A stretch of 36,308 nucleotides of DNA, taken from a virus. How positions within the stretch are numbered: the first letter of the stretch is position 1; each line of letters begins with the position of its first letter. The position numbers and the translations under genes were made by a program. The notes under the pieces are model-generated. The model worked only from the letters and a program-made list of their open reading frames with translations. It did not search any database and was not told the origin of the DNA. The stretch lies in the IMG/VR virus record IMGVR_UViG_3300044452_000161. The stretch is one strand, 5' to 3'. Of this stretch, positions 1 to 36,308 are shown piece after piece.

Positions 1-94
1 GCCCCAACCACTATTTTTGAATATATTTCTTTCAGCGTAGGTACAATGCGTAGCAACGAACTGTCCATCAATGCGGTCGAACTGGGGCAGGGGA

Positions 95-550
95 CTAACC
101 TAACAGAATGGGGACAATGAGGATTTTGTGAGTCGTGTTTTCAAGTGCCTCCACAAACCTAGGCACCGCTACATATCCTTCCGGCACGGCAGTGATCTCT
201 ACGATGTCGGCACACGTTTCGGCAGGTTCGGCTAAGCTGCCTTCACAAGGCGCGTTCCTTGTTCTGCGCTGAATCCACTCTATCGTTCCTTCGCCTCCAG
301 ACGGAAGTTCGACCGTTTCGCTTCCGTATACGACGTGTTGGCTAGTGTAGGTCGTTGTGTTGATGTAGTTAATTATCCATCCATTGAGAATTTTTTCTCC
401 AGCGTAATTCTCAATTTCATTTGGGGTTACGTAGACTTCATCTTCCGGGAAAACGAACTCATGCGCCCTGTGAGGTTGAGAATATGCGGGCGCTGTACAC
501 ATTGCCAACAAGCATAGTGGCAGCAAGAAGCTGAAAGGCGAAGGTTTCAT
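95..550 (-). CDS. Hypothetical protein with N-terminal signal peptide
   Basis: 151-aa ORF; MKPSPFSFLLPLCLLAMCTAPAYS resembles a signal peptide; start overlaps the stop of the upstream ORF. Confidence 0.6.
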   Translation of the reverse strand: MKPSPFSFLLPLCLLAMCTAPAYSQPHRAHEFVFPEDEVYVTPNEIENYAGEKILNGWIINYINTTTYTSQHVVYGSETVELPSGGEGTIEWIQRRTRNAPCEGSLAEPAETCADIVEITAVPEGYVAVPRFVEALENTTHKILIVPILLG

Positions 551-1233
551 ACCGCTTCCTTGAATTGGTTGTTTTCAATATCAACATCAACATCAAAGAC
601 TGGCAGATGCGGTCGAAGAGGATTTTCGGGATACCATGTCATCCCGCGTATCAGTGGAGACAGTCCAAATTCCTTTTCGAAAAATGGGTCAGACATTGAC
701 AGTTTTTTTGAGGCTGCATGGAGAACTTCTCTCTGGGAAAGCTGAGCCATATGGTTCCTGGAAAGCTCAACTTTGGTACGTGATTTTTTGTCTCTCCAAG
801 GCTGAACAACAACCCAGTCCATTCCCATGTAAGGGTCATCAGCGGGGAGAAAGTCAGAGATCGTAACGGGTTCGTAGAAGTTTAGTCGGCCTATCGAAAC
901 TGAGTGCACAACGAGGTAGGGATCGTCAAATGGGGAGGCACCTGAAGCTGGTATAAAGTCGATACCTCGAACCCAAGTTACTGTGAATTCGCAGGTGTCT
1001 TCACGACAGGTCCCCCAATGTTCCATCCACGGGGCAATCCAGTCCAAAAGTGCAGACTGCTCTTCATAGCTTCCATCTATCGGTTTGACCTCAGCTATTC
1101 CTGAAAAGACGCTGATTATGGCTCGAACACCGCTCAAGTTAGTCTTTGGAAGATATACTGTATCAGCGTGTTTAGAAGTCGGGTGTGATTCATCGCATGC
1201 TTCGGAAAAAGATTTGAACTGATTGACGCTCAT
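547..1233 (-). CDS. Hypothetical phage protein
   Basis: 228-aa ORF, GCAGGT before the ATG, 4-nt overlap with the next gene. Confidence 0.65.
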   Translation of the reverse strand: MSVNQFKSFSEACDESHPTSKHADTVYLPKTNLSGVRAIISVFSGIAEVKPIDGSYEEQSALLDWIAPWMEHWGTCREDTCEFTVTWVRGIDFIPASGASPFDDPYLVVHSVSIGRLNFYEPVTISDFLPADDPYMGMDWVVVQPWRDKKSRTKVELSRNHMAQLSQREVLHAASKKLSMSDPFFEKEFGLSPLIRGMTWYPENPLRPHLPVFDVDVDIENNQFKEAV

Positions 1234-1273
1234 TTACCTGCTACTTTCTTTACTTTTTCGTCCGTTTCCAAGC

Positions 1274-1300
1274 GACTGATTGCTTCAAGGGCAATCAGTC
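1274..1300. other. Perfect 10-bp hairpin in the intergenic region downstream of rIIB
   Basis: GACTGATTGC-TTCAAGG-GCAATCAGTC; no clear U-tract on the minus strand. Confidence 0.5.
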
Positions 1301-1385
1301 TTAGGACGGCTTCAGAGTTTGGGCCTTGAGCGGCCTGCTTTAGTTGAGAGAGTGTGGACTTTTTGTAGTCGGTCATCACAGAGAC

Positions 1386-2471
1386 CTACTTCTCGATCCG
1401 ATTAATCCAGTCTTGAAGAGTGGTCCTCGGAATACCTGTTTTTCGGGAGTATCCGCGTTGACCGTGCTGGGATACACCATTCAGGATCGCGCTAGATGTG
1501 TAGGCTTCACCATTGCGAGTGAAGATTATTCCGGTGTCCTCTTCGTCCATACCGTCGTCATCGTCGAGTTGATCATCTTCATCGATATCAGAAAGAAACT
1601 CGTCTTCTTCGCTCCATCCGTCCGTTAGATCGGTATCGAATTCGACGTCCAGATCAATGTCCAAGTCACAATCGAGTTCGTACTCAATCGTTAGAACTGA
1701 TGTGTCTTCATCCGTAGCGGTGATAGTCACACTCTGAACTTCATGCGCGTTGTTTACGAAAGACTCTTCAGCGTCTCCCAATACTTCGTATTTGCAAACG
1801 CGCATCTTTGCGAAGTTGTAGTCTCCTGGGACGGCAACGACATCTTCCGGGGACACCTTGCACGCAATGACTTTGTATCCATCGGTCGTTGCATAGTAGG
1901 AGTCTAAGTAGCTAGATGCCGCAACATGAAGCCCATACGAACAGGTGGATTTTGGATCAGGATCAACACTTTCGCGAGGAACCTGGACAACCTTTCCAGG
2001 AGAGTTGTCAAACTTTCCGCTGTGAATGTCACGGTAATTGCCTCGCACCCGTTTGAACGCAATGAAGTGTCCGTCTTGAGTCAACGGAGCGTTCCAAACG
2101 TTTAAGAACTCGTACAGACATTCTTTACTTCGCGGTGACGGGTTTTTCATGACCAAGTCCATGAACCGCGCCCAAATAGTTGCGTCGCGGCCTGCGTCTA
2201 ATAGGTTCAATAGACGCAAGGCGAGTGCTGTGTGTACAGGTGATCCCGCATAGTAGACGGTTGATCCGACAACAGATACCGCGCCTTCTGACAACCGGGC
2301 CAAACGGCTTGGTTTGTCGATATGGGTCTCCAAGAAATCATAGTCATGTTCATCTTGGGAAAGATGTTCAGCAACCTCCTCAAAGTATTCATAACTCGAC
2401 GGGATGCTGTGAAGTTTGCCGTTGAAGAATGCGGAGATACTGCTGTCGGAGAGGTTGTACGCATAATGCAT
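1386..2471 (-). CDS. rIIB: RIIB-like protein (T4 rIIB family)
   Basis: Motifs NPSPRS..LYEFL, LTQDGHFIAFKRV, CSYGLHV, VVAVPGDYNFAKMRVCKYEV; acidic linker and HTH-like C-terminus; directly follows rIIA; start moved to the ATG at 2471 (CAGGAG RBS). Confidence 0.85.
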   Translation of the reverse strand: MHYAYNLSDSSISAFFNGKLHSIPSSYEYFEEVAEHLSQDEHDYDFLETHIDKPSRLARLSEGAVSVVGSTVYYAGSPVHTALALRLLNLLDAGRDATIWARFMDLVMKNPSPRSKECLYEFLNVWNAPLTQDGHFIAFKRVRGNYRDIHSGKFDNSPGKVVQVPRESVDPDPKSTCSYGLHVAASSYLDSYYATTDGYKVIACKVSPEDVVAVPGDYNFAKMRVCKYEVLGDAEESFVNNAHEVQSVTITATDEDTSVLTIEYELDCDLDIDLDVEFDTDLTDGWSEEDEFLSDIDEDDQLDDDDGMDEEDTGIIFTRNGEAYTSSAILNGVSQHGQRGYSRKTGIPRTTLQDWINRIEK

Positions 2472-2505
2472 GATTGTTGCTCCTGTGTAAGAAAAAATGA
2501 CACCA

Positions 2506-4650
2506 CTAAGCAGAAGAAAGAATTGGCTGCGATTCTTTGCGACTGATGTCACAATTTATGACATAGCTCCGCAGCGTGTCAACGTTTTCTTCATCACAAG
2601 ATAGATAATCAGGGATAAGTGACAACATCGGATACGCTTCCTTGATTTCTGATGTCAGAAAGTCTGCCGTGGAAACGAAGACATGGTCCTGAACGTCTGG
2701 ATCATCGTCTGGAAAGTATTGATCCAGTGCTCGGGCGATCAGTCGATAGCTTCTCGCGTCAAAATCAGTAAGTCCGTGTATTTCATCCTGAAAGTTTTTC
2801 AGCTTTCTAACGACACTGTCCTCATCTAGTTCTGCACAATCCAAGGCTTCTAAGCAGCGTGGAAACGAGTAATCATTGCGTGCCCGAGACGCCGCCGTTT
2901 GATCCGCAATCATGTCAACGAAATTGAAAGTCAGCGATTGGAACCATTTGGTTGCAAAAGATCGTAAGGTAACCCACTGACTACCTGCGAACTGCTTTCT
3001 CAACGTGTGCGGAACGCCAAAAACCTTAGTCTCGCGAGAAATGGCTCCGACCTGATACAACAAATCAATGAGTCTGATTGTTGAAACGCCAAAAAAGGGA
3101 TCGGCATTTGTGTTTCGTTTGAGCGGAATGTATATCCCTCCGGACTTCATATCTTCTTCAGTCAGTTCAGCCCGCGTGTCGAAGTTGTAACCGTCGTATG
3201 CCCGTGCTTGCACAGGACGACGAGGTGATCGAGTTTTGTATTGCTCTGAGGACCGCTCTGGCTCATCGAGGTCAGATACCATGATGATCCTTGCACCATC
3301 ATACATATCGAAAAACCTGATCATATCTTGCGTAATACCACGCGTGGAGAAAACCTTAACCCAGAGGAAAGCTTCTGAAGCAGTACGCTCTTCGTTGAGT
3401 TTGATACGTGTTGCTGCCTTACGAAACTTTCGGCATTCAGTCAGGTCTTCCACGTAGATTGTAAGATTTTCGTACGCCGGGATGTCTTGTGTGTACTGAG
3501 ATTGGAATCGATACTGTTTGTGACGGCGGCGGCTGTGGTCAAAATATGAAGCGCTCCACCCTCCTGAGAAAACTGTTTTGATGCGGTTCGCGGTTTGCAT
3601 GCCATTCCATGACACCCCCCGAGATAGTTCATCTCGGATTTTGTATGGAAGAGCACCGTTTCTTTCCATACGTCGCGTGGCAACGCATGCCTTGTAGTAG
3701 GTAGGTGCACCAAAAATCTCTTCTCGAAATTTCTCGACCATCTCGACTTCAATGCGTTTTAGCGCCTCTTTGATCGAGTCTGCTGTTGGTTCGTCACGAC
3801 CATAAGACAAGGCTTCTCGGCTTGCGGTAATTTCCAGATCACCCATTTCGAAGTCGATAATCAGGGTTTTGCGTAGAAGCTCTCTGTGAACTTCTTCTAG
3901 GTCATCCAAGGCGTTGGCATTGATCGGATACAAAACCGGTCCCATGCGAGCGTAGGCGGTGCTAGAAAATCCATCAATTACGCCGTTAAGCAGACGCCAG
4001 CCTTCACCTGAGAGAAGAACATCAAAAGCAGGCCAGGAAAAACCAGGCTGAGACGGAACGGACGGTTTCACATCGAAGCCGTGGCTGACACGTTTTGCAG
4101 CCCGGGAAAAAGCGTTTACATCGGCCTTTACGACTGGGAACGATACTTCCACTCCATTTTGTTCATCACTCTCCTGTGTGCCCAGAAGGTGGATAGCGGG
4201 CACGCCATCTGATCCAATCATAGCCGAATAGAAGCGAGACACCCCGTCCTTGTGCGACGTCACGGTGAAATTATCAGTATAGGCAAACGGGGATTTCGAA
4301 CCGATGCCGAACTTTCCGGTGGCCTCGTTTGTGTTTTCCTTTGTCGAGGTGCCGAGGTCTGTGTACAGATTCATGACCTCGTCGTGGGTCAAGCCCACTC
4401 CATAGTCTCGAACACGAAAGGTAGGGTCGAAGGAGTTGGGGAATGAAACATCGAATGGTCGTTCTGCACATCCCGCGAGTACATGTGAATCCAAGGCGTT
4501 TGACCAAATCTCCCGAGTGATAGATTCCTCTTTGTTTTCGTAAAGCCCATCGATCAGAATTTTGAATATTTTTGCGTTATCGGAGATCGTAAACTGGCTC
4601 GACTCTGCTGCATTTACTTGAACATTTCGGGATGTGTTCTGGCTGATCAT
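2506..4650 (-). CDS. rIIA: RIIA-like protein with N-terminal GHKL/HSP90-like ATPase
   Basis: LYENKEESITREIWSNALDSH, RDYGVGL, STK..TNEATGKFGIGSKSPFAYTD, ITASREALSY; AAGGAG RBS before the ATG at 4650. Confidence 0.88.
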   Translation of the reverse strand: MISQNTSRNVQVNAAESSQFTISDNAKIFKILIDGLYENKEESITREIWSNALDSHVLAGCAERPFDVSFPNSFDPTFRVRDYGVGLTHDEVMNLYTDLGTSTKENTNEATGKFGIGSKSPFAYTDNFTVTSHKDGVSRFYSAMIGSDGVPAIHLLGTQESDEQNGVEVSFPVVKADVNAFSRAAKRVSHGFDVKPSVPSQPGFSWPAFDVLLSGEGWRLLNGVIDGFSSTAYARMGPVLYPINANALDDLEEVHRELLRKTLIIDFEMGDLEITASREALSYGRDEPTADSIKEALKRIEVEMVEKFREEIFGAPTYYKACVATRRMERNGALPYKIRDELSRGVSWNGMQTANRIKTVFSGGWSASYFDHSRRRHKQYRFQSQYTQDIPAYENLTIYVEDLTECRKFRKAATRIKLNEERTASEAFLWVKVFSTRGITQDMIRFFDMYDGARIIMVSDLDEPERSSEQYKTRSPRRPVQARAYDGYNFDTRAELTEEDMKSGGIYIPLKRNTNADPFFGVSTIRLIDLLYQVGAISRETKVFGVPHTLRKQFAGSQWVTLRSFATKWFQSLTFNFVDMIADQTAASRARNDYSFPRCLEALDCAELDEDSVVRKLKNFQDEIHGLTDFDARSYRLIARALDQYFPDDDPDVQDHVFVSTADFLTSEIKEAYPMLSLIPDYLSCDEENVDTLRSYVINCDISRKESQPILSSA
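2547..2563. promoter_or_regulatory. TGTCA-N7-TGACA palindrome inside the rIIA 3' end, upstream of rIIB
   Basis: TGTCA CAATTTA TGACA; 2545-2564 matches the copy at 18853 at 19 of 20 positions. Confidence 0.55.
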
Positions 4651-4765
4651 GGTTGTGTGGCTCCTTAACTGGATTTCGCGTTTCGGTGAGGCTGGTGTAA
4701 GAAATTCTGGCCCGATTCGCAAGAAAAATTGACACATCTAGCTGATAGATGTTAGAAAAAATTAC

Positions 4766-5002
4766 TTGCCATGTCATACTTCGAGGTATATCGGCGTGAG
4801 TGCAGCACCAAAGTGCATTTGTCCGGCGGATGGTCGGATGATCTCCTCAGGAGATCGCGTTTACTTATACGAACCAGGCGCGGAGACGCGTGTGGGGAAT
4901 GTTGTTCAGCGCGATGCGTCTAAGGTCCACATATTCAGAAAGGATTGTCCGGTCCATGGTTATACAGTCACGATTGATGATCTCCCGGTGACCACAGAAT
5001 GA
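4766..5002 (+). CDS. Small Cys/His-containing hypothetical protein
   Basis: 78-aa ORF (start uncertain) with CxC and CPVHG; stop overlaps the next ATG; TTGACA at 4729. Confidence 0.45.
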   Translation: MPCHTSRYIGVSAAPKCICPADGRMISSGDRVYLYEPGAETRVGNVVQRDASKVHIFRKDCPVHGYTVTIDDLPVTTE

Positions 5003-5409
5003 ATACGATGGGAGAGATCGAGGGGTACTTCGACCAGTACGGGCCAATCGCTTTAGAGGTCGTTAGTGGTGAGGATGCCAACATCCACCTGGGGCTACCG
5101 CAGAGTAATACTCAAGTATGCTGGCAGATATGTCAGACAATGAGATGGCCCGAATTCAACCTATTTGAAAATCACGATTTCCAGGCCGTAGAGGCTCTCG
5201 GCACCCGAGACATGTGTTTGGCATACGGACTGATCGCTTTTCTACGGTGGCAGGTGTTCACATTGGCAAGCGACCGTGGTGTGGGGCTTCCACACTTCAA
5301 CATGGAGGCGGTTCGTCTATCTGAGGACTGGTATGTTCGGCTCATGCAAAGGTGTTCCCACCTGCAACTTAATCCCCATCTCGATCAGCGGCCCGCCCGG
5401 CTAAATTAG
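4999..5409 (+). CDS. Hypothetical protein
   Basis: 136-aa ORF co-oriented with its neighbours. Confidence 0.55.
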   Translation: MNTMGEIEGYFDQYGPIALEVVSGEDANIHLGLPQSNTQVCWQICQTMRWPEFNLFENHDFQAVEALGTRDMCLAYGLIAFLRWQVFTLASDRGVGLPHFNMEAVRLSEDWYVRLMQRCSHLQLNPHLDQRPARLN

Positions 5410-5418
5410 GTGATAATC

Positions 5419-5435
5419 AGTCATAATAAATGACA
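5419..5435. promoter_or_regulatory. Near-consensus TGTCA-N7-TGACA site upstream of the recombinase
   Basis: AGTCA TAATAAA TGACA (1 mismatch) in an AT-rich intergenic region. Confidence 0.5.
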
Positions 5436-5507
5436 AATTTGCTTGCGAATCATCTTGGTGAGGTATATTAATCCCGCACCGAGACGCAAATTGTAAGGAG
5501 AAATGTC

Positions 5508-6155
5508 ATGGCGAAGAAAAAAGCCGCTATTCTCGATGAAAAATCCTTCCTCCGCCTGGTTGGCAAAGTCCTGAAGGGGTCACTGCAGCCTGAGGTGGAT
5601 GCGGTTGCATTTTTGTTGTCTTACAAGGCTGGTTTGCGCGTTCAAGAAATTGCTGGTTTGGAATGGGATCGGCACATCTTGGACGCACAAGGAGAGATAC
5701 GTCTTAAGCAGTTTTATGTCGGTCAAAGTCCACAAAACCGAAAAATAAAGCTGTTTCCAGTGCTATGGATCAGTGCTGACATCGGAAAATACGGTTCTGA
5801 AAGAACTCTCCGAATTCATCCTCTATTGGAAAAATCGCTGAATACCCTTCTCGAGCAACGAGACGGAGAGAAGTTTGTTGTTCCCAGCCGGGTAAAACAT
5901 GCAAGCCAAGAGCTACACGCACGCTCACACGCACTTAAAATTCGCATGAACCGTATCTACAAACAGCACGGCCTTGACGCCTGCACATCTCACTCAGGCC
6001 GTAGGACCTTCATCACCGATGCCGCCCAACAAGCCGCATTTTCTGGATGCTCCATCGCGGACGTCCGCGACATGGCGGGTCACCGAAGTATCAGGACCAC
6101 GGAAGCGTACATCGAAACATCGCCACAGCAAGCTGATCTCATCGGTCGCCTGTAA
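5508..6155 (+). CDS. Tyrosine recombinase, catalytic domain only
   Basis: GLRVQEI (Arg), GKYG (Lys), HSGRRTF (HxxR), AGHRSIRTTEAY (His, Tyr); 215 aa; AAGGAG RBS. Confidence 0.88.
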   Translation: MAKKKAAILDEKSFLRLVGKVLKGSLQPEVDAVAFLLSYKAGLRVQEIAGLEWDRHILDAQGEIRLKQFYVGQSPQNRKIKLFPVLWISADIGKYGSERTLRIHPLLEKSLNTLLEQRDGEKFVVPSRVKHASQELHARSHALKIRMNRIYKQHGLDACTSHSGRRTFITDAAQQAAFSGCSIADVRDMAGHRSIRTTEAYIETSPQQADLIGRL

Positions 6156-6169
6156 AGCAGGAGAAAGAT

Positions 6170-6748
6170 ATGCACACTGAAATTCATCCTCGTCTCAAGA
6201 CCGGTTACCTGCAACCCGCCAAGGGACTGCTTCCTAAGTATGTGCCTAACGATGAATGGATCGTCGTCCAGGATGTCCATCTTGGTGCCTTTGCTGTTTG
6301 GTCCAAAATGGAGGGTACACTGTTCTGCGACGTGGATGGCACCGTCGCCGATCTAACGCATCGACGCGTTTATGTTGTGTCAAAGCCAAAAAACTGGCCT
6401 GCGTTTGAGCGCAGTATGCATCTCGATACACCCATCACGACAATCATTGATCACGTCAAATCACTGCGTGCCGGTGGTTGGAAAGTTGTCGTAATGACAG
6501 GACGCGGCGCTCAGAACAAGAGTGTGACTGAAGATTGGCTTGGCAAGTACGGCGTTGAGTATGAAGCCATCTACACACGGGCACTTAAAGACTACCGAAA
6601 AGACAGCATCGTTAAGCTCGAGCTAATGCAGCAAGCCGCTGCGGACGGTTGGGTTCCTGACCTCGTCTTCGACGACAGGAACCAGGTGGTCGACATGTGG
6701 CGTGCTGAGAATGTGCCATGCATCCAAGTTGCAGAGGGAGATTTCTGA
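6170..6748 (+). CDS. HAD-family phosphatase resembling the T4 PNK 3'-phosphatase domain
   Basis: CDVDGTVAD (DxDxT), MTGRG, RKDSIVKLEL, VFDDRNQVVDMWR, QVAEGDF. Confidence 0.85.
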   Translation: MHTEIHPRLKTGYLQPAKGLLPKYVPNDEWIVVQDVHLGAFAVWSKMEGTLFCDVDGTVADLTHRRVYVVSKPKNWPAFERSMHLDTPITTIIDHVKSLRAGGWKVVVMTGRGAQNKSVTEDWLGKYGVEYEAIYTRALKDYRKDSIVKLELMQQAAADGWVPDLVFDDRNQVVDMWRAENVPCIQVAEGDF

Positions 6749-8011
6749 ATGAGCCTTCACTATCCATTTCCTGTGATCAAAACCATCGACGATGTGTTGC
6801 CGCACATCGATGACAACTTCCGTGTGGTTGAGAAAGAAGGTCTGACCTTTGTAAACTACAATCAAATGGGATTAGATGTTTTTCCTACCATCTACCATAA
6901 AGAAGCAATCAACGTTCATCCCAACAGCAGCGCGCATCGTGCAGCAGTTCGTCGCGAGTGTCGGGGTATTACATTCGACACGGACACAGGTAGATGCGTA
7001 TCTCGACCGTTTCATAAGTTCTTCAACGCTGGAGAACGTGAAGACGTGTCCCTGGACAAGATTGACATATCAGAGCCACACCAACTACTCGAAAAGTTGG
7101 ACGGTTCAATGATCCGCCCGCTCTGCACGGACGAAGGTGTTCGTTGGGGCACGAAGATGGGAATCACAGATGTTGCTATGTTGGCAGAAGAGTTTGTGGC
7201 TGGCTCACCTATGCGCCAAAACTATGAGTCATTCGCCGTTGCTTGTTATGTAATGGATGAGACACCGATATTTGAATTCTGTTCAAGACGTTCCCGGGTG
7301 GTCATTGATTATCCAGAGGAAACCTTGGTCTTGCTTGCTATTCGAAACAACACCTCTGGCGCGTATCTATCGCGTTGGGAGGTTCGCTCCCGGGCAGGTA
7401 TGGCAGGAATACCTGTTATTGAGAATGTGGATTCCAAAGCTCAAGAAATTCCTGAAGACAAACAATTTGTCATGGGTGGCCACACCCTTGGTACGGTCAT
7501 CGATACCACGCGGAACCTAGAAGATAGTGAGGGTCTTGTTGTGGTTTTTGACACGGGACATGCTGTCAAAGTCAAATCGGACTGGTACGTACGTATTCAC
7601 CGCGCCAAGGACATGATGCGATCTGAGATGCGTCTGTTGGACCTATATTACAACGATGAACTAGACGACCTGTTGGCTACCATCGATACTGATGACCGCA
7701 CACGCATTGAAGCCTACCTTGAAACCTTCAAAGAAAGTATGCGGAAGGTCTGTGAAGAACTGGCGGTCGTATATCATACAGTTCGGAAGGTCTATGAGAC
7801 CAAGAAAGACTTCGCGTTGTCGTCACACTACGCTTCTTTCCCGGCTGTCTACCGTTCGATGTTGTTCTCTATTTGGGACGGTAAGGTTGCTGGTGCAGAG
7901 GAGGCAATAACACGCCTTGTTCGAAACAGCATGTCATCAGAGACAAAGTTTCGAACAATGAAAAGTGACATCTCCCTCGCGACAGGATGGGAAGCATATC
8001 AGCAGCTTTGA
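6749..8011 (+). CDS. RNA ligase, T4 Rnl1/RnlA family
   Basis: RECRGITF, RPFHKFFN, EKLDGSMI (KxDG), TPIFEF, EGLVV, VKVKSDWY. Confidence 0.9.
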   Translation: MSLHYPFPVIKTIDDVLPHIDDNFRVVEKEGLTFVNYNQMGLDVFPTIYHKEAINVHPNSSAHRAAVRRECRGITFDTDTGRCVSRPFHKFFNAGEREDVSLDKIDISEPHQLLEKLDGSMIRPLCTDEGVRWGTKMGITDVAMLAEEFVAGSPMRQNYESFAVACYVMDETPIFEFCSRRSRVVIDYPEETLVLLAIRNNTSGAYLSRWEVRSRAGMAGIPVIENVDSKAQEIPEDKQFVMGGHTLGTVIDTTRNLEDSEGLVVVFDTGHAVKVKSDWYVRIHRAKDMMRSEMRLLDLYYNDELDDLLATIDTDDRTRIEAYLETFKESMRKVCEELAVVYHTVRKVYETKKDFALSSHYASFPAVYRSMLFSIWDGKVAGAEEAITRLVRNSMSSETKFRTMKSDISLATGWEAYQQL

Positions 8012-8032
8012 CTGAGAGAAGTATAGGAGGTA

Positions 8033-8500
8033 TTGATGCCGACGCTGTTCGTTTTGGTAGGGCTGCCTGGATCGGGCAAGTCAACTTACATTGAAGAAAA
8101 GAATCTGCGCGACAATTACACCATCTTGTCGACAGATGATATCATTCAATCTGTAGCAGATACAGCCGGTGTCACGTACAATGAGGCTTTCTCGGACAAC
8201 ATAAAAAGCGCTACCAAACACGTGAATAGCCTTGCGGAGCGTGCACGTGAAAACAACAACGATGTAGTTTGGGATCAAACCAATCTTACTGCGAAGAAGC
8301 GGAAGAAGATTTTGGACAAGTTTCCGGGTTACCAGTGTATCGCGGTAACTTTTGAATGTCCCGAAGAAATTCGCCAAGAAAGGTTGAAAAGCCGTCCTGG
8401 CAAAACAATTCCTAAGCACGTTGATGACTCAATGAAGGAAAACTTCGAAGCACCAAAGTGGTCGGAAGGGTTCGACAGGCTTTTGTTCGTAATGTCCTGA
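8033..8500 (+). CDS. P-loop polynucleotide kinase-like protein (AAA_33 type)
   Basis: LVGLPGSGKST Walker A, LSTDDI, VVWDQTNL..KKR; GGAGG RBS. Confidence 0.85.
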   Translation: MMPTLFVLVGLPGSGKSTYIEEKNLRDNYTILSTDDIIQSVADTAGVTYNEAFSDNIKSATKHVNSLAERARENNNDVVWDQTNLTAKKRKKILDKFPGYQCIAVTFECPEEIRQERLKSRPGKTIPKHVDDSMKENFEAPKWSEGFDRLLFVMS

Positions 8501-8965
8501 TTAACTTGCGGCCCAAATGTGTGCGATAATTCGGTTTGCAAGCGCATCTTCGTCTATACTGCCGCCACCGTTGTTGCTGTTATTGTTCGTTACAGAAGTG
8601 GCAACACCTTGGGCCGCTACCGAGGCGTTTACGAATATTGTCGCATCTTTGCTTTGAGTGTGGTCTGACACCACCCCATCGTCTGAGAAAAGGTTACCGT
8701 TTAGAATACACTGATGAGCGTGGTCTGCGGCGACGATCTTCCATCCGTTCGTAAGAATGAATGTTGTACCTGTAAACAGGCCGGTGGCTCCGATAGGAGT
8801 ACCGCCTTCCACAGAGAAAGCAGGGAGATACTTGGAGTTGTCTCCAATTTGTGTCCATCTTTTCCAAGCGGAGTAGATGTCTCTGTCGACATCGAAAACT
8901 GTATCACCCGATCCTACCGGTTCGGTTATGCGTTTGGTATCTCCATCGAAAATAAAATCAGCCAT
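8501..8965 (-). CDS. Probable virion structural protein
   Basis: 154 aa, last gene of the minus-strand cluster; N-terminus resembles that of 12862-14247. Confidence 0.55.
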   Translation of the reverse strand: MADFIFDGDTKRITEPVGSGDTVFDVDRDIYSAWKRWTQIGDNSKYLPAFSVEGGTPIGATGLFTGTTFILTNGWKIVAADHAHQCILNGNLFSDDGVVSDHTQSKDATIFVNASVAAQGVATSVTNNNSNNGGGSIDEDALANRIIAHIWAAS

Positions 8966-8975
8966 AATATCGTCC

Positions 8976-11633
8976 TCACGCGTTTGCGTATTGGCGGTCG
9001 ACGCGCTGTTGAATCGGCAGGGTCACATCCCCCGCGTTTGTATTGACCGCCTCAAGGCGCTGGTTAAGCCAGCCAAGCGCATGAATAACGATATCCACGC
9101 TTGCGACAGGGATTGACGCCGAGAACTGACCAGACGTGACGCTCTCCTCGCCTGCAATCTCAGTATTCGTTCCAGCCTCGTAAACCCGCACTTCCGTGTT
9201 GTTCTTGAGACCCGTCAACGTGAGGGTTGCCGGGGTTTCGACCACGACGGTGCCGCCGTATGGGGCTGAGCAGCTTGCAACATCTACATTCGAACCGCTT
9301 AAGTTAGTGATCGTCAAAGTCGCGCCATTTGACCCCATCCATTGGGCCTGAATGCTCGTTCGATCCCCAAACGTGATATTGTCGAAATCCAGGCTTAAAT
9401 CCGACGCCCCGACAGGCTTGTTGATCTTAATGGCAAGGGGCACATCGGGGTAGGTGTTGCCGGAAATCAGGTCTATCGCGGCCTGCATGTTTGCGGGCGT
9501 GTCGGACAGAATTTCCACCTCCGCAATAGCGCCTTTCTCAAACACCTCCACCCTGAGGTCAGCGAGCGGCACGTCGTTACCAGTATCACTCCAAGTCGCC
9601 CAATCGCTGTATCGGGTTCCGCTGAATGCGGGGTATTGAATGTCGGTTCCGCCTGTATCCAGTGTCCCGTCCGGCTGGCCGTACGCCCAATCGCCTGAGT
9701 GCGTAGCCTGGTCTGAGTTTGGCGCGGCCCCGTCGAACCCTGATTGCAGAACACCATCAACATAAGCCCTGCAACCCAAGTCACCGTCAAACAGAAGCCC
9801 GATATGGTAGGTTCTGTTAGGTGAGAGCAGAAAATCTGAGAAAGCCTGCAATTTGAAGCCGTTCGAACTATCAGCCACGTTGCACAGGAGCTTTCCTCCG
9901 AAGCCAATCACCATGTAAATGTTGTTGAAGTTACCGCCTTCTTCCCAAATCCCCTTTGGATCAAGTGGAATGCTCGGAAACCGAAACCACCCGCCTATGA
10001 AGCGCCGCCGATGCGTGTTCGTGACATTCGTAAAGCCGCTGTCGCGCATCTCTATGCGGGCGTTCGTAGTAGAAGGCCCCCAAGAGTTGGTTCTTGTTCT
10101 GCACAACGGTTCAGCAAAAAATCCCTGCGTTCCGCTGGAAGCCAGACTATTTGCGGCAAGCCCGCCAATTTCATCCGCGTATGTGTTGTCAAACGTATGA
10201 TAGTGATCCGGCAAGTTTGACAGTGATAGGATAACATCCGTGTAAGGCGGGACGCCCTTGTTTGTGGCCCAAGCGGCAACGCCCCCGCTCGCATTCTGGA
10301 CAATGATGTATATGCGACCGTCGGCCAGACCCGTTAAGTCCGCGTTGAACTGAATATTGGTGTCAGACCAGCTTGTTGCCACTTGCAAAACATCGGTGCC
10401 GCTTCCGATTGCTGGCGTATCTGAAACATAGATCGCACCTGCGCCTTGAGACGCCTCAAAGTTCGTTCCAATCACGCTGAGGCTTGTGTCGCCCTGATCA
10501 ATCTGCGTCGGCGCAGAGGTAATTACGACAGGCTCAACGCCTTGAACGCCTGAAAGATCAACAACACCGTATCGATAGGTGCCCGAATTCCCGCTGCGGT
10601 GTACCCAGGACTGTATGCTCGAAGTCGAGGTGATGCGCGCGCACAAAGCACCTCGCCCATGCGCTGTGCCTCCGCCATCAGAAAACACCGTCCATTCCAA
10701 ACAGGCTTCGTCAAGACTTGTGAGCGTTATGCCGGACGGGAACGGCTCTGCGACGTAACTGTTATTGTTCGAGATGTTACGAGCATTCACCTCACGGGCG
10801 ACACTCATCCCGCCATTCATCAGCACATAGACAAAGCCATTGCCTGTGTTCGCGCCCGTTGCATCCTTAGTCTGCTGGTAGGTGCCTGAACCCGCAGGTT
10901 CCACAACAAACGACATGTCTTCAATTGCATCGTTCGCGCCATTCCCTCCTGCCTGCCGGACCTCCGCGAAGAACGCCGATGTCCAGTCTATGTTTGGAGT
11001 AGCGCCAGTGTCACCGCGACTGTCCAAATACAAATCTCGAACCGCCGTCCCGAATGGCGGCTTGGAGTAGGCGACGGTCCAATTAGCTCCTGTAAATTCA
11101 ACAACTGTTACATAAACAACAAGCGTGGATGATCCTGAACCGCGCTCAACCACCAAATCTCCATTTGCGTCGAGATAGGCGATTGCCCCCATCTCAGCGG
11201 TGCTGTTCTGGCTTGCCTGAGTGCAGGTTTTCCCGGTGATAAAGCAAATGCACTTGTTTCGATCCACCACACCAGAAACAGATGTTGTGGACGGACCGGC
11301 ATCCGTTAGCGTTACCTGAACGCGGTCCCGCACAATGAATTCATCCAATCCGCCGGGTGCGCCAGTATACCTCCAGACCTCGCCGATCATTTTCGTTGTG
11401 CTGATCTGTCGGCCAAGCGTGATCTGAGAAGTCGAACTGACGTACGCATAGCCTGACATATCGTCAGGCCCAGAGGTTCCAGTTGTCCCTATACGACCGC
11501 CAGAGTGGCCGCGTGGGTTTGTGTTGCGGACGAAAGCTGAGGCTGTAGAAGGCAGCCCATTTGTCAGCGTGTGCGTTTGACCGTTGCTTGATACATCAAC
11601 GTCGAATGTTTCAACCTGAACAACACCCATCAC
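8976..11633 (-). CDS. Large virion/receptor-binding protein with LamG-like and Ig-like regions
   Basis: 885 aa, G/S/T-rich; SWSDTNIQF Ig/IPT-like segment; YHIGLLFDG..AYVDGVLQ LamG-like segment. Confidence 0.65.
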   Translation of the reverse strand: MMGVVQVETFDVDVSSNGQTHTLTNGLPSTASAFVRNTNPRGHSGGRIGTTGTSGPDDMSGYAYVSSTSQITLGRQISTTKMIGEVWRYTGAPGGLDEFIVRDRVQVTLTDAGPSTTSVSGVVDRNKCICFITGKTCTQASQNSTAEMGAIAYLDANGDLVVERGSGSSTLVVYVTVVEFTGANWTVAYSKPPFGTAVRDLYLDSRGDTGATPNIDWTSAFFAEVRQAGGNGANDAIEDMSFVVEPAGSGTYQQTKDATGANTGNGFVYVLMNGGMSVAREVNARNISNNNSYVAEPFPSGITLTSLDEACLEWTVFSDGGGTAHGRGALCARITSTSSIQSWVHRSGNSGTYRYGVVDLSGVQGVEPVVITSAPTQIDQGDTSLSVIGTNFEASQGAGAIYVSDTPAIGSGTDVLQVATSWSDTNIQFNADLTGLADGRIYIIVQNASGGVAAWATNKGVPPYTDVILSLSNLPDHYHTFDNTYADEIGGLAANSLASSGTQGFFAEPLCRTRTNSWGPSTTNARIEMRDSGFTNVTNTHRRRFIGGWFRFPSIPLDPKGIWEEGGNFNNIYMVIGFGGKLLCNVADSSNGFKLQAFSDFLLSPNRTYHIGLLFDGDLGCRAYVDGVLQSGFDGAAPNSDQATHSGDWAYGQPDGTLDTGGTDIQYPAFSGTRYSDWATWSDTGNDVPLADLRVEVFEKGAIAEVEILSDTPANMQAAIDLISGNTYPDVPLAIKINKPVGASDLSLDFDNITFGDRTSIQAQWMGSNGATLTITNLSGSNVDVASCSAPYGGTVVVETPATLTLTGLKNNTEVRVYEAGTNTEIAGEESVTSGQFSASIPVASVDIVIHALGWLNQRLEAVNTNAGDVTLPIQQRVDRQYANA

Positions 11634-12862
11634 GGATTCTCGTACTGTCGGTCAGGCACTTGGTTCACAGACAAAGTGATGTCTCCGCCAGTGAGGTCGA
11701 TGTTCCGCTCTAAGATGGCTTCATGCTCCAATTCGTAAATTGCGATGTCCACCAATTCCGCCCTGATAAGCATTGACGTTGTTCCTGAGGAAGAATCCTC
11801 CTGCGCCAATATTGTGTTTGTGCCTGCCTCAAATATTGAAACGCGACTGCCCGGAACCAACGGGGTCACGGTTACGAAAGCGGAATTTATTATGTTTACC
11901 GTGCCGCCATTTGGTGTGGAAACGATGCTGGCATTTGACTGCACATTTGTGATGTTGAGCGTGTCCGTACCCAGCCATTGGACGTGAACGCTGCATTCAT
12001 CGGGAAAGGTTATCAAAGGAAACGTTAAGTCTAAATCGCCACCGCCCAACACAGGCTCAATACGAATAGCAAGTGGTGAGTTAGCCATCGTCGTAAAGAC
12101 AAGAGCGTCAATAGCGGACTGCATATTGGGCTGCGTGTCTGAGGTTACTGTGACTTCCGCGACAGCCCCCTTTTCGAACAGTTCCGTGCGAATCTCCTCA
12201 TTCGTCGGTACGTTCGCGCCAACAAACGAATTCACCATCCCGTAATACCCATTCACGGGTGATACCAACTGAAACGCTGAACCGCCGATTGAATAAGTCG
12301 TCGTACCCGTTACCCCGCCTATACGGAATCCGCTGCGCCCCGCACCTGATACATCAGAAACGTTGGCAGTGCCTTGCGACACCCCATCTAGGAAAAACTC
12401 AAGCTGGCTGAAGCCACCACCAATGTCGCGAAACACCAAGGCCAAGTGATAAGGCCTGTCAGGGACAATCGCGGTGTTCGATCCGACTTGCACTACATCA
12501 GGGTCACAATCAGCCTCGCAAACAATTGAGTTCCCAAAGCCAAGAAAAAACGAGTTGTTGGCTGTTTGTCCACCATCACCAAACACACGGCACGGTGGCT
12601 GCTGAATGGCCGACGTTTGGAACCACAGCGAATAACAGTAGCCTACGGTTACATTCTGTACATCCGGATCAGATGCGGCTAACGCGCTATCATTCGTTCC
12701 GTTTGTGACATAGCTGGTGGCCGCATCAAGGCAGATTTGCGGGCCAGTGAAAGCGCCCCCTGAATTGGTGTAGTTCAGCGAACCAATGACGTCGTTTGCA
12801 TTACCATCAAGCGGCCAAAGATGGTTTGCACCAAGCGCGATAATGTCGTCGCGATATGCCAT
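11630..12862 (-). CDS. LamG-like (concanavalin fold) virion protein
   Basis: HLWPLDGNAND, SLWFQT, YHLALVF..FFLDGVSQG; paralogous to the C-terminal half of 8976-11633. Confidence 0.65.
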   Translation of the reverse strand: MAYRDDIIALGANHLWPLDGNANDVIGSLNYTNSGGAFTGPQICLDAATSYVTNGTNDSALAASDPDVQNVTVGYCYSLWFQTSAIQQPPCRVFGDGGQTANNSFFLGFGNSIVCEADCDPDVVQVGSNTAIVPDRPYHLALVFRDIGGGFSQLEFFLDGVSQGTANVSDVSGAGRSGFRIGGVTGTTTYSIGGSAFQLVSPVNGYYGMVNSFVGANVPTNEEIRTELFEKGAVAEVTVTSDTQPNMQSAIDALVFTTMANSPLAIRIEPVLGGGDLDLTFPLITFPDECSVHVQWLGTDTLNITNVQSNASIVSTPNGGTVNIINSAFVTVTPLVPGSRVSIFEAGTNTILAQEDSSSGTTSMLIRAELVDIAIYELEHEAILERNIDLTGGDITLSVNQVPDRQYENP

Positions 12863-14247
12863 TAGGCGTTTTCGTAGTTCCGCTCTAGCGGGCCAATCAA
12901 ACTAATGACGTTCGTGGTCGAACGCGTGATAACCCCAGTCGCCTTTGTAAACCCAGCCACGTCAAGGCCACCTGCAACAACGGTAATCGGCGCATCGACG
13001 CCGGGCGTGCGGCCACCTTGCGCGTTACCATCGAAGTCAAAATCGAACGTAATTGATGGCTGCCCCGCCACCGCGCCAGCAACATCTGTTGAAGAGTTGT
13101 CTTGTACAGTTATTGCGCTGCTTTCTCCGTACACGTTGCCAGCCGCATCTGTGAAGAAAACCCGGAAGTGTCCGTTCGGATCGTTCTGGAGGTTTGTGTT
13201 GAAATTTAGCGTGACTACCGCAACGAATGGGAAGGAGCGATTAGTTCCTGTGTTGTCGGTGAATGTAATCCGGTTTGTATCTGCGGTCTGAAAATTGTCG
13301 ATATAGACACCAGAACCGCCCCCATCTGGGTTGGTTACAGAAAGAGTTTCCAGAGACCCGGACCCATCACCTGCACCACCAATGAAACTCAGCAATTCGT
13401 CAGCTACCTGCCCTAACAAAGTGGATGCGTCAGCGTCGATATCGGCGTTCTGACGCAACTGGTACTGCACAAACTCGTAAATCTGTTCAGCCGTTCCGTT
13501 ATTGCCGTCAATGATAACGCCAAAGTCGAAGTTTGAGGCACCGATTGTCCGGCTTTGTGGCGTGCTGTGATACGTGATCGACATGCCTGTATAAGGCGCG
13601 ATTGTGGCAATGTTCCCGTCTGTCTCTGTAATGTTAAGGTCATTGCCCGTGTTCAGCGTTAGAGAGAACAGCTTAGGCGCTAGAAGGTTAGCTTCACCGT
13701 TGGCTGTCGTAGAGCCTTTGGAATAAAGTTGGCCTTGCTGCCGGTTGTACACGTCGATGTTTGTGGATCGATTAAAGCCGTCCGCGTAGTTTCCATCACC
13801 GTTTGGGTCGCTGATGATTTGAACAACCTCGGCAGTGTTGCCAAGGTAAACAAAATCCGTCGCCCCAGCTCCGGTATCGTAGTAGATTTGGTCGTCCGCC
13901 TCTGCGCCGAGAATTGCGATGCCCGCCCAATGCTCGGTTACGTTGCCAGATGTGTTGCGGACCAAGAAGCCACCACGACGCAAAAGGTTTCGCGTAGTCG
14001 TGTCCGCCCAGTTCCAACCCTCCTGAAGCTCAAAGAATTCGTCTGTAATCGGAACGAAAGGGAATTCGAACTTGGGCAGGTTTCCATCGTCCTTCCATTC
14101 CTCTTTGGCGAAAGAATAGACTGCCTTTAGGGTCACGCCATCTGCCGATAGGTTTCCCGCTTCAAGCAACTGGATTGTCTTGGCGTTTGTGTCAAAAACA
14201 ACCTCTGTACCTTGGTTGAGGCTGTCAGGATCGGTAATAAGTGCCAT
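12862..14247 (-). CDS. Probable virion structural protein
   Basis: 461 aa, D/N/T/G-rich; GGAGG RBS; TAATG coupling to the next gene. Confidence 0.6.
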   Translation of the reverse strand: MALITDPDSLNQGTEVVFDTNAKTIQLLEAGNLSADGVTLKAVYSFAKEEWKDDGNLPKFEFPFVPITDEFFELQEGWNWADTTTRNLLRRGGFLVRNTSGNVTEHWAGIAILGAEADDQIYYDTGAGATDFVYLGNTAEVVQIISDPNGDGNYADGFNRSTNIDVYNRQQGQLYSKGSTTANGEANLLAPKLFSLTLNTGNDLNITETDGNIATIAPYTGMSITYHSTPQSRTIGASNFDFGVIIDGNNGTAEQIYEFVQYQLRQNADIDADASTLLGQVADELLSFIGGAGDGSGSLETLSVTNPDGGGSGVYIDNFQTADTNRITFTDNTGTNRSFPFVAVVTLNFNTNLQNDPNGHFRVFFTDAAGNVYGESSAITVQDNSSTDVAGAVAGQPSITFDFDFDGNAQGGRTPGVDAPITVVAGGLDVAGFTKATGVITRSTTNVISLIGPLERNYENA

Positions 14248-14309
14248 TAAATGTCCTCCGACTTCGTATTGGCCTTAGTGGGTTGGTGGTGTAGTCCGAT
14301 GGTCGGGGA

Positions 14310-14816
14310 TCAGGACTTGGTTGAAGTGACCTTGGTGAGGACACCGCTCGTGTATTCTAGATGCCTACTTGTGCCTGTGGCGGAGTTTTGGACCCTAATC
14401 AAATTGTCTGAGGCATCGTAACTTAGGCTTATCTCTGTGCCGTCTTCTGCGGTGACACGTGTGAGTAGGCCCGTTTCATAGGTTAGGGTTTTGTCATCCA
14501 GAACTTCGAAAGTTGCTGGATTTAGTTCGCGGTCGCTTCCAACAACCAAAGCGCCACTTGATGCGCCAGCTTCAATGACCGATACAATCTCAGCCTCTGT
14601 AAAGGCTCCGAATGACTCGGCAAGGGTATATCTATCTGCCACCGGCACAGACAAAGAAGAGACCAGTGCCTCTATGTATTGCCCTTTTCGAAGGTCTGCG
14701 ACGAAGGTCGATGACGTTTCGATATCGGTTGAGATCATGGACTGCCTGGCAAGGTATGAAACAAGCTCGCCTTCAGCGTCTATACCAGTTCTCAGGTTGT
14801 TATTCTTACCGGACAT
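14310..14816 (-). CDS. Hypothetical protein with a short YD-like C-terminal segment
   Basis: LTYETGLLTRVT..LSYDASDNLIRV..LEYTSGVLTKV. Confidence 0.5.
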   Translation of the reverse strand: MSGKNNNLRTGIDAEGELVSYLARQSMISTDIETSSTFVADLRKGQYIEALVSSLSVPVADRYTLAESFGAFTEAEIVSVIEAGASSGALVVGSDRELNPATFEVLDDKTLTYETGLLTRVTAEDGTEISLSYDASDNLIRVQNSATGTSRHLEYTSGVLTKVTSTKS

Positions 14817-15210
14817 TAAATTGTAAAGTTCCTACTCCGTAGGATAGTGTGTCACCATCTGGGTTCGTTCGAGGAGCCGCCACTGGGCCGTGAAAGATAA
14901 GGTTACCTTGATCGTCCAATACCGCCGCGTGAGTAATTGTAGGCCAATCGCTGTTTACCGCAGGACCGAAAATCAACGCTGATTGGTTCGATACTTTGGT
15001 CCCAGTCCCCTGTGTGTGAACCGGTGCGCTCAGGGTAACCGATTGGCGTCCATATCCATTCAATACGGGCGGTTCCGTCAGCCCCGTGCCATCATCCAAA
15101 ATTTCCGTGGAAGACAAAGCCACGACCAAACTGGCAGGAGGTGTCGGCATTGTCGAACCTCTGATCCAATTGATAATGGATTGCTGAATATCTGCGCTGA
15201 GACCTGCCAT
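14806..15210 (-). CDS. Small tail-associated/tail-fibre-like protein
   Basis: GYGRQSV..SNQSALIFGPA..DWPTITHAAVLD..GNLIFHG pattern, typical of ~130-aa phage tail proteins. Confidence 0.6.
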   Translation of the reverse strand: MAGLSADIQQSIINWIRGSTMPTPPASLVVALSSTEILDDGTGLTEPPVLNGYGRQSVTLSAPVHTQGTGTKVSNQSALIFGPAVNSDWPTITHAAVLDDQGNLIFHGPVAAPRTNPDGDTLSYGVGTLQFNVR

Positions 15211-15476
15211 TATTCCACCGTGAACCAGATGTTTCCGTCGGTTTCTCCGTCAGCTAAGACGAAGTGAACGACATTGTTTGCCCATACACTCACAGTCTCG
15301 GCGCAATCAGCCGCAATAGGCATACCATTGTCTTGGTTCACTGTATCGGTGGGGACTGCACCGAGTACGTGAACGGCACGATTACTGTACACACGTAGTT
15401 TTACAGGAGCGCCACCAGGATTGTAGGTGCTGGGTACAGATGTAACGACTGCGCGTGTGGTTTTATTGATGTTCAT
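15210..15476 (-). CDS. Small beta-rich hypothetical protein (probably structural)
   Basis: Likely start is MNINKTT at 15476; the longer ORF call would cover the divergent promoter region. Confidence 0.5.
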   Translation of the reverse strand: MNINKTTRAVVTSVPSTYNPGGAPVKLRVYSNRAVHVLGAVPTDTVNQDNGMPIAADCAETVSVWANNVVHFVLADGETDGNIWFTVE

Positions 15477-15529
15477 GGAAGCTGCTCTGCTGAGAATTAT
15501 GACGAAATCATATCCGTAGCAGTCCGAAA

Positions 15530-15546
15530 TGTCAATCATTATGACA
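15530..15546. promoter_or_regulatory. TGTCA-N7-TGACA palindrome in the divergent promoter region
   Basis: TGTCA ATCATTA TGACA. Confidence 0.6.
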
Positions 15547-15580
15547 GTATGGCTGATGATATGCTGCTTCAAACTTAGTA

Positions 15581-15610
15581 TTGACATTCATTATGACATT
15601 GATGTATGAA
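15581..15610 (+). promoter_or_regulatory. Putative sigma70-type promoter for the NAD salvage genes
   Basis: TTGACA-18 nt-TATGAA, about 60 bp before the nadM start. Confidence 0.45.
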
Positions 15611-15667
15611 ATTGTGACAAGTCGATGGATAGACCGTCGCACACACAAAACGAAAGGAGTTTTCGTT

Positions 15668-16693
15668 ATGGACTACGATGTCCTAGCCTTCATCGGGCGT
15701 TTTCAACCGTTTCACGACGGTCACAAAGCGGTAGTAGACGAGGCCTTGTCGCGCGCCAAAAAGGTCGCCCTCGTCATTGGTTCCCACGACCAGCCGCGAA
15801 GCGCGCGCAACCCATTTTCCACATCTGAGCGCATCGAAATGATCTCCGCAGTGTATCCTGAGGAGGTATCTTCAGGGCGTATACACTTCGTTCCTCAAGT
15901 TGATCACACGTACAACATGGGGCGATGGATTTCTGGCGTACAGACCGGCGTCAATGCTATTGCAAATACACCGTTTACGCCAGACCCGGTCCGCATTGGA
16001 TTGATCGGGCACTCAAAAGACAACTCATCGTTCTACCTAAAGAGCTTCCCGACTTGGGGAAGTGTCGAGGCCCAGAATTACAAAGGTATAAACGCCACAG
16101 AGTTGCGTGAACTCTTATTCGAAGGCCGTCGTCCTACAGTTGGGTGGACCATTCCTGAAGCTGTCAGAGTTTATCTCGACGCATGGATGAAAAAAGACGC
16201 GTACATCCAAGTTGGCGAAGAGTTTGCGTTCATCAAAAAATACAAGAAGCAGTGGGAGGGTTCTCCTTACGATCCGACATTTCACACCGTAGATACAGTG
16301 GTGGTACAGTCTGGTCACGTCCTTCTTGTTGAGCGCGGCGCTATGCCTGGAAAAGATCTTTGGGCGCTGCCTGGAGGATTCTTGGACGCATCCGAAACAA
16401 CAAAACAATCGGCGCTCAGAGAACTCCGTGAAGAGACTCGAATTGACCTGTCTGACAGCGTTCTAAACGGCGCGATCCGGGCTAAGAAGCAATACGATGA
16501 TCCGCACCGCTCACAACGTGGGCGGACGATTACAACGGCCTTTTACATTGAATTATCGCCCCGTGACCAACTTCCAAAAATCAAAGGAAGCGACGATGCG
16601 GCCAAGGCACAGTGGGTGCCCATGTCAAACTTATCGCGGTCCGGTTTGTATGAGGATCACTACGACATCATAGAGGACCTTGTTGGGCTATGA
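15668..16693 (+). CDS. nadM: Bifunctional NMN adenylyltransferase / Nudix hydrolase
   Basis: FIGRFQPFHDGH (HxGH), RNPFS..ERI, KDNSSFYL..FP.W, INATELR, Nudix box LPGGFL..ETTKQSALRELREETRI, GSDDA; AAAGGAG RBS. Confidence 0.92.
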   Translation: MDYDVLAFIGRFQPFHDGHKAVVDEALSRAKKVALVIGSHDQPRSARNPFSTSERIEMISAVYPEEVSSGRIHFVPQVDHTYNMGRWISGVQTGVNAIANTPFTPDPVRIGLIGHSKDNSSFYLKSFPTWGSVEAQNYKGINATELRELLFEGRRPTVGWTIPEAVRVYLDAWMKKDAYIQVGEEFAFIKKYKKQWEGSPYDPTFHTVDTVVVQSGHVLLVERGAMPGKDLWALPGGFLDASETTKQSALRELREETRIDLSDSVLNGAIRAKKQYDDPHRSQRGRTITTAFYIELSPRDQLPKIKGSDDAAKAQWVPMSNLSRSGLYEDHYDIIEDLVGL

Positions 16694-17013
16694 TCAAGCC
16701 GATTTCACCCGACGCTGTTGAGAAAAAACTCAACGAGAAGAAATACATTCCAGGCTTCGTTTTCGAAGGGTTCAACGCCTGTATTTTGGCCGAGTACAAT
16801 AATGGATGGGCGCGTGTTTATCAAGATGATGTAATCAACGCTATCCTGAAATCATGTGCAAACGAGTTCGATAGACAAACGCTGTTCGATTCAGGTTGGT
16901 TGGATGTTGAGCCTCATTATTAGGAACATGGTTGGCGTGTAATATATCGAAAGCAACTCATCGGCGACACCGATCCCTCCCATTTTATCTTTGAGCGCAA
17001 ACGTACGGGATAG
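16690..17013 (+). pseudogene. Phage hypothetical protein with an in-frame TAG at 16921-16923
   Basis: The frame stays open for 29 codons past the TAG (GWLDVEPHY*EHGWRVIY..HFIF) to the TAG at 17011. Confidence 0.5.
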
Positions 17014-17052
17014 ACCTGTACAAAACCCCAATGAGAAAGGAGTTTTCTCACT

Positions 17053-18459
17053 ATGTTCGACATTGCAGAAACCGGAGGCATTAGCCCCATCTTGATGGCA
17101 GATAGCTACAAGGCAAGTCACTATAACCAATATCCTCCCAAAGCCACACGAATTTCGTCGTACATTGAACCACGAGGCGGCGTGTTCGAAGAGGGTGTGT
17201 TTTTCGGTCTACAGGCTTTCGTTAAGAAGTATCTAATGTCCAATATAACGGCACAAGACGTTGAATTTGCGGATGAGTTGATGCGTGCGCACGGCGTTCC
17301 GTTCAACAAAGCCGGATGGATGTCTATTGTGTTGGGATACGGCGGACGACTGCCGATAACCATTGAGGCGGTGGAAGAGGGAACAGTTATGCCGGTCGGA
17401 AACGTCCAGGTTCAGGTTACGTCCGCTCCCTCGTTCGCGTGGTTGACGTCCTACATCGAGACTGCACTTCAGCGTGCCATTTGGTATCCATCAACGGTCG
17501 CAACGCTTTCTCGAGAAGCGAAGAAAATATTGTATGCAGGTTTGGTGACATCCTCAAACGATCCTGACGGACAGATCGGATTCAAGCTGCACGACTTTGG
17601 CGCAAGGGGTGCGACTTCGTCTGAAGCAGCTATGCTGGGCGGCATGGGTCACCTCGTAAACTTCCTCGGGACTGATACATTGGAGGCAGTTATCGGCGCA
17701 CGGCGTTTCTACAACGAGCCTATGGCTGGGTTTTCGATCCCTGCGACCGAACACTCCACTATGACGTCTTGGACACGCAGCGGCGAGGTTGCAGCATACC
17801 AGAACCTTCTCGAGCAATATCCAACTGGGTTGGTCGCGTGTGTCATCGACAGCTACGATACCATGAACGCGGTGGGTGAAATCTACGGAGGTGTCTTGAA
17901 GGATACTGTGATGGCGCGCGAAGGGACTCTCGTTTTGCGCCCAGATAGCGGAGACCCAGTAAAGATGCCTCTCGACGTCATCGAACTGGCTATGGATAAA
18001 TTTGGGTATTCGTACACAAGTAAAGGGTACAAGGTTCTCCCAGACCAAGTACGTGTGATCCAAGGCGACGGCATGGATTTGGGCAACATCAAGTCTCTGG
18101 TCGATCAGGCTTTGAACCGTGGCATTAGTGTAGACAATTTCGCTGTGGGTATGGGCGGAGGTCTTCTTCAGAAGGTCAACCGGGACACGATGAAGTATGC
18201 CATGAAGGCAAACGCAATTGAGATCGATGGCGTGTGGCACGATGTTTACAAAGACCCTATCACCGACTCCGGAAAACGCTCTAAGCGAGGTCGCCTTGCT
18301 TTAGTAAAGCGCGACGGACAGTTTACGACGATCCGTAAAGAAGAGGTGGTCTCTGGTGGTCACGGGGCCGAGAAGAATTATCTCAGCACGGTGTTTGAAA
18401 ACGGTTGGATGCACAGAGAGGCAGACTTCAGCGAGATCAGGGATCGCGCCTCTATTTGA
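17053..18459 (+). CDS. nadV: Nicotinamide phosphoribosyltransferase (NAMPT)
   Basis: ADSYKASHYNQYP, KLHDFGARG, HLVNFLGTD, SIPATEHST, DSYD, LRPDSGDP, VIQGDG, GMGGGLLQKVNRDT. Confidence 0.93.
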   Translation: MFDIAETGGISPILMADSYKASHYNQYPPKATRISSYIEPRGGVFEEGVFFGLQAFVKKYLMSNITAQDVEFADELMRAHGVPFNKAGWMSIVLGYGGRLPITIEAVEEGTVMPVGNVQVQVTSAPSFAWLTSYIETALQRAIWYPSTVATLSREAKKILYAGLVTSSNDPDGQIGFKLHDFGARGATSSEAAMLGGMGHLVNFLGTDTLEAVIGARRFYNEPMAGFSIPATEHSTMTSWTRSGEVAAYQNLLEQYPTGLVACVIDSYDTMNAVGEIYGGVLKDTVMAREGTLVLRPDSGDPVKMPLDVIELAMDKFGYSYTSKGYKVLPDQVRVIQGDGMDLGNIKSLVDQALNRGISVDNFAVGMGGGLLQKVNRDTMKYAMKANAIEIDGVWHDVYKDPITDSGKRSKRGRLALVKRDGQFTTIRKEEVVSGGHGAEKNYLSTVFENGWMHREADFSEIRDRASI

Positions 18460-18537
18460 TCTGTTGTGTCAGGTATTGTGACTCGCCATCTTGGTGCGTC
18501 ATATTTTTTGTCATTACGGATTGACTTTGCCTGCAAA

Positions 18538-18554
18538 TGTCACGATAAATGACA
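18538..18554. promoter_or_regulatory. TGTCA-N7-TGACA palindrome
   Basis: TGTCA CGATAAA TGACA, 25 bp before the ATG at 18580. Confidence 0.6.
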
Positions 18555-18579
18555 GGATAGATAAGGTCTCGGAGATAAA

Positions 18580-18849
18580 ATGGCTTCTGCACAAGCGTGG
18601 CGTGATGATGATTTGTTCTGCGTTAGGCTTAACGGTGCGCGTTGGACCTTGGTTTTCTCCTTTTCAAAGAAGCTTTTGTCAAAGGGAGCTTCCTTAGCCC
18701 GAATGATGAACTTAGAGGTGCGTAGAACGCTTACCTACAGTTCAAATGTCGTTCCAGAAGAAGAACTTAGAGCAGTGTCCAAGATCGCAATGCAGGAGTT
18801 ACGCGGCCTGGTTGAAGGGTACTTTGACGATCACGGGCTTCGTGCGTGA
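18580..18849 (+). CDS. Hypothetical protein
   Basis: 89-aa ORF with GGAGA RBS. Confidence 0.55.
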   Translation: MASAQAWRDDDLFCVRLNGARWTLVFSFSKKLLSKGASLARMMNLEVRRTLTYSSNVVPEEELRAVSKIAMQELRGLVEGYFDDHGLRA

Positions 18850-18852
18850 TCC

Positions 18853-18873
18853 GATGTCACAATTTGTGACATC
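18853..18873. promoter_or_regulatory. Perfect 21-bp palindromic operator upstream of the primase gene
   Basis: GATGTCACAA-T-TTGTGACATC, containing TGTCA-N7-TGACA. Confidence 0.7.
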
Positions 18874-18903
18874 CAATAACAAATACAGACCCTGCGAGGT
18901 TAG

Positions 18904-21900
18904 ATGAACAACTCTGAATTGCTGAACTACATCTTCGACGGGGTTGAAGAAGAGTTCATTCTGATATCCGAGGGTAGAGATGACCGCAGGTCTGTAGCGG
19001 AAGCTCATACCCCGATTGCTACCGATGTAATTCTAATCGACCTGTTTTTGCCTGACAGTAAGTCTGTTGTGGGTGTGCCAGTCGGTGATGCTTCGTTGGG
19101 AACAATAAGACTGTCGAAAGATGGAAGAGATGACGTTTACGTCGCTTTGTTCGATGTGCCAGTCGAAGAAGCTGATCTCCCTGAATCCGTAGACGATCTG
19201 ACCATTCCAATTCAAAATGGTTGGTCTGCGCATGTAGGTACTGACAAATTCTACTTGCTTGAAGAAGTTTTCCCACTCACCGGAAAGGAGGATGAAGATG
19301 CGCCGTCTTCTGAATCAGAAGTTATGGAAGCTGAAGACCTCGGTGATGAATTGGGAGAGAGTACTTCTTCTGAAGATAATGGAGACGCAAGCGACGTTGG
19401 CGGCGACGAATTCAGCGATCCAAGCCCAGAAGCAGAAGACCCCAACTCACCCAGCAACTCTGGTGACCTTGGAACAGTATCAGATAAAACTGACCAAGAA
19501 ATTGGATCAGCGGGAGAAGAGCCTCAGACGCCTACTAGCGATGACCAAAGTGATGGGGCTGTAACCGAGCTAGAACGGCAAAACGACGCGGTGCTCCACG
19601 GCGTAGAAACCGATGCCTGGCACACGTTGATGGATCAGCCCGCGACGCTACTGATGGGAAATCTGTGGGGTGCCCGGGATCGGCGGAACACTCAAGACGG
19701 CGACTGGAAAGAGGCCACACTTACCTGGGGAGCCTGGATTGACGGTGGCCCGCGTGAGCGGGGGATGTTGCCTTGGGGGTTTTCGCGGCACCCGATAGGC
19801 AAGCACAAAGAGGGACAATGCCTGGTGATGGGGTCGTCCATTGGCGGCGCACGCAAGGCTAAGGCCATGGACGAGATGTTCGCTATTGGCCTTGATGTCG
19901 ACAGCGGCGCTCAACTGGACGGCGTCTTGGACAAGCTGGAAGACCTTGGCGTCGCATGTCTGGTCTACACGTCTTACAATCACGGTAAATCCGGCCTGGC
20001 GCTAAAGCGTGACGACGTACTGCGAAAACTTCAGATCGACAACGATCCGTCGGACCAAGAAGTCCGGAATTATCTCACGCTACACGGCAAAGACCGGTTC
20101 GAAGCCGATTTTATCTCTCGGTGCACAATCAAAGATCAGAAGTACCAGACCACGGACGGTCTGAAGATACTTGTTGATACGCCACCGCTGGACAAATTTC
20201 GGCTGATTTTCCCGCTGGCTGAGCCGGTCAAGCTAATGGAATTAGGCAACACCGATGCCGACAGCTTAGCGATCTGGGAGGACGCCGTCACTGGTCTGGC
20301 TCAGAACACGATTGGCATATACTTCGACGCGGCGTGCACTGATCCGTCCCGTTTGTTTTACACGGCACGTCATGCACAGGATGCAGAAGATTGGTACTGC
20401 GCGATAGTTCGGGGCGATCCGCTGGTTTTTGAAGACATCGAGCCGATGCGTAAATCGGCCTATACCGCAAAGCGGGAAACGAACGTCTTTATAGAAGCCT
20501 CAGGCGATGACGGTGAGGATGATCTGCCGCCACTGTGTCTGACCCCGTCCGGCAAATCTTTGAACGATTGGCACAAGAGTGCCAAAGACAGGTTTTTGAT
20601 CGCGGACCTTTTGGAGGACCACTGCCCGGACAAAATCCGCAAAGCTGGTGGGGAGGCGCAAGGACATGTGCATACTGAATGCCCCTTTGAACATGAGCAT
20701 TCAGGTGAAGGCGGTACCGGGACCATGGCCATCAATGCTCTGGATTCTTCGTCGGAGTATTGGACCTGGTTCTGTCACCACGACGCTTGCCAAGGGCGGC
20801 ACAAGCTGCAGTTTCTGGAAGAGGCGTTAAGAGCCGGGTGGTTCGAGGAAGAACTCCTCTTTGACGAGGATGGAGGGTATCTGCTTGAGCCGCTAGAGGT
20901 TGAAGAAGAGGAAAAACCGGCGCTAGAGGCGGACCTAAATCTATCTCCTTCACAGCAAGCCGAAAACATAAACGACGATAGTTCTCAAAAGGACATCGAA
21001 GACCTGATTGAGAGCCTGGTTAACCAAGGCGTAGATCGCGTTGAACGTGCTGCTGCAATCGAAACCATGTCGAAAAACACGCGACTTGGAAAACGCGAGC
21101 TTTCATCGATGTGGAAGCAAATAGAAGCGGTTCACAAGGCCAACGCTCAGGAAGCTAAAAAGGTAAAAGCCACGGTTGCTGTCGTGAACCAATGGGATTT
21201 TTCCCAGATTCACGAGTATGGCAGCAAACGCATCCATGATACGAACCGGAAAACGCCGTCGGTGTTCCACTACATGGAAAATTTGACGATCATTCGGGAG
21301 AACTCCGAGGGCAAGCCAATCATGCGGTTCTTGGATCGTGGAGGCTTTGCACATCACTTGAACACCGTCGCAAAATTCGCCCGCGTCAGCGGGGAAGACG
21401 AGAGAAAGATTGGTGTATCGGCACCGGTAGATGTCGTGAACTATCTGTTCGAAGAAGATTATGGGAAATACCCTGATCTACAAGGCTTGGTCACAACTCC
21501 AATTTTCACCAAGTCAGGAACGATATTGTCGGAACCTGGGTACGATTGGGGTAGTAAACTCTTCTACAACCCAGACAACTCCCTGACATTGCGAAAAGTA
21601 GACGCAATACCCTCTCCCGAAGATGTGTTTGAAGCCAAAAGACTTTTGATCGAGGAGGTTTTGGCGGATTTTCCTCTAGGTGCTCTAACCAGAACTGAAA
21701 TCATCGAGCAAGGGCTTCATGGTGAGGGCGTCCCTGCTGTCACCAACATGATTGCAATGATCTTGTTGCCATTTATGCGTGAAATGATTTCCGGTCCTAC
21801 GCCTGGACACCTTCTGGTGAAACCGACACCGGGTACCGGCGCAAGTCTTCTGACAGACCTGTTTTCTATCATATCTGACGGTGTCGAGACACCTGCTTTG

Positions 21901-22758
21901 GCTATGCCGCACAGCAATGAAGAGATGGGTAAGACCCTGGCAGCGGTTCTGTCCAATGGCCAAAACATTGTGTTCTTCGACAATATCAATCACTCCGTTG
22001 ACTCTGCCGAGTTAGCGATGGCAATGACGCAGCCTACTTACCAGGCTCGTCTCTTGGGGCGGACACAAACAGTGGACGCGAAAGTGCGCTGTGTCTGGGT
22101 GTTTACTGGCAACAACGTGACATTGTCGCCTGAACTGGTTCGAAGACTTATTATGATCGATCTAGATGCGCGACTGGAGAACCCAGAGAAGCGCACAGGC
22201 TTCAAATACGAGAACATTAAGGATTGGGTTCGCGAGCATCGTTCCGAGCTTGTGTGGGCCTGTTTGACGTTAATTCAAAATTGGGTGGCACAAGGATCAC
22301 CTCATCAGAAGGATGTTGTTATGGCTTCATATGAAAGCTGGTCTGGAGCAGTGGGTGGTGTTCTTAAGTCGGTAGGTTTGGGCGGATTCCTAGGAAACCG
22401 GGAAGAACTGAAAGCCGCTGCTACTGACACGACCGGAGACGATGTATCGATCTTGATGGAAGCTTGGTGGGACAACTTTGGTCAATCCGAAGTTCCAGTA
22501 AAAGGTACCGACAAAGCCCCTGGATTGATAGAACTCGCGAACACAGAAGACCTATCTCTTCCGATGAAGAAAGAAGTCAATATGGACGGCGAACGAACTT
22601 ACTCATCTCGGTCTTTTGGTACTTTTCTAGGAAAGCACAAAGGCAAAATCAAAACCATGGAAGATGGTAGTATCGTCCGGATCGTGAAAGCGGACACGCG
22701 CACCAAGCAAGGCTTCAAGTGGTTCTTGGAGAAGCTGGACGATGAGGATGCGGCGTGA
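18904..22758 (+). CDS. Large replication protein: acidic N-terminus, AEP-like primase, Zn finger, C-terminal P-loop ATPase/helicase-like domain
   Basis: IGLDVDSG (DxD), YTSYNHG, KFRLIFPL, TDPSRLFY; CPFEHEH..CHHDAC; PGTGAS, VFFDNI, FTGNN, ELVRR. Confidence 0.75.
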   Translation: MNNSELLNYIFDGVEEEFILISEGRDDRRSVAEAHTPIATDVILIDLFLPDSKSVVGVPVGDASLGTIRLSKDGRDDVYVALFDVPVEEADLPESVDDLTIPIQNGWSAHVGTDKFYLLEEVFPLTGKEDEDAPSSESEVMEAEDLGDELGESTSSEDNGDASDVGGDEFSDPSPEAEDPNSPSNSGDLGTVSDKTDQEIGSAGEEPQTPTSDDQSDGAVTELERQNDAVLHGVETDAWHTLMDQPATLLMGNLWGARDRRNTQDGDWKEATLTWGAWIDGGPRERGMLPWGFSRHPIGKHKEGQCLVMGSSIGGARKAKAMDEMFAIGLDVDSGAQLDGVLDKLEDLGVACLVYTSYNHGKSGLALKRDDVLRKLQIDNDPSDQEVRNYLTLHGKDRFEADFISRCTIKDQKYQTTDGLKILVDTPPLDKFRLIFPLAEPVKLMELGNTDADSLAIWEDAVTGLAQNTIGIYFDAACTDPSRLFYTARHAQDAEDWYCAIVRGDPLVFEDIEPMRKSAYTAKRETNVFIEASGDDGEDDLPPLCLTPSGKSLNDWHKSAKDRFLIADLLEDHCPDKIRKAGGEAQGHVHTECPFEHEHSGEGGTGTMAINALDSSSEYWTWFCHHDACQGRHKLQFLEEALRAGWFEEELLFDEDGGYLLEPLEVEEEEKPALEADLNLSPSQQAENINDDSSQKDIEDLIESLVNQGVDRVERAAAIETMSKNTRLGKRELSSMWKQIEAVHKANAQEAKKVKATVAVVNQWDFSQIHEYGSKRIHDTNRKTPSVFHYMENLTIIRENSEGKPIMRFLDRGGFAHHLNTVAKFARVSGEDERKIGVSAPVDVVNYLFEEDYGKYPDLQGLVTTPIFTKSGTILSEPGYDWGSKLFYNPDNSLTLRKVDAIPSPEDVFEAKRLLIEEVLADFPLGALTRTEIIEQGLHGEGVPAVTNMIAMILLPFMREMISGPTPGHLLVKPTPGTGASLLTDLFSIISDGVETPALAMPHSNEEMGKTLAAVLSNGQNIVFFDNINHSVDSAELAMAMTQPTYQARLLGRTQTVDAKVRCVWVFTGNNVTLSPELVRRLIMIDLDARLENPEKRTGFKYENIKDWVREHRSELVWACLTLIQNWVAQGSPHQKDVVMASYESWSGAVGGVLKSVGLGGFLGNREELKAAATDTTGDDVSILMEAWWDNFGQSEVPVKGTDKAPGLIELANTEDLSLPMKKEVNMDGERTYSSRSFGTFLGKHKGKIKTMEDGSIVRIVKADTRTKQGFKWFLEKLDDEDAA

Positions 22759-22788
22759 AAAACAGGCCTTATCGTCCGGACGTAATTC

Positions 22789-22900
22789 GAATAGTTGAAA
22801 TGGAAGACTGGTATGAGGCAGACCCGAATGAGGTCTGCCATCACTGTGGTTGTCGATACAGAGAGCATCAACCAGTCTCCGGATATTCACAGTTTGTGAA
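22789..22900. other. Multi-stem structured element between convergent genes (terminator or ncRNA)
   Basis: 22802-22816 pairs with 22868-22880 (two bulges) and encloses GGCAGACC/GGTCTGCC; separate hairpin TTCACA/TGTGAA at 22886-22900. Confidence 0.45.
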
Positions 22901-22934
22901 GCTGTGTAATGGGGACTTGGTTAAACTTTTTTGA

Positions 22935-23204
22935 TTATCGGTAAGGGTTCCCTGCACGCAATTCATCAAGAGCTTCGTGAAGAGTTGTAGACTTTCTCTG
23001 TGCATGAGAGAGTAGATCATCGAGCGCGCGGTCGTAGGCGTCAGCCGGATGTGTTATGCGCTCAAGTCCGCTGGATACAGCGTCGCCAGCAGCGTCTTGA
23101 ATACTGCTAATCTTTCCCTTTACCGAGGTAAGATCAACGTCAGAAACAGCGTCTGTGATTGTTCTTCGGGCGTCGGTCGCCACTTTTGTAAGTTTCGAAA
23201 ACAT
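22935..23204 (-). CDS. Hypothetical helical protein
   Basis: 89-aa ORF, GAGG RBS; its ATG abuts the TGA of the orphan fragment 23205-23260. Confidence 0.6.
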   Translation of the reverse strand: MFSKLTKVATDARRTITDAVSDVDLTSVKGKISSIQDAAGDAVSSGLERITHPADAYDRALDDLLSHAQRKSTTLHEALDELRAGNPYR

Positions 23205-23260
23205 TCAAGCCTCGTTTGATTTATTGATTTTCTTCTGCTTAGCAATCAGCCAAGCTAACA
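23205..23260 (-). pseudogene. Orphan 3' end of the small membrane protein broken by the inversion
   Basis: Reads (V)LAWLIAKQKKINKSNEA*; joins in frame with 27281-27410 after re-inversion. Confidence 0.75.
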
Positions 23261-23261
23261 C

Positions 23262-24218
23262 GCGTTTGAAATCACGACATTCAGACGAGACGTTTCAACG
23301 GACGGACGCAGAGCGACCGTTTCCTTCGACGCTACTCTGTCAGATGATGCAGCGCGTCGTGATTTTACCATGAACGCCCTGTACGTTAACCGTCGGGGAC
23401 AATTGCTTGATCCTACCGGACACGGAATCAAGGACGCGAAGGAACGGCGTATCAGGTTTGTCGGCGATGGCACGGAACGCTGCCGGGAAGACTACTTGCG
23501 GATACTTCGGGCGTTTCGATTTACGGCAAAATATGGAACCGGACTCCTCACTGGGGATGTTGCACACGCAATTGCGCCAACTATCCCTGGCCTGAAGTGT
23601 GTATCAGAAGAACGCATCCTGGCAGAACTCAAGAAGATTGTGGTTTCACCCGGTGCCCACGGAGCCTTTCACCAGATGAAAGAGATGGGTGTATTTGGCT
23701 TTATCGGATTATCAGTCAACCGTATCGACTGGTTGAACACACTGCGCCGCGCAGAGGAGCAGTACGGTTTCAAAACAGATTGGCGGATAGCCCTTACCCC
23801 AATGCTTCAACGGATCGAAGAGTTGGAAAACCTTCCTTTGTCCAAATCAGACCGTAAGGCCATAAACTCTATATGGAACTACACAACATCAGATTTGTGT
23901 GACCTCTCTGGCCGTTCCTTAGGGTTCAAATTCAAAGACCATTTTACTGCTGTGGCTGCGTACCTAATTGGAGTGGCTCTAGGCTACCGGTCTTTCAATC
24001 ACAATGAGATCAACGACATCGAGATCGGAGTGAATGCCAAACTACCGGTCACGTCTGAGGATTTTCGAAACCGTGGCATCGAAAATGGCCCTATGATGGG
24101 GGCATGCATCATGATGGCGAAAAAAGAGTACTACAACAGCGATCTTCGCCTAACCAGTGCTCATATTATTGACAATGTAATGTCACAATTACTTGCCGAA
24201 TCGCCTTCATGTGGATAA
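23262..24218 (+). pseudogene. cca: C-terminal portion of a CCA-adding tRNA nucleotidyltransferase
   Basis: Frame opens after TAA 23256 with AFEITTFRRDVSTDGRRA..DDAARRDFTMNAL..IRFVG..EDYLRILRAFRF..VSEERI..EL; no start codon before the motif region. Confidence 0.85.
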
Positions 24219-24291
24219 CTTTATGGCAATGAGAACGTCGAATTCGTGAAGGCGAGCGACCCCAAACCCTCTGCAGGAGAAAGAATTCACA

Positions 24292-24645
24292 ATGGCTGAG
24301 GCAGATAAGATAGTTGAGCAAATCAACGAGAGCATGTACCAAGCAACATTCCATTTACGTACGTTTTTCGACGTAACAGAGATCGAGGATTTGGAGGGCT
24401 GGGGACCGGTGGTTCTTGCCCTTCAAACTCTACCGCCTGATCAATACAGAACCATAGGGATTGCTTTGTTGGCGCTGTTCTTTGAAACGGAGAACAAAGA
24501 CCCCGCAGATTATCAGCACAGACGTGAGTTGGTCCATATGGTGGACGTACTGGCAAACAACATTGTCGGGGCGGCACAATCTTTCATTCAAAACCAGAAC
24601 AGAAATACGCAGATGTTAATGCGTCCTTCACGGGTGATTGACTGA
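24292..24645 (+). CDS. Hypothetical protein
   Basis: 117-aa ORF with AGGAG upstream. Confidence 0.6.
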   Translation: MAEADKIVEQINESMYQATFHLRTFFDVTEIEDLEGWGPVVLALQTLPPDQYRTIGIALLALFFETENKDPADYQHRRELVHMVDVLANNIVGAAQSFIQNQNRNTQMLMRPSRVID

Positions 24646-24647
24646 AC

Positions 24648-24965
24648 ATGAAGACAGCAACCGACGATAACTTCGAAGACCTCACTTCCGGTGGACTTAC
24701 CTATGTCATGTTCTCCGCCCCTTGGGCAGGACCATGCAACTTGGCACGTCCAAAGTTTAGGTCTGTTGCTGCTCGTTTTGGAAACCAAATAACCTTTGCC
24801 GAGTTCGATCTAGACGACAACCCAGACACCCCTGCCCGCTTCGGAGTCCGCAGCGTTCCCTGGTTTTTGTTGATGGAAAATGGCGTACCGGTGTCAGTAA
24901 AAGCTGGCGACATACCAGAGGAAGTTCTGGTGGATGTGTGCAACGAAGTCTTGGGAGGAACTTGA
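24648..24965 (+). CDS. Thioredoxin-fold protein with atypical WAGPC site
   Basis: TDDNFE..VMFSAPWAGPC..FDLDDNPDTPARFGVRSVP..ENGVPV. Confidence 0.8.
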   Translation: MKTATDDNFEDLTSGGLTYVMFSAPWAGPCNLARPKFRSVAARFGNQITFAEFDLDDNPDTPARFGVRSVPWFLLMENGVPVSVKAGDIPEEVLVDVCNEVLGGT

Positions 24966-24966
24966 T

Positions 24967-25173
24967 ATGAGATTAAATCTAAGATCAATTGAAATTCGGT
25001 TCACCCCCTTTGACTGGGGACCGGTAAAACCAATAGTGCAAATACCCTTTTTCTACCGGAAAAAATTAGGACCTTTTGGGGTCAGCTACTGGGTAAGCCC
25101 CACGAATGCTGAGATCAATGCAATGGTTGATGAACGAAACCGGAAACAGGCAGGCAACTATGAACAAGCGTGA
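24967..25173 (+). CDS. Small hypothetical protein
   Basis: GGAGGA RBS before the ATG at 24967. Confidence 0.5.
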   Translation: MRLNLRSIEIRFTPFDWGPVKPIVQIPFFYRKKLGPFGVSYWVSPTNAEINAMVDERNRKQAGNYEQA

Positions 25174-25558
25174 ACTTCGCCTGGCTATCAAAGACAAGCT
25201 GGATCATCGCAGACGGCTCATTAAAGAGAACGGAGTGCTTAGAGAAGACCTCCGTAGAGAACATGCACGCAACAAGTTTTTAGAAAAAGCCATAAACAAC
25301 CCGATGGTTGATCAAGTATTGGAACATTGTGCAGATGAGATCATGAAAGCCGTTGTGTTCCGAGCCATTGAAGCTTCAGAAGTTGTGGCAGAGCAAACTG
25401 TGGAAGACGGAGACTACCTTGTAGGCATCGATATCCCGAGCCTACACATTCGACAGCGAATTTACAGAGAGACCCTTCGCCTGAGTAGTATGGGGGTTTC
25501 AAGCGCGGTTCCAGAAAAGCAACCTGTGAAGCTGATTGACTTCCAGACAGCCTGTTAG
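25160..25558 (+). CDS. Hypothetical protein with coiled-coil N-terminus
   Basis: Likely start MNKREL at 25160, overlapping the previous gene. Confidence 0.55.
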   Translation: MNKRELRLAIKDKLDHRRRLIKENGVLREDLRREHARNKFLEKAINNPMVDQVLEHCADEIMKAVVFRAIEASEVVAEQTVEDGDYLVGIDIPSLHIRQRIYRETLRLSSMGVSSAVPEKQPVKLIDFQTAC

Positions 25559-25804
25559 GTGAAAATCTGTGCAAGGAGACATTCAGTGAAAGCAGTTCAA
25601 TTCAGCCCTGATTATTGCGACGAAGCCAGGAACGCCCGATTTAAGGATTGGGACAGTAGTCATGATTTGTCTATTATCGATGACAGCGGCAAGCGTATTC
25701 AGATAGGACACTTCAAATCTGCAGTGTATGGCTATGGGGTGCAGTGCTTGATCAACGAGAATCCGGAATCCTTTAAACAGGCCATGAAGGAGTTCTACAG
25801 CTAA
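25559..25804 (+). CDS. Small hypothetical protein
   Basis: 81-aa ORF packed between co-oriented genes; start uncertain. Confidence 0.45.
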   Translation: MKICARRHSVKAVQFSPDYCDEARNARFKDWDSSHDLSIIDDSGKRIQIGHFKSAVYGYGVQCLINENPESFKQAMKEFYS

Positions 25805-25819
25805 GGGAGGAGTTCAGCC

Positions 25820-26119
25820 TTGACGAGACTGACTGACAAGCAAGCGGTCATATCTGCGCTGCACGACGCCATTCAATGGCAGACAGAATTCAGAAATGCC
25901 AACGTTGGATTCGATGATGAACAAGTGGCGCATTGTGATCGCTACATAGCAGCTTACCGCCGAACTTTGGGACGCATTACAGGAAGCAAAGCGTCTGCTG
26001 CAGAAGTTCGGGAAATGATCGCATTTAAGGATGTTGAAGTAATGTCAGTACAACAAATTCAAAGAGCGGTCGACGCAGGTGCAATCAAAATCGAAAACTT
26101 TGGAGACAGCGATGATTGA
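25820..26119 (+). CDS. Hypothetical protein
   Basis: 99 aa, GAGGAG RBS, TTG start. Confidence 0.55.
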   Translation: MTRLTDKQAVISALHDAIQWQTEFRNANVGFDDEQVAHCDRYIAAYRRTLGRITGSKASAAEVREMIAFKDVEVMSVQQIQRAVDAGAIKIENFGDSDD

Positions 26120-26393
26120 AGTCATGAACCACGACGGGTCAGAGGTCGTCCATCTTTCCACTGTTACCGACGCTTCGAACGCAGAAGAAGCGACGCAAAT
26201 ACTACTGAACAGCTTAAAAGACGCCGCGAAGGTGCACGGAGGAGAGATCATCCGCGTAAGAACCGGCGTTTATTGGGCCGATGGCCCGTACGGATGGTCC
26301 GAAGCATACGTTGTAAGTGAAGGCGCTACAGCGAAAAGCGTTGTGTCCCAAGCAATCGACCCATTTACAGTTGAGTTCAGCAATATTGACTGA
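26112..26393 (+). CDS. Hypothetical protein
   Basis: Likely start MIEVMNH after GGAG, overlapping the previous stop. Confidence 0.5.
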   Translation: MIEVMNHDGSEVVHLSTVTDASNAEEATQILLNSLKDAAKVHGGEIIRVRTGVYWADGPYGWSEAYVVSEGATAKSVVSQAIDPFTVEFSNID

Positions 26394-26477
26394 CATTTTC
26401 TGTTGTTTTAAATGACAGAATCACTTACACAAGATCACACAAACTATCATTGCAACACTCGTGTAAGGAGATTTTTC

Positions 26478-27284
26478 GTGAAGAGACTTGTAGCAGCGGC
26501 CTTTGTCTTTGGGCTGATGGGTTCCGTAGCAATCGCAGATACTATTCGGATTGGCGTCGGACAACCTGGGCGAGGATATGAAGCCCACGGCATGAAAATT
26601 GGAGATCGCCTAGACGACTCCGAGGTTGTGAACTTTGCAGGGTCCGACGAGATCAGCCGGGCTTTGTGTGACGGCGATATCGACATCGGAATCATGCAAA
26701 ACGATGCGAAGTATCAACGAAGCCTGGAGGGCTGCAAACTTCGCTCCGTTGGGGAATATCCCAACAAAGAATTTGCTTTCATTCTTTTCCCAGAAGGATC
26801 GAGCTTCAATGAACTCGATGATCTTCGGGAATCGAACAAAATCCTTGTCGATGAGATTGGCTCTGGTACGGACTTGTTCTGGACGACGATCAAGCAAATT
26901 GAAACTGAACATGGACGTGGGTCAAACTGGATGAACGCGAACCGCGTGAACGACATGTTCTTGTTTGCCGACGCTATGGCGGCAGAGGGTTCTATTGATG
27001 CCCTGGTGTATGTTGGTGATCCGAACTCTCAGGAAATCTGGGACTTTCTGTCAGCAGGATGGGAAGTTGGAGAACTCTACGACAAAGACATCAACGATAT
27101 GAAGGTCAACGGAGAAAGCCTCTACACGCGAGAGACCGTTACCATCGACCCTCCTGGGCGATGGAACACCCAAAAGGAAGACGCCTATGTTGTGCGCTCT
27201 TTCATCGTAGCGCGTACCGACTGGCTGGCTGAGGACCGATCACGCGCGCGCGACGTTGCTCAGGCTGTAAAAGCGGCTCAGTGA
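26478..27284 (+). CDS. Secreted TAXI-like periplasmic solute-binding protein
   Basis: AAGGAG plus GTG start; signal peptide; IRIGVG..G..Y, GSDE....L..G..DIGIMQND, LDDL, GSGT. Confidence 0.65.
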   Translation: MKRLVAAAFVFGLMGSVAIADTIRIGVGQPGRGYEAHGMKIGDRLDDSEVVNFAGSDEISRALCDGDIDIGIMQNDAKYQRSLEGCKLRSVGEYPNKEFAFILFPEGSSFNELDDLRESNKILVDEIGSGTDLFWTTIKQIETEHGRGSNWMNANRVNDMFLFADAMAAEGSIDALVYVGDPNSQEIWDFLSAGWEVGELYDKDINDMKVNGESLYTRETVTIDPPGRWNTQKEDAYVVRSFIVARTDWLAEDRSRARDVAQAVKAAQ

Positions 27285-27410
27285 TGCTCAGTCGGGTCAT
27301 TTTATGGATCGCGGGGGGCTTAGTTGCCCTCCACGGTTTCGTCATTTGGGCTGATATGGTGATGGAGACTTGGTTCCTCGATGAACTCTTGGGCTTCCTT
27401 ATCACCAGCG
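27281..27410 (+). pseudogene. 5' part of a small two-TM membrane protein cut at the inversion breakpoint
   Basis: Hydrophobic MMLSRVILWIAGGLVALHGFVIW..GFLITS; currently reads on to a stop at 27475 through antisense cca sequence. Confidence 0.65.
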
Positions 27411-27661
27411 CCTTTCTGAAGGACAGCCGTTATCGTTCCGTGCTCAAGGCCTGTAAAGACGACGTCTCCGTGTAATTGGGCCACCGCGTACGCCTCTTCT
27501 GGAGTTGCATCAGTTGCGATGTCCACATCTTCGCAAGGGACGCCCAAAAGAAAGTCACGCACGCAACCGCCCACGAGATAGGCTTTATGGCCTGCTAATT
27601 CGAAGGATTTGAGAAGTTCGTCGAGTCCTTCGTATTGGGTGATCAAATCTCGCGCTACCAT
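27408..27661 (-). pseudogene. cca: N-terminal catalytic portion of the CCA-adding enzyme
   Basis: YLVGGCVRDFLLG..EDVDIATDATPEE..TGLEHGTITAVLQKG (DxD catalytic motif); similarity stops at the breakpoint. Confidence 0.88.
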
Positions 27662-28038
27662 TGGGACAAAGCCTTCAACATGACTTTCAAGGAGTCGTTC
27701 GTCTCGGGCGCGACTTCTGGTAACTTTGACAGCCCTGTTCCAAGCCCATCTTCAGGAATGACAACAATGCCCCCGGCTACGACGTGCGTGATTGCACGTG
27801 TCAAGTCGGTCGCCATAATACGACGGTTCTCTTCCAACTCGTCATCAGAAAAGAAGTCAGCAGCGTTCATTCCGGGGGACTTTTTGGTGGCTACGCCAAC
27901 CGCGTTTGGCTCGCCCCGCATCTCACGCGCCTGACCTCCATACCCAATGCGAGCGACGTTGTCCCCGAACAAGTACAAGAAGTCCGGATTGCTTTGTAAA
28001 TCTTCTCTAGTGATCCATTTCTGGTAAACCACAGGCAT
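27655..28038 (-). CDS. Conserved phage hypothetical protein (FGDN..GxGGQA family)
   Basis: YLFGDNVARIGYGGQAREMRGEPNAVGVATK..GLGTG; GGAGGA RBS. Confidence 0.7.
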   Translation of the reverse strand: MPVVYQKWITREDLQSNPDFLYLFGDNVARIGYGGQAREMRGEPNAVGVATKKSPGMNAADFFSDDELEENRRIMATDLTRAITHVVAGGIVVIPEDGLGTGLSKLPEVAPETNDSLKVMLKALSQW

Positions 28039-28066
28039 ATGAATGTCCTCCGATATATCGTTTCGG

Positions 28067-28083
28067 TGTCAGTCTTGATGACA
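28067..28083. promoter_or_regulatory. TGTCA-N7-TGACA palindrome
   Basis: TGTCA GTCTTGA TGACA, about 28 bp upstream of the minus-strand start at 28038. Confidence 0.6.
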
Positions 28084-28144
28084 TTCAATGCGTGATTCGT
28101 CAAGAAATTTGTCATAAATTCGAGAAAAGTAAGAAAAAATGACC

Positions 28145-28759
28145 TCACAGGTCAAAGTCGAACGTTTCCAATTCCGCTAGACAAATGAACTGCGTCCCGT
28201 CGATCACCATAGCGGCAGATTGATGCCAGTGGCCAAAAATCCATATATCTGGTTGATGGAATTCAAACATGTCTTGAAAAGTCACACTTGTCCGAGACGG
28301 AAAGCTGTGGGACTTGAAGTCTTTGAATAGAACATCCGTCACTTTGTCCGGAGCGTCGTGGGTGACCATGATCCGAGGTAACTTTGTGATGTAGGTTTGT
28401 TCAACGCGGTAAAACTCTTGGAAAGACAATTCCTCCTCGTGCCACCAAGACACACCGGGTGTGCGAAAGTCTTTGTCGATTGATAGTGCGCCACCAACCA
28501 ACATCATTCCTGTATTCGGATCATAGGTTCCGTCTTTGATCCATCCGGGGCTTTCCTTGCACCTTCCTGGGTCATCGTGGTTACCACGAATGAACCGGTG
28601 AACGTCTGCGGAATCTTCCCACAATGACTCTAAAGCTGCTACTTTTCTTCCTGTCAGAAAGCCCATTCCCAGGTCTCCGACTTGGATACTTTCATCGCAG
28701 TCTTGGAGGAGTTCAAGATAGGGGCCAATATGACCGTGTACGTCGCCTATGAAGCGCAT
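28145..28759 (-). CDS. Calcineurin-like metallophosphoesterase
   Basis: IGDVHG, VGDLG, RGNHD, VTHDAP, FGHWH. Confidence 0.88.
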   Translation of the reverse strand: MRFIGDVHGHIGPYLELLQDCDESIQVGDLGMGFLTGRKVAALESLWEDSADVHRFIRGNHDDPGRCKESPGWIKDGTYDPNTGMMLVGGALSIDKDFRTPGVSWWHEEELSFQEFYRVEQTYITKLPRIMVTHDAPDKVTDVLFKDFKSHSFPSRTSVTFQDMFEFHQPDIWIFGHWHQSAAMVIDGTQFICLAELETFDFDL

Positions 28760-28776
28760 TTTGGATACCTGTTAAT

Positions 28777-29142
28777 TCGGGTGTAGACCCATATTTCACC
28801 GCTGGCTGCAACCACCTGCACTTTCGATATTCACTGTCGTAAGTTGCCGTAGACCCACATTTCACCGTTGGCTGCAACTGAAGTTGCGCAGGCCAAGAGA
28901 TTGATCGTGTTGCCGTAGACCCAAATTTCACCGCGGGCTGCAACGTTCAAATCACTGCTGACAAGACTGCTGATGTTGCCGTAGACCCACATTTCACCAA
29001 GGACTGCAACTATTGGCTCCGTTACGAATGAAGGATTCAAGTTGCCGTAGACCCACATTTCACCAAGGACTACAACTGTCACTGCTGCTGCAAGTACAAC
29101 CAACTCGTTGCCGTAGACCCACATTTCACCGCTGGCTGCAAC
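28777..29142 (-). CRISPR. CRISPR array: 6 repeats of 36 bp and 5 unique 30-bp spacers
   Basis: Plus-strand consensus GTTGCCGTAGACCCACATTTCACCGCTGGCTGCAAC at 28777 (degenerate first 6 nt), 28843, 28909, 28975, 29041, 29107; strand inferred from the adjacent nuclease. Confidence 0.93.
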
Positions 29143-29149
29143 TGATGTG

Positions 29150-29445
29150 CTAACAACTAATTGATCCTTCGATAGAATCTCCCGGTTCGATGGTAAAAGA
29201 GTGTCCTCCCGGCCCGTGTGAAGATGTCTTCACAGGGCTAACGATGGGATTCAACAGGTCGTTCTTTCCAAGTGCATTACACTCAGAGAGATCGGGGGCA
29301 ACATCGAACGATACGATGTTTCCTCCCATGCCTGCCTTCCATCCAGACAAACTGTCTGGAGCGTTGGTCGTCTGCTGGTTGACCAACATGGGACCAGCAA
29401 CAGTCCCCATATATCCCGAAGACATCAAGCGATGGTTCGGGAATG
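29150..29445 (-). ncRNA. Candidate omegaRNA/tracrRNA-like scaffold overlapping the 3' end of the nuclease gene
   Basis: Six inverted repeats in ~230 bp, loop-loop complementarity and a partial anti-repeat; boundaries unknown. Confidence 0.55.
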
Positions 29446-30790
29446 CTTTGTTGAGGATATTGAACGCTGCCATTTCATCAGCGTGTTCCTCATGTCCGCA
29501 CGTGGAGCAGTGAAACTTTTCCTGCCGAACGCGGCTTACTTTGGATACGGACCCACACGCTTTACACGTCTGAGACGTATAAGCGGGATCGACGGATAAA
29601 ACATGATGTCCAACCCCCGCAGCTTTGTATTCAAGCTGTGACCTAAACATGTACTTTGGAACATCCAAGAACGTACGATTGAAGTTCGCCTGAGCTTGGT
29701 TGGATATAACCTTCTTTCCTGACTTTCTGCGTGACTTTCCGCTCTCAGTCATTTTCTTGACCGACAAGTCCTCAACAGCGATGTGCGTGTAATTTCGAAC
29801 CAGATCAGTCGTTATCTTGTGAAGTGCCAATCTCTTTCTGGCTGCCTCTTTACGCAGCTTTGCAGCAAGTTTCTTCCGAACGGCATTTCGTTTCTTGCTA
29901 CCCTTTTGTTTTCTTGAAAGCGCCTTCCGAAGGTGCGTCGTTTCGTGTTTGTGTTCTGGTGAGGTTGGAATGTCAAACGCTTCCAATATGCTTCCAGATA
30001 GACCAGTGGAGTCAGCAATAGCAATTGGATTTGTTGTCCCAAGATCAACCCCGACAAATCGCGGTTCAATACTTGTGTTTTCCACAACTTCTCGACTGGT
30101 GGCGACGCATATCGACCAAATATCATCTTCGCGAACAATTGTTGCTGTGTGGAGTTTCCGGCGACGCAGTCTTGCATGTCCGTTGTACTTAATCCACCCA
30201 ATTTTTGCCACTTTGACGCAGTCTTTTCCAAATACGGTACAGGCTTTTCCGCTCAAATAAATCCGATACGTAAGAGACTGAACTCCTCGCGTGCTTCGAA
30301 ACTTTGGTTTATCACAGGGTTTTCTTTTCCGAAGATTGTCGAAGTATTTGTCCCAAGCCATGTCTAGACTATCAAGAGCGTATTTGAACTGGTCTTTGCC
30401 AGCGTATTCATATAGCCACGATAGTTCAGGATCGTCCCTCAGGCCAGACAAGCTGACTAACTCCGATTTACGCAATCGAGCTACAGCCCTTTCCTTGGAG
30501 CCGTCTTTGGTCTTGCTAAACTTGTTGTTTGCATCATCCCAAGGCTTCCACTGTGGGAGGACTCTTTCAGTCTTGCAGTCCCGAAAACCAACTTCCTTTA
30601 CCTGTCTATTCGAGTTGAAAGAAGAGTTTCTGCCGTGTCTGTCAGTTCCCTGAACTTCTGAGTACATACGACGCTGTTCATTGGCCGCGTTGTACACCAT
30701 ACGGACGGCTGCAAATGCCTGTTCCAACTGCGCCTTTTGGGCTGTCGTTGGGTATAGACGGAACTTCAATGTTCTCATCTTGCGCGGCAT
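29150..30790 (-). CDS. IS605 TnpB-like RuvC nuclease; candidate compact type V CRISPR effector
   Basis: TLKFRLYPT..Q...L...F..VRMVYN; RuvC-I VGVDLG; RuvC-II IAVEDL; VDPAYTSQTCKACG..CSTCG Zn ribbon; RuvC-III HADEMAAFNI; AAAGGA RBS favours the ATG at 30790 (alternative 30823). Confidence 0.88.
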   Translation of the reverse strand: MPRKMRTLKFRLYPTTAQKAQLEQAFAAVRMVYNAANEQRRMYSEVQGTDRHGRNSSFNSNRQVKEVGFRDCKTERVLPQWKPWDDANNKFSKTKDGSKERAVARLRKSELVSLSGLRDDPELSWLYEYAGKDQFKYALDSLDMAWDKYFDNLRKRKPCDKPKFRSTRGVQSLTYRIYLSGKACTVFGKDCVKVAKIGWIKYNGHARLRRRKLHTATIVREDDIWSICVATSREVVENTSIEPRFVGVDLGTTNPIAIADSTGLSGSILEAFDIPTSPEHKHETTHLRKALSRKQKGSKKRNAVRKKLAAKLRKEAARKRLALHKITTDLVRNYTHIAVEDLSVKKMTESGKSRRKSGKKVISNQAQANFNRTFLDVPKYMFRSQLEYKAAGVGHHVLSVDPAYTSQTCKACGSVSKVSRVRQEKFHCSTCGHEEHADEMAAFNILNKAFPNHRLMSSGYMGTVAGPMLVNQQTTNAPDSLSGWKAGMGGNIVSFDVAPDLSECNALGKNDLLNPIVSPVKTSSHGPGGHSFTIEPGDSIEGSISC

Positions 30791-30827
30791 TCGGTGACAT
30801 CCTTTCGTTCGTTTCGCTGTCATCTAA

Positions 30828-30844
30828 TGTGATTCTTGATGACA
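30828..30844. promoter_or_regulatory. Near-consensus TGTCA-N7-TGACA site upstream of the nuclease
   Basis: TGTGA TTCTTGA TGACA; 15 of 17 identical to the 28067 copy. Confidence 0.5.
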
Positions 30845-30857
30845 ATGCAAGGGAAAA

Positions 30858-31334
30858 TTACAAAATTCTTGAAATTGCTTCTTCAATATTCACAGGCGAG
30901 AAGTTTGTGGCATCTGCACCGACATTCCCCCGCCTCTCTGCGGAAAGGAACTCGGTCTTATGCGTGTGGCAGTGGAAATGTACCGATCCGCTAAACCAAC
31001 CGTCCCACTCTTCAATAGGGTAGTGAAACAGTACGACAGACCTGCCACATCTGGGTTTAAGTTTGAGATAGTTCTGCCCCCAGGACGTTCTGTCATGGTT
31101 GCCTTGAATGCGAACTATCTGTCCGTTCAGGGCCTTTTCGTACTCTTTTGCGGGTTGTCCTTTGTACGAAAAATCTCCCAGGTGATACACTGTGTCCCCT
31201 GGCTTGACGATGTTGTTCCAGTTCTGGATCAAAACGTCATTCATCTCTTCCAAGCTATTGAATGGTCGGTTCGCAAGTTTTACAATGTTTTTGTGCCCAA
31301 AGTGGGTACAACCGATCATAAACTCATTAGACAT
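30858..31334 (-). CDS. Calcineurin-like metallophosphoesterase (phage type)
   Basis: GCTHFGHKNI, EMNDVLIQNWN, YHLGDFS, GNHD, LFHYPI, HCHTH, NVGAD; start MSNEF coupled (TAATG) to the upstream gene. Confidence 0.85.
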   Translation of the reverse strand: MSNEFMIGCTHFGHKNIVKLANRPFNSLEEMNDVLIQNWNNIVKPGDTVYHLGDFSYKGQPAKEYEKALNGQIVRIQGNHDRTSWGQNYLKLKPRCGRSVVLFHYPIEEWDGWFSGSVHFHCHTHKTEFLSAERRGNVGADATNFSPVNIEEAISRIL

Positions 31335-31648
31335 TATTGAAACTTCCTTCGCAATTCTGACAGGTGTTCTACGCCTGCCTGTGTGATTTGATACCCCGAT
31401 CCGTTGGGTTGTCCCTCTTCGTTGACCAAAGTGCGGCTGTAGACGCACATACCTCGCTCTCGTAGAGAACGCATCGTATCCTGAATGATCAGTTTTCCCA
31501 TGTCTTCTCTGATCTCCTTCAGGTGCGTGAAGAATTCATTATTAGGGGTCGTACGATCATCCAAAAAGGACAGTGCATAGAAGTCCAAGCGGCTGTGAAT
31601 GTCTTTCGCTGCGTCGCTTTTTTCAGTGCTGTTCGTCATATAGGTCAC
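31334..31648 (-). CDS. Hypothetical protein, possible winged-helix C-terminus
   Basis: MRSLRERGM..GSGYQITQAG. Confidence 0.5.
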   Translation of the reverse strand: MTYMTNSTEKSDAAKDIHSRLDFYALSFLDDRTTPNNEFFTHLKEIREDMGKLIIQDTMRSLRERGMCVYSRTLVNEEGQPNGSGYQITQAGVEHLSELRRKFQ

Positions 31649-31835
31649 CGATTAGAACGTCTTTGATTTCTTTCATCTTACTCAGTCGACCGGCGTTGTA
31701 AGCTGCCTCAAAAAGCTCTTTGATACGCTTGGCCTGGGCAGCGTTGGCTGCACACACAGTCCAATAGTGGCTGGCCACTACTCTGCCTTCCACTTGGCAA
31801 TCTTTGAAAGGGTTATGCGGCATGTCGTGCTTCAT
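31623..31835 (-). CDS. Small hypothetical protein
   Basis: 70-aa ORF in a packed minus-strand run. Confidence 0.45.
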   Translation of the reverse strand: MKHDMPHNPFKDCQVEGRVVASHYWTVCAANAAQAKRIKELFEAAYNAGRLSKMKEIKDVLIGDLYDEQH

Positions 31836-32085
31836 TCAAGTTGATGATGTGGGCGACTCTTCCATCAACGAGCATGACAACCATGTGCTCCGGAAGAGTC
31901 TTGTTTACTCGAACAGGAATACCAAACAGAGTGGAAGGTGTATCTGTCGGCTTGGTGGTTCTAAGTTCATTGAAGGATTTGAGGAATTGTTCCATGCTGC
32001 CAACCTGAATTAGGTCAGGTTTTGGTTTTAGTGGTAACAGTTCGCTCTGTAGTTCGCGTAGCATTGAGTAGGTGATGCCTGCCAA
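31813..32085 (-). CDS. Hypothetical protein
   Basis: 90 aa, GAGGT RBS, TLFGIPVRVN. Confidence 0.5.
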   Translation of the reverse strand: MAGITYSMLRELQSELLPLKPKPDLIQVGSMEQFLKSFNELRTTKPTDTPSTLFGIPVRVNKTLPEHMVVMLVDGRVAHIINLNEARHAA

Positions 32086-32106
32086 TTGTAGACCTCGGTG
32101 TTTGTT

Positions 32107-32301
32107 TCACATTCGAATACTGGTTCGGTAACCGCAGTTGTCGCAATGCGCGGACAACCGAGAAGGATCACTCATAAGCGCAGTGCAGTTGTCCTTTTGC
32201 AGTTCAGAACCACAAGCTGGACACTTCACTCCGCTTGGGGAATAGCGTGGTCCAGGATAAAACGGGTGTTCCTGGTTATGTTGTTCGATTGTCTTGAGCA
32301 C
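32107..32301 (-). CDS. Small Zn-ribbon protein
   Basis: CPACG..CDNCGY; GGGAGA RBS. Confidence 0.55.
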   Translation of the reverse strand: MLKTIEQHNQEHPFYPGPRYSPSGVKCPACGSELQKDNCTALMSDPSRLSAHCDNCGYRTSIRM

Positions 32302-32477
32302 TGAATTTCTCCCGTTCGTAGAATGGTGACTAGCCGCTCCCTAGTCTAATGGTATTCTCCCCTTATAGGTTGGCCCCACCAGGCGCTTGCACGGGCCTAT
32401 ACATCAACACCGTTGTTGTACCTCATGTTTAGTGACCGTGAGGCGTATGCACGGTCAGTAGGATGTTCAAGAAAGCG

Positions 32478-32792
32478 TCATCTCTCATCTCTGTCTTTTA
32501 GTGCCACCTCAGCACCTTCAACAAAACTATTCCAAAGCGCAGTCAGGATGCGTGCATGTGTTGGACTGTTAGGTGATGTTCCGGTGTGGCAAAGAACCGT
32601 TTCGGTGTCGGCTAGATACAAGCCGTGCATCCGTTGCAGTCCTTCCTGACCAAAGGTGTTCGCGGTAGTCTCGACAGATGTCTTTATGTGATCGGAATGT
32701 TCTTGTGCGTTTAGTTCTTTTGTAGCGCCCCACTCAACGCGTCCAACGGCCAACGCGGCTCTCTGCATCTCTAGAAGTACTTCGTCACTCAT
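32478..32792 (-). CDS. Hypothetical protein
   Basis: 104 aa, GGGAG RBS. Confidence 0.55.
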   Translation of the reverse strand: MSDEVLLEMQRAALAVGRVEWGATKELNAQEHSDHIKTSVETTANTFGQEGLQRMHGLYLADTETVLCHTGTSPNSPTHARILTALWNSFVEGAEVALKDRDER

Positions 32793-33475
32793 TATCAGAC
32801 TCCCAATCGATTTTATCTATCTTCTTCGAAACAATGGAATTATCAGGTCGAAAACCAAGACCGTCATTCCAAAAGCCCATGGGGCAACGAATACAATCGT
32901 AAAAATCAACCAGGCTTCCCAACCTGTAGATTCCCAGCCACTCACTGAAAGTCGGATTGAAGTCTCATCCATCGGCTTCTCTTCCGTCTTCGCGTAACGT
33001 GCCGCTCATGGCGTTGAGTATTTCAGCCGCCAACGTTCCAATATCTATAGGATCAAGACATCGACGAGAACCTTTGTTCCGTTCCAGCGCCATGCGCTCC
33101 GCTATCTCTAAAGCTTTCGCGTGTGCCGCATCAGACATCGATCACCCCACCACTTGAAGTGCATTGAAAATCAGCGCCCAGAACGCAAAGCATTCTCCTA
33201 TGCCAAGGAGAAACCCAGCGACTCCATAGGCCGAACTTTCACCTCTACCAGGACCACGAGAGGCCCAAACAGCCATCAAAAACAACATCGCAGTAAACAT
33301 AACTCACCTCACTCCATTTTGCGTGGATTGACGTCAATAACGTCAAGCCTCTCAATGGCATCCGCACCCTCAGAGTACGCGGTGCTGGTTTCCTCGGGAC
33401 AATCACCGTGCTCAAAGCAAAGCTGTCGGTGTTGTCCGCGAAGAAAACTAACCCAATCTCTCTTGTGAGGAGCCA

Positions 33476-33658
33476 TCACTCAGTCCATTCCGTTTTGTTG
33501 GTTACGTCACCGACGTGAACACTTGATCCACGTATAGCAGCGGCACCACCAACGACCGTTATGATGATGCCCTTGACGACAATACCGATGCCAATCGTAA
33601 TCCCCAGCCAAATCCAAAACCCGGAGACGTAGAATTGAAGAACGTCAAGCATCGTCAC
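33476..33658 (-). CDS. Small membrane protein
   Basis: Hydrophobic FWIWLGITIGIGIVVKGIIITVVGG. Confidence 0.5.
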   Translation of the reverse strand: MTMLDVLQFYVSGFWIWLGITIGIGIVVKGIIITVVGGAAAIRGSSVHVGDVTNKTEWTE

Positions 33659-33903
33659 ACATCCCGCTCCGATTTATTCAATGCTGCTCGTGCTTTCTTT
33701 CCGCCGTCCATAGCCAGCGCATGACGGCCTATGTCACCTTCTGAGTGAATCAGACGGGCAAGTCGTGCCTGCTCTCCGTACCACTCAAGAACAGTCTCAA
33801 GTTCCTTAATCCGGGCGACGTACCAAGAAAGCGCCCCATCAGAAGACCCTTTGGACACGATGCGTCTCTTTTGCATGGACAATTCTGTATCACGATGGCT
33901 CAT
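33655..33903 (-). CDS. Hypothetical protein
   Basis: 82 aa, ARIKELETVLEWY..GGKKARAAL. Confidence 0.5.
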   Translation of the reverse strand: MSHRDTELSMQKRRIVSKGSSDGALSWYVARIKELETVLEWYGEQARLARLIHSEGDIGRHALAMDGGKKARAALNKSERDV

Positions 33904-33908
33904 CGTCT

Positions 33909-34133
33909 TTACCCCTCTTCCAGCTTAACTAACTCGTCGAGAAGGGACCCGTCGTCATCAATGCTCGAGAATTCCTCAAGAACCTTTGCACGCCAACTCA
34001 ACATCGGTGATGTCGCCCGCAACATATCCATTGTGATCAAGAGAATTTTCCGATCCTGTGCGGTCATCGCTTCGTCGCGATGCAATACAGCCATCGCATC
34101 AATGATCTTCAGGGTATCCTCCAAAACGCTCAT
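33909..34133 (-). CDS. Hypothetical protein
   Basis: Likely start MSVLEDT after GGAAGG. Confidence 0.45.
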   Translation of the reverse strand: MSVLEDTLKIIDAMAVLHRDEAMTAQDRKILLITMDMLRATSPMLSWRAKVLEEFSSIDDDGSLLDELVKLEEG

Positions 34134-34305
34134 TGGTTTTTCCTTCCAAAGGCAAAATGGAAGAAGGATTTTATGTACTTTTCGTACAGGTAAATCACTC
34201 CGAACATCCACGGTATAGACACGAAGACTGCGAACAGAAATACGTCCTCAAGGCCACTGCTTTCATATCCCAGAAAGCTGAGTTTGCTTTGCTCAATGCT
34301 TCCGG

Positions 34306-34521
34306 TCACCTGCCGTCTCCTTGTGCATGAAGGAAATCCATGTCGCGGACAGCAAAGGTTCTTGCTTCTTGCTTGTCATGATCAAACACATCCATCAGCC
34401 ACTGGGACTCTGGATGCCATTCGTTGTTGCCCCAGAACACTGCGAACGGTGTTATGGTTCTAACAGACGAGACGCCTTTGTAGTTGGTGTAGACAACCTT
34501 TATGGCTTTGTGTTCGTTCAT
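34306..34521 (-). CDS. Stand-alone WYL-domain protein
   Basis: YTNYKG..SVRTITP..WG..EWHP..QWLM..D.DKQEARTFAVRDM. Confidence 0.75.
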   Translation of the reverse strand: MNEHKAIKVVYTNYKGVSSVRTITPFAVFWGNNEWHPESQWLMDVFDHDKQEARTFAVRDMDFLHAQGDGR

Positions 34522-34841
34522 CAGTCACTGAGACTCGACATAATATCCGATGCAGACATAACCGGTTGGTGATGCATGTATTTCATCTTACGTTTTACAG
34601 CAGCCATCACCTGTTCGTCGTCTGGCATGGTGATGTCGTTGGTTGCCCACAGAATTGAAACCATCGCGATTACATCCGCAATCTCGCGTTCCAAATGCTC
34701 TCGGTTGTCAACGTCCGGATTCTTGGGATGGTAGTTGTCATATCCATGCCGAATAATTTTTCCGACAGCCTGTACGACCTCGCCGCATTCTTCCGCCAAT
34801 ATAGCTAGGCGTTCCAATTCCGGATCAGTTACCTTTTCCAC
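34521..34841 (-). CDS. MazG-like nucleotide pyrophosphohydrolase
   Basis: LAEECGEVVQAVGKIIRHG..LEREIADV (EExxE..ExxD). Confidence 0.75.
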   Translation of the reverse strand: MEKVTDPELERLAILAEECGEVVQAVGKIIRHGYDNYHPKNPDVDNREHLEREIADVIAMVSILWATNDITMPDDEQVMAAVKRKMKYMHHQPVMSASDIMSSLSD

Positions 34842-34893
34842 GTCACAATCTCCAAGGTGATGGTGTCATGATTGCTAACACATTACGCGCATA

Positions 34894-34910
34894 TGTCAAT
34901 TAAAATGACA
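34894..34910. promoter_or_regulatory. TGTCA-N7-TGACA palindrome
   Basis: TGTCA ATTAAAA TGACA, intergenic, upstream of the MazG-like gene. Confidence 0.6.
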
Positions 34911-34925
34911 CATTCTGACATGCGA

Positions 34926-35327
34926 CTACCAGTTTTCGGTCTGAGTCAGAAACTCGCCGTCTCTCATTCGGATCAAATCATCCAAAGCAGCTTGCTCTGT
35001 TCGAGACTTCAGAACCCAGGCTTCTGGCCAGGTCACTGAAAAGGTCTCCGCGATAACGTCGACCACGCTGATTTCGAAAGCGTGTCGAGCATTGTCTTTG
35101 TCGTGTAGCTTCCTCTTGATGCACTCCTCGAACGAACCGCTGCCCACACACGCCTCTTCCATGTCTCTGATGCTGTCGATGAACCGAGTCTGCGACTTAA
35201 TGTGATCGTGGATGTAGGTCTCTGGCATCCCTTGTGAGAAGGCCTGCAGTGCTACAGAGCCTACTCCTGCTGCTAAGGTTACGAAGATGACAAGACGAAA
35301 GGTTTCAAAGCTCATCGTCATCCCCAA
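34926..35327 (-). CDS. Hypothetical protein with N-terminal TM/signal segment
   Basis: LVIFVTLAAGVGSVALQA; start uncertain. Confidence 0.5.
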   Translation of the reverse strand: MGMTMSFETFRLVIFVTLAAGVGSVALQAFSQGMPETYIHDHIKSQTRFIDSIRDMEEACVGSGSFEECIKRKLHDKDNARHAFEISVVDVIAETFSVTWPEAWVLKSRTEQAALDDLIRMRDGEFLTQTENW

Positions 35328-35725
35328 TCAGAGCAGAGGTGCCAAGTTAGTTCACCCTTGATGTCGTATTTTTCTGCGAACTCTTTCAATGCCATGAAGT
35401 CTTCTGGGGTGACTTCCGGAAGTGAATCAAATGTTATCGGATGGCCGCGCCAGGCCGTCAAATGCGTTGCTTTTATTCCAAGTATCCACATTGGATATTC
35501 ATAGTGACAGTGACTAATGACACTAAGCGGACACGCCTTGACGATCTCTTTCTTCTCTTCAAGCCATCCTTCTTCTGGATACTGCTTACCACCAGCAAGC
35601 CGGACAAGAGTATCATCAAAATCTTCGTCAACCTCACTGGCAAATGGGAGGTTGCCGTAATCCTCCTCATCAAAGTCCGTAAGAGCTATCCCAAAGATGA
35701 GATAGGCGTCAGTTGATACCCCCAT
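35318..35725 (-). CDS. Acidic phage hypothetical protein
   Basis: 135 aa, GGAGG RBS, MGVSTDAYLIFGI. Confidence 0.6.
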   Translation of the reverse strand: MGVSTDAYLIFGIALTDFDEEDYGNLPFASEVDEDFDDTLVRLAGGKQYPEEGWLEEKKEIVKACPLSVISHCHYEYPMWILGIKATHLTAWRGHPITFDSLPEVTPEDFMALKEFAEKYDIKGELTWHLCSDWG

Positions 35726-36097
35726 CTATTCGGCCTCCGCGTCTTGCTCGGACTTAAAGATCGGTGAAAGTTTCTCATCAAAAGCGGTCAAGAGATTTGA
35801 AAGAAGCTTCTTATCAAGTTTTCCGCTCTCTTTCATAGCAACCAGAGCACCATGTACCTCCGACGACCACTCCGCGACCGGTTTGAATTGATCCATCGGG
35901 ACAACGGCCTGTTGTGGCACCCAGCCAAGATCAACTAGGATTTGGCCTGGGGAGATGTTCTGTGATCCATCGTGAGGTTGAGAACCCATGTACATCAACA
36001 TCATTGATGTATCCGGGCTGTCTGGTTCAAAGGTGGCGCTGCCACCATCCCATTTCGCTTTGAAACTTTCTGTCGCGTAAACTTCACCAACACGCAT
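35726..36097 (-). CDS. Hypothetical protein
   Basis: 123 aa, AAAGGAG RBS. Confidence 0.6.
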   Translation of the reverse strand: MRVGEVYATESFKAKWDGGSATFEPDSPDTSMMLMYMGSQPHDGSQNISPGQILVDLGWVPQQAVVPMDQFKPVAEWSSEVHGALVAMKESGKLDKKLLSNLLTAFDEKLSPIFKSEQDAEAE

Positions 36098-36140
36098 GAC
36101 TTACTCCTTTGGTGTACTTGGTAACTTTGAGGTGACGGCG

Positions 36141-36308
36141 TCAGCCGTCCTTGATGACATCTTTGAAAGACAGGTCTTGGACGATCTCTGCGGCAGTCAC
36201 AAAGATATCGTGAAGGGCAGGGTTGTTGTCGCGCTGGTCCGCCATGTCTGCTTTCTTTAGGATAGCCTCAACGACGGCATTTTTTGTCTTGTGAAATACT
36301 TCATGGCT
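36141..36308 (-). CDS. Partial hypothetical protein (start lies beyond the window edge)
   Basis: Frame is open from the window edge to a TGA at 36141. Confidence 0.4.
   Translation of the reverse strand, partial: SHEVFHKTKNAVVEAILKKADMADQRDNNPALHDIFVTAAEIVQDLSFKDVIKDG

Follow-up and report, generated by a model that had tools for sequence, protein, structure and literature searches.

A 4,154-bp block has been flipped in the genome of a DSS3P8-like phage, and the gene for a CCA-adding enzyme (cca) and a small membrane gene are each cut in two. The event was detected in a 36,308-nucleotide stretch of viral DNA (IMG/VR record IMGVR_UViG_3300044452_000161), here called the window. The inverted segment (23259..27412), which lies on the strand opposite to that seen in relatives, is bounded by a left crossover core AA (23257..23258, plus strand) and a right crossover core TT (27413..27414, plus strand; AA on the minus strand). 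We favour, with some confidence, the explanation that a single reciprocal inversion took place recently, disabled a gene the phage can do without and rose to be the majority form. The original prediction of a gene-splitting, lossless inversion is upheld. Among the options it offered, a recent microhomology inversion fits best; for a reversible switch, neither a repeat nor a conserved site nor an invertase close by was seen; and an artefact of assembly or amplification is judged unlikely from sequencing-run contigs and from an intact copy of the gene (P0121).

Profile matches and comparison with P0121 delimit the two pieces of cca. As predicted, the N-terminal piece is on the minus strand (27413..27661; codons 1-83, with the catalytic DxD residues D45 and D47) and matches PolyA_pol positions 1-58, and the start-less remainder is on the plus strand (23259..24218; residues 84-402) and matches positions 61-126. 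Both pieces also match PHROG 2244, and re-inversion joins them into a continuous enzyme of 402 aa. The head-domain residues D45, D47, E87, R116, R117 and D118, compared with Pfam PolyA_pol, occur in 117-119 of 119 aligned homologs as well as in P0121, and by these residues the protein is classified as a class II tRNA nucleotidyltransferase (CCA-adding/poly(A) polymerase family). The best NCBIfam match is CCA tRNA nucleotidyltransferase, with 199 bits under its cut-off of 290, and among relatives the annotation varies between CCA-adding and the alternative of A-, CC- or poly(A)-adding. In the split form, the 5' piece continues to 27320 as a 113-aa open reading frame (ORF) with a foreign tail, and the first ATG of the 3' piece corresponds to Met120 (23370), past the invariant E87 and the RRD motif at 116-118. 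No active enzyme would be expected from the split form because the split separates D45/D47 from E87/RRD and leaves the 3' piece to begin at Met120. Comparison with P0121 shows that neither piece has gained a stop or frameshift, which argues for a young event. Other junction variants of the N-terminal piece were not found (3 matches of 63 candidates), and a literature search that covered few subscription papers came upon no description of a phage CCA gene that is split or invertible.

P0121, from JGI/IMG, is an intact 402-aa CCA-adding enzyme that equals the two pieces of the window at 400/402 residues. It represents a sister strain, since its neighbours on a 9,610-bp contig differ from those of the window by 3/127 and 5/204 residues. 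Contigs with split-form proteins number 4 and 6, those with the intact protein 1, and the split-form proteins occur in both JGI/IMG and Logan. The intact copy also corrects the crossover. A 3-bp core (CGC/GCG) giving a KGAFE junction had been proposed; P0121 reads QKHAFE, not QKGAFE, and places the core at the 2-bp AA/TT. The two ends align as AA-CA-CGC and AA-GG-CGC, with 5 of 7 positions matching in AA-NN-CGC, and re-inversion in silico restores 402 aa by crossover at AA and also at CGC. In the scan of cut pairs, the minimum of 2 mismatches to P0121 was reached by the AA/TT crossover alone (23257-59 with 27414-12). CGC was rejected as the core because it gives 3 mismatches and because contig overlaps in sequencing run X3, which begin at 23257 and 27413, fit AA and not CGC. 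The ITSVLAW junction deduced for the membrane gene from a CGC crossover fell with it. An overlap of at least 2 nt is expected in 15.9% of random inversions of the window, so the core alone is within chance; restoration of two genes and of synteny by re-inversion is beyond chance. Both junctions are restored with no bases gained or lost, as predicted, which points to a single reciprocal cut-and-rejoin. As noted originally, the block ends are joined by no long inverted repeat: none appears in the end alignment or in the 25 longest inverted pairs out of 218.

The small membrane-type gene is divided into a 5' piece of 44 codons (27281..27412, plus strand), recognized from homologs in four relative loci and from P0133, and a 3' piece of 17 codons and the stop (23205..23258, minus strand), placed by gapless alignment to homolog C-termini. 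The reciprocal junction completes a 61-aa membrane protein whose TGA adjoins the ATG at 23204, as had been anticipated. In the split form, the 5' piece reads to 27475 with a foreign C-terminus. An intact membrane protein of the window's lineage was not found in the protein search, which returned one homolog with 60% identity. Inside the block, ORF and profile matches and synteny define about eight passenger ORFs (24292..27284, plus strand), including a thioredoxin (24648-24965, plus strand) and a TAXI/TRAP-like solute-binding protein (26412-27284, plus strand). The proposal that a switch would control these passengers is unsupported: a putative promoter-like motif of the GAATC class (24181..24202, plus strand) lies upstream of them within the block and flips with them. 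The passengers would thus retain their own promoter-like site and are probably not switched by the inversion. A conserved 89-aa gene outside the block (22935..23204, minus strand; homologs in loci L009-L012) ends the passenger run in the intact form and is severed from it in the split form, where it would lose its promoter-like site. Another putative GAATC motif (28094..28114, minus strand) is located upstream of DUF7831 and cca. All promoter calls come from this looser motif scan; a generic promoter and terminator scan gave chance levels (8 vs 6.3 and 5 vs 6.3), and a degenerate promoter consensus gave 2 matches vs 1.47 expected. No link to the inversion was found for a TnpB gene at 29150-30823.

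By shared gene order and best protein matches, the window is assigned to the marine DSS3P8-like (CbK-like) roseophages. DSS3P8, DSS3_MAL1, Phaeobacter phage MD18 and RcXuper have the same gene order and content, including rIIA/B, the short tyrosine recombinase, RNA ligase, NadM, NAMPT, primase, thioredoxin, cca, DUF7831 and a phosphoesterase. In these four phages cca is unbroken and the block lies on a single strand, whereas the window is flipped and split; once re-inverted, the block matches the relatives in gene order and strand and is co-oriented with its flanks, as predicted. The synteny comparison suggested originally revealed an unbroken cca in 8/8 phage-like relative loci, so the split state is derived. 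Both cca parts are in one frame at 84/84 loci carrying both, the eight phage-like ones included. At the core, AA occurs at the matching cca codon in 0/8 relatives and TT at the matching membrane-gene position in 0/4. Because these relatives are only about 36-60% identical in protein, they would not reveal a switch that is young and specific to the lineage. Near-identical DNA was absent from viral_contigs, phages and 15 of 64 parts of metagenome_contigs, and also from genome_contigs, where 4 loci at about 50% were obtained, none with cca.

Further evidence comes from assembled contigs of sequencing runs, whose library types are not on record. Thirteen runs had matches, none of them listed as RNA, and split junctions were present in contigs of all four that were examined (X1 to X4), each flagged as a possible source of the window. 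X1 and X2 carry both split junctions in one contig each, with no difference from the window, at 26x and 34x, and X4 carries each split junction in a long contig (41x and 37x). In X3, contigs end exactly at the points where a junction restoring cca would interrupt the graph, and the depth is raised at these points. From these ends and depths, a cca-restoring junction is probably present in X3 at about 15x, compared with about 35x in total, and both forms probably coexist in this run. The second restoring junction left no trace and no contig break in X3. Only one SNP bubble survives in 9 kb of X3, so its intact-junction molecules look like the window's haplotype and not like the sister strain. 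X3 and X4 contain minority SNP tracts in which 13/15 variants are synonymous, and they are not one data set, since X3, X4 and the window all differ from one another.

If the inversion was a recent single event, one reciprocal strand exchange at the AA/TT core would have generated a flipped product that is now likely the majority beside unflipped genomes. The likeliest agent would be a recombinase, or a topoisomerase, that used a secondary site, slightly ahead of other end-joining. Cin and Gin invert at secondary sites, and hix sites have an AA core. The host likely supplies its own CCA-adding enzyme, which may stand in for the phage enzyme and make the loss of cca tolerable.

A reversible, enzyme-driven switch without repeats is a considerably weaker candidate. 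Degenerate sites around the 2-bp core would be used by a host serine recombinase or the phage XerC-like recombinase, toggling the CCA enzyme, the membrane protein C-terminus and the gene at 22935-23204. Exactly such a switch predicts both forms on the window's haplotype, and the probable presence in X3 of both junction types on a near-identical background therefore counts against a one-off event; the lack of an X3 break at the second restoring junction speaks against a switch. Reciprocal, lossless junctions and cca pieces without decay would suit a switch, and the 2-bp core agrees with the 2-bp staggered cut described for serine recombinases (PMC4817059). However, Resolvase-family matches were found in 0/46 window ORFs and 0/5 relative genomes searched, and no recombinase is encoded among the ORFs of the inverted block. 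The only site-specific recombinase among the 46 ORFs is, by profile matches, a short XerC-like tyrosine recombinase of 215 aa (5508..6155, plus strand). It lies 17 kb from the inversion, no link to which has been shown, and is present in 5/5 relatives searched; its phiCbK counterpart has been proposed to resolve multimers (PMC3556154). A tyrosine recombinase using a 7-bp AA-NN-CGC spacer was rejected, as one daughter strand should then show the same spacer at both junctions, unlike the window. C at +3 and TGA at +9 to +11 are common to three of the four arms, which agree at 5-7 of 13 positions, and the membrane-gene site is an imperfect palindrome (7 of 13 positions). Against this, no inverted repeat is present, the fourth arm shares no more than 2, 2 and 4 of 13 positions with the others, the core is unconserved in relatives, and the shared TGA can arise from conserved codons (F-E, I-T, L-I). 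Compared post hoc with random AA/TT pairs, arm similarity was higher at p about 0.01 for the best three arms and p 0.03-0.14 for all four.

It is improbable that the inversion is fixed in the lineage and that a sister phage present alongside, or a rearranged molecule with only the cca-restoring junction, produced the X3 signal. Just one restoring junction of the two is implied in X3, an unbroken cca is known from a sister strain, and the minority synonymous tracts of X3 and X4 would be compatible with this reading, but a sister phage with the divergence of the P0121 strain should have left many bubbles in X3 instead of one. Least credible is an assembly or amplification artefact: although the evidence consists of contigs from four possible window sources with unrecorded library types, Logan contigs are described as non-branching paths of a k=31 graph (10.1101/2024.07.30.605881), so that a 2-bp overlap cannot cause a misjoin, X1, X2 and X4 carry the split junctions at the depths given above, X3 and X4 are distinct, and split-form proteins come from two resources.

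A recent one-off inversion would likely represent a knockout made by nature and observed at an early stage. The CCA-adding enzyme has been lost from a phage that has a tRNA cluster (no tRNA gene lies in the window itself), an RNA ligase and a kinase, yet the split form appears as the majority in four runs. Since an intact form that is nearly identical can be set beside it, the value of phage tRNA-end repair for fitness becomes directly testable. The window demonstrates that lossless inversions on two bases occur inside phage genes; if the flip were reversible, a counter-defence gene would be phase-variable with no inverted repeats involved.

Gene-altering programmed inversions and intragenic invertons (PMC9881135, PMC10028968) resemble the window in having breakpoints within coding sequences and altered proteins. 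As described there, they feature inverted repeats (flanking repeats of at least 22 bp as screened in PMC9881135, 11 bp in an intragenic example in PMC10028968), usually a nearby recombinase and typically a swap of homologous alleles, whereas in the window the core measures 2 bp, the two genes involved are unrelated, and one of the states looks null. Lossless inversion and a 2-bp core are shared with the Hin/Gin/Cin serine invertases, including those of the phage Mu G and P1 C segments, but the window has no near-identical site pair, a search for an invertase gene found none, and a tRNA-repair gene takes the place of tail fibres as the target. Putative viral invertons from gut metagenomes (PMC13501310) also give hints of two orientations in a phage gene, at read level there and at contig level here. 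Inverted repeats (14 bp in the example given) are the starting point for those candidates, and the present case would escape that screen. Repeat-less intragenic switches, if they exist, would form a class missed by inverton screens based on inverted repeats.

The gene for a putative CCA-adding enzyme (cca) lies in the window as two pieces on opposite strands: an N-terminal piece from 27661 on the minus strand (match to PolyA_pol 1-58) and a remainder on the plus strand that has a stop at 23256, lacks any start ahead of Met120 and matches PolyA_pol 61-126. The ends of the intervening block align as AA-CA-CGC versus AA-GG-CGC. In a scan of lossless cut pairs, crossovers at AA (QKHAFE) and at CGC (QKGAFE) each restored 402 aa, and the 7-residue spacer from either equals that in 71/71 motif-matching proteins (132 scanned). 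The AA version was predicted from the contig ends of one sequencing run (X3); an intact 402-aa enzyme, P0121, then turned up in protein clusters (JGI/IMG, on a 9,610-bp contig) and is itself among the 71. P0121 reads QKHAFE, and E44A and L179R are its sole differences from the window's pieces, a fit reached by the AA/TT crossover only. The 3-bp CGC core of the original prediction was therefore rejected in favour of AA/TT, and its restoration of a ~402-aa enzyme by re-inversion was upheld. The reciprocal product WFLDELLGFLITSALAWLIAKQ, which rejoins a small membrane-type gene (27281-27412, plus strand; 23205-23258, minus strand), aligns without gaps to homologs, e.g. WFFDELLGWLINAALVWIIAKQ in DSS3P8, and to the homolog P0133; the search found no intact copy from the window's own lineage. 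The inverted segment is 23259-27412, and the junction and homolog alignments agree with the predicted absence of loss at least to codon resolution.

The window, which encodes rIIA/B, a short tyrosine recombinase, PNK, RNA ligase, NadM, NAMPT and a 1,284-aa primase-like protein, is part of a DSS3P8-like (CbK-like) roseophage, with best DNA and protein matches to DSS3_MAL1, MD18, V10, DSS3P8, RpAliso and RcXuper. In all four annotated relatives (DSS3P8, MAL1, MD18 and RcXuper) cca is unbroken, and the 89-aa gene, TRAP-like protein, thioredoxin, cca, DUF7831 and phosphoesterase form one block on a single strand. The C-terminal piece matched 92 of 96 loci and both pieces matched 84, of which 80 have them joined in a single open frame and the remaining four, which were flagged, keep a frame open over 354-372 codons; among eight loci without an N-terminal match, five match close to a contig start and three are distant. 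Because cca is whole in relatives, including all 8 phage-like loci, the split is the derived state, and on re-inversion the block takes up their gene order and strand. In three relatives' loci (L009, L010, L012) the membrane gene is separated from the 89-aa gene by a small gene plus an SPFH/band 7 gene; the window phage has neither, so that re-inversion leaves its membrane gene and 89-aa gene directly adjacent. Mangrovicoccus and Poseidonocella genomes encode relatives of the block's TAXI/TRAP-like protein at ~50% identity (L093-L096).

Elsewhere in the window, a seven-gene structural block (8501-15587, minus strand) between the AAA_33 gene and NadM, with no match there in MAL1 or MD18, looks like an acquired head-appendage module; it has gp80-fibre and LamG Pfam matches, and the product of 12862-14247 shares 54% identity with a Maribacter phage Panino protein and 44% with gp53, a horn protein, of cyanophage Syn5. 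A 557-aa TnpB-family gene (29150-30823, minus strand; NF040570 above cut-off) has no exact-sequence match in the protein collection searched, and no TnpA was found among the ORFs scanned in the window. Six 66-nt coding repeats (GEMWVYGN units; 28777-29148), immediately after the TnpB stop, break contigs in 4/4 runs and may represent a gene that the insertion interrupted.

Contigs were examined from four (X1-X4) of the 13 runs containing the stretch, all flagged as possible sources of the window. In X1 and X2, 21000-29004 lies inside a single contig each with zero differences, and in X4 both split junctions fall within long contigs, the one fixed difference being elsewhere. In X3 they stand at contig ends, 28 letters beyond each core and slightly short of the bridging rule; no joints were listed in any of the four runs. 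The split-form 282-aa and 113-aa proteins occur on 4 and 6 contigs, respectively (JGI/IMG and Logan). The inversion is real.

The X3 contigs break with overlaps at 23257-23286 and 27413-27442. When the AA-core cca-restoring junction alone is put into a k=31 graph, branch nodes arise at exactly these two places, whereas with the CGC core they fall at 23261-23290 and 27408-27437. The two break bins hold 445 and 473 unexplained depth-bases, against 19 or less in the other seven bins checked, and the extra depth corresponds to two 30-nt pieces (~15x vs ~35x). Judged from contig ends and depth, the cca-restoring junction probably coexists with the split junctions in X3. Breaks at 23229-23258 and 27385-27414, expected from the second restoring junction, are absent in X3; assemblers may prune minority junctions, and this one may have been pruned or may really not exist there. 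With 3/127 and 5/204 residue differences from the window in its neighbouring proteins, the P0121 contig is that of a sister strain. Since X3 contains one SNP bubble across 9 kb, the molecules carrying the intact junction there probably resemble the window more closely than that strain does. Minority SNP tracts at 22365-22425, 26186-26237 and 26690-26798, making up roughly one quarter to one third of the depth and differing between X3 and X4, suggest recombination patches from a related phage; with a fixed change at 26434, 14/15 variants are third-position and 13/15 synonymous.

Catalytic D45/D47 remain in the 113-aa piece, and E87 and RRD 116-118, invariant in 119/119 homologs, are located ahead of the other piece's first ATG, so no active enzyme is expected from the split form. 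Phage CCA-adding enzymes have been described as restoring tRNA 3' ends (PMC7824862); CCA specificity is here putative. The 89-aa gene (22935-23204) would be cut off from the operon upstream of it, and a foreign tail is predicted on the membrane protein. The proposed control of about eight passenger genes finds no backing: inside the block and ahead of them, at 24181, stands a promoter-like GAATC motif, so they likely stay expressed. Motifs of this class stand upstream of co-oriented genes at 2551, 4734, 5431, 24181, 28114 and 34740 (6/9 loose-motif matches).

Among the origins first listed, a recent microhomology inversion is somewhat favoured, as a young, lossless AA/TT inversion that occurred once and whose product became the majority form. 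A reversible switch without repeats is rather unlikely. It would account for the reciprocity of the lossless junctions and for both forms probably coexisting in X3; the 2-bp core resembles the 2-bp stagger described for serine recombinases (PMC4817059), and, read outward, three arms have C at +3 and TGA at +9 to +11. This similarity is weak and post hoc (over four lengths, p 0.009-0.044 for the best three arms and 0.03-0.14 for all four). Against a switch, the fourth arm matches at 2-4/13. A core of at least 2 nt arises in 15.9% of random inversions, and this one is not kept, AA occurring at the matching place in 0/8 cca relatives and TT in 0/4 membrane-gene relatives. An inverted repeat is absent, as the original prediction had said of a long one, the ends sharing only AA-NN-CGC, and no Resolvase match was found among 46 window ORFs and five relative genomes. 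The 215-aa tyrosine recombinase is encoded 17 kb away and is common to the group, with a copy in 5/5 relatives searched, and its phiCbK counterpart has been proposed to act in multimer resolution (PMC3556154). That the split is a fixed lesion to which the X3 signal is unrelated appears improbable. An assembly or amplification artefact is highly improbable, given the contigs of X1, X2 and X4 over the junctions and because Logan contigs, described as unbranched paths through a simplified k=31 graph with minor variants collapsed (10.1101/2024.07.30.605881), cannot be misjoined by a 2-bp overlap, even if a minority orientation can disappear from them.

The literature searched contained no report of a phage CCA gene that is split or invertible, and the word 'inversion' is absent from the main text of the DSS3P8 paper (PMC4961962). 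Gene-altering inversions described so far employ inverted repeats, usually with a recombinase nearby (PMC9881135, PMC10028968, PMC13501310), whereas the inversion in the window took place without an inverted repeat.

Follow-up and report, generated by a model that had tools for sequence, protein, structure and literature searches.

The window, by which we mean the whole stretch of 36,308 nt analysed here, carries the phage-type genes rIIA/rIIB as well as genes for RNA ligase, polynucleotide kinase and NAD salvage. On its minus strand, an ORF of 557 amino acids (29150..30823; 546 amino acids from an MPRK start in the database gene call) encodes a TnpB-fold nuclease. A CRISPR array of six 36-nt repeats and five 30-nt spacers with a period of 66 begins 7 bases after the stop of this ORF (28777..29142, minus strand). 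The array is read on the minus strand because its terminal repeat copy (28777-28812) is degenerate at the 3′ end, which fixes the direction. Among repeat copies 1-5, 5 of the 12 columns at positions −36 to −25 vary, compared with 1 of 24 at −24 to −1, and repeat 1 ends in GGCAAC (29107..29112, minus strand), 6 nt that are identical in all five copies. The two ends of the repeat (29107-29142) are also complementary to each other (GUUGC...GCAAC), and before processing the 5′ end could compete with the scaffold loop described below.

The gene next to the array finds its best matches (48-50%) in phages of Ruegeria, Roseobacter, Phaeobacter and Rhodobacter; in DSS3P8, no nuclease or array is annotated within 4 kb of the orthologue of this gene. 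Neither Cas1, Cas2, Cas4 nor TnpA was detected among the 31 ORFs of the window searched with Pfam and the 43 searched with PHROGs. The spacers gave chance-level matches only in phages and plasmids (E 1-4), no target of spacer 1 was found in viral contigs, and the best match of the spacers to the window itself covered 19-20 of 30 positions.

A 12-nt motif occurs three times on the minus strand of the window, upstream of genes (28059-28070, 30810-30821 and 32598-32609), compared with a mean of 0.45 in shuffled sequences, of which 1 in 100 reached three. It is probably a phage promoter element. Since the copy at 30810-30821 sits immediately 5′ of the MPRK start, it suggests that the nuclease is under phage promoter control. 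A scan for promoters and terminators stayed at chance level and yielded no terminator. From RNA run X15, a single contig of 233 nt maps to 30185-30417 and none over the tail of the gene, a kind of record in which contigs cannot show expression either way. Elsewhere in the window, a plus-strand gene (18904-22758) encodes a protein of 1284 amino acids without a Pfam match, which matches a PHROG without assigned function over its full length and a DNA polymerase/primase family in part. Two separate nucleotidyltransferase/poly(A) polymerase-like genes lie on opposite strands (23370-24218, plus; 27320-27661, minus).

The nuclease and its clade

The nuclease contains HTH, OrfB and zinc-finger domains (Pfam), has intact RuvC residues D260/E351/D449 and matches the NCBIfam model guided_TnpB with 197 bits (cut-off 100). 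The Pfam and NCBIfam matches stop near residue 460. From there the ORF runs on, extending 108 codons beyond D449 of RuvC-III and 96 codons beyond an NKAF motif. This last segment (29150..29440, minus strand), low in K/R and rich in G/S/P/N, is the one that holds the putative RNA scaffold.

A protein search yielded 11 further members of a clade, with 36-49% identity; P0003-P0010 are nearest to the window protein. The tails after RuvC-III comprise 60-108 residues in the clade (10 of 11 measurable, the window protein counted in), compared with a median of 37 in 103 other matches. With two fragments set aside, tail identity within the clade amounts to 14-34% versus 39-54% for the core, which in the short members is TnpB-sized (~400 amino acids). 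The clade received a support of 0.999 with FastTree (68 rows) and of 100 in a quick IQ-TREE analysis (37 rows). P0087 and P0112, which are stand-ins for Cas12n picked by profile score and not characterised Cas12n proteins, fell on a separate branch in both trees. On the Cas12u4 profile, for which PADLOC supplies no cut-off, these two scored 533-621 bits, compared with 189 for the window nuclease, 189-286 for the clade and 208-303 for other TnpB matches. Holding the clade together with P0087/P0112 in an AU test lowered the lnL by 33.7 (p=0.061), by which a joint clade is not rejected. Judged by its sequence, the nuclease falls within a TnpB clade that is well supported and stands apart from Cas12n-like proteins in two trees. 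Because of this separate position and the profile scores in the TnpB range, we do not class the protein as Cas12n, although its predicted mode is Cas12n-like. No description of the clade was found among the listed results of our literature searches. The contig names of its members were not found in the supplement files searched of PMC10691335 and PMC12669027; the sequence tables may lie in other files, and the clade may be catalogued all the same.

The DNA of relatives was taken from a metagenome scan of 80 loci (L037, L038, L039 and L115) and from a motif scan of species genomes (the seven loci L117-L123, from Azospirillum, Silicimonas and Paracoccaceae records and one Proteobacteria MAG). 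With the window included, ten loci have a readable tail; they fall into six lineages, and nine of them have an array right after the ORF. We omitted from the counts L037, which ends with its contig and lacks the part from RuvC-III to stem 2, and L118, whose contig ends before the tail; L122, with an internal stop and no array, entered the stem counts only. Three further candidates (L124, L125 and L127) were rejected as chance motif matches. Four clade members (L119, L120, L122 and L123) are decayed. In the Silicimonas/Paracoccaceae members (L118-L123) the RuvC-I aspartate is replaced by E (GLEWS/GVEWS) and the repeats are irregular and decayed; stem 1, the loop:repeat match and the module S3, all described below, are retained wherever the tail is readable. 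These members are possibly a nuclease-dead sub-branch.

Among viral contigs, searching with the single protein, with the exact repeat and, twice, with degenerate clade motifs returned no relatives, and no close relatives were found in cultured phages and plasmids. One viral contig of 36.9 kb does carry two protein-free copies of the scaffold core (L126:2485-2630 and L128:2481-2630), which our covariance model matches with E 4e-4 and 1e-11. Each lies downstream of TTGACT and continues into a long fused hairpin. No TnpB was found on this contig, the record of which is estimated to be 16% complete; the copies are possibly orphan omegaRNAs acting in trans.

RNA structure within the coding tail

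The tail folds with a minimum free energy of about −113 kcal/mol, which none of 100 dinucleotide shuffles reached (z −3.74). It also beats protein-preserving shuffles, with z-scores of −4.0 to −4.5: for the 309-nt tail, synonymous resampling gave −4.47 and synonymous permutation −4.32 (0/300 each), and codon-order shuffling −4.02 (1/300). Eight windows of equal size upstream in the gene gave z −0.64 to +0.36. The RNA structure is real and restricted to the tail of the gene. In Rfam, nothing matched the tail at E up to 5. The initial annotation had singled out six pairs of inverted-repeat arms here, and all of them are exact reverse complements within their ranges; as elements of a conserved scaffold they fared differently.

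Stem 1 (29390..29407, minus strand) consists of 6 bp with a 6-nt loop and covaries across the clade. Its loop GUUGCU (29396..29401, minus strand) is complementary in 6/6 positions to the last 6 nt of the repeat. Covariation across homologous loci, proposed as a check in the initial annotation, is found in this pairing: in 9/9 array-bearing loci the loop matches the end of its own repeat in 6/6 positions, through five loop sequences and with compensatory changes. The combinations of the six lineages are GUUGCU:GGCAAC (window), GCUCAA:UUGAGC, GUUUCG:CGGAAC, GUUGUA:UACAAC, GUUUCG:CGAAAC and GCCAUG:CAUGGC. The hairpin lies 48-78 nt past the RuvC-III codon in each locus and its loop is closed directly by 6-8 bp in eight of the nine, L119 having a mismatch beside the loop. 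Non-cognate combinations of loop and repeat reach 2-5 matches, except for the two lineages with a common loop. Just 2 of 720 reassignments among the six lineages match equally well, and shuffled tails yield a comparable closed loop in 0-22 of 5000 cases. The loops were chosen by complementarity, which makes the permutation count partly circular; the independent support therefore comes from MAFFT, which places them in the same ungapped columns. Across the six aligned rows, pairing is complete (100%) in the pseudoknot, where 4/6 pairs have changed on both sides, and reaches 100% in stem 1 and 96% in stem 2. The whole structure model reaches 94% paired positions compared with 24-39% when slid (0/500 shuffles), for a structure derived from the same sequences and with only six independent lineages.

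The initial annotation had assigned this loop another partner, suggesting a pseudoknot or kissing interaction between ACCAGCA (29393-29399) and TGCTGGT (29373-29379) in the hairpin that follows. The complementarity is exact over 7 nt (P 0.0105 when the 40 nt following stem 1 are shuffled), and as isolated duplexes the loop-loop pairing is the more stable one (−10.1 versus −6.1 kcal/mol for loop:repeat). The window lineage has rebuilt this segment, with loss of an RKTP-coding motif. The interaction might accordingly be this phage's own pseudoknot, or a switch that masks the loop until processing. We regard both as improbable, since none of the nine relatives exceeds 3-5 nt at this site, and since three of the seven bases are part of the 6-bp stem (3′ strand), in which three pairs would have to open (nested probability 0.00-0.02). 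Moreover, the interaction would block a pairing conserved in all loci. Across the loci compared, the pairing that is conserved joins the first loop to the CRISPR repeat's 3′ end, not to the second loop.

The most conserved module, S3 (29207..29249, minus strand), was missing from the stems noted initially. It comprises a 4-bp outer stem, a 7/1 internal loop (AUCGUUA / C) and a 4-bp inner stem, which is capped by a hairpin at 29217-29234. The arms TGTGAAGA/TCTTCACA (29217/29227), originally drawn as a stem, are indeed complementary; drawn in that way they would leave a 2-nt loop, and the segment folds as 7 bp with a 4-nt loop instead. S3 was recognized by a strict pattern in nine of ten loci (shuffles 1-6/500), L039 being off by one base, and its paired sequences differ in each lineage. 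A covariance model built from nine relatives without the window ranked 29207-29251 (minus strand) first on both strands of the 36 kb, albeit weakly (E 0.083), with a match that spans S3 only.

Stem 2 is uncertain in the window. Its inferred strands lie at 29378-29382 (5′) and 29251..29255 (3′, both minus strand), and the 5′ strand, long-range paired in relatives, overlaps a window-specific hairpin region (29363..29387, minus strand), the same that contains the loop-loop partner 29373-29379. Nearest-neighbour folding of the window gives probabilities of 0.00-0.04 to the outer stem of S3, to stem 2 and to the anti-repeat described below; imposing S3 takes 4.7 kcal/mol, and adding stem 2 another 8.7. 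Since this folding disfavours both, stem 2 and the outer S3 stem in the window rest on homology. A possible second tertiary helix that would join stem 2 to the S3 loop (CG:CG) is not supported (79% paired, two invariant pairs, no two-sided change).

Between stem 1 and S3, the window lineage carries an in-frame structured insertion of ~96 nt (29258..29362, minus strand, approximate limits) where relatives have a short hairpin, and the distance from loop to S3 is 152 nt compared with 53-71 nt in relatives. The hairpins 29342-29360 and 29294-29327, which had been counted among the stems of the scaffold, lie inside this insertion together with others; relatives lack them. The first hairpin of the initial annotation (29414..29442, minus strand) is stable in the window (P 0.99) and lies 5′ of the conserved core. 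A second 6-nt site complementary to the repeat end (GUUGCC, 29297-29302, minus strand) is buried in the 29294-29327 hairpin. Of the 16 differences on the tail contig in run X8, ten were listed; at least seven strain variants fall into 29150-29445, four of them residue-changing and three not. None of those listed affects stem 1, the loop, the S3 stems or the anti-repeat core, and their preference for unpaired sites does not reach significance (P 0.086).

Directly after S3 follows a weak anti-repeat site (29190..29207, minus strand). Its core at 29192-29198, UUUUACC, pairs with the repeat segment GGUGAAA, which in copy 1 occupies 29124-29130. The core ends at repeat position −24, where the conservation of the repeat ends. 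The segment 29207-29190 is the best 18-nt partner within the tail for repeat positions −24 to −7 and forms once S3 is imposed. At −11.8 kcal/mol, an energy that 832 of 1000 shuffles reach, the pairing is no better than chance in the window; in six of eight relatives the anti-repeat after S3 is significant (−19.6 to −30.2 kcal/mol, 0-21/1000 shuffles), and it is not significant in L120 and L123, the arrays of which are decayed. The anti-repeat first suggested at 29213-29192, and already called weak, thus occupies the homologous place without standing out energetically. Its GCCG:CGGC part is unlikely, as these bases are occupied by the conserved stem and the pseudoknot. Another candidate, GUUAGCCC, was abandoned once S3 and the anti-repeat downstream of it had been recognized.

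The weakness of this pairing compared with that in the six relatives could mean that the scaffold works in cis only. Tail, repeat 1 and spacer 1 would then form an omegaRNA-like single guide, the newest spacer would mainly be used, and distal crRNAs would be poorly loaded, which the weak anti-repeat of this lineage would reflect. The close spacing is compatible with such an arrangement: repeat 1 starts 46-80 nt after S3 in 9/9 loci, and the array of the window 64 nt after it. So is the pairing of the loop strand with the end of repeat 1 in cis, at P 0.91 in a nested approximation. However, repeats 2-5 keep the scaffold-pairing part (−24 to −1) while their 5′ part drifts, which suggests that all crRNAs are used. 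We therefore consider restriction to cis a possibility to be kept in mind, though the less likely one.

Reading frame of the tail

The distances from RuvC-III to the loop (78, 60, 51 and 48 nt) are all multiples of three, and those from the loop to S3 (152, 71, 59, 56 and 53 nt) all equal 2 modulo 3. If independence is assumed, seven length differences would all keep the frame by chance in ~1 of 2000 cases. The frame shifts inside S3 (28, 29 or 43 nt), and the same bases are read as GPG in the window, RAG in L121 and EGR in L037 and P0003-P0008. The ORF stop lies 51-72 nt after S3 in 9/9 array loci, shortly beyond the anti-repeat. In the window, both other frames of the tail contain three stops each (P(open) 0.016; 0.11-0.51 for each of the relatives). 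Since length changes keep the frame, the placement of the stop is kept and S3 is read in differing frames, the data point, with modest strength, to selection for translation and not for a particular peptide.

One conceivable account is that the clade moved from TnpB to CRISPR independently and that its tail must be translated in frame, with no conservation of the peptide. The ribosome would tether the newly folded nuclease to the mRNA that encodes it, for loading of its tracr-repeat-spacer RNA in cis. Alternatively, the ribosome might shield the transcript from termination. We put the tethering account forward as speculative and rather unlikely; if true, it would explain why TnpB-family genes code through their own guide scaffold. 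The in-frame, poorly conserved tail makes the question testable why such genes keep translating through their RNA.

The open frame also bears on whether the module is still in use. The scaffold may be a decaying relic or an mRNA-stabilising leader of a module that no longer makes guided RNPs, as one might suspect from the weak anti-repeat, the doubtful stem 2, the spacers without matches in phages and plasmids (for spacer 1 also in viral contigs) and the presence of decayed members in the clade. Yet the window retains an intact catalytic triad, stem 1, loop:repeat match and S3; the repeats are conserved, the ORF is open while the other frames are closed, and the 96-nt insertion, too, is structured and keeps the frame. 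We give this view little credence.

A predicted tracrRNA and related systems

We consider it likely, with a probability of roughly 0.8, that the tail of the nuclease gene holds an RNA acting as tracrRNA, which likely arose from a TnpB omegaRNA split at its right-end hairpin. The idea that the ORF tail holds a structured, tracr-like scaffold descended from an omegaRNA had been put forward initially from the stems, and it is supported by folding, covariation, S3 and the place of the anti-repeat. Gene, scaffold and array would be transcribed as one RNA from a promoter near 30810. The scaffold would then be excised, or it would stay attached to repeat 1 and spacer 1 and serve as a natural single guide. 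It would pair with each crRNA through the anti-repeat (repeat positions −24 to −18 and beyond) and the loop:repeat pseudoknot (−6 to −1), and the nuclease, presumably as a monomer, would cut spacer-matching DNA, most likely of rival phages and plasmids. As in TnpB and Cas12n, the peptide encoded by the tail is predicted to be disordered and not to be needed for cleavage.

An unsplit counterpart is found next to the clade. One tree places L040, an array-less TnpB locus, beside the clade (support 83). Its unsplit omegaRNA contains the same stem-2 motif and continues into a terminal hairpin; L050, matched by the model with E 7e-4, also ends in a terminal hairpin. In the split form, the left arm of this hairpin would have become the anti-repeat, and the right arm together with the pseudoknot strand would have become the repeat. 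The clade thereby illustrates the step from an omegaRNA to separate tracrRNA and crRNA beside unsplit relatives. A pseudoknot sequence that varies while its pairing is kept fits repeats that derive from the right end of their own element, or that co-evolve with the scaffold.

In IS200/IS605 elements, the RNA likewise lies over the 3′ end of the gene. For ISDra2 TnpB, it has been described that the omegaRNA extends over the gene's 3′ end, that the overlapping peptide is disordered and dispensable and that the loop of stem 1 pairs with the last bases of the scaffold (PMC10097598). The nuclease passes the guided_TnpB cut-off, in keeping with this family. Here, in contrast, the 3′ arm and the pseudoknot strand are repeated as an array with five spacers, the array replaces the right end, and TnpA is missing from the scanned ORFs.

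With Cas12n (V-N; V-U4, C2c9; RdCas12n and AcCas12n), the locus shares the predicted tracrRNA within the 3′ tail of the ORF and a predicted pseudoknot in which the stem-1 loop pairs with the repeat's 3′ end. Cas12n is described with a tracrRNA overlapping the ORF under a disordered C-terminal tail and a multi-stem scaffold whose stem-1 loop pairs with the repeat 3′ end (PMC12216341, PMC11641405). The same type of loop pairing is reported for RdCas12n, ISDra2 TnpB and Cas12p (PMC12216341, PMC10097598, 10.1101/2025.01.20.633832). The differences lie in the Cas12u4 profile, where the window nuclease scores 189 bits against 533-621 for the strong matches, in the separate branch of the clade in two trees and in the TnpB-sized core of its short members. 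Cas12n is also characterised by an A-rich (AAN) PAM and by dsDNA cleavage; for the window, no protospacers emerged from the spacer searches in phages and plasmids and, for spacer 1, in viral contigs. The Cas12n-like layout likely arose separately in this lineage.

The split of an omegaRNA into tracrRNA and crRNA, with a TnpB-sized nuclease and a downstream array, has been described for TranC (PMC13565253, 10.64898/2026.03.27.714800). According to papers citing Jin et al. 2025, one clade-9 member of these transposon-CRISPR intermediates comes from a phage. The clade resembles TranC in combining a TnpB-like protein with an array, present in nine of the ten loci with readable tail, and in having L040 as unsplit counterpart; LaTranC itself is a distant match to the nuclease (E 2e-8). 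It differs in that the whole scaffold including the anti-repeat lies inside the ORF, and 10.64898/2026.03.27.714800 states that no TranC-clade system there had a Cas12n-like unstructured tail.

The principle is thus already known, the ORF-embedded tracrRNA from Cas12n and the splitting of the RNA from TranC. What the comparison adds is a covariation-backed guide design at the nucleotide level for a clade of compact nucleases (core ~400-450 amino acids) from phages and alphaproteobacteria, which makes the system directly testable. Cas12p and Cas12r, which we compared by description only, are likewise phage-borne TnpB-derived effectors with arrays. Cas12r has its array directly after the ORF and is reported to work with crRNA only. 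Cas12p (Cas12 hacker) is described with a tracr:repeat pseudoknot, a larger REC domain and a motif fixed throughout the family (10.1101/2025.01.20.633832), whereas the pseudoknot motif varies among lineages here. Outside the clade, we also noticed six TnpB-like loci with repeat arrays (L087, L092, L075, L079, L097 and L102), and in L087 and L092 the array is preceded by a long coding tail, too.
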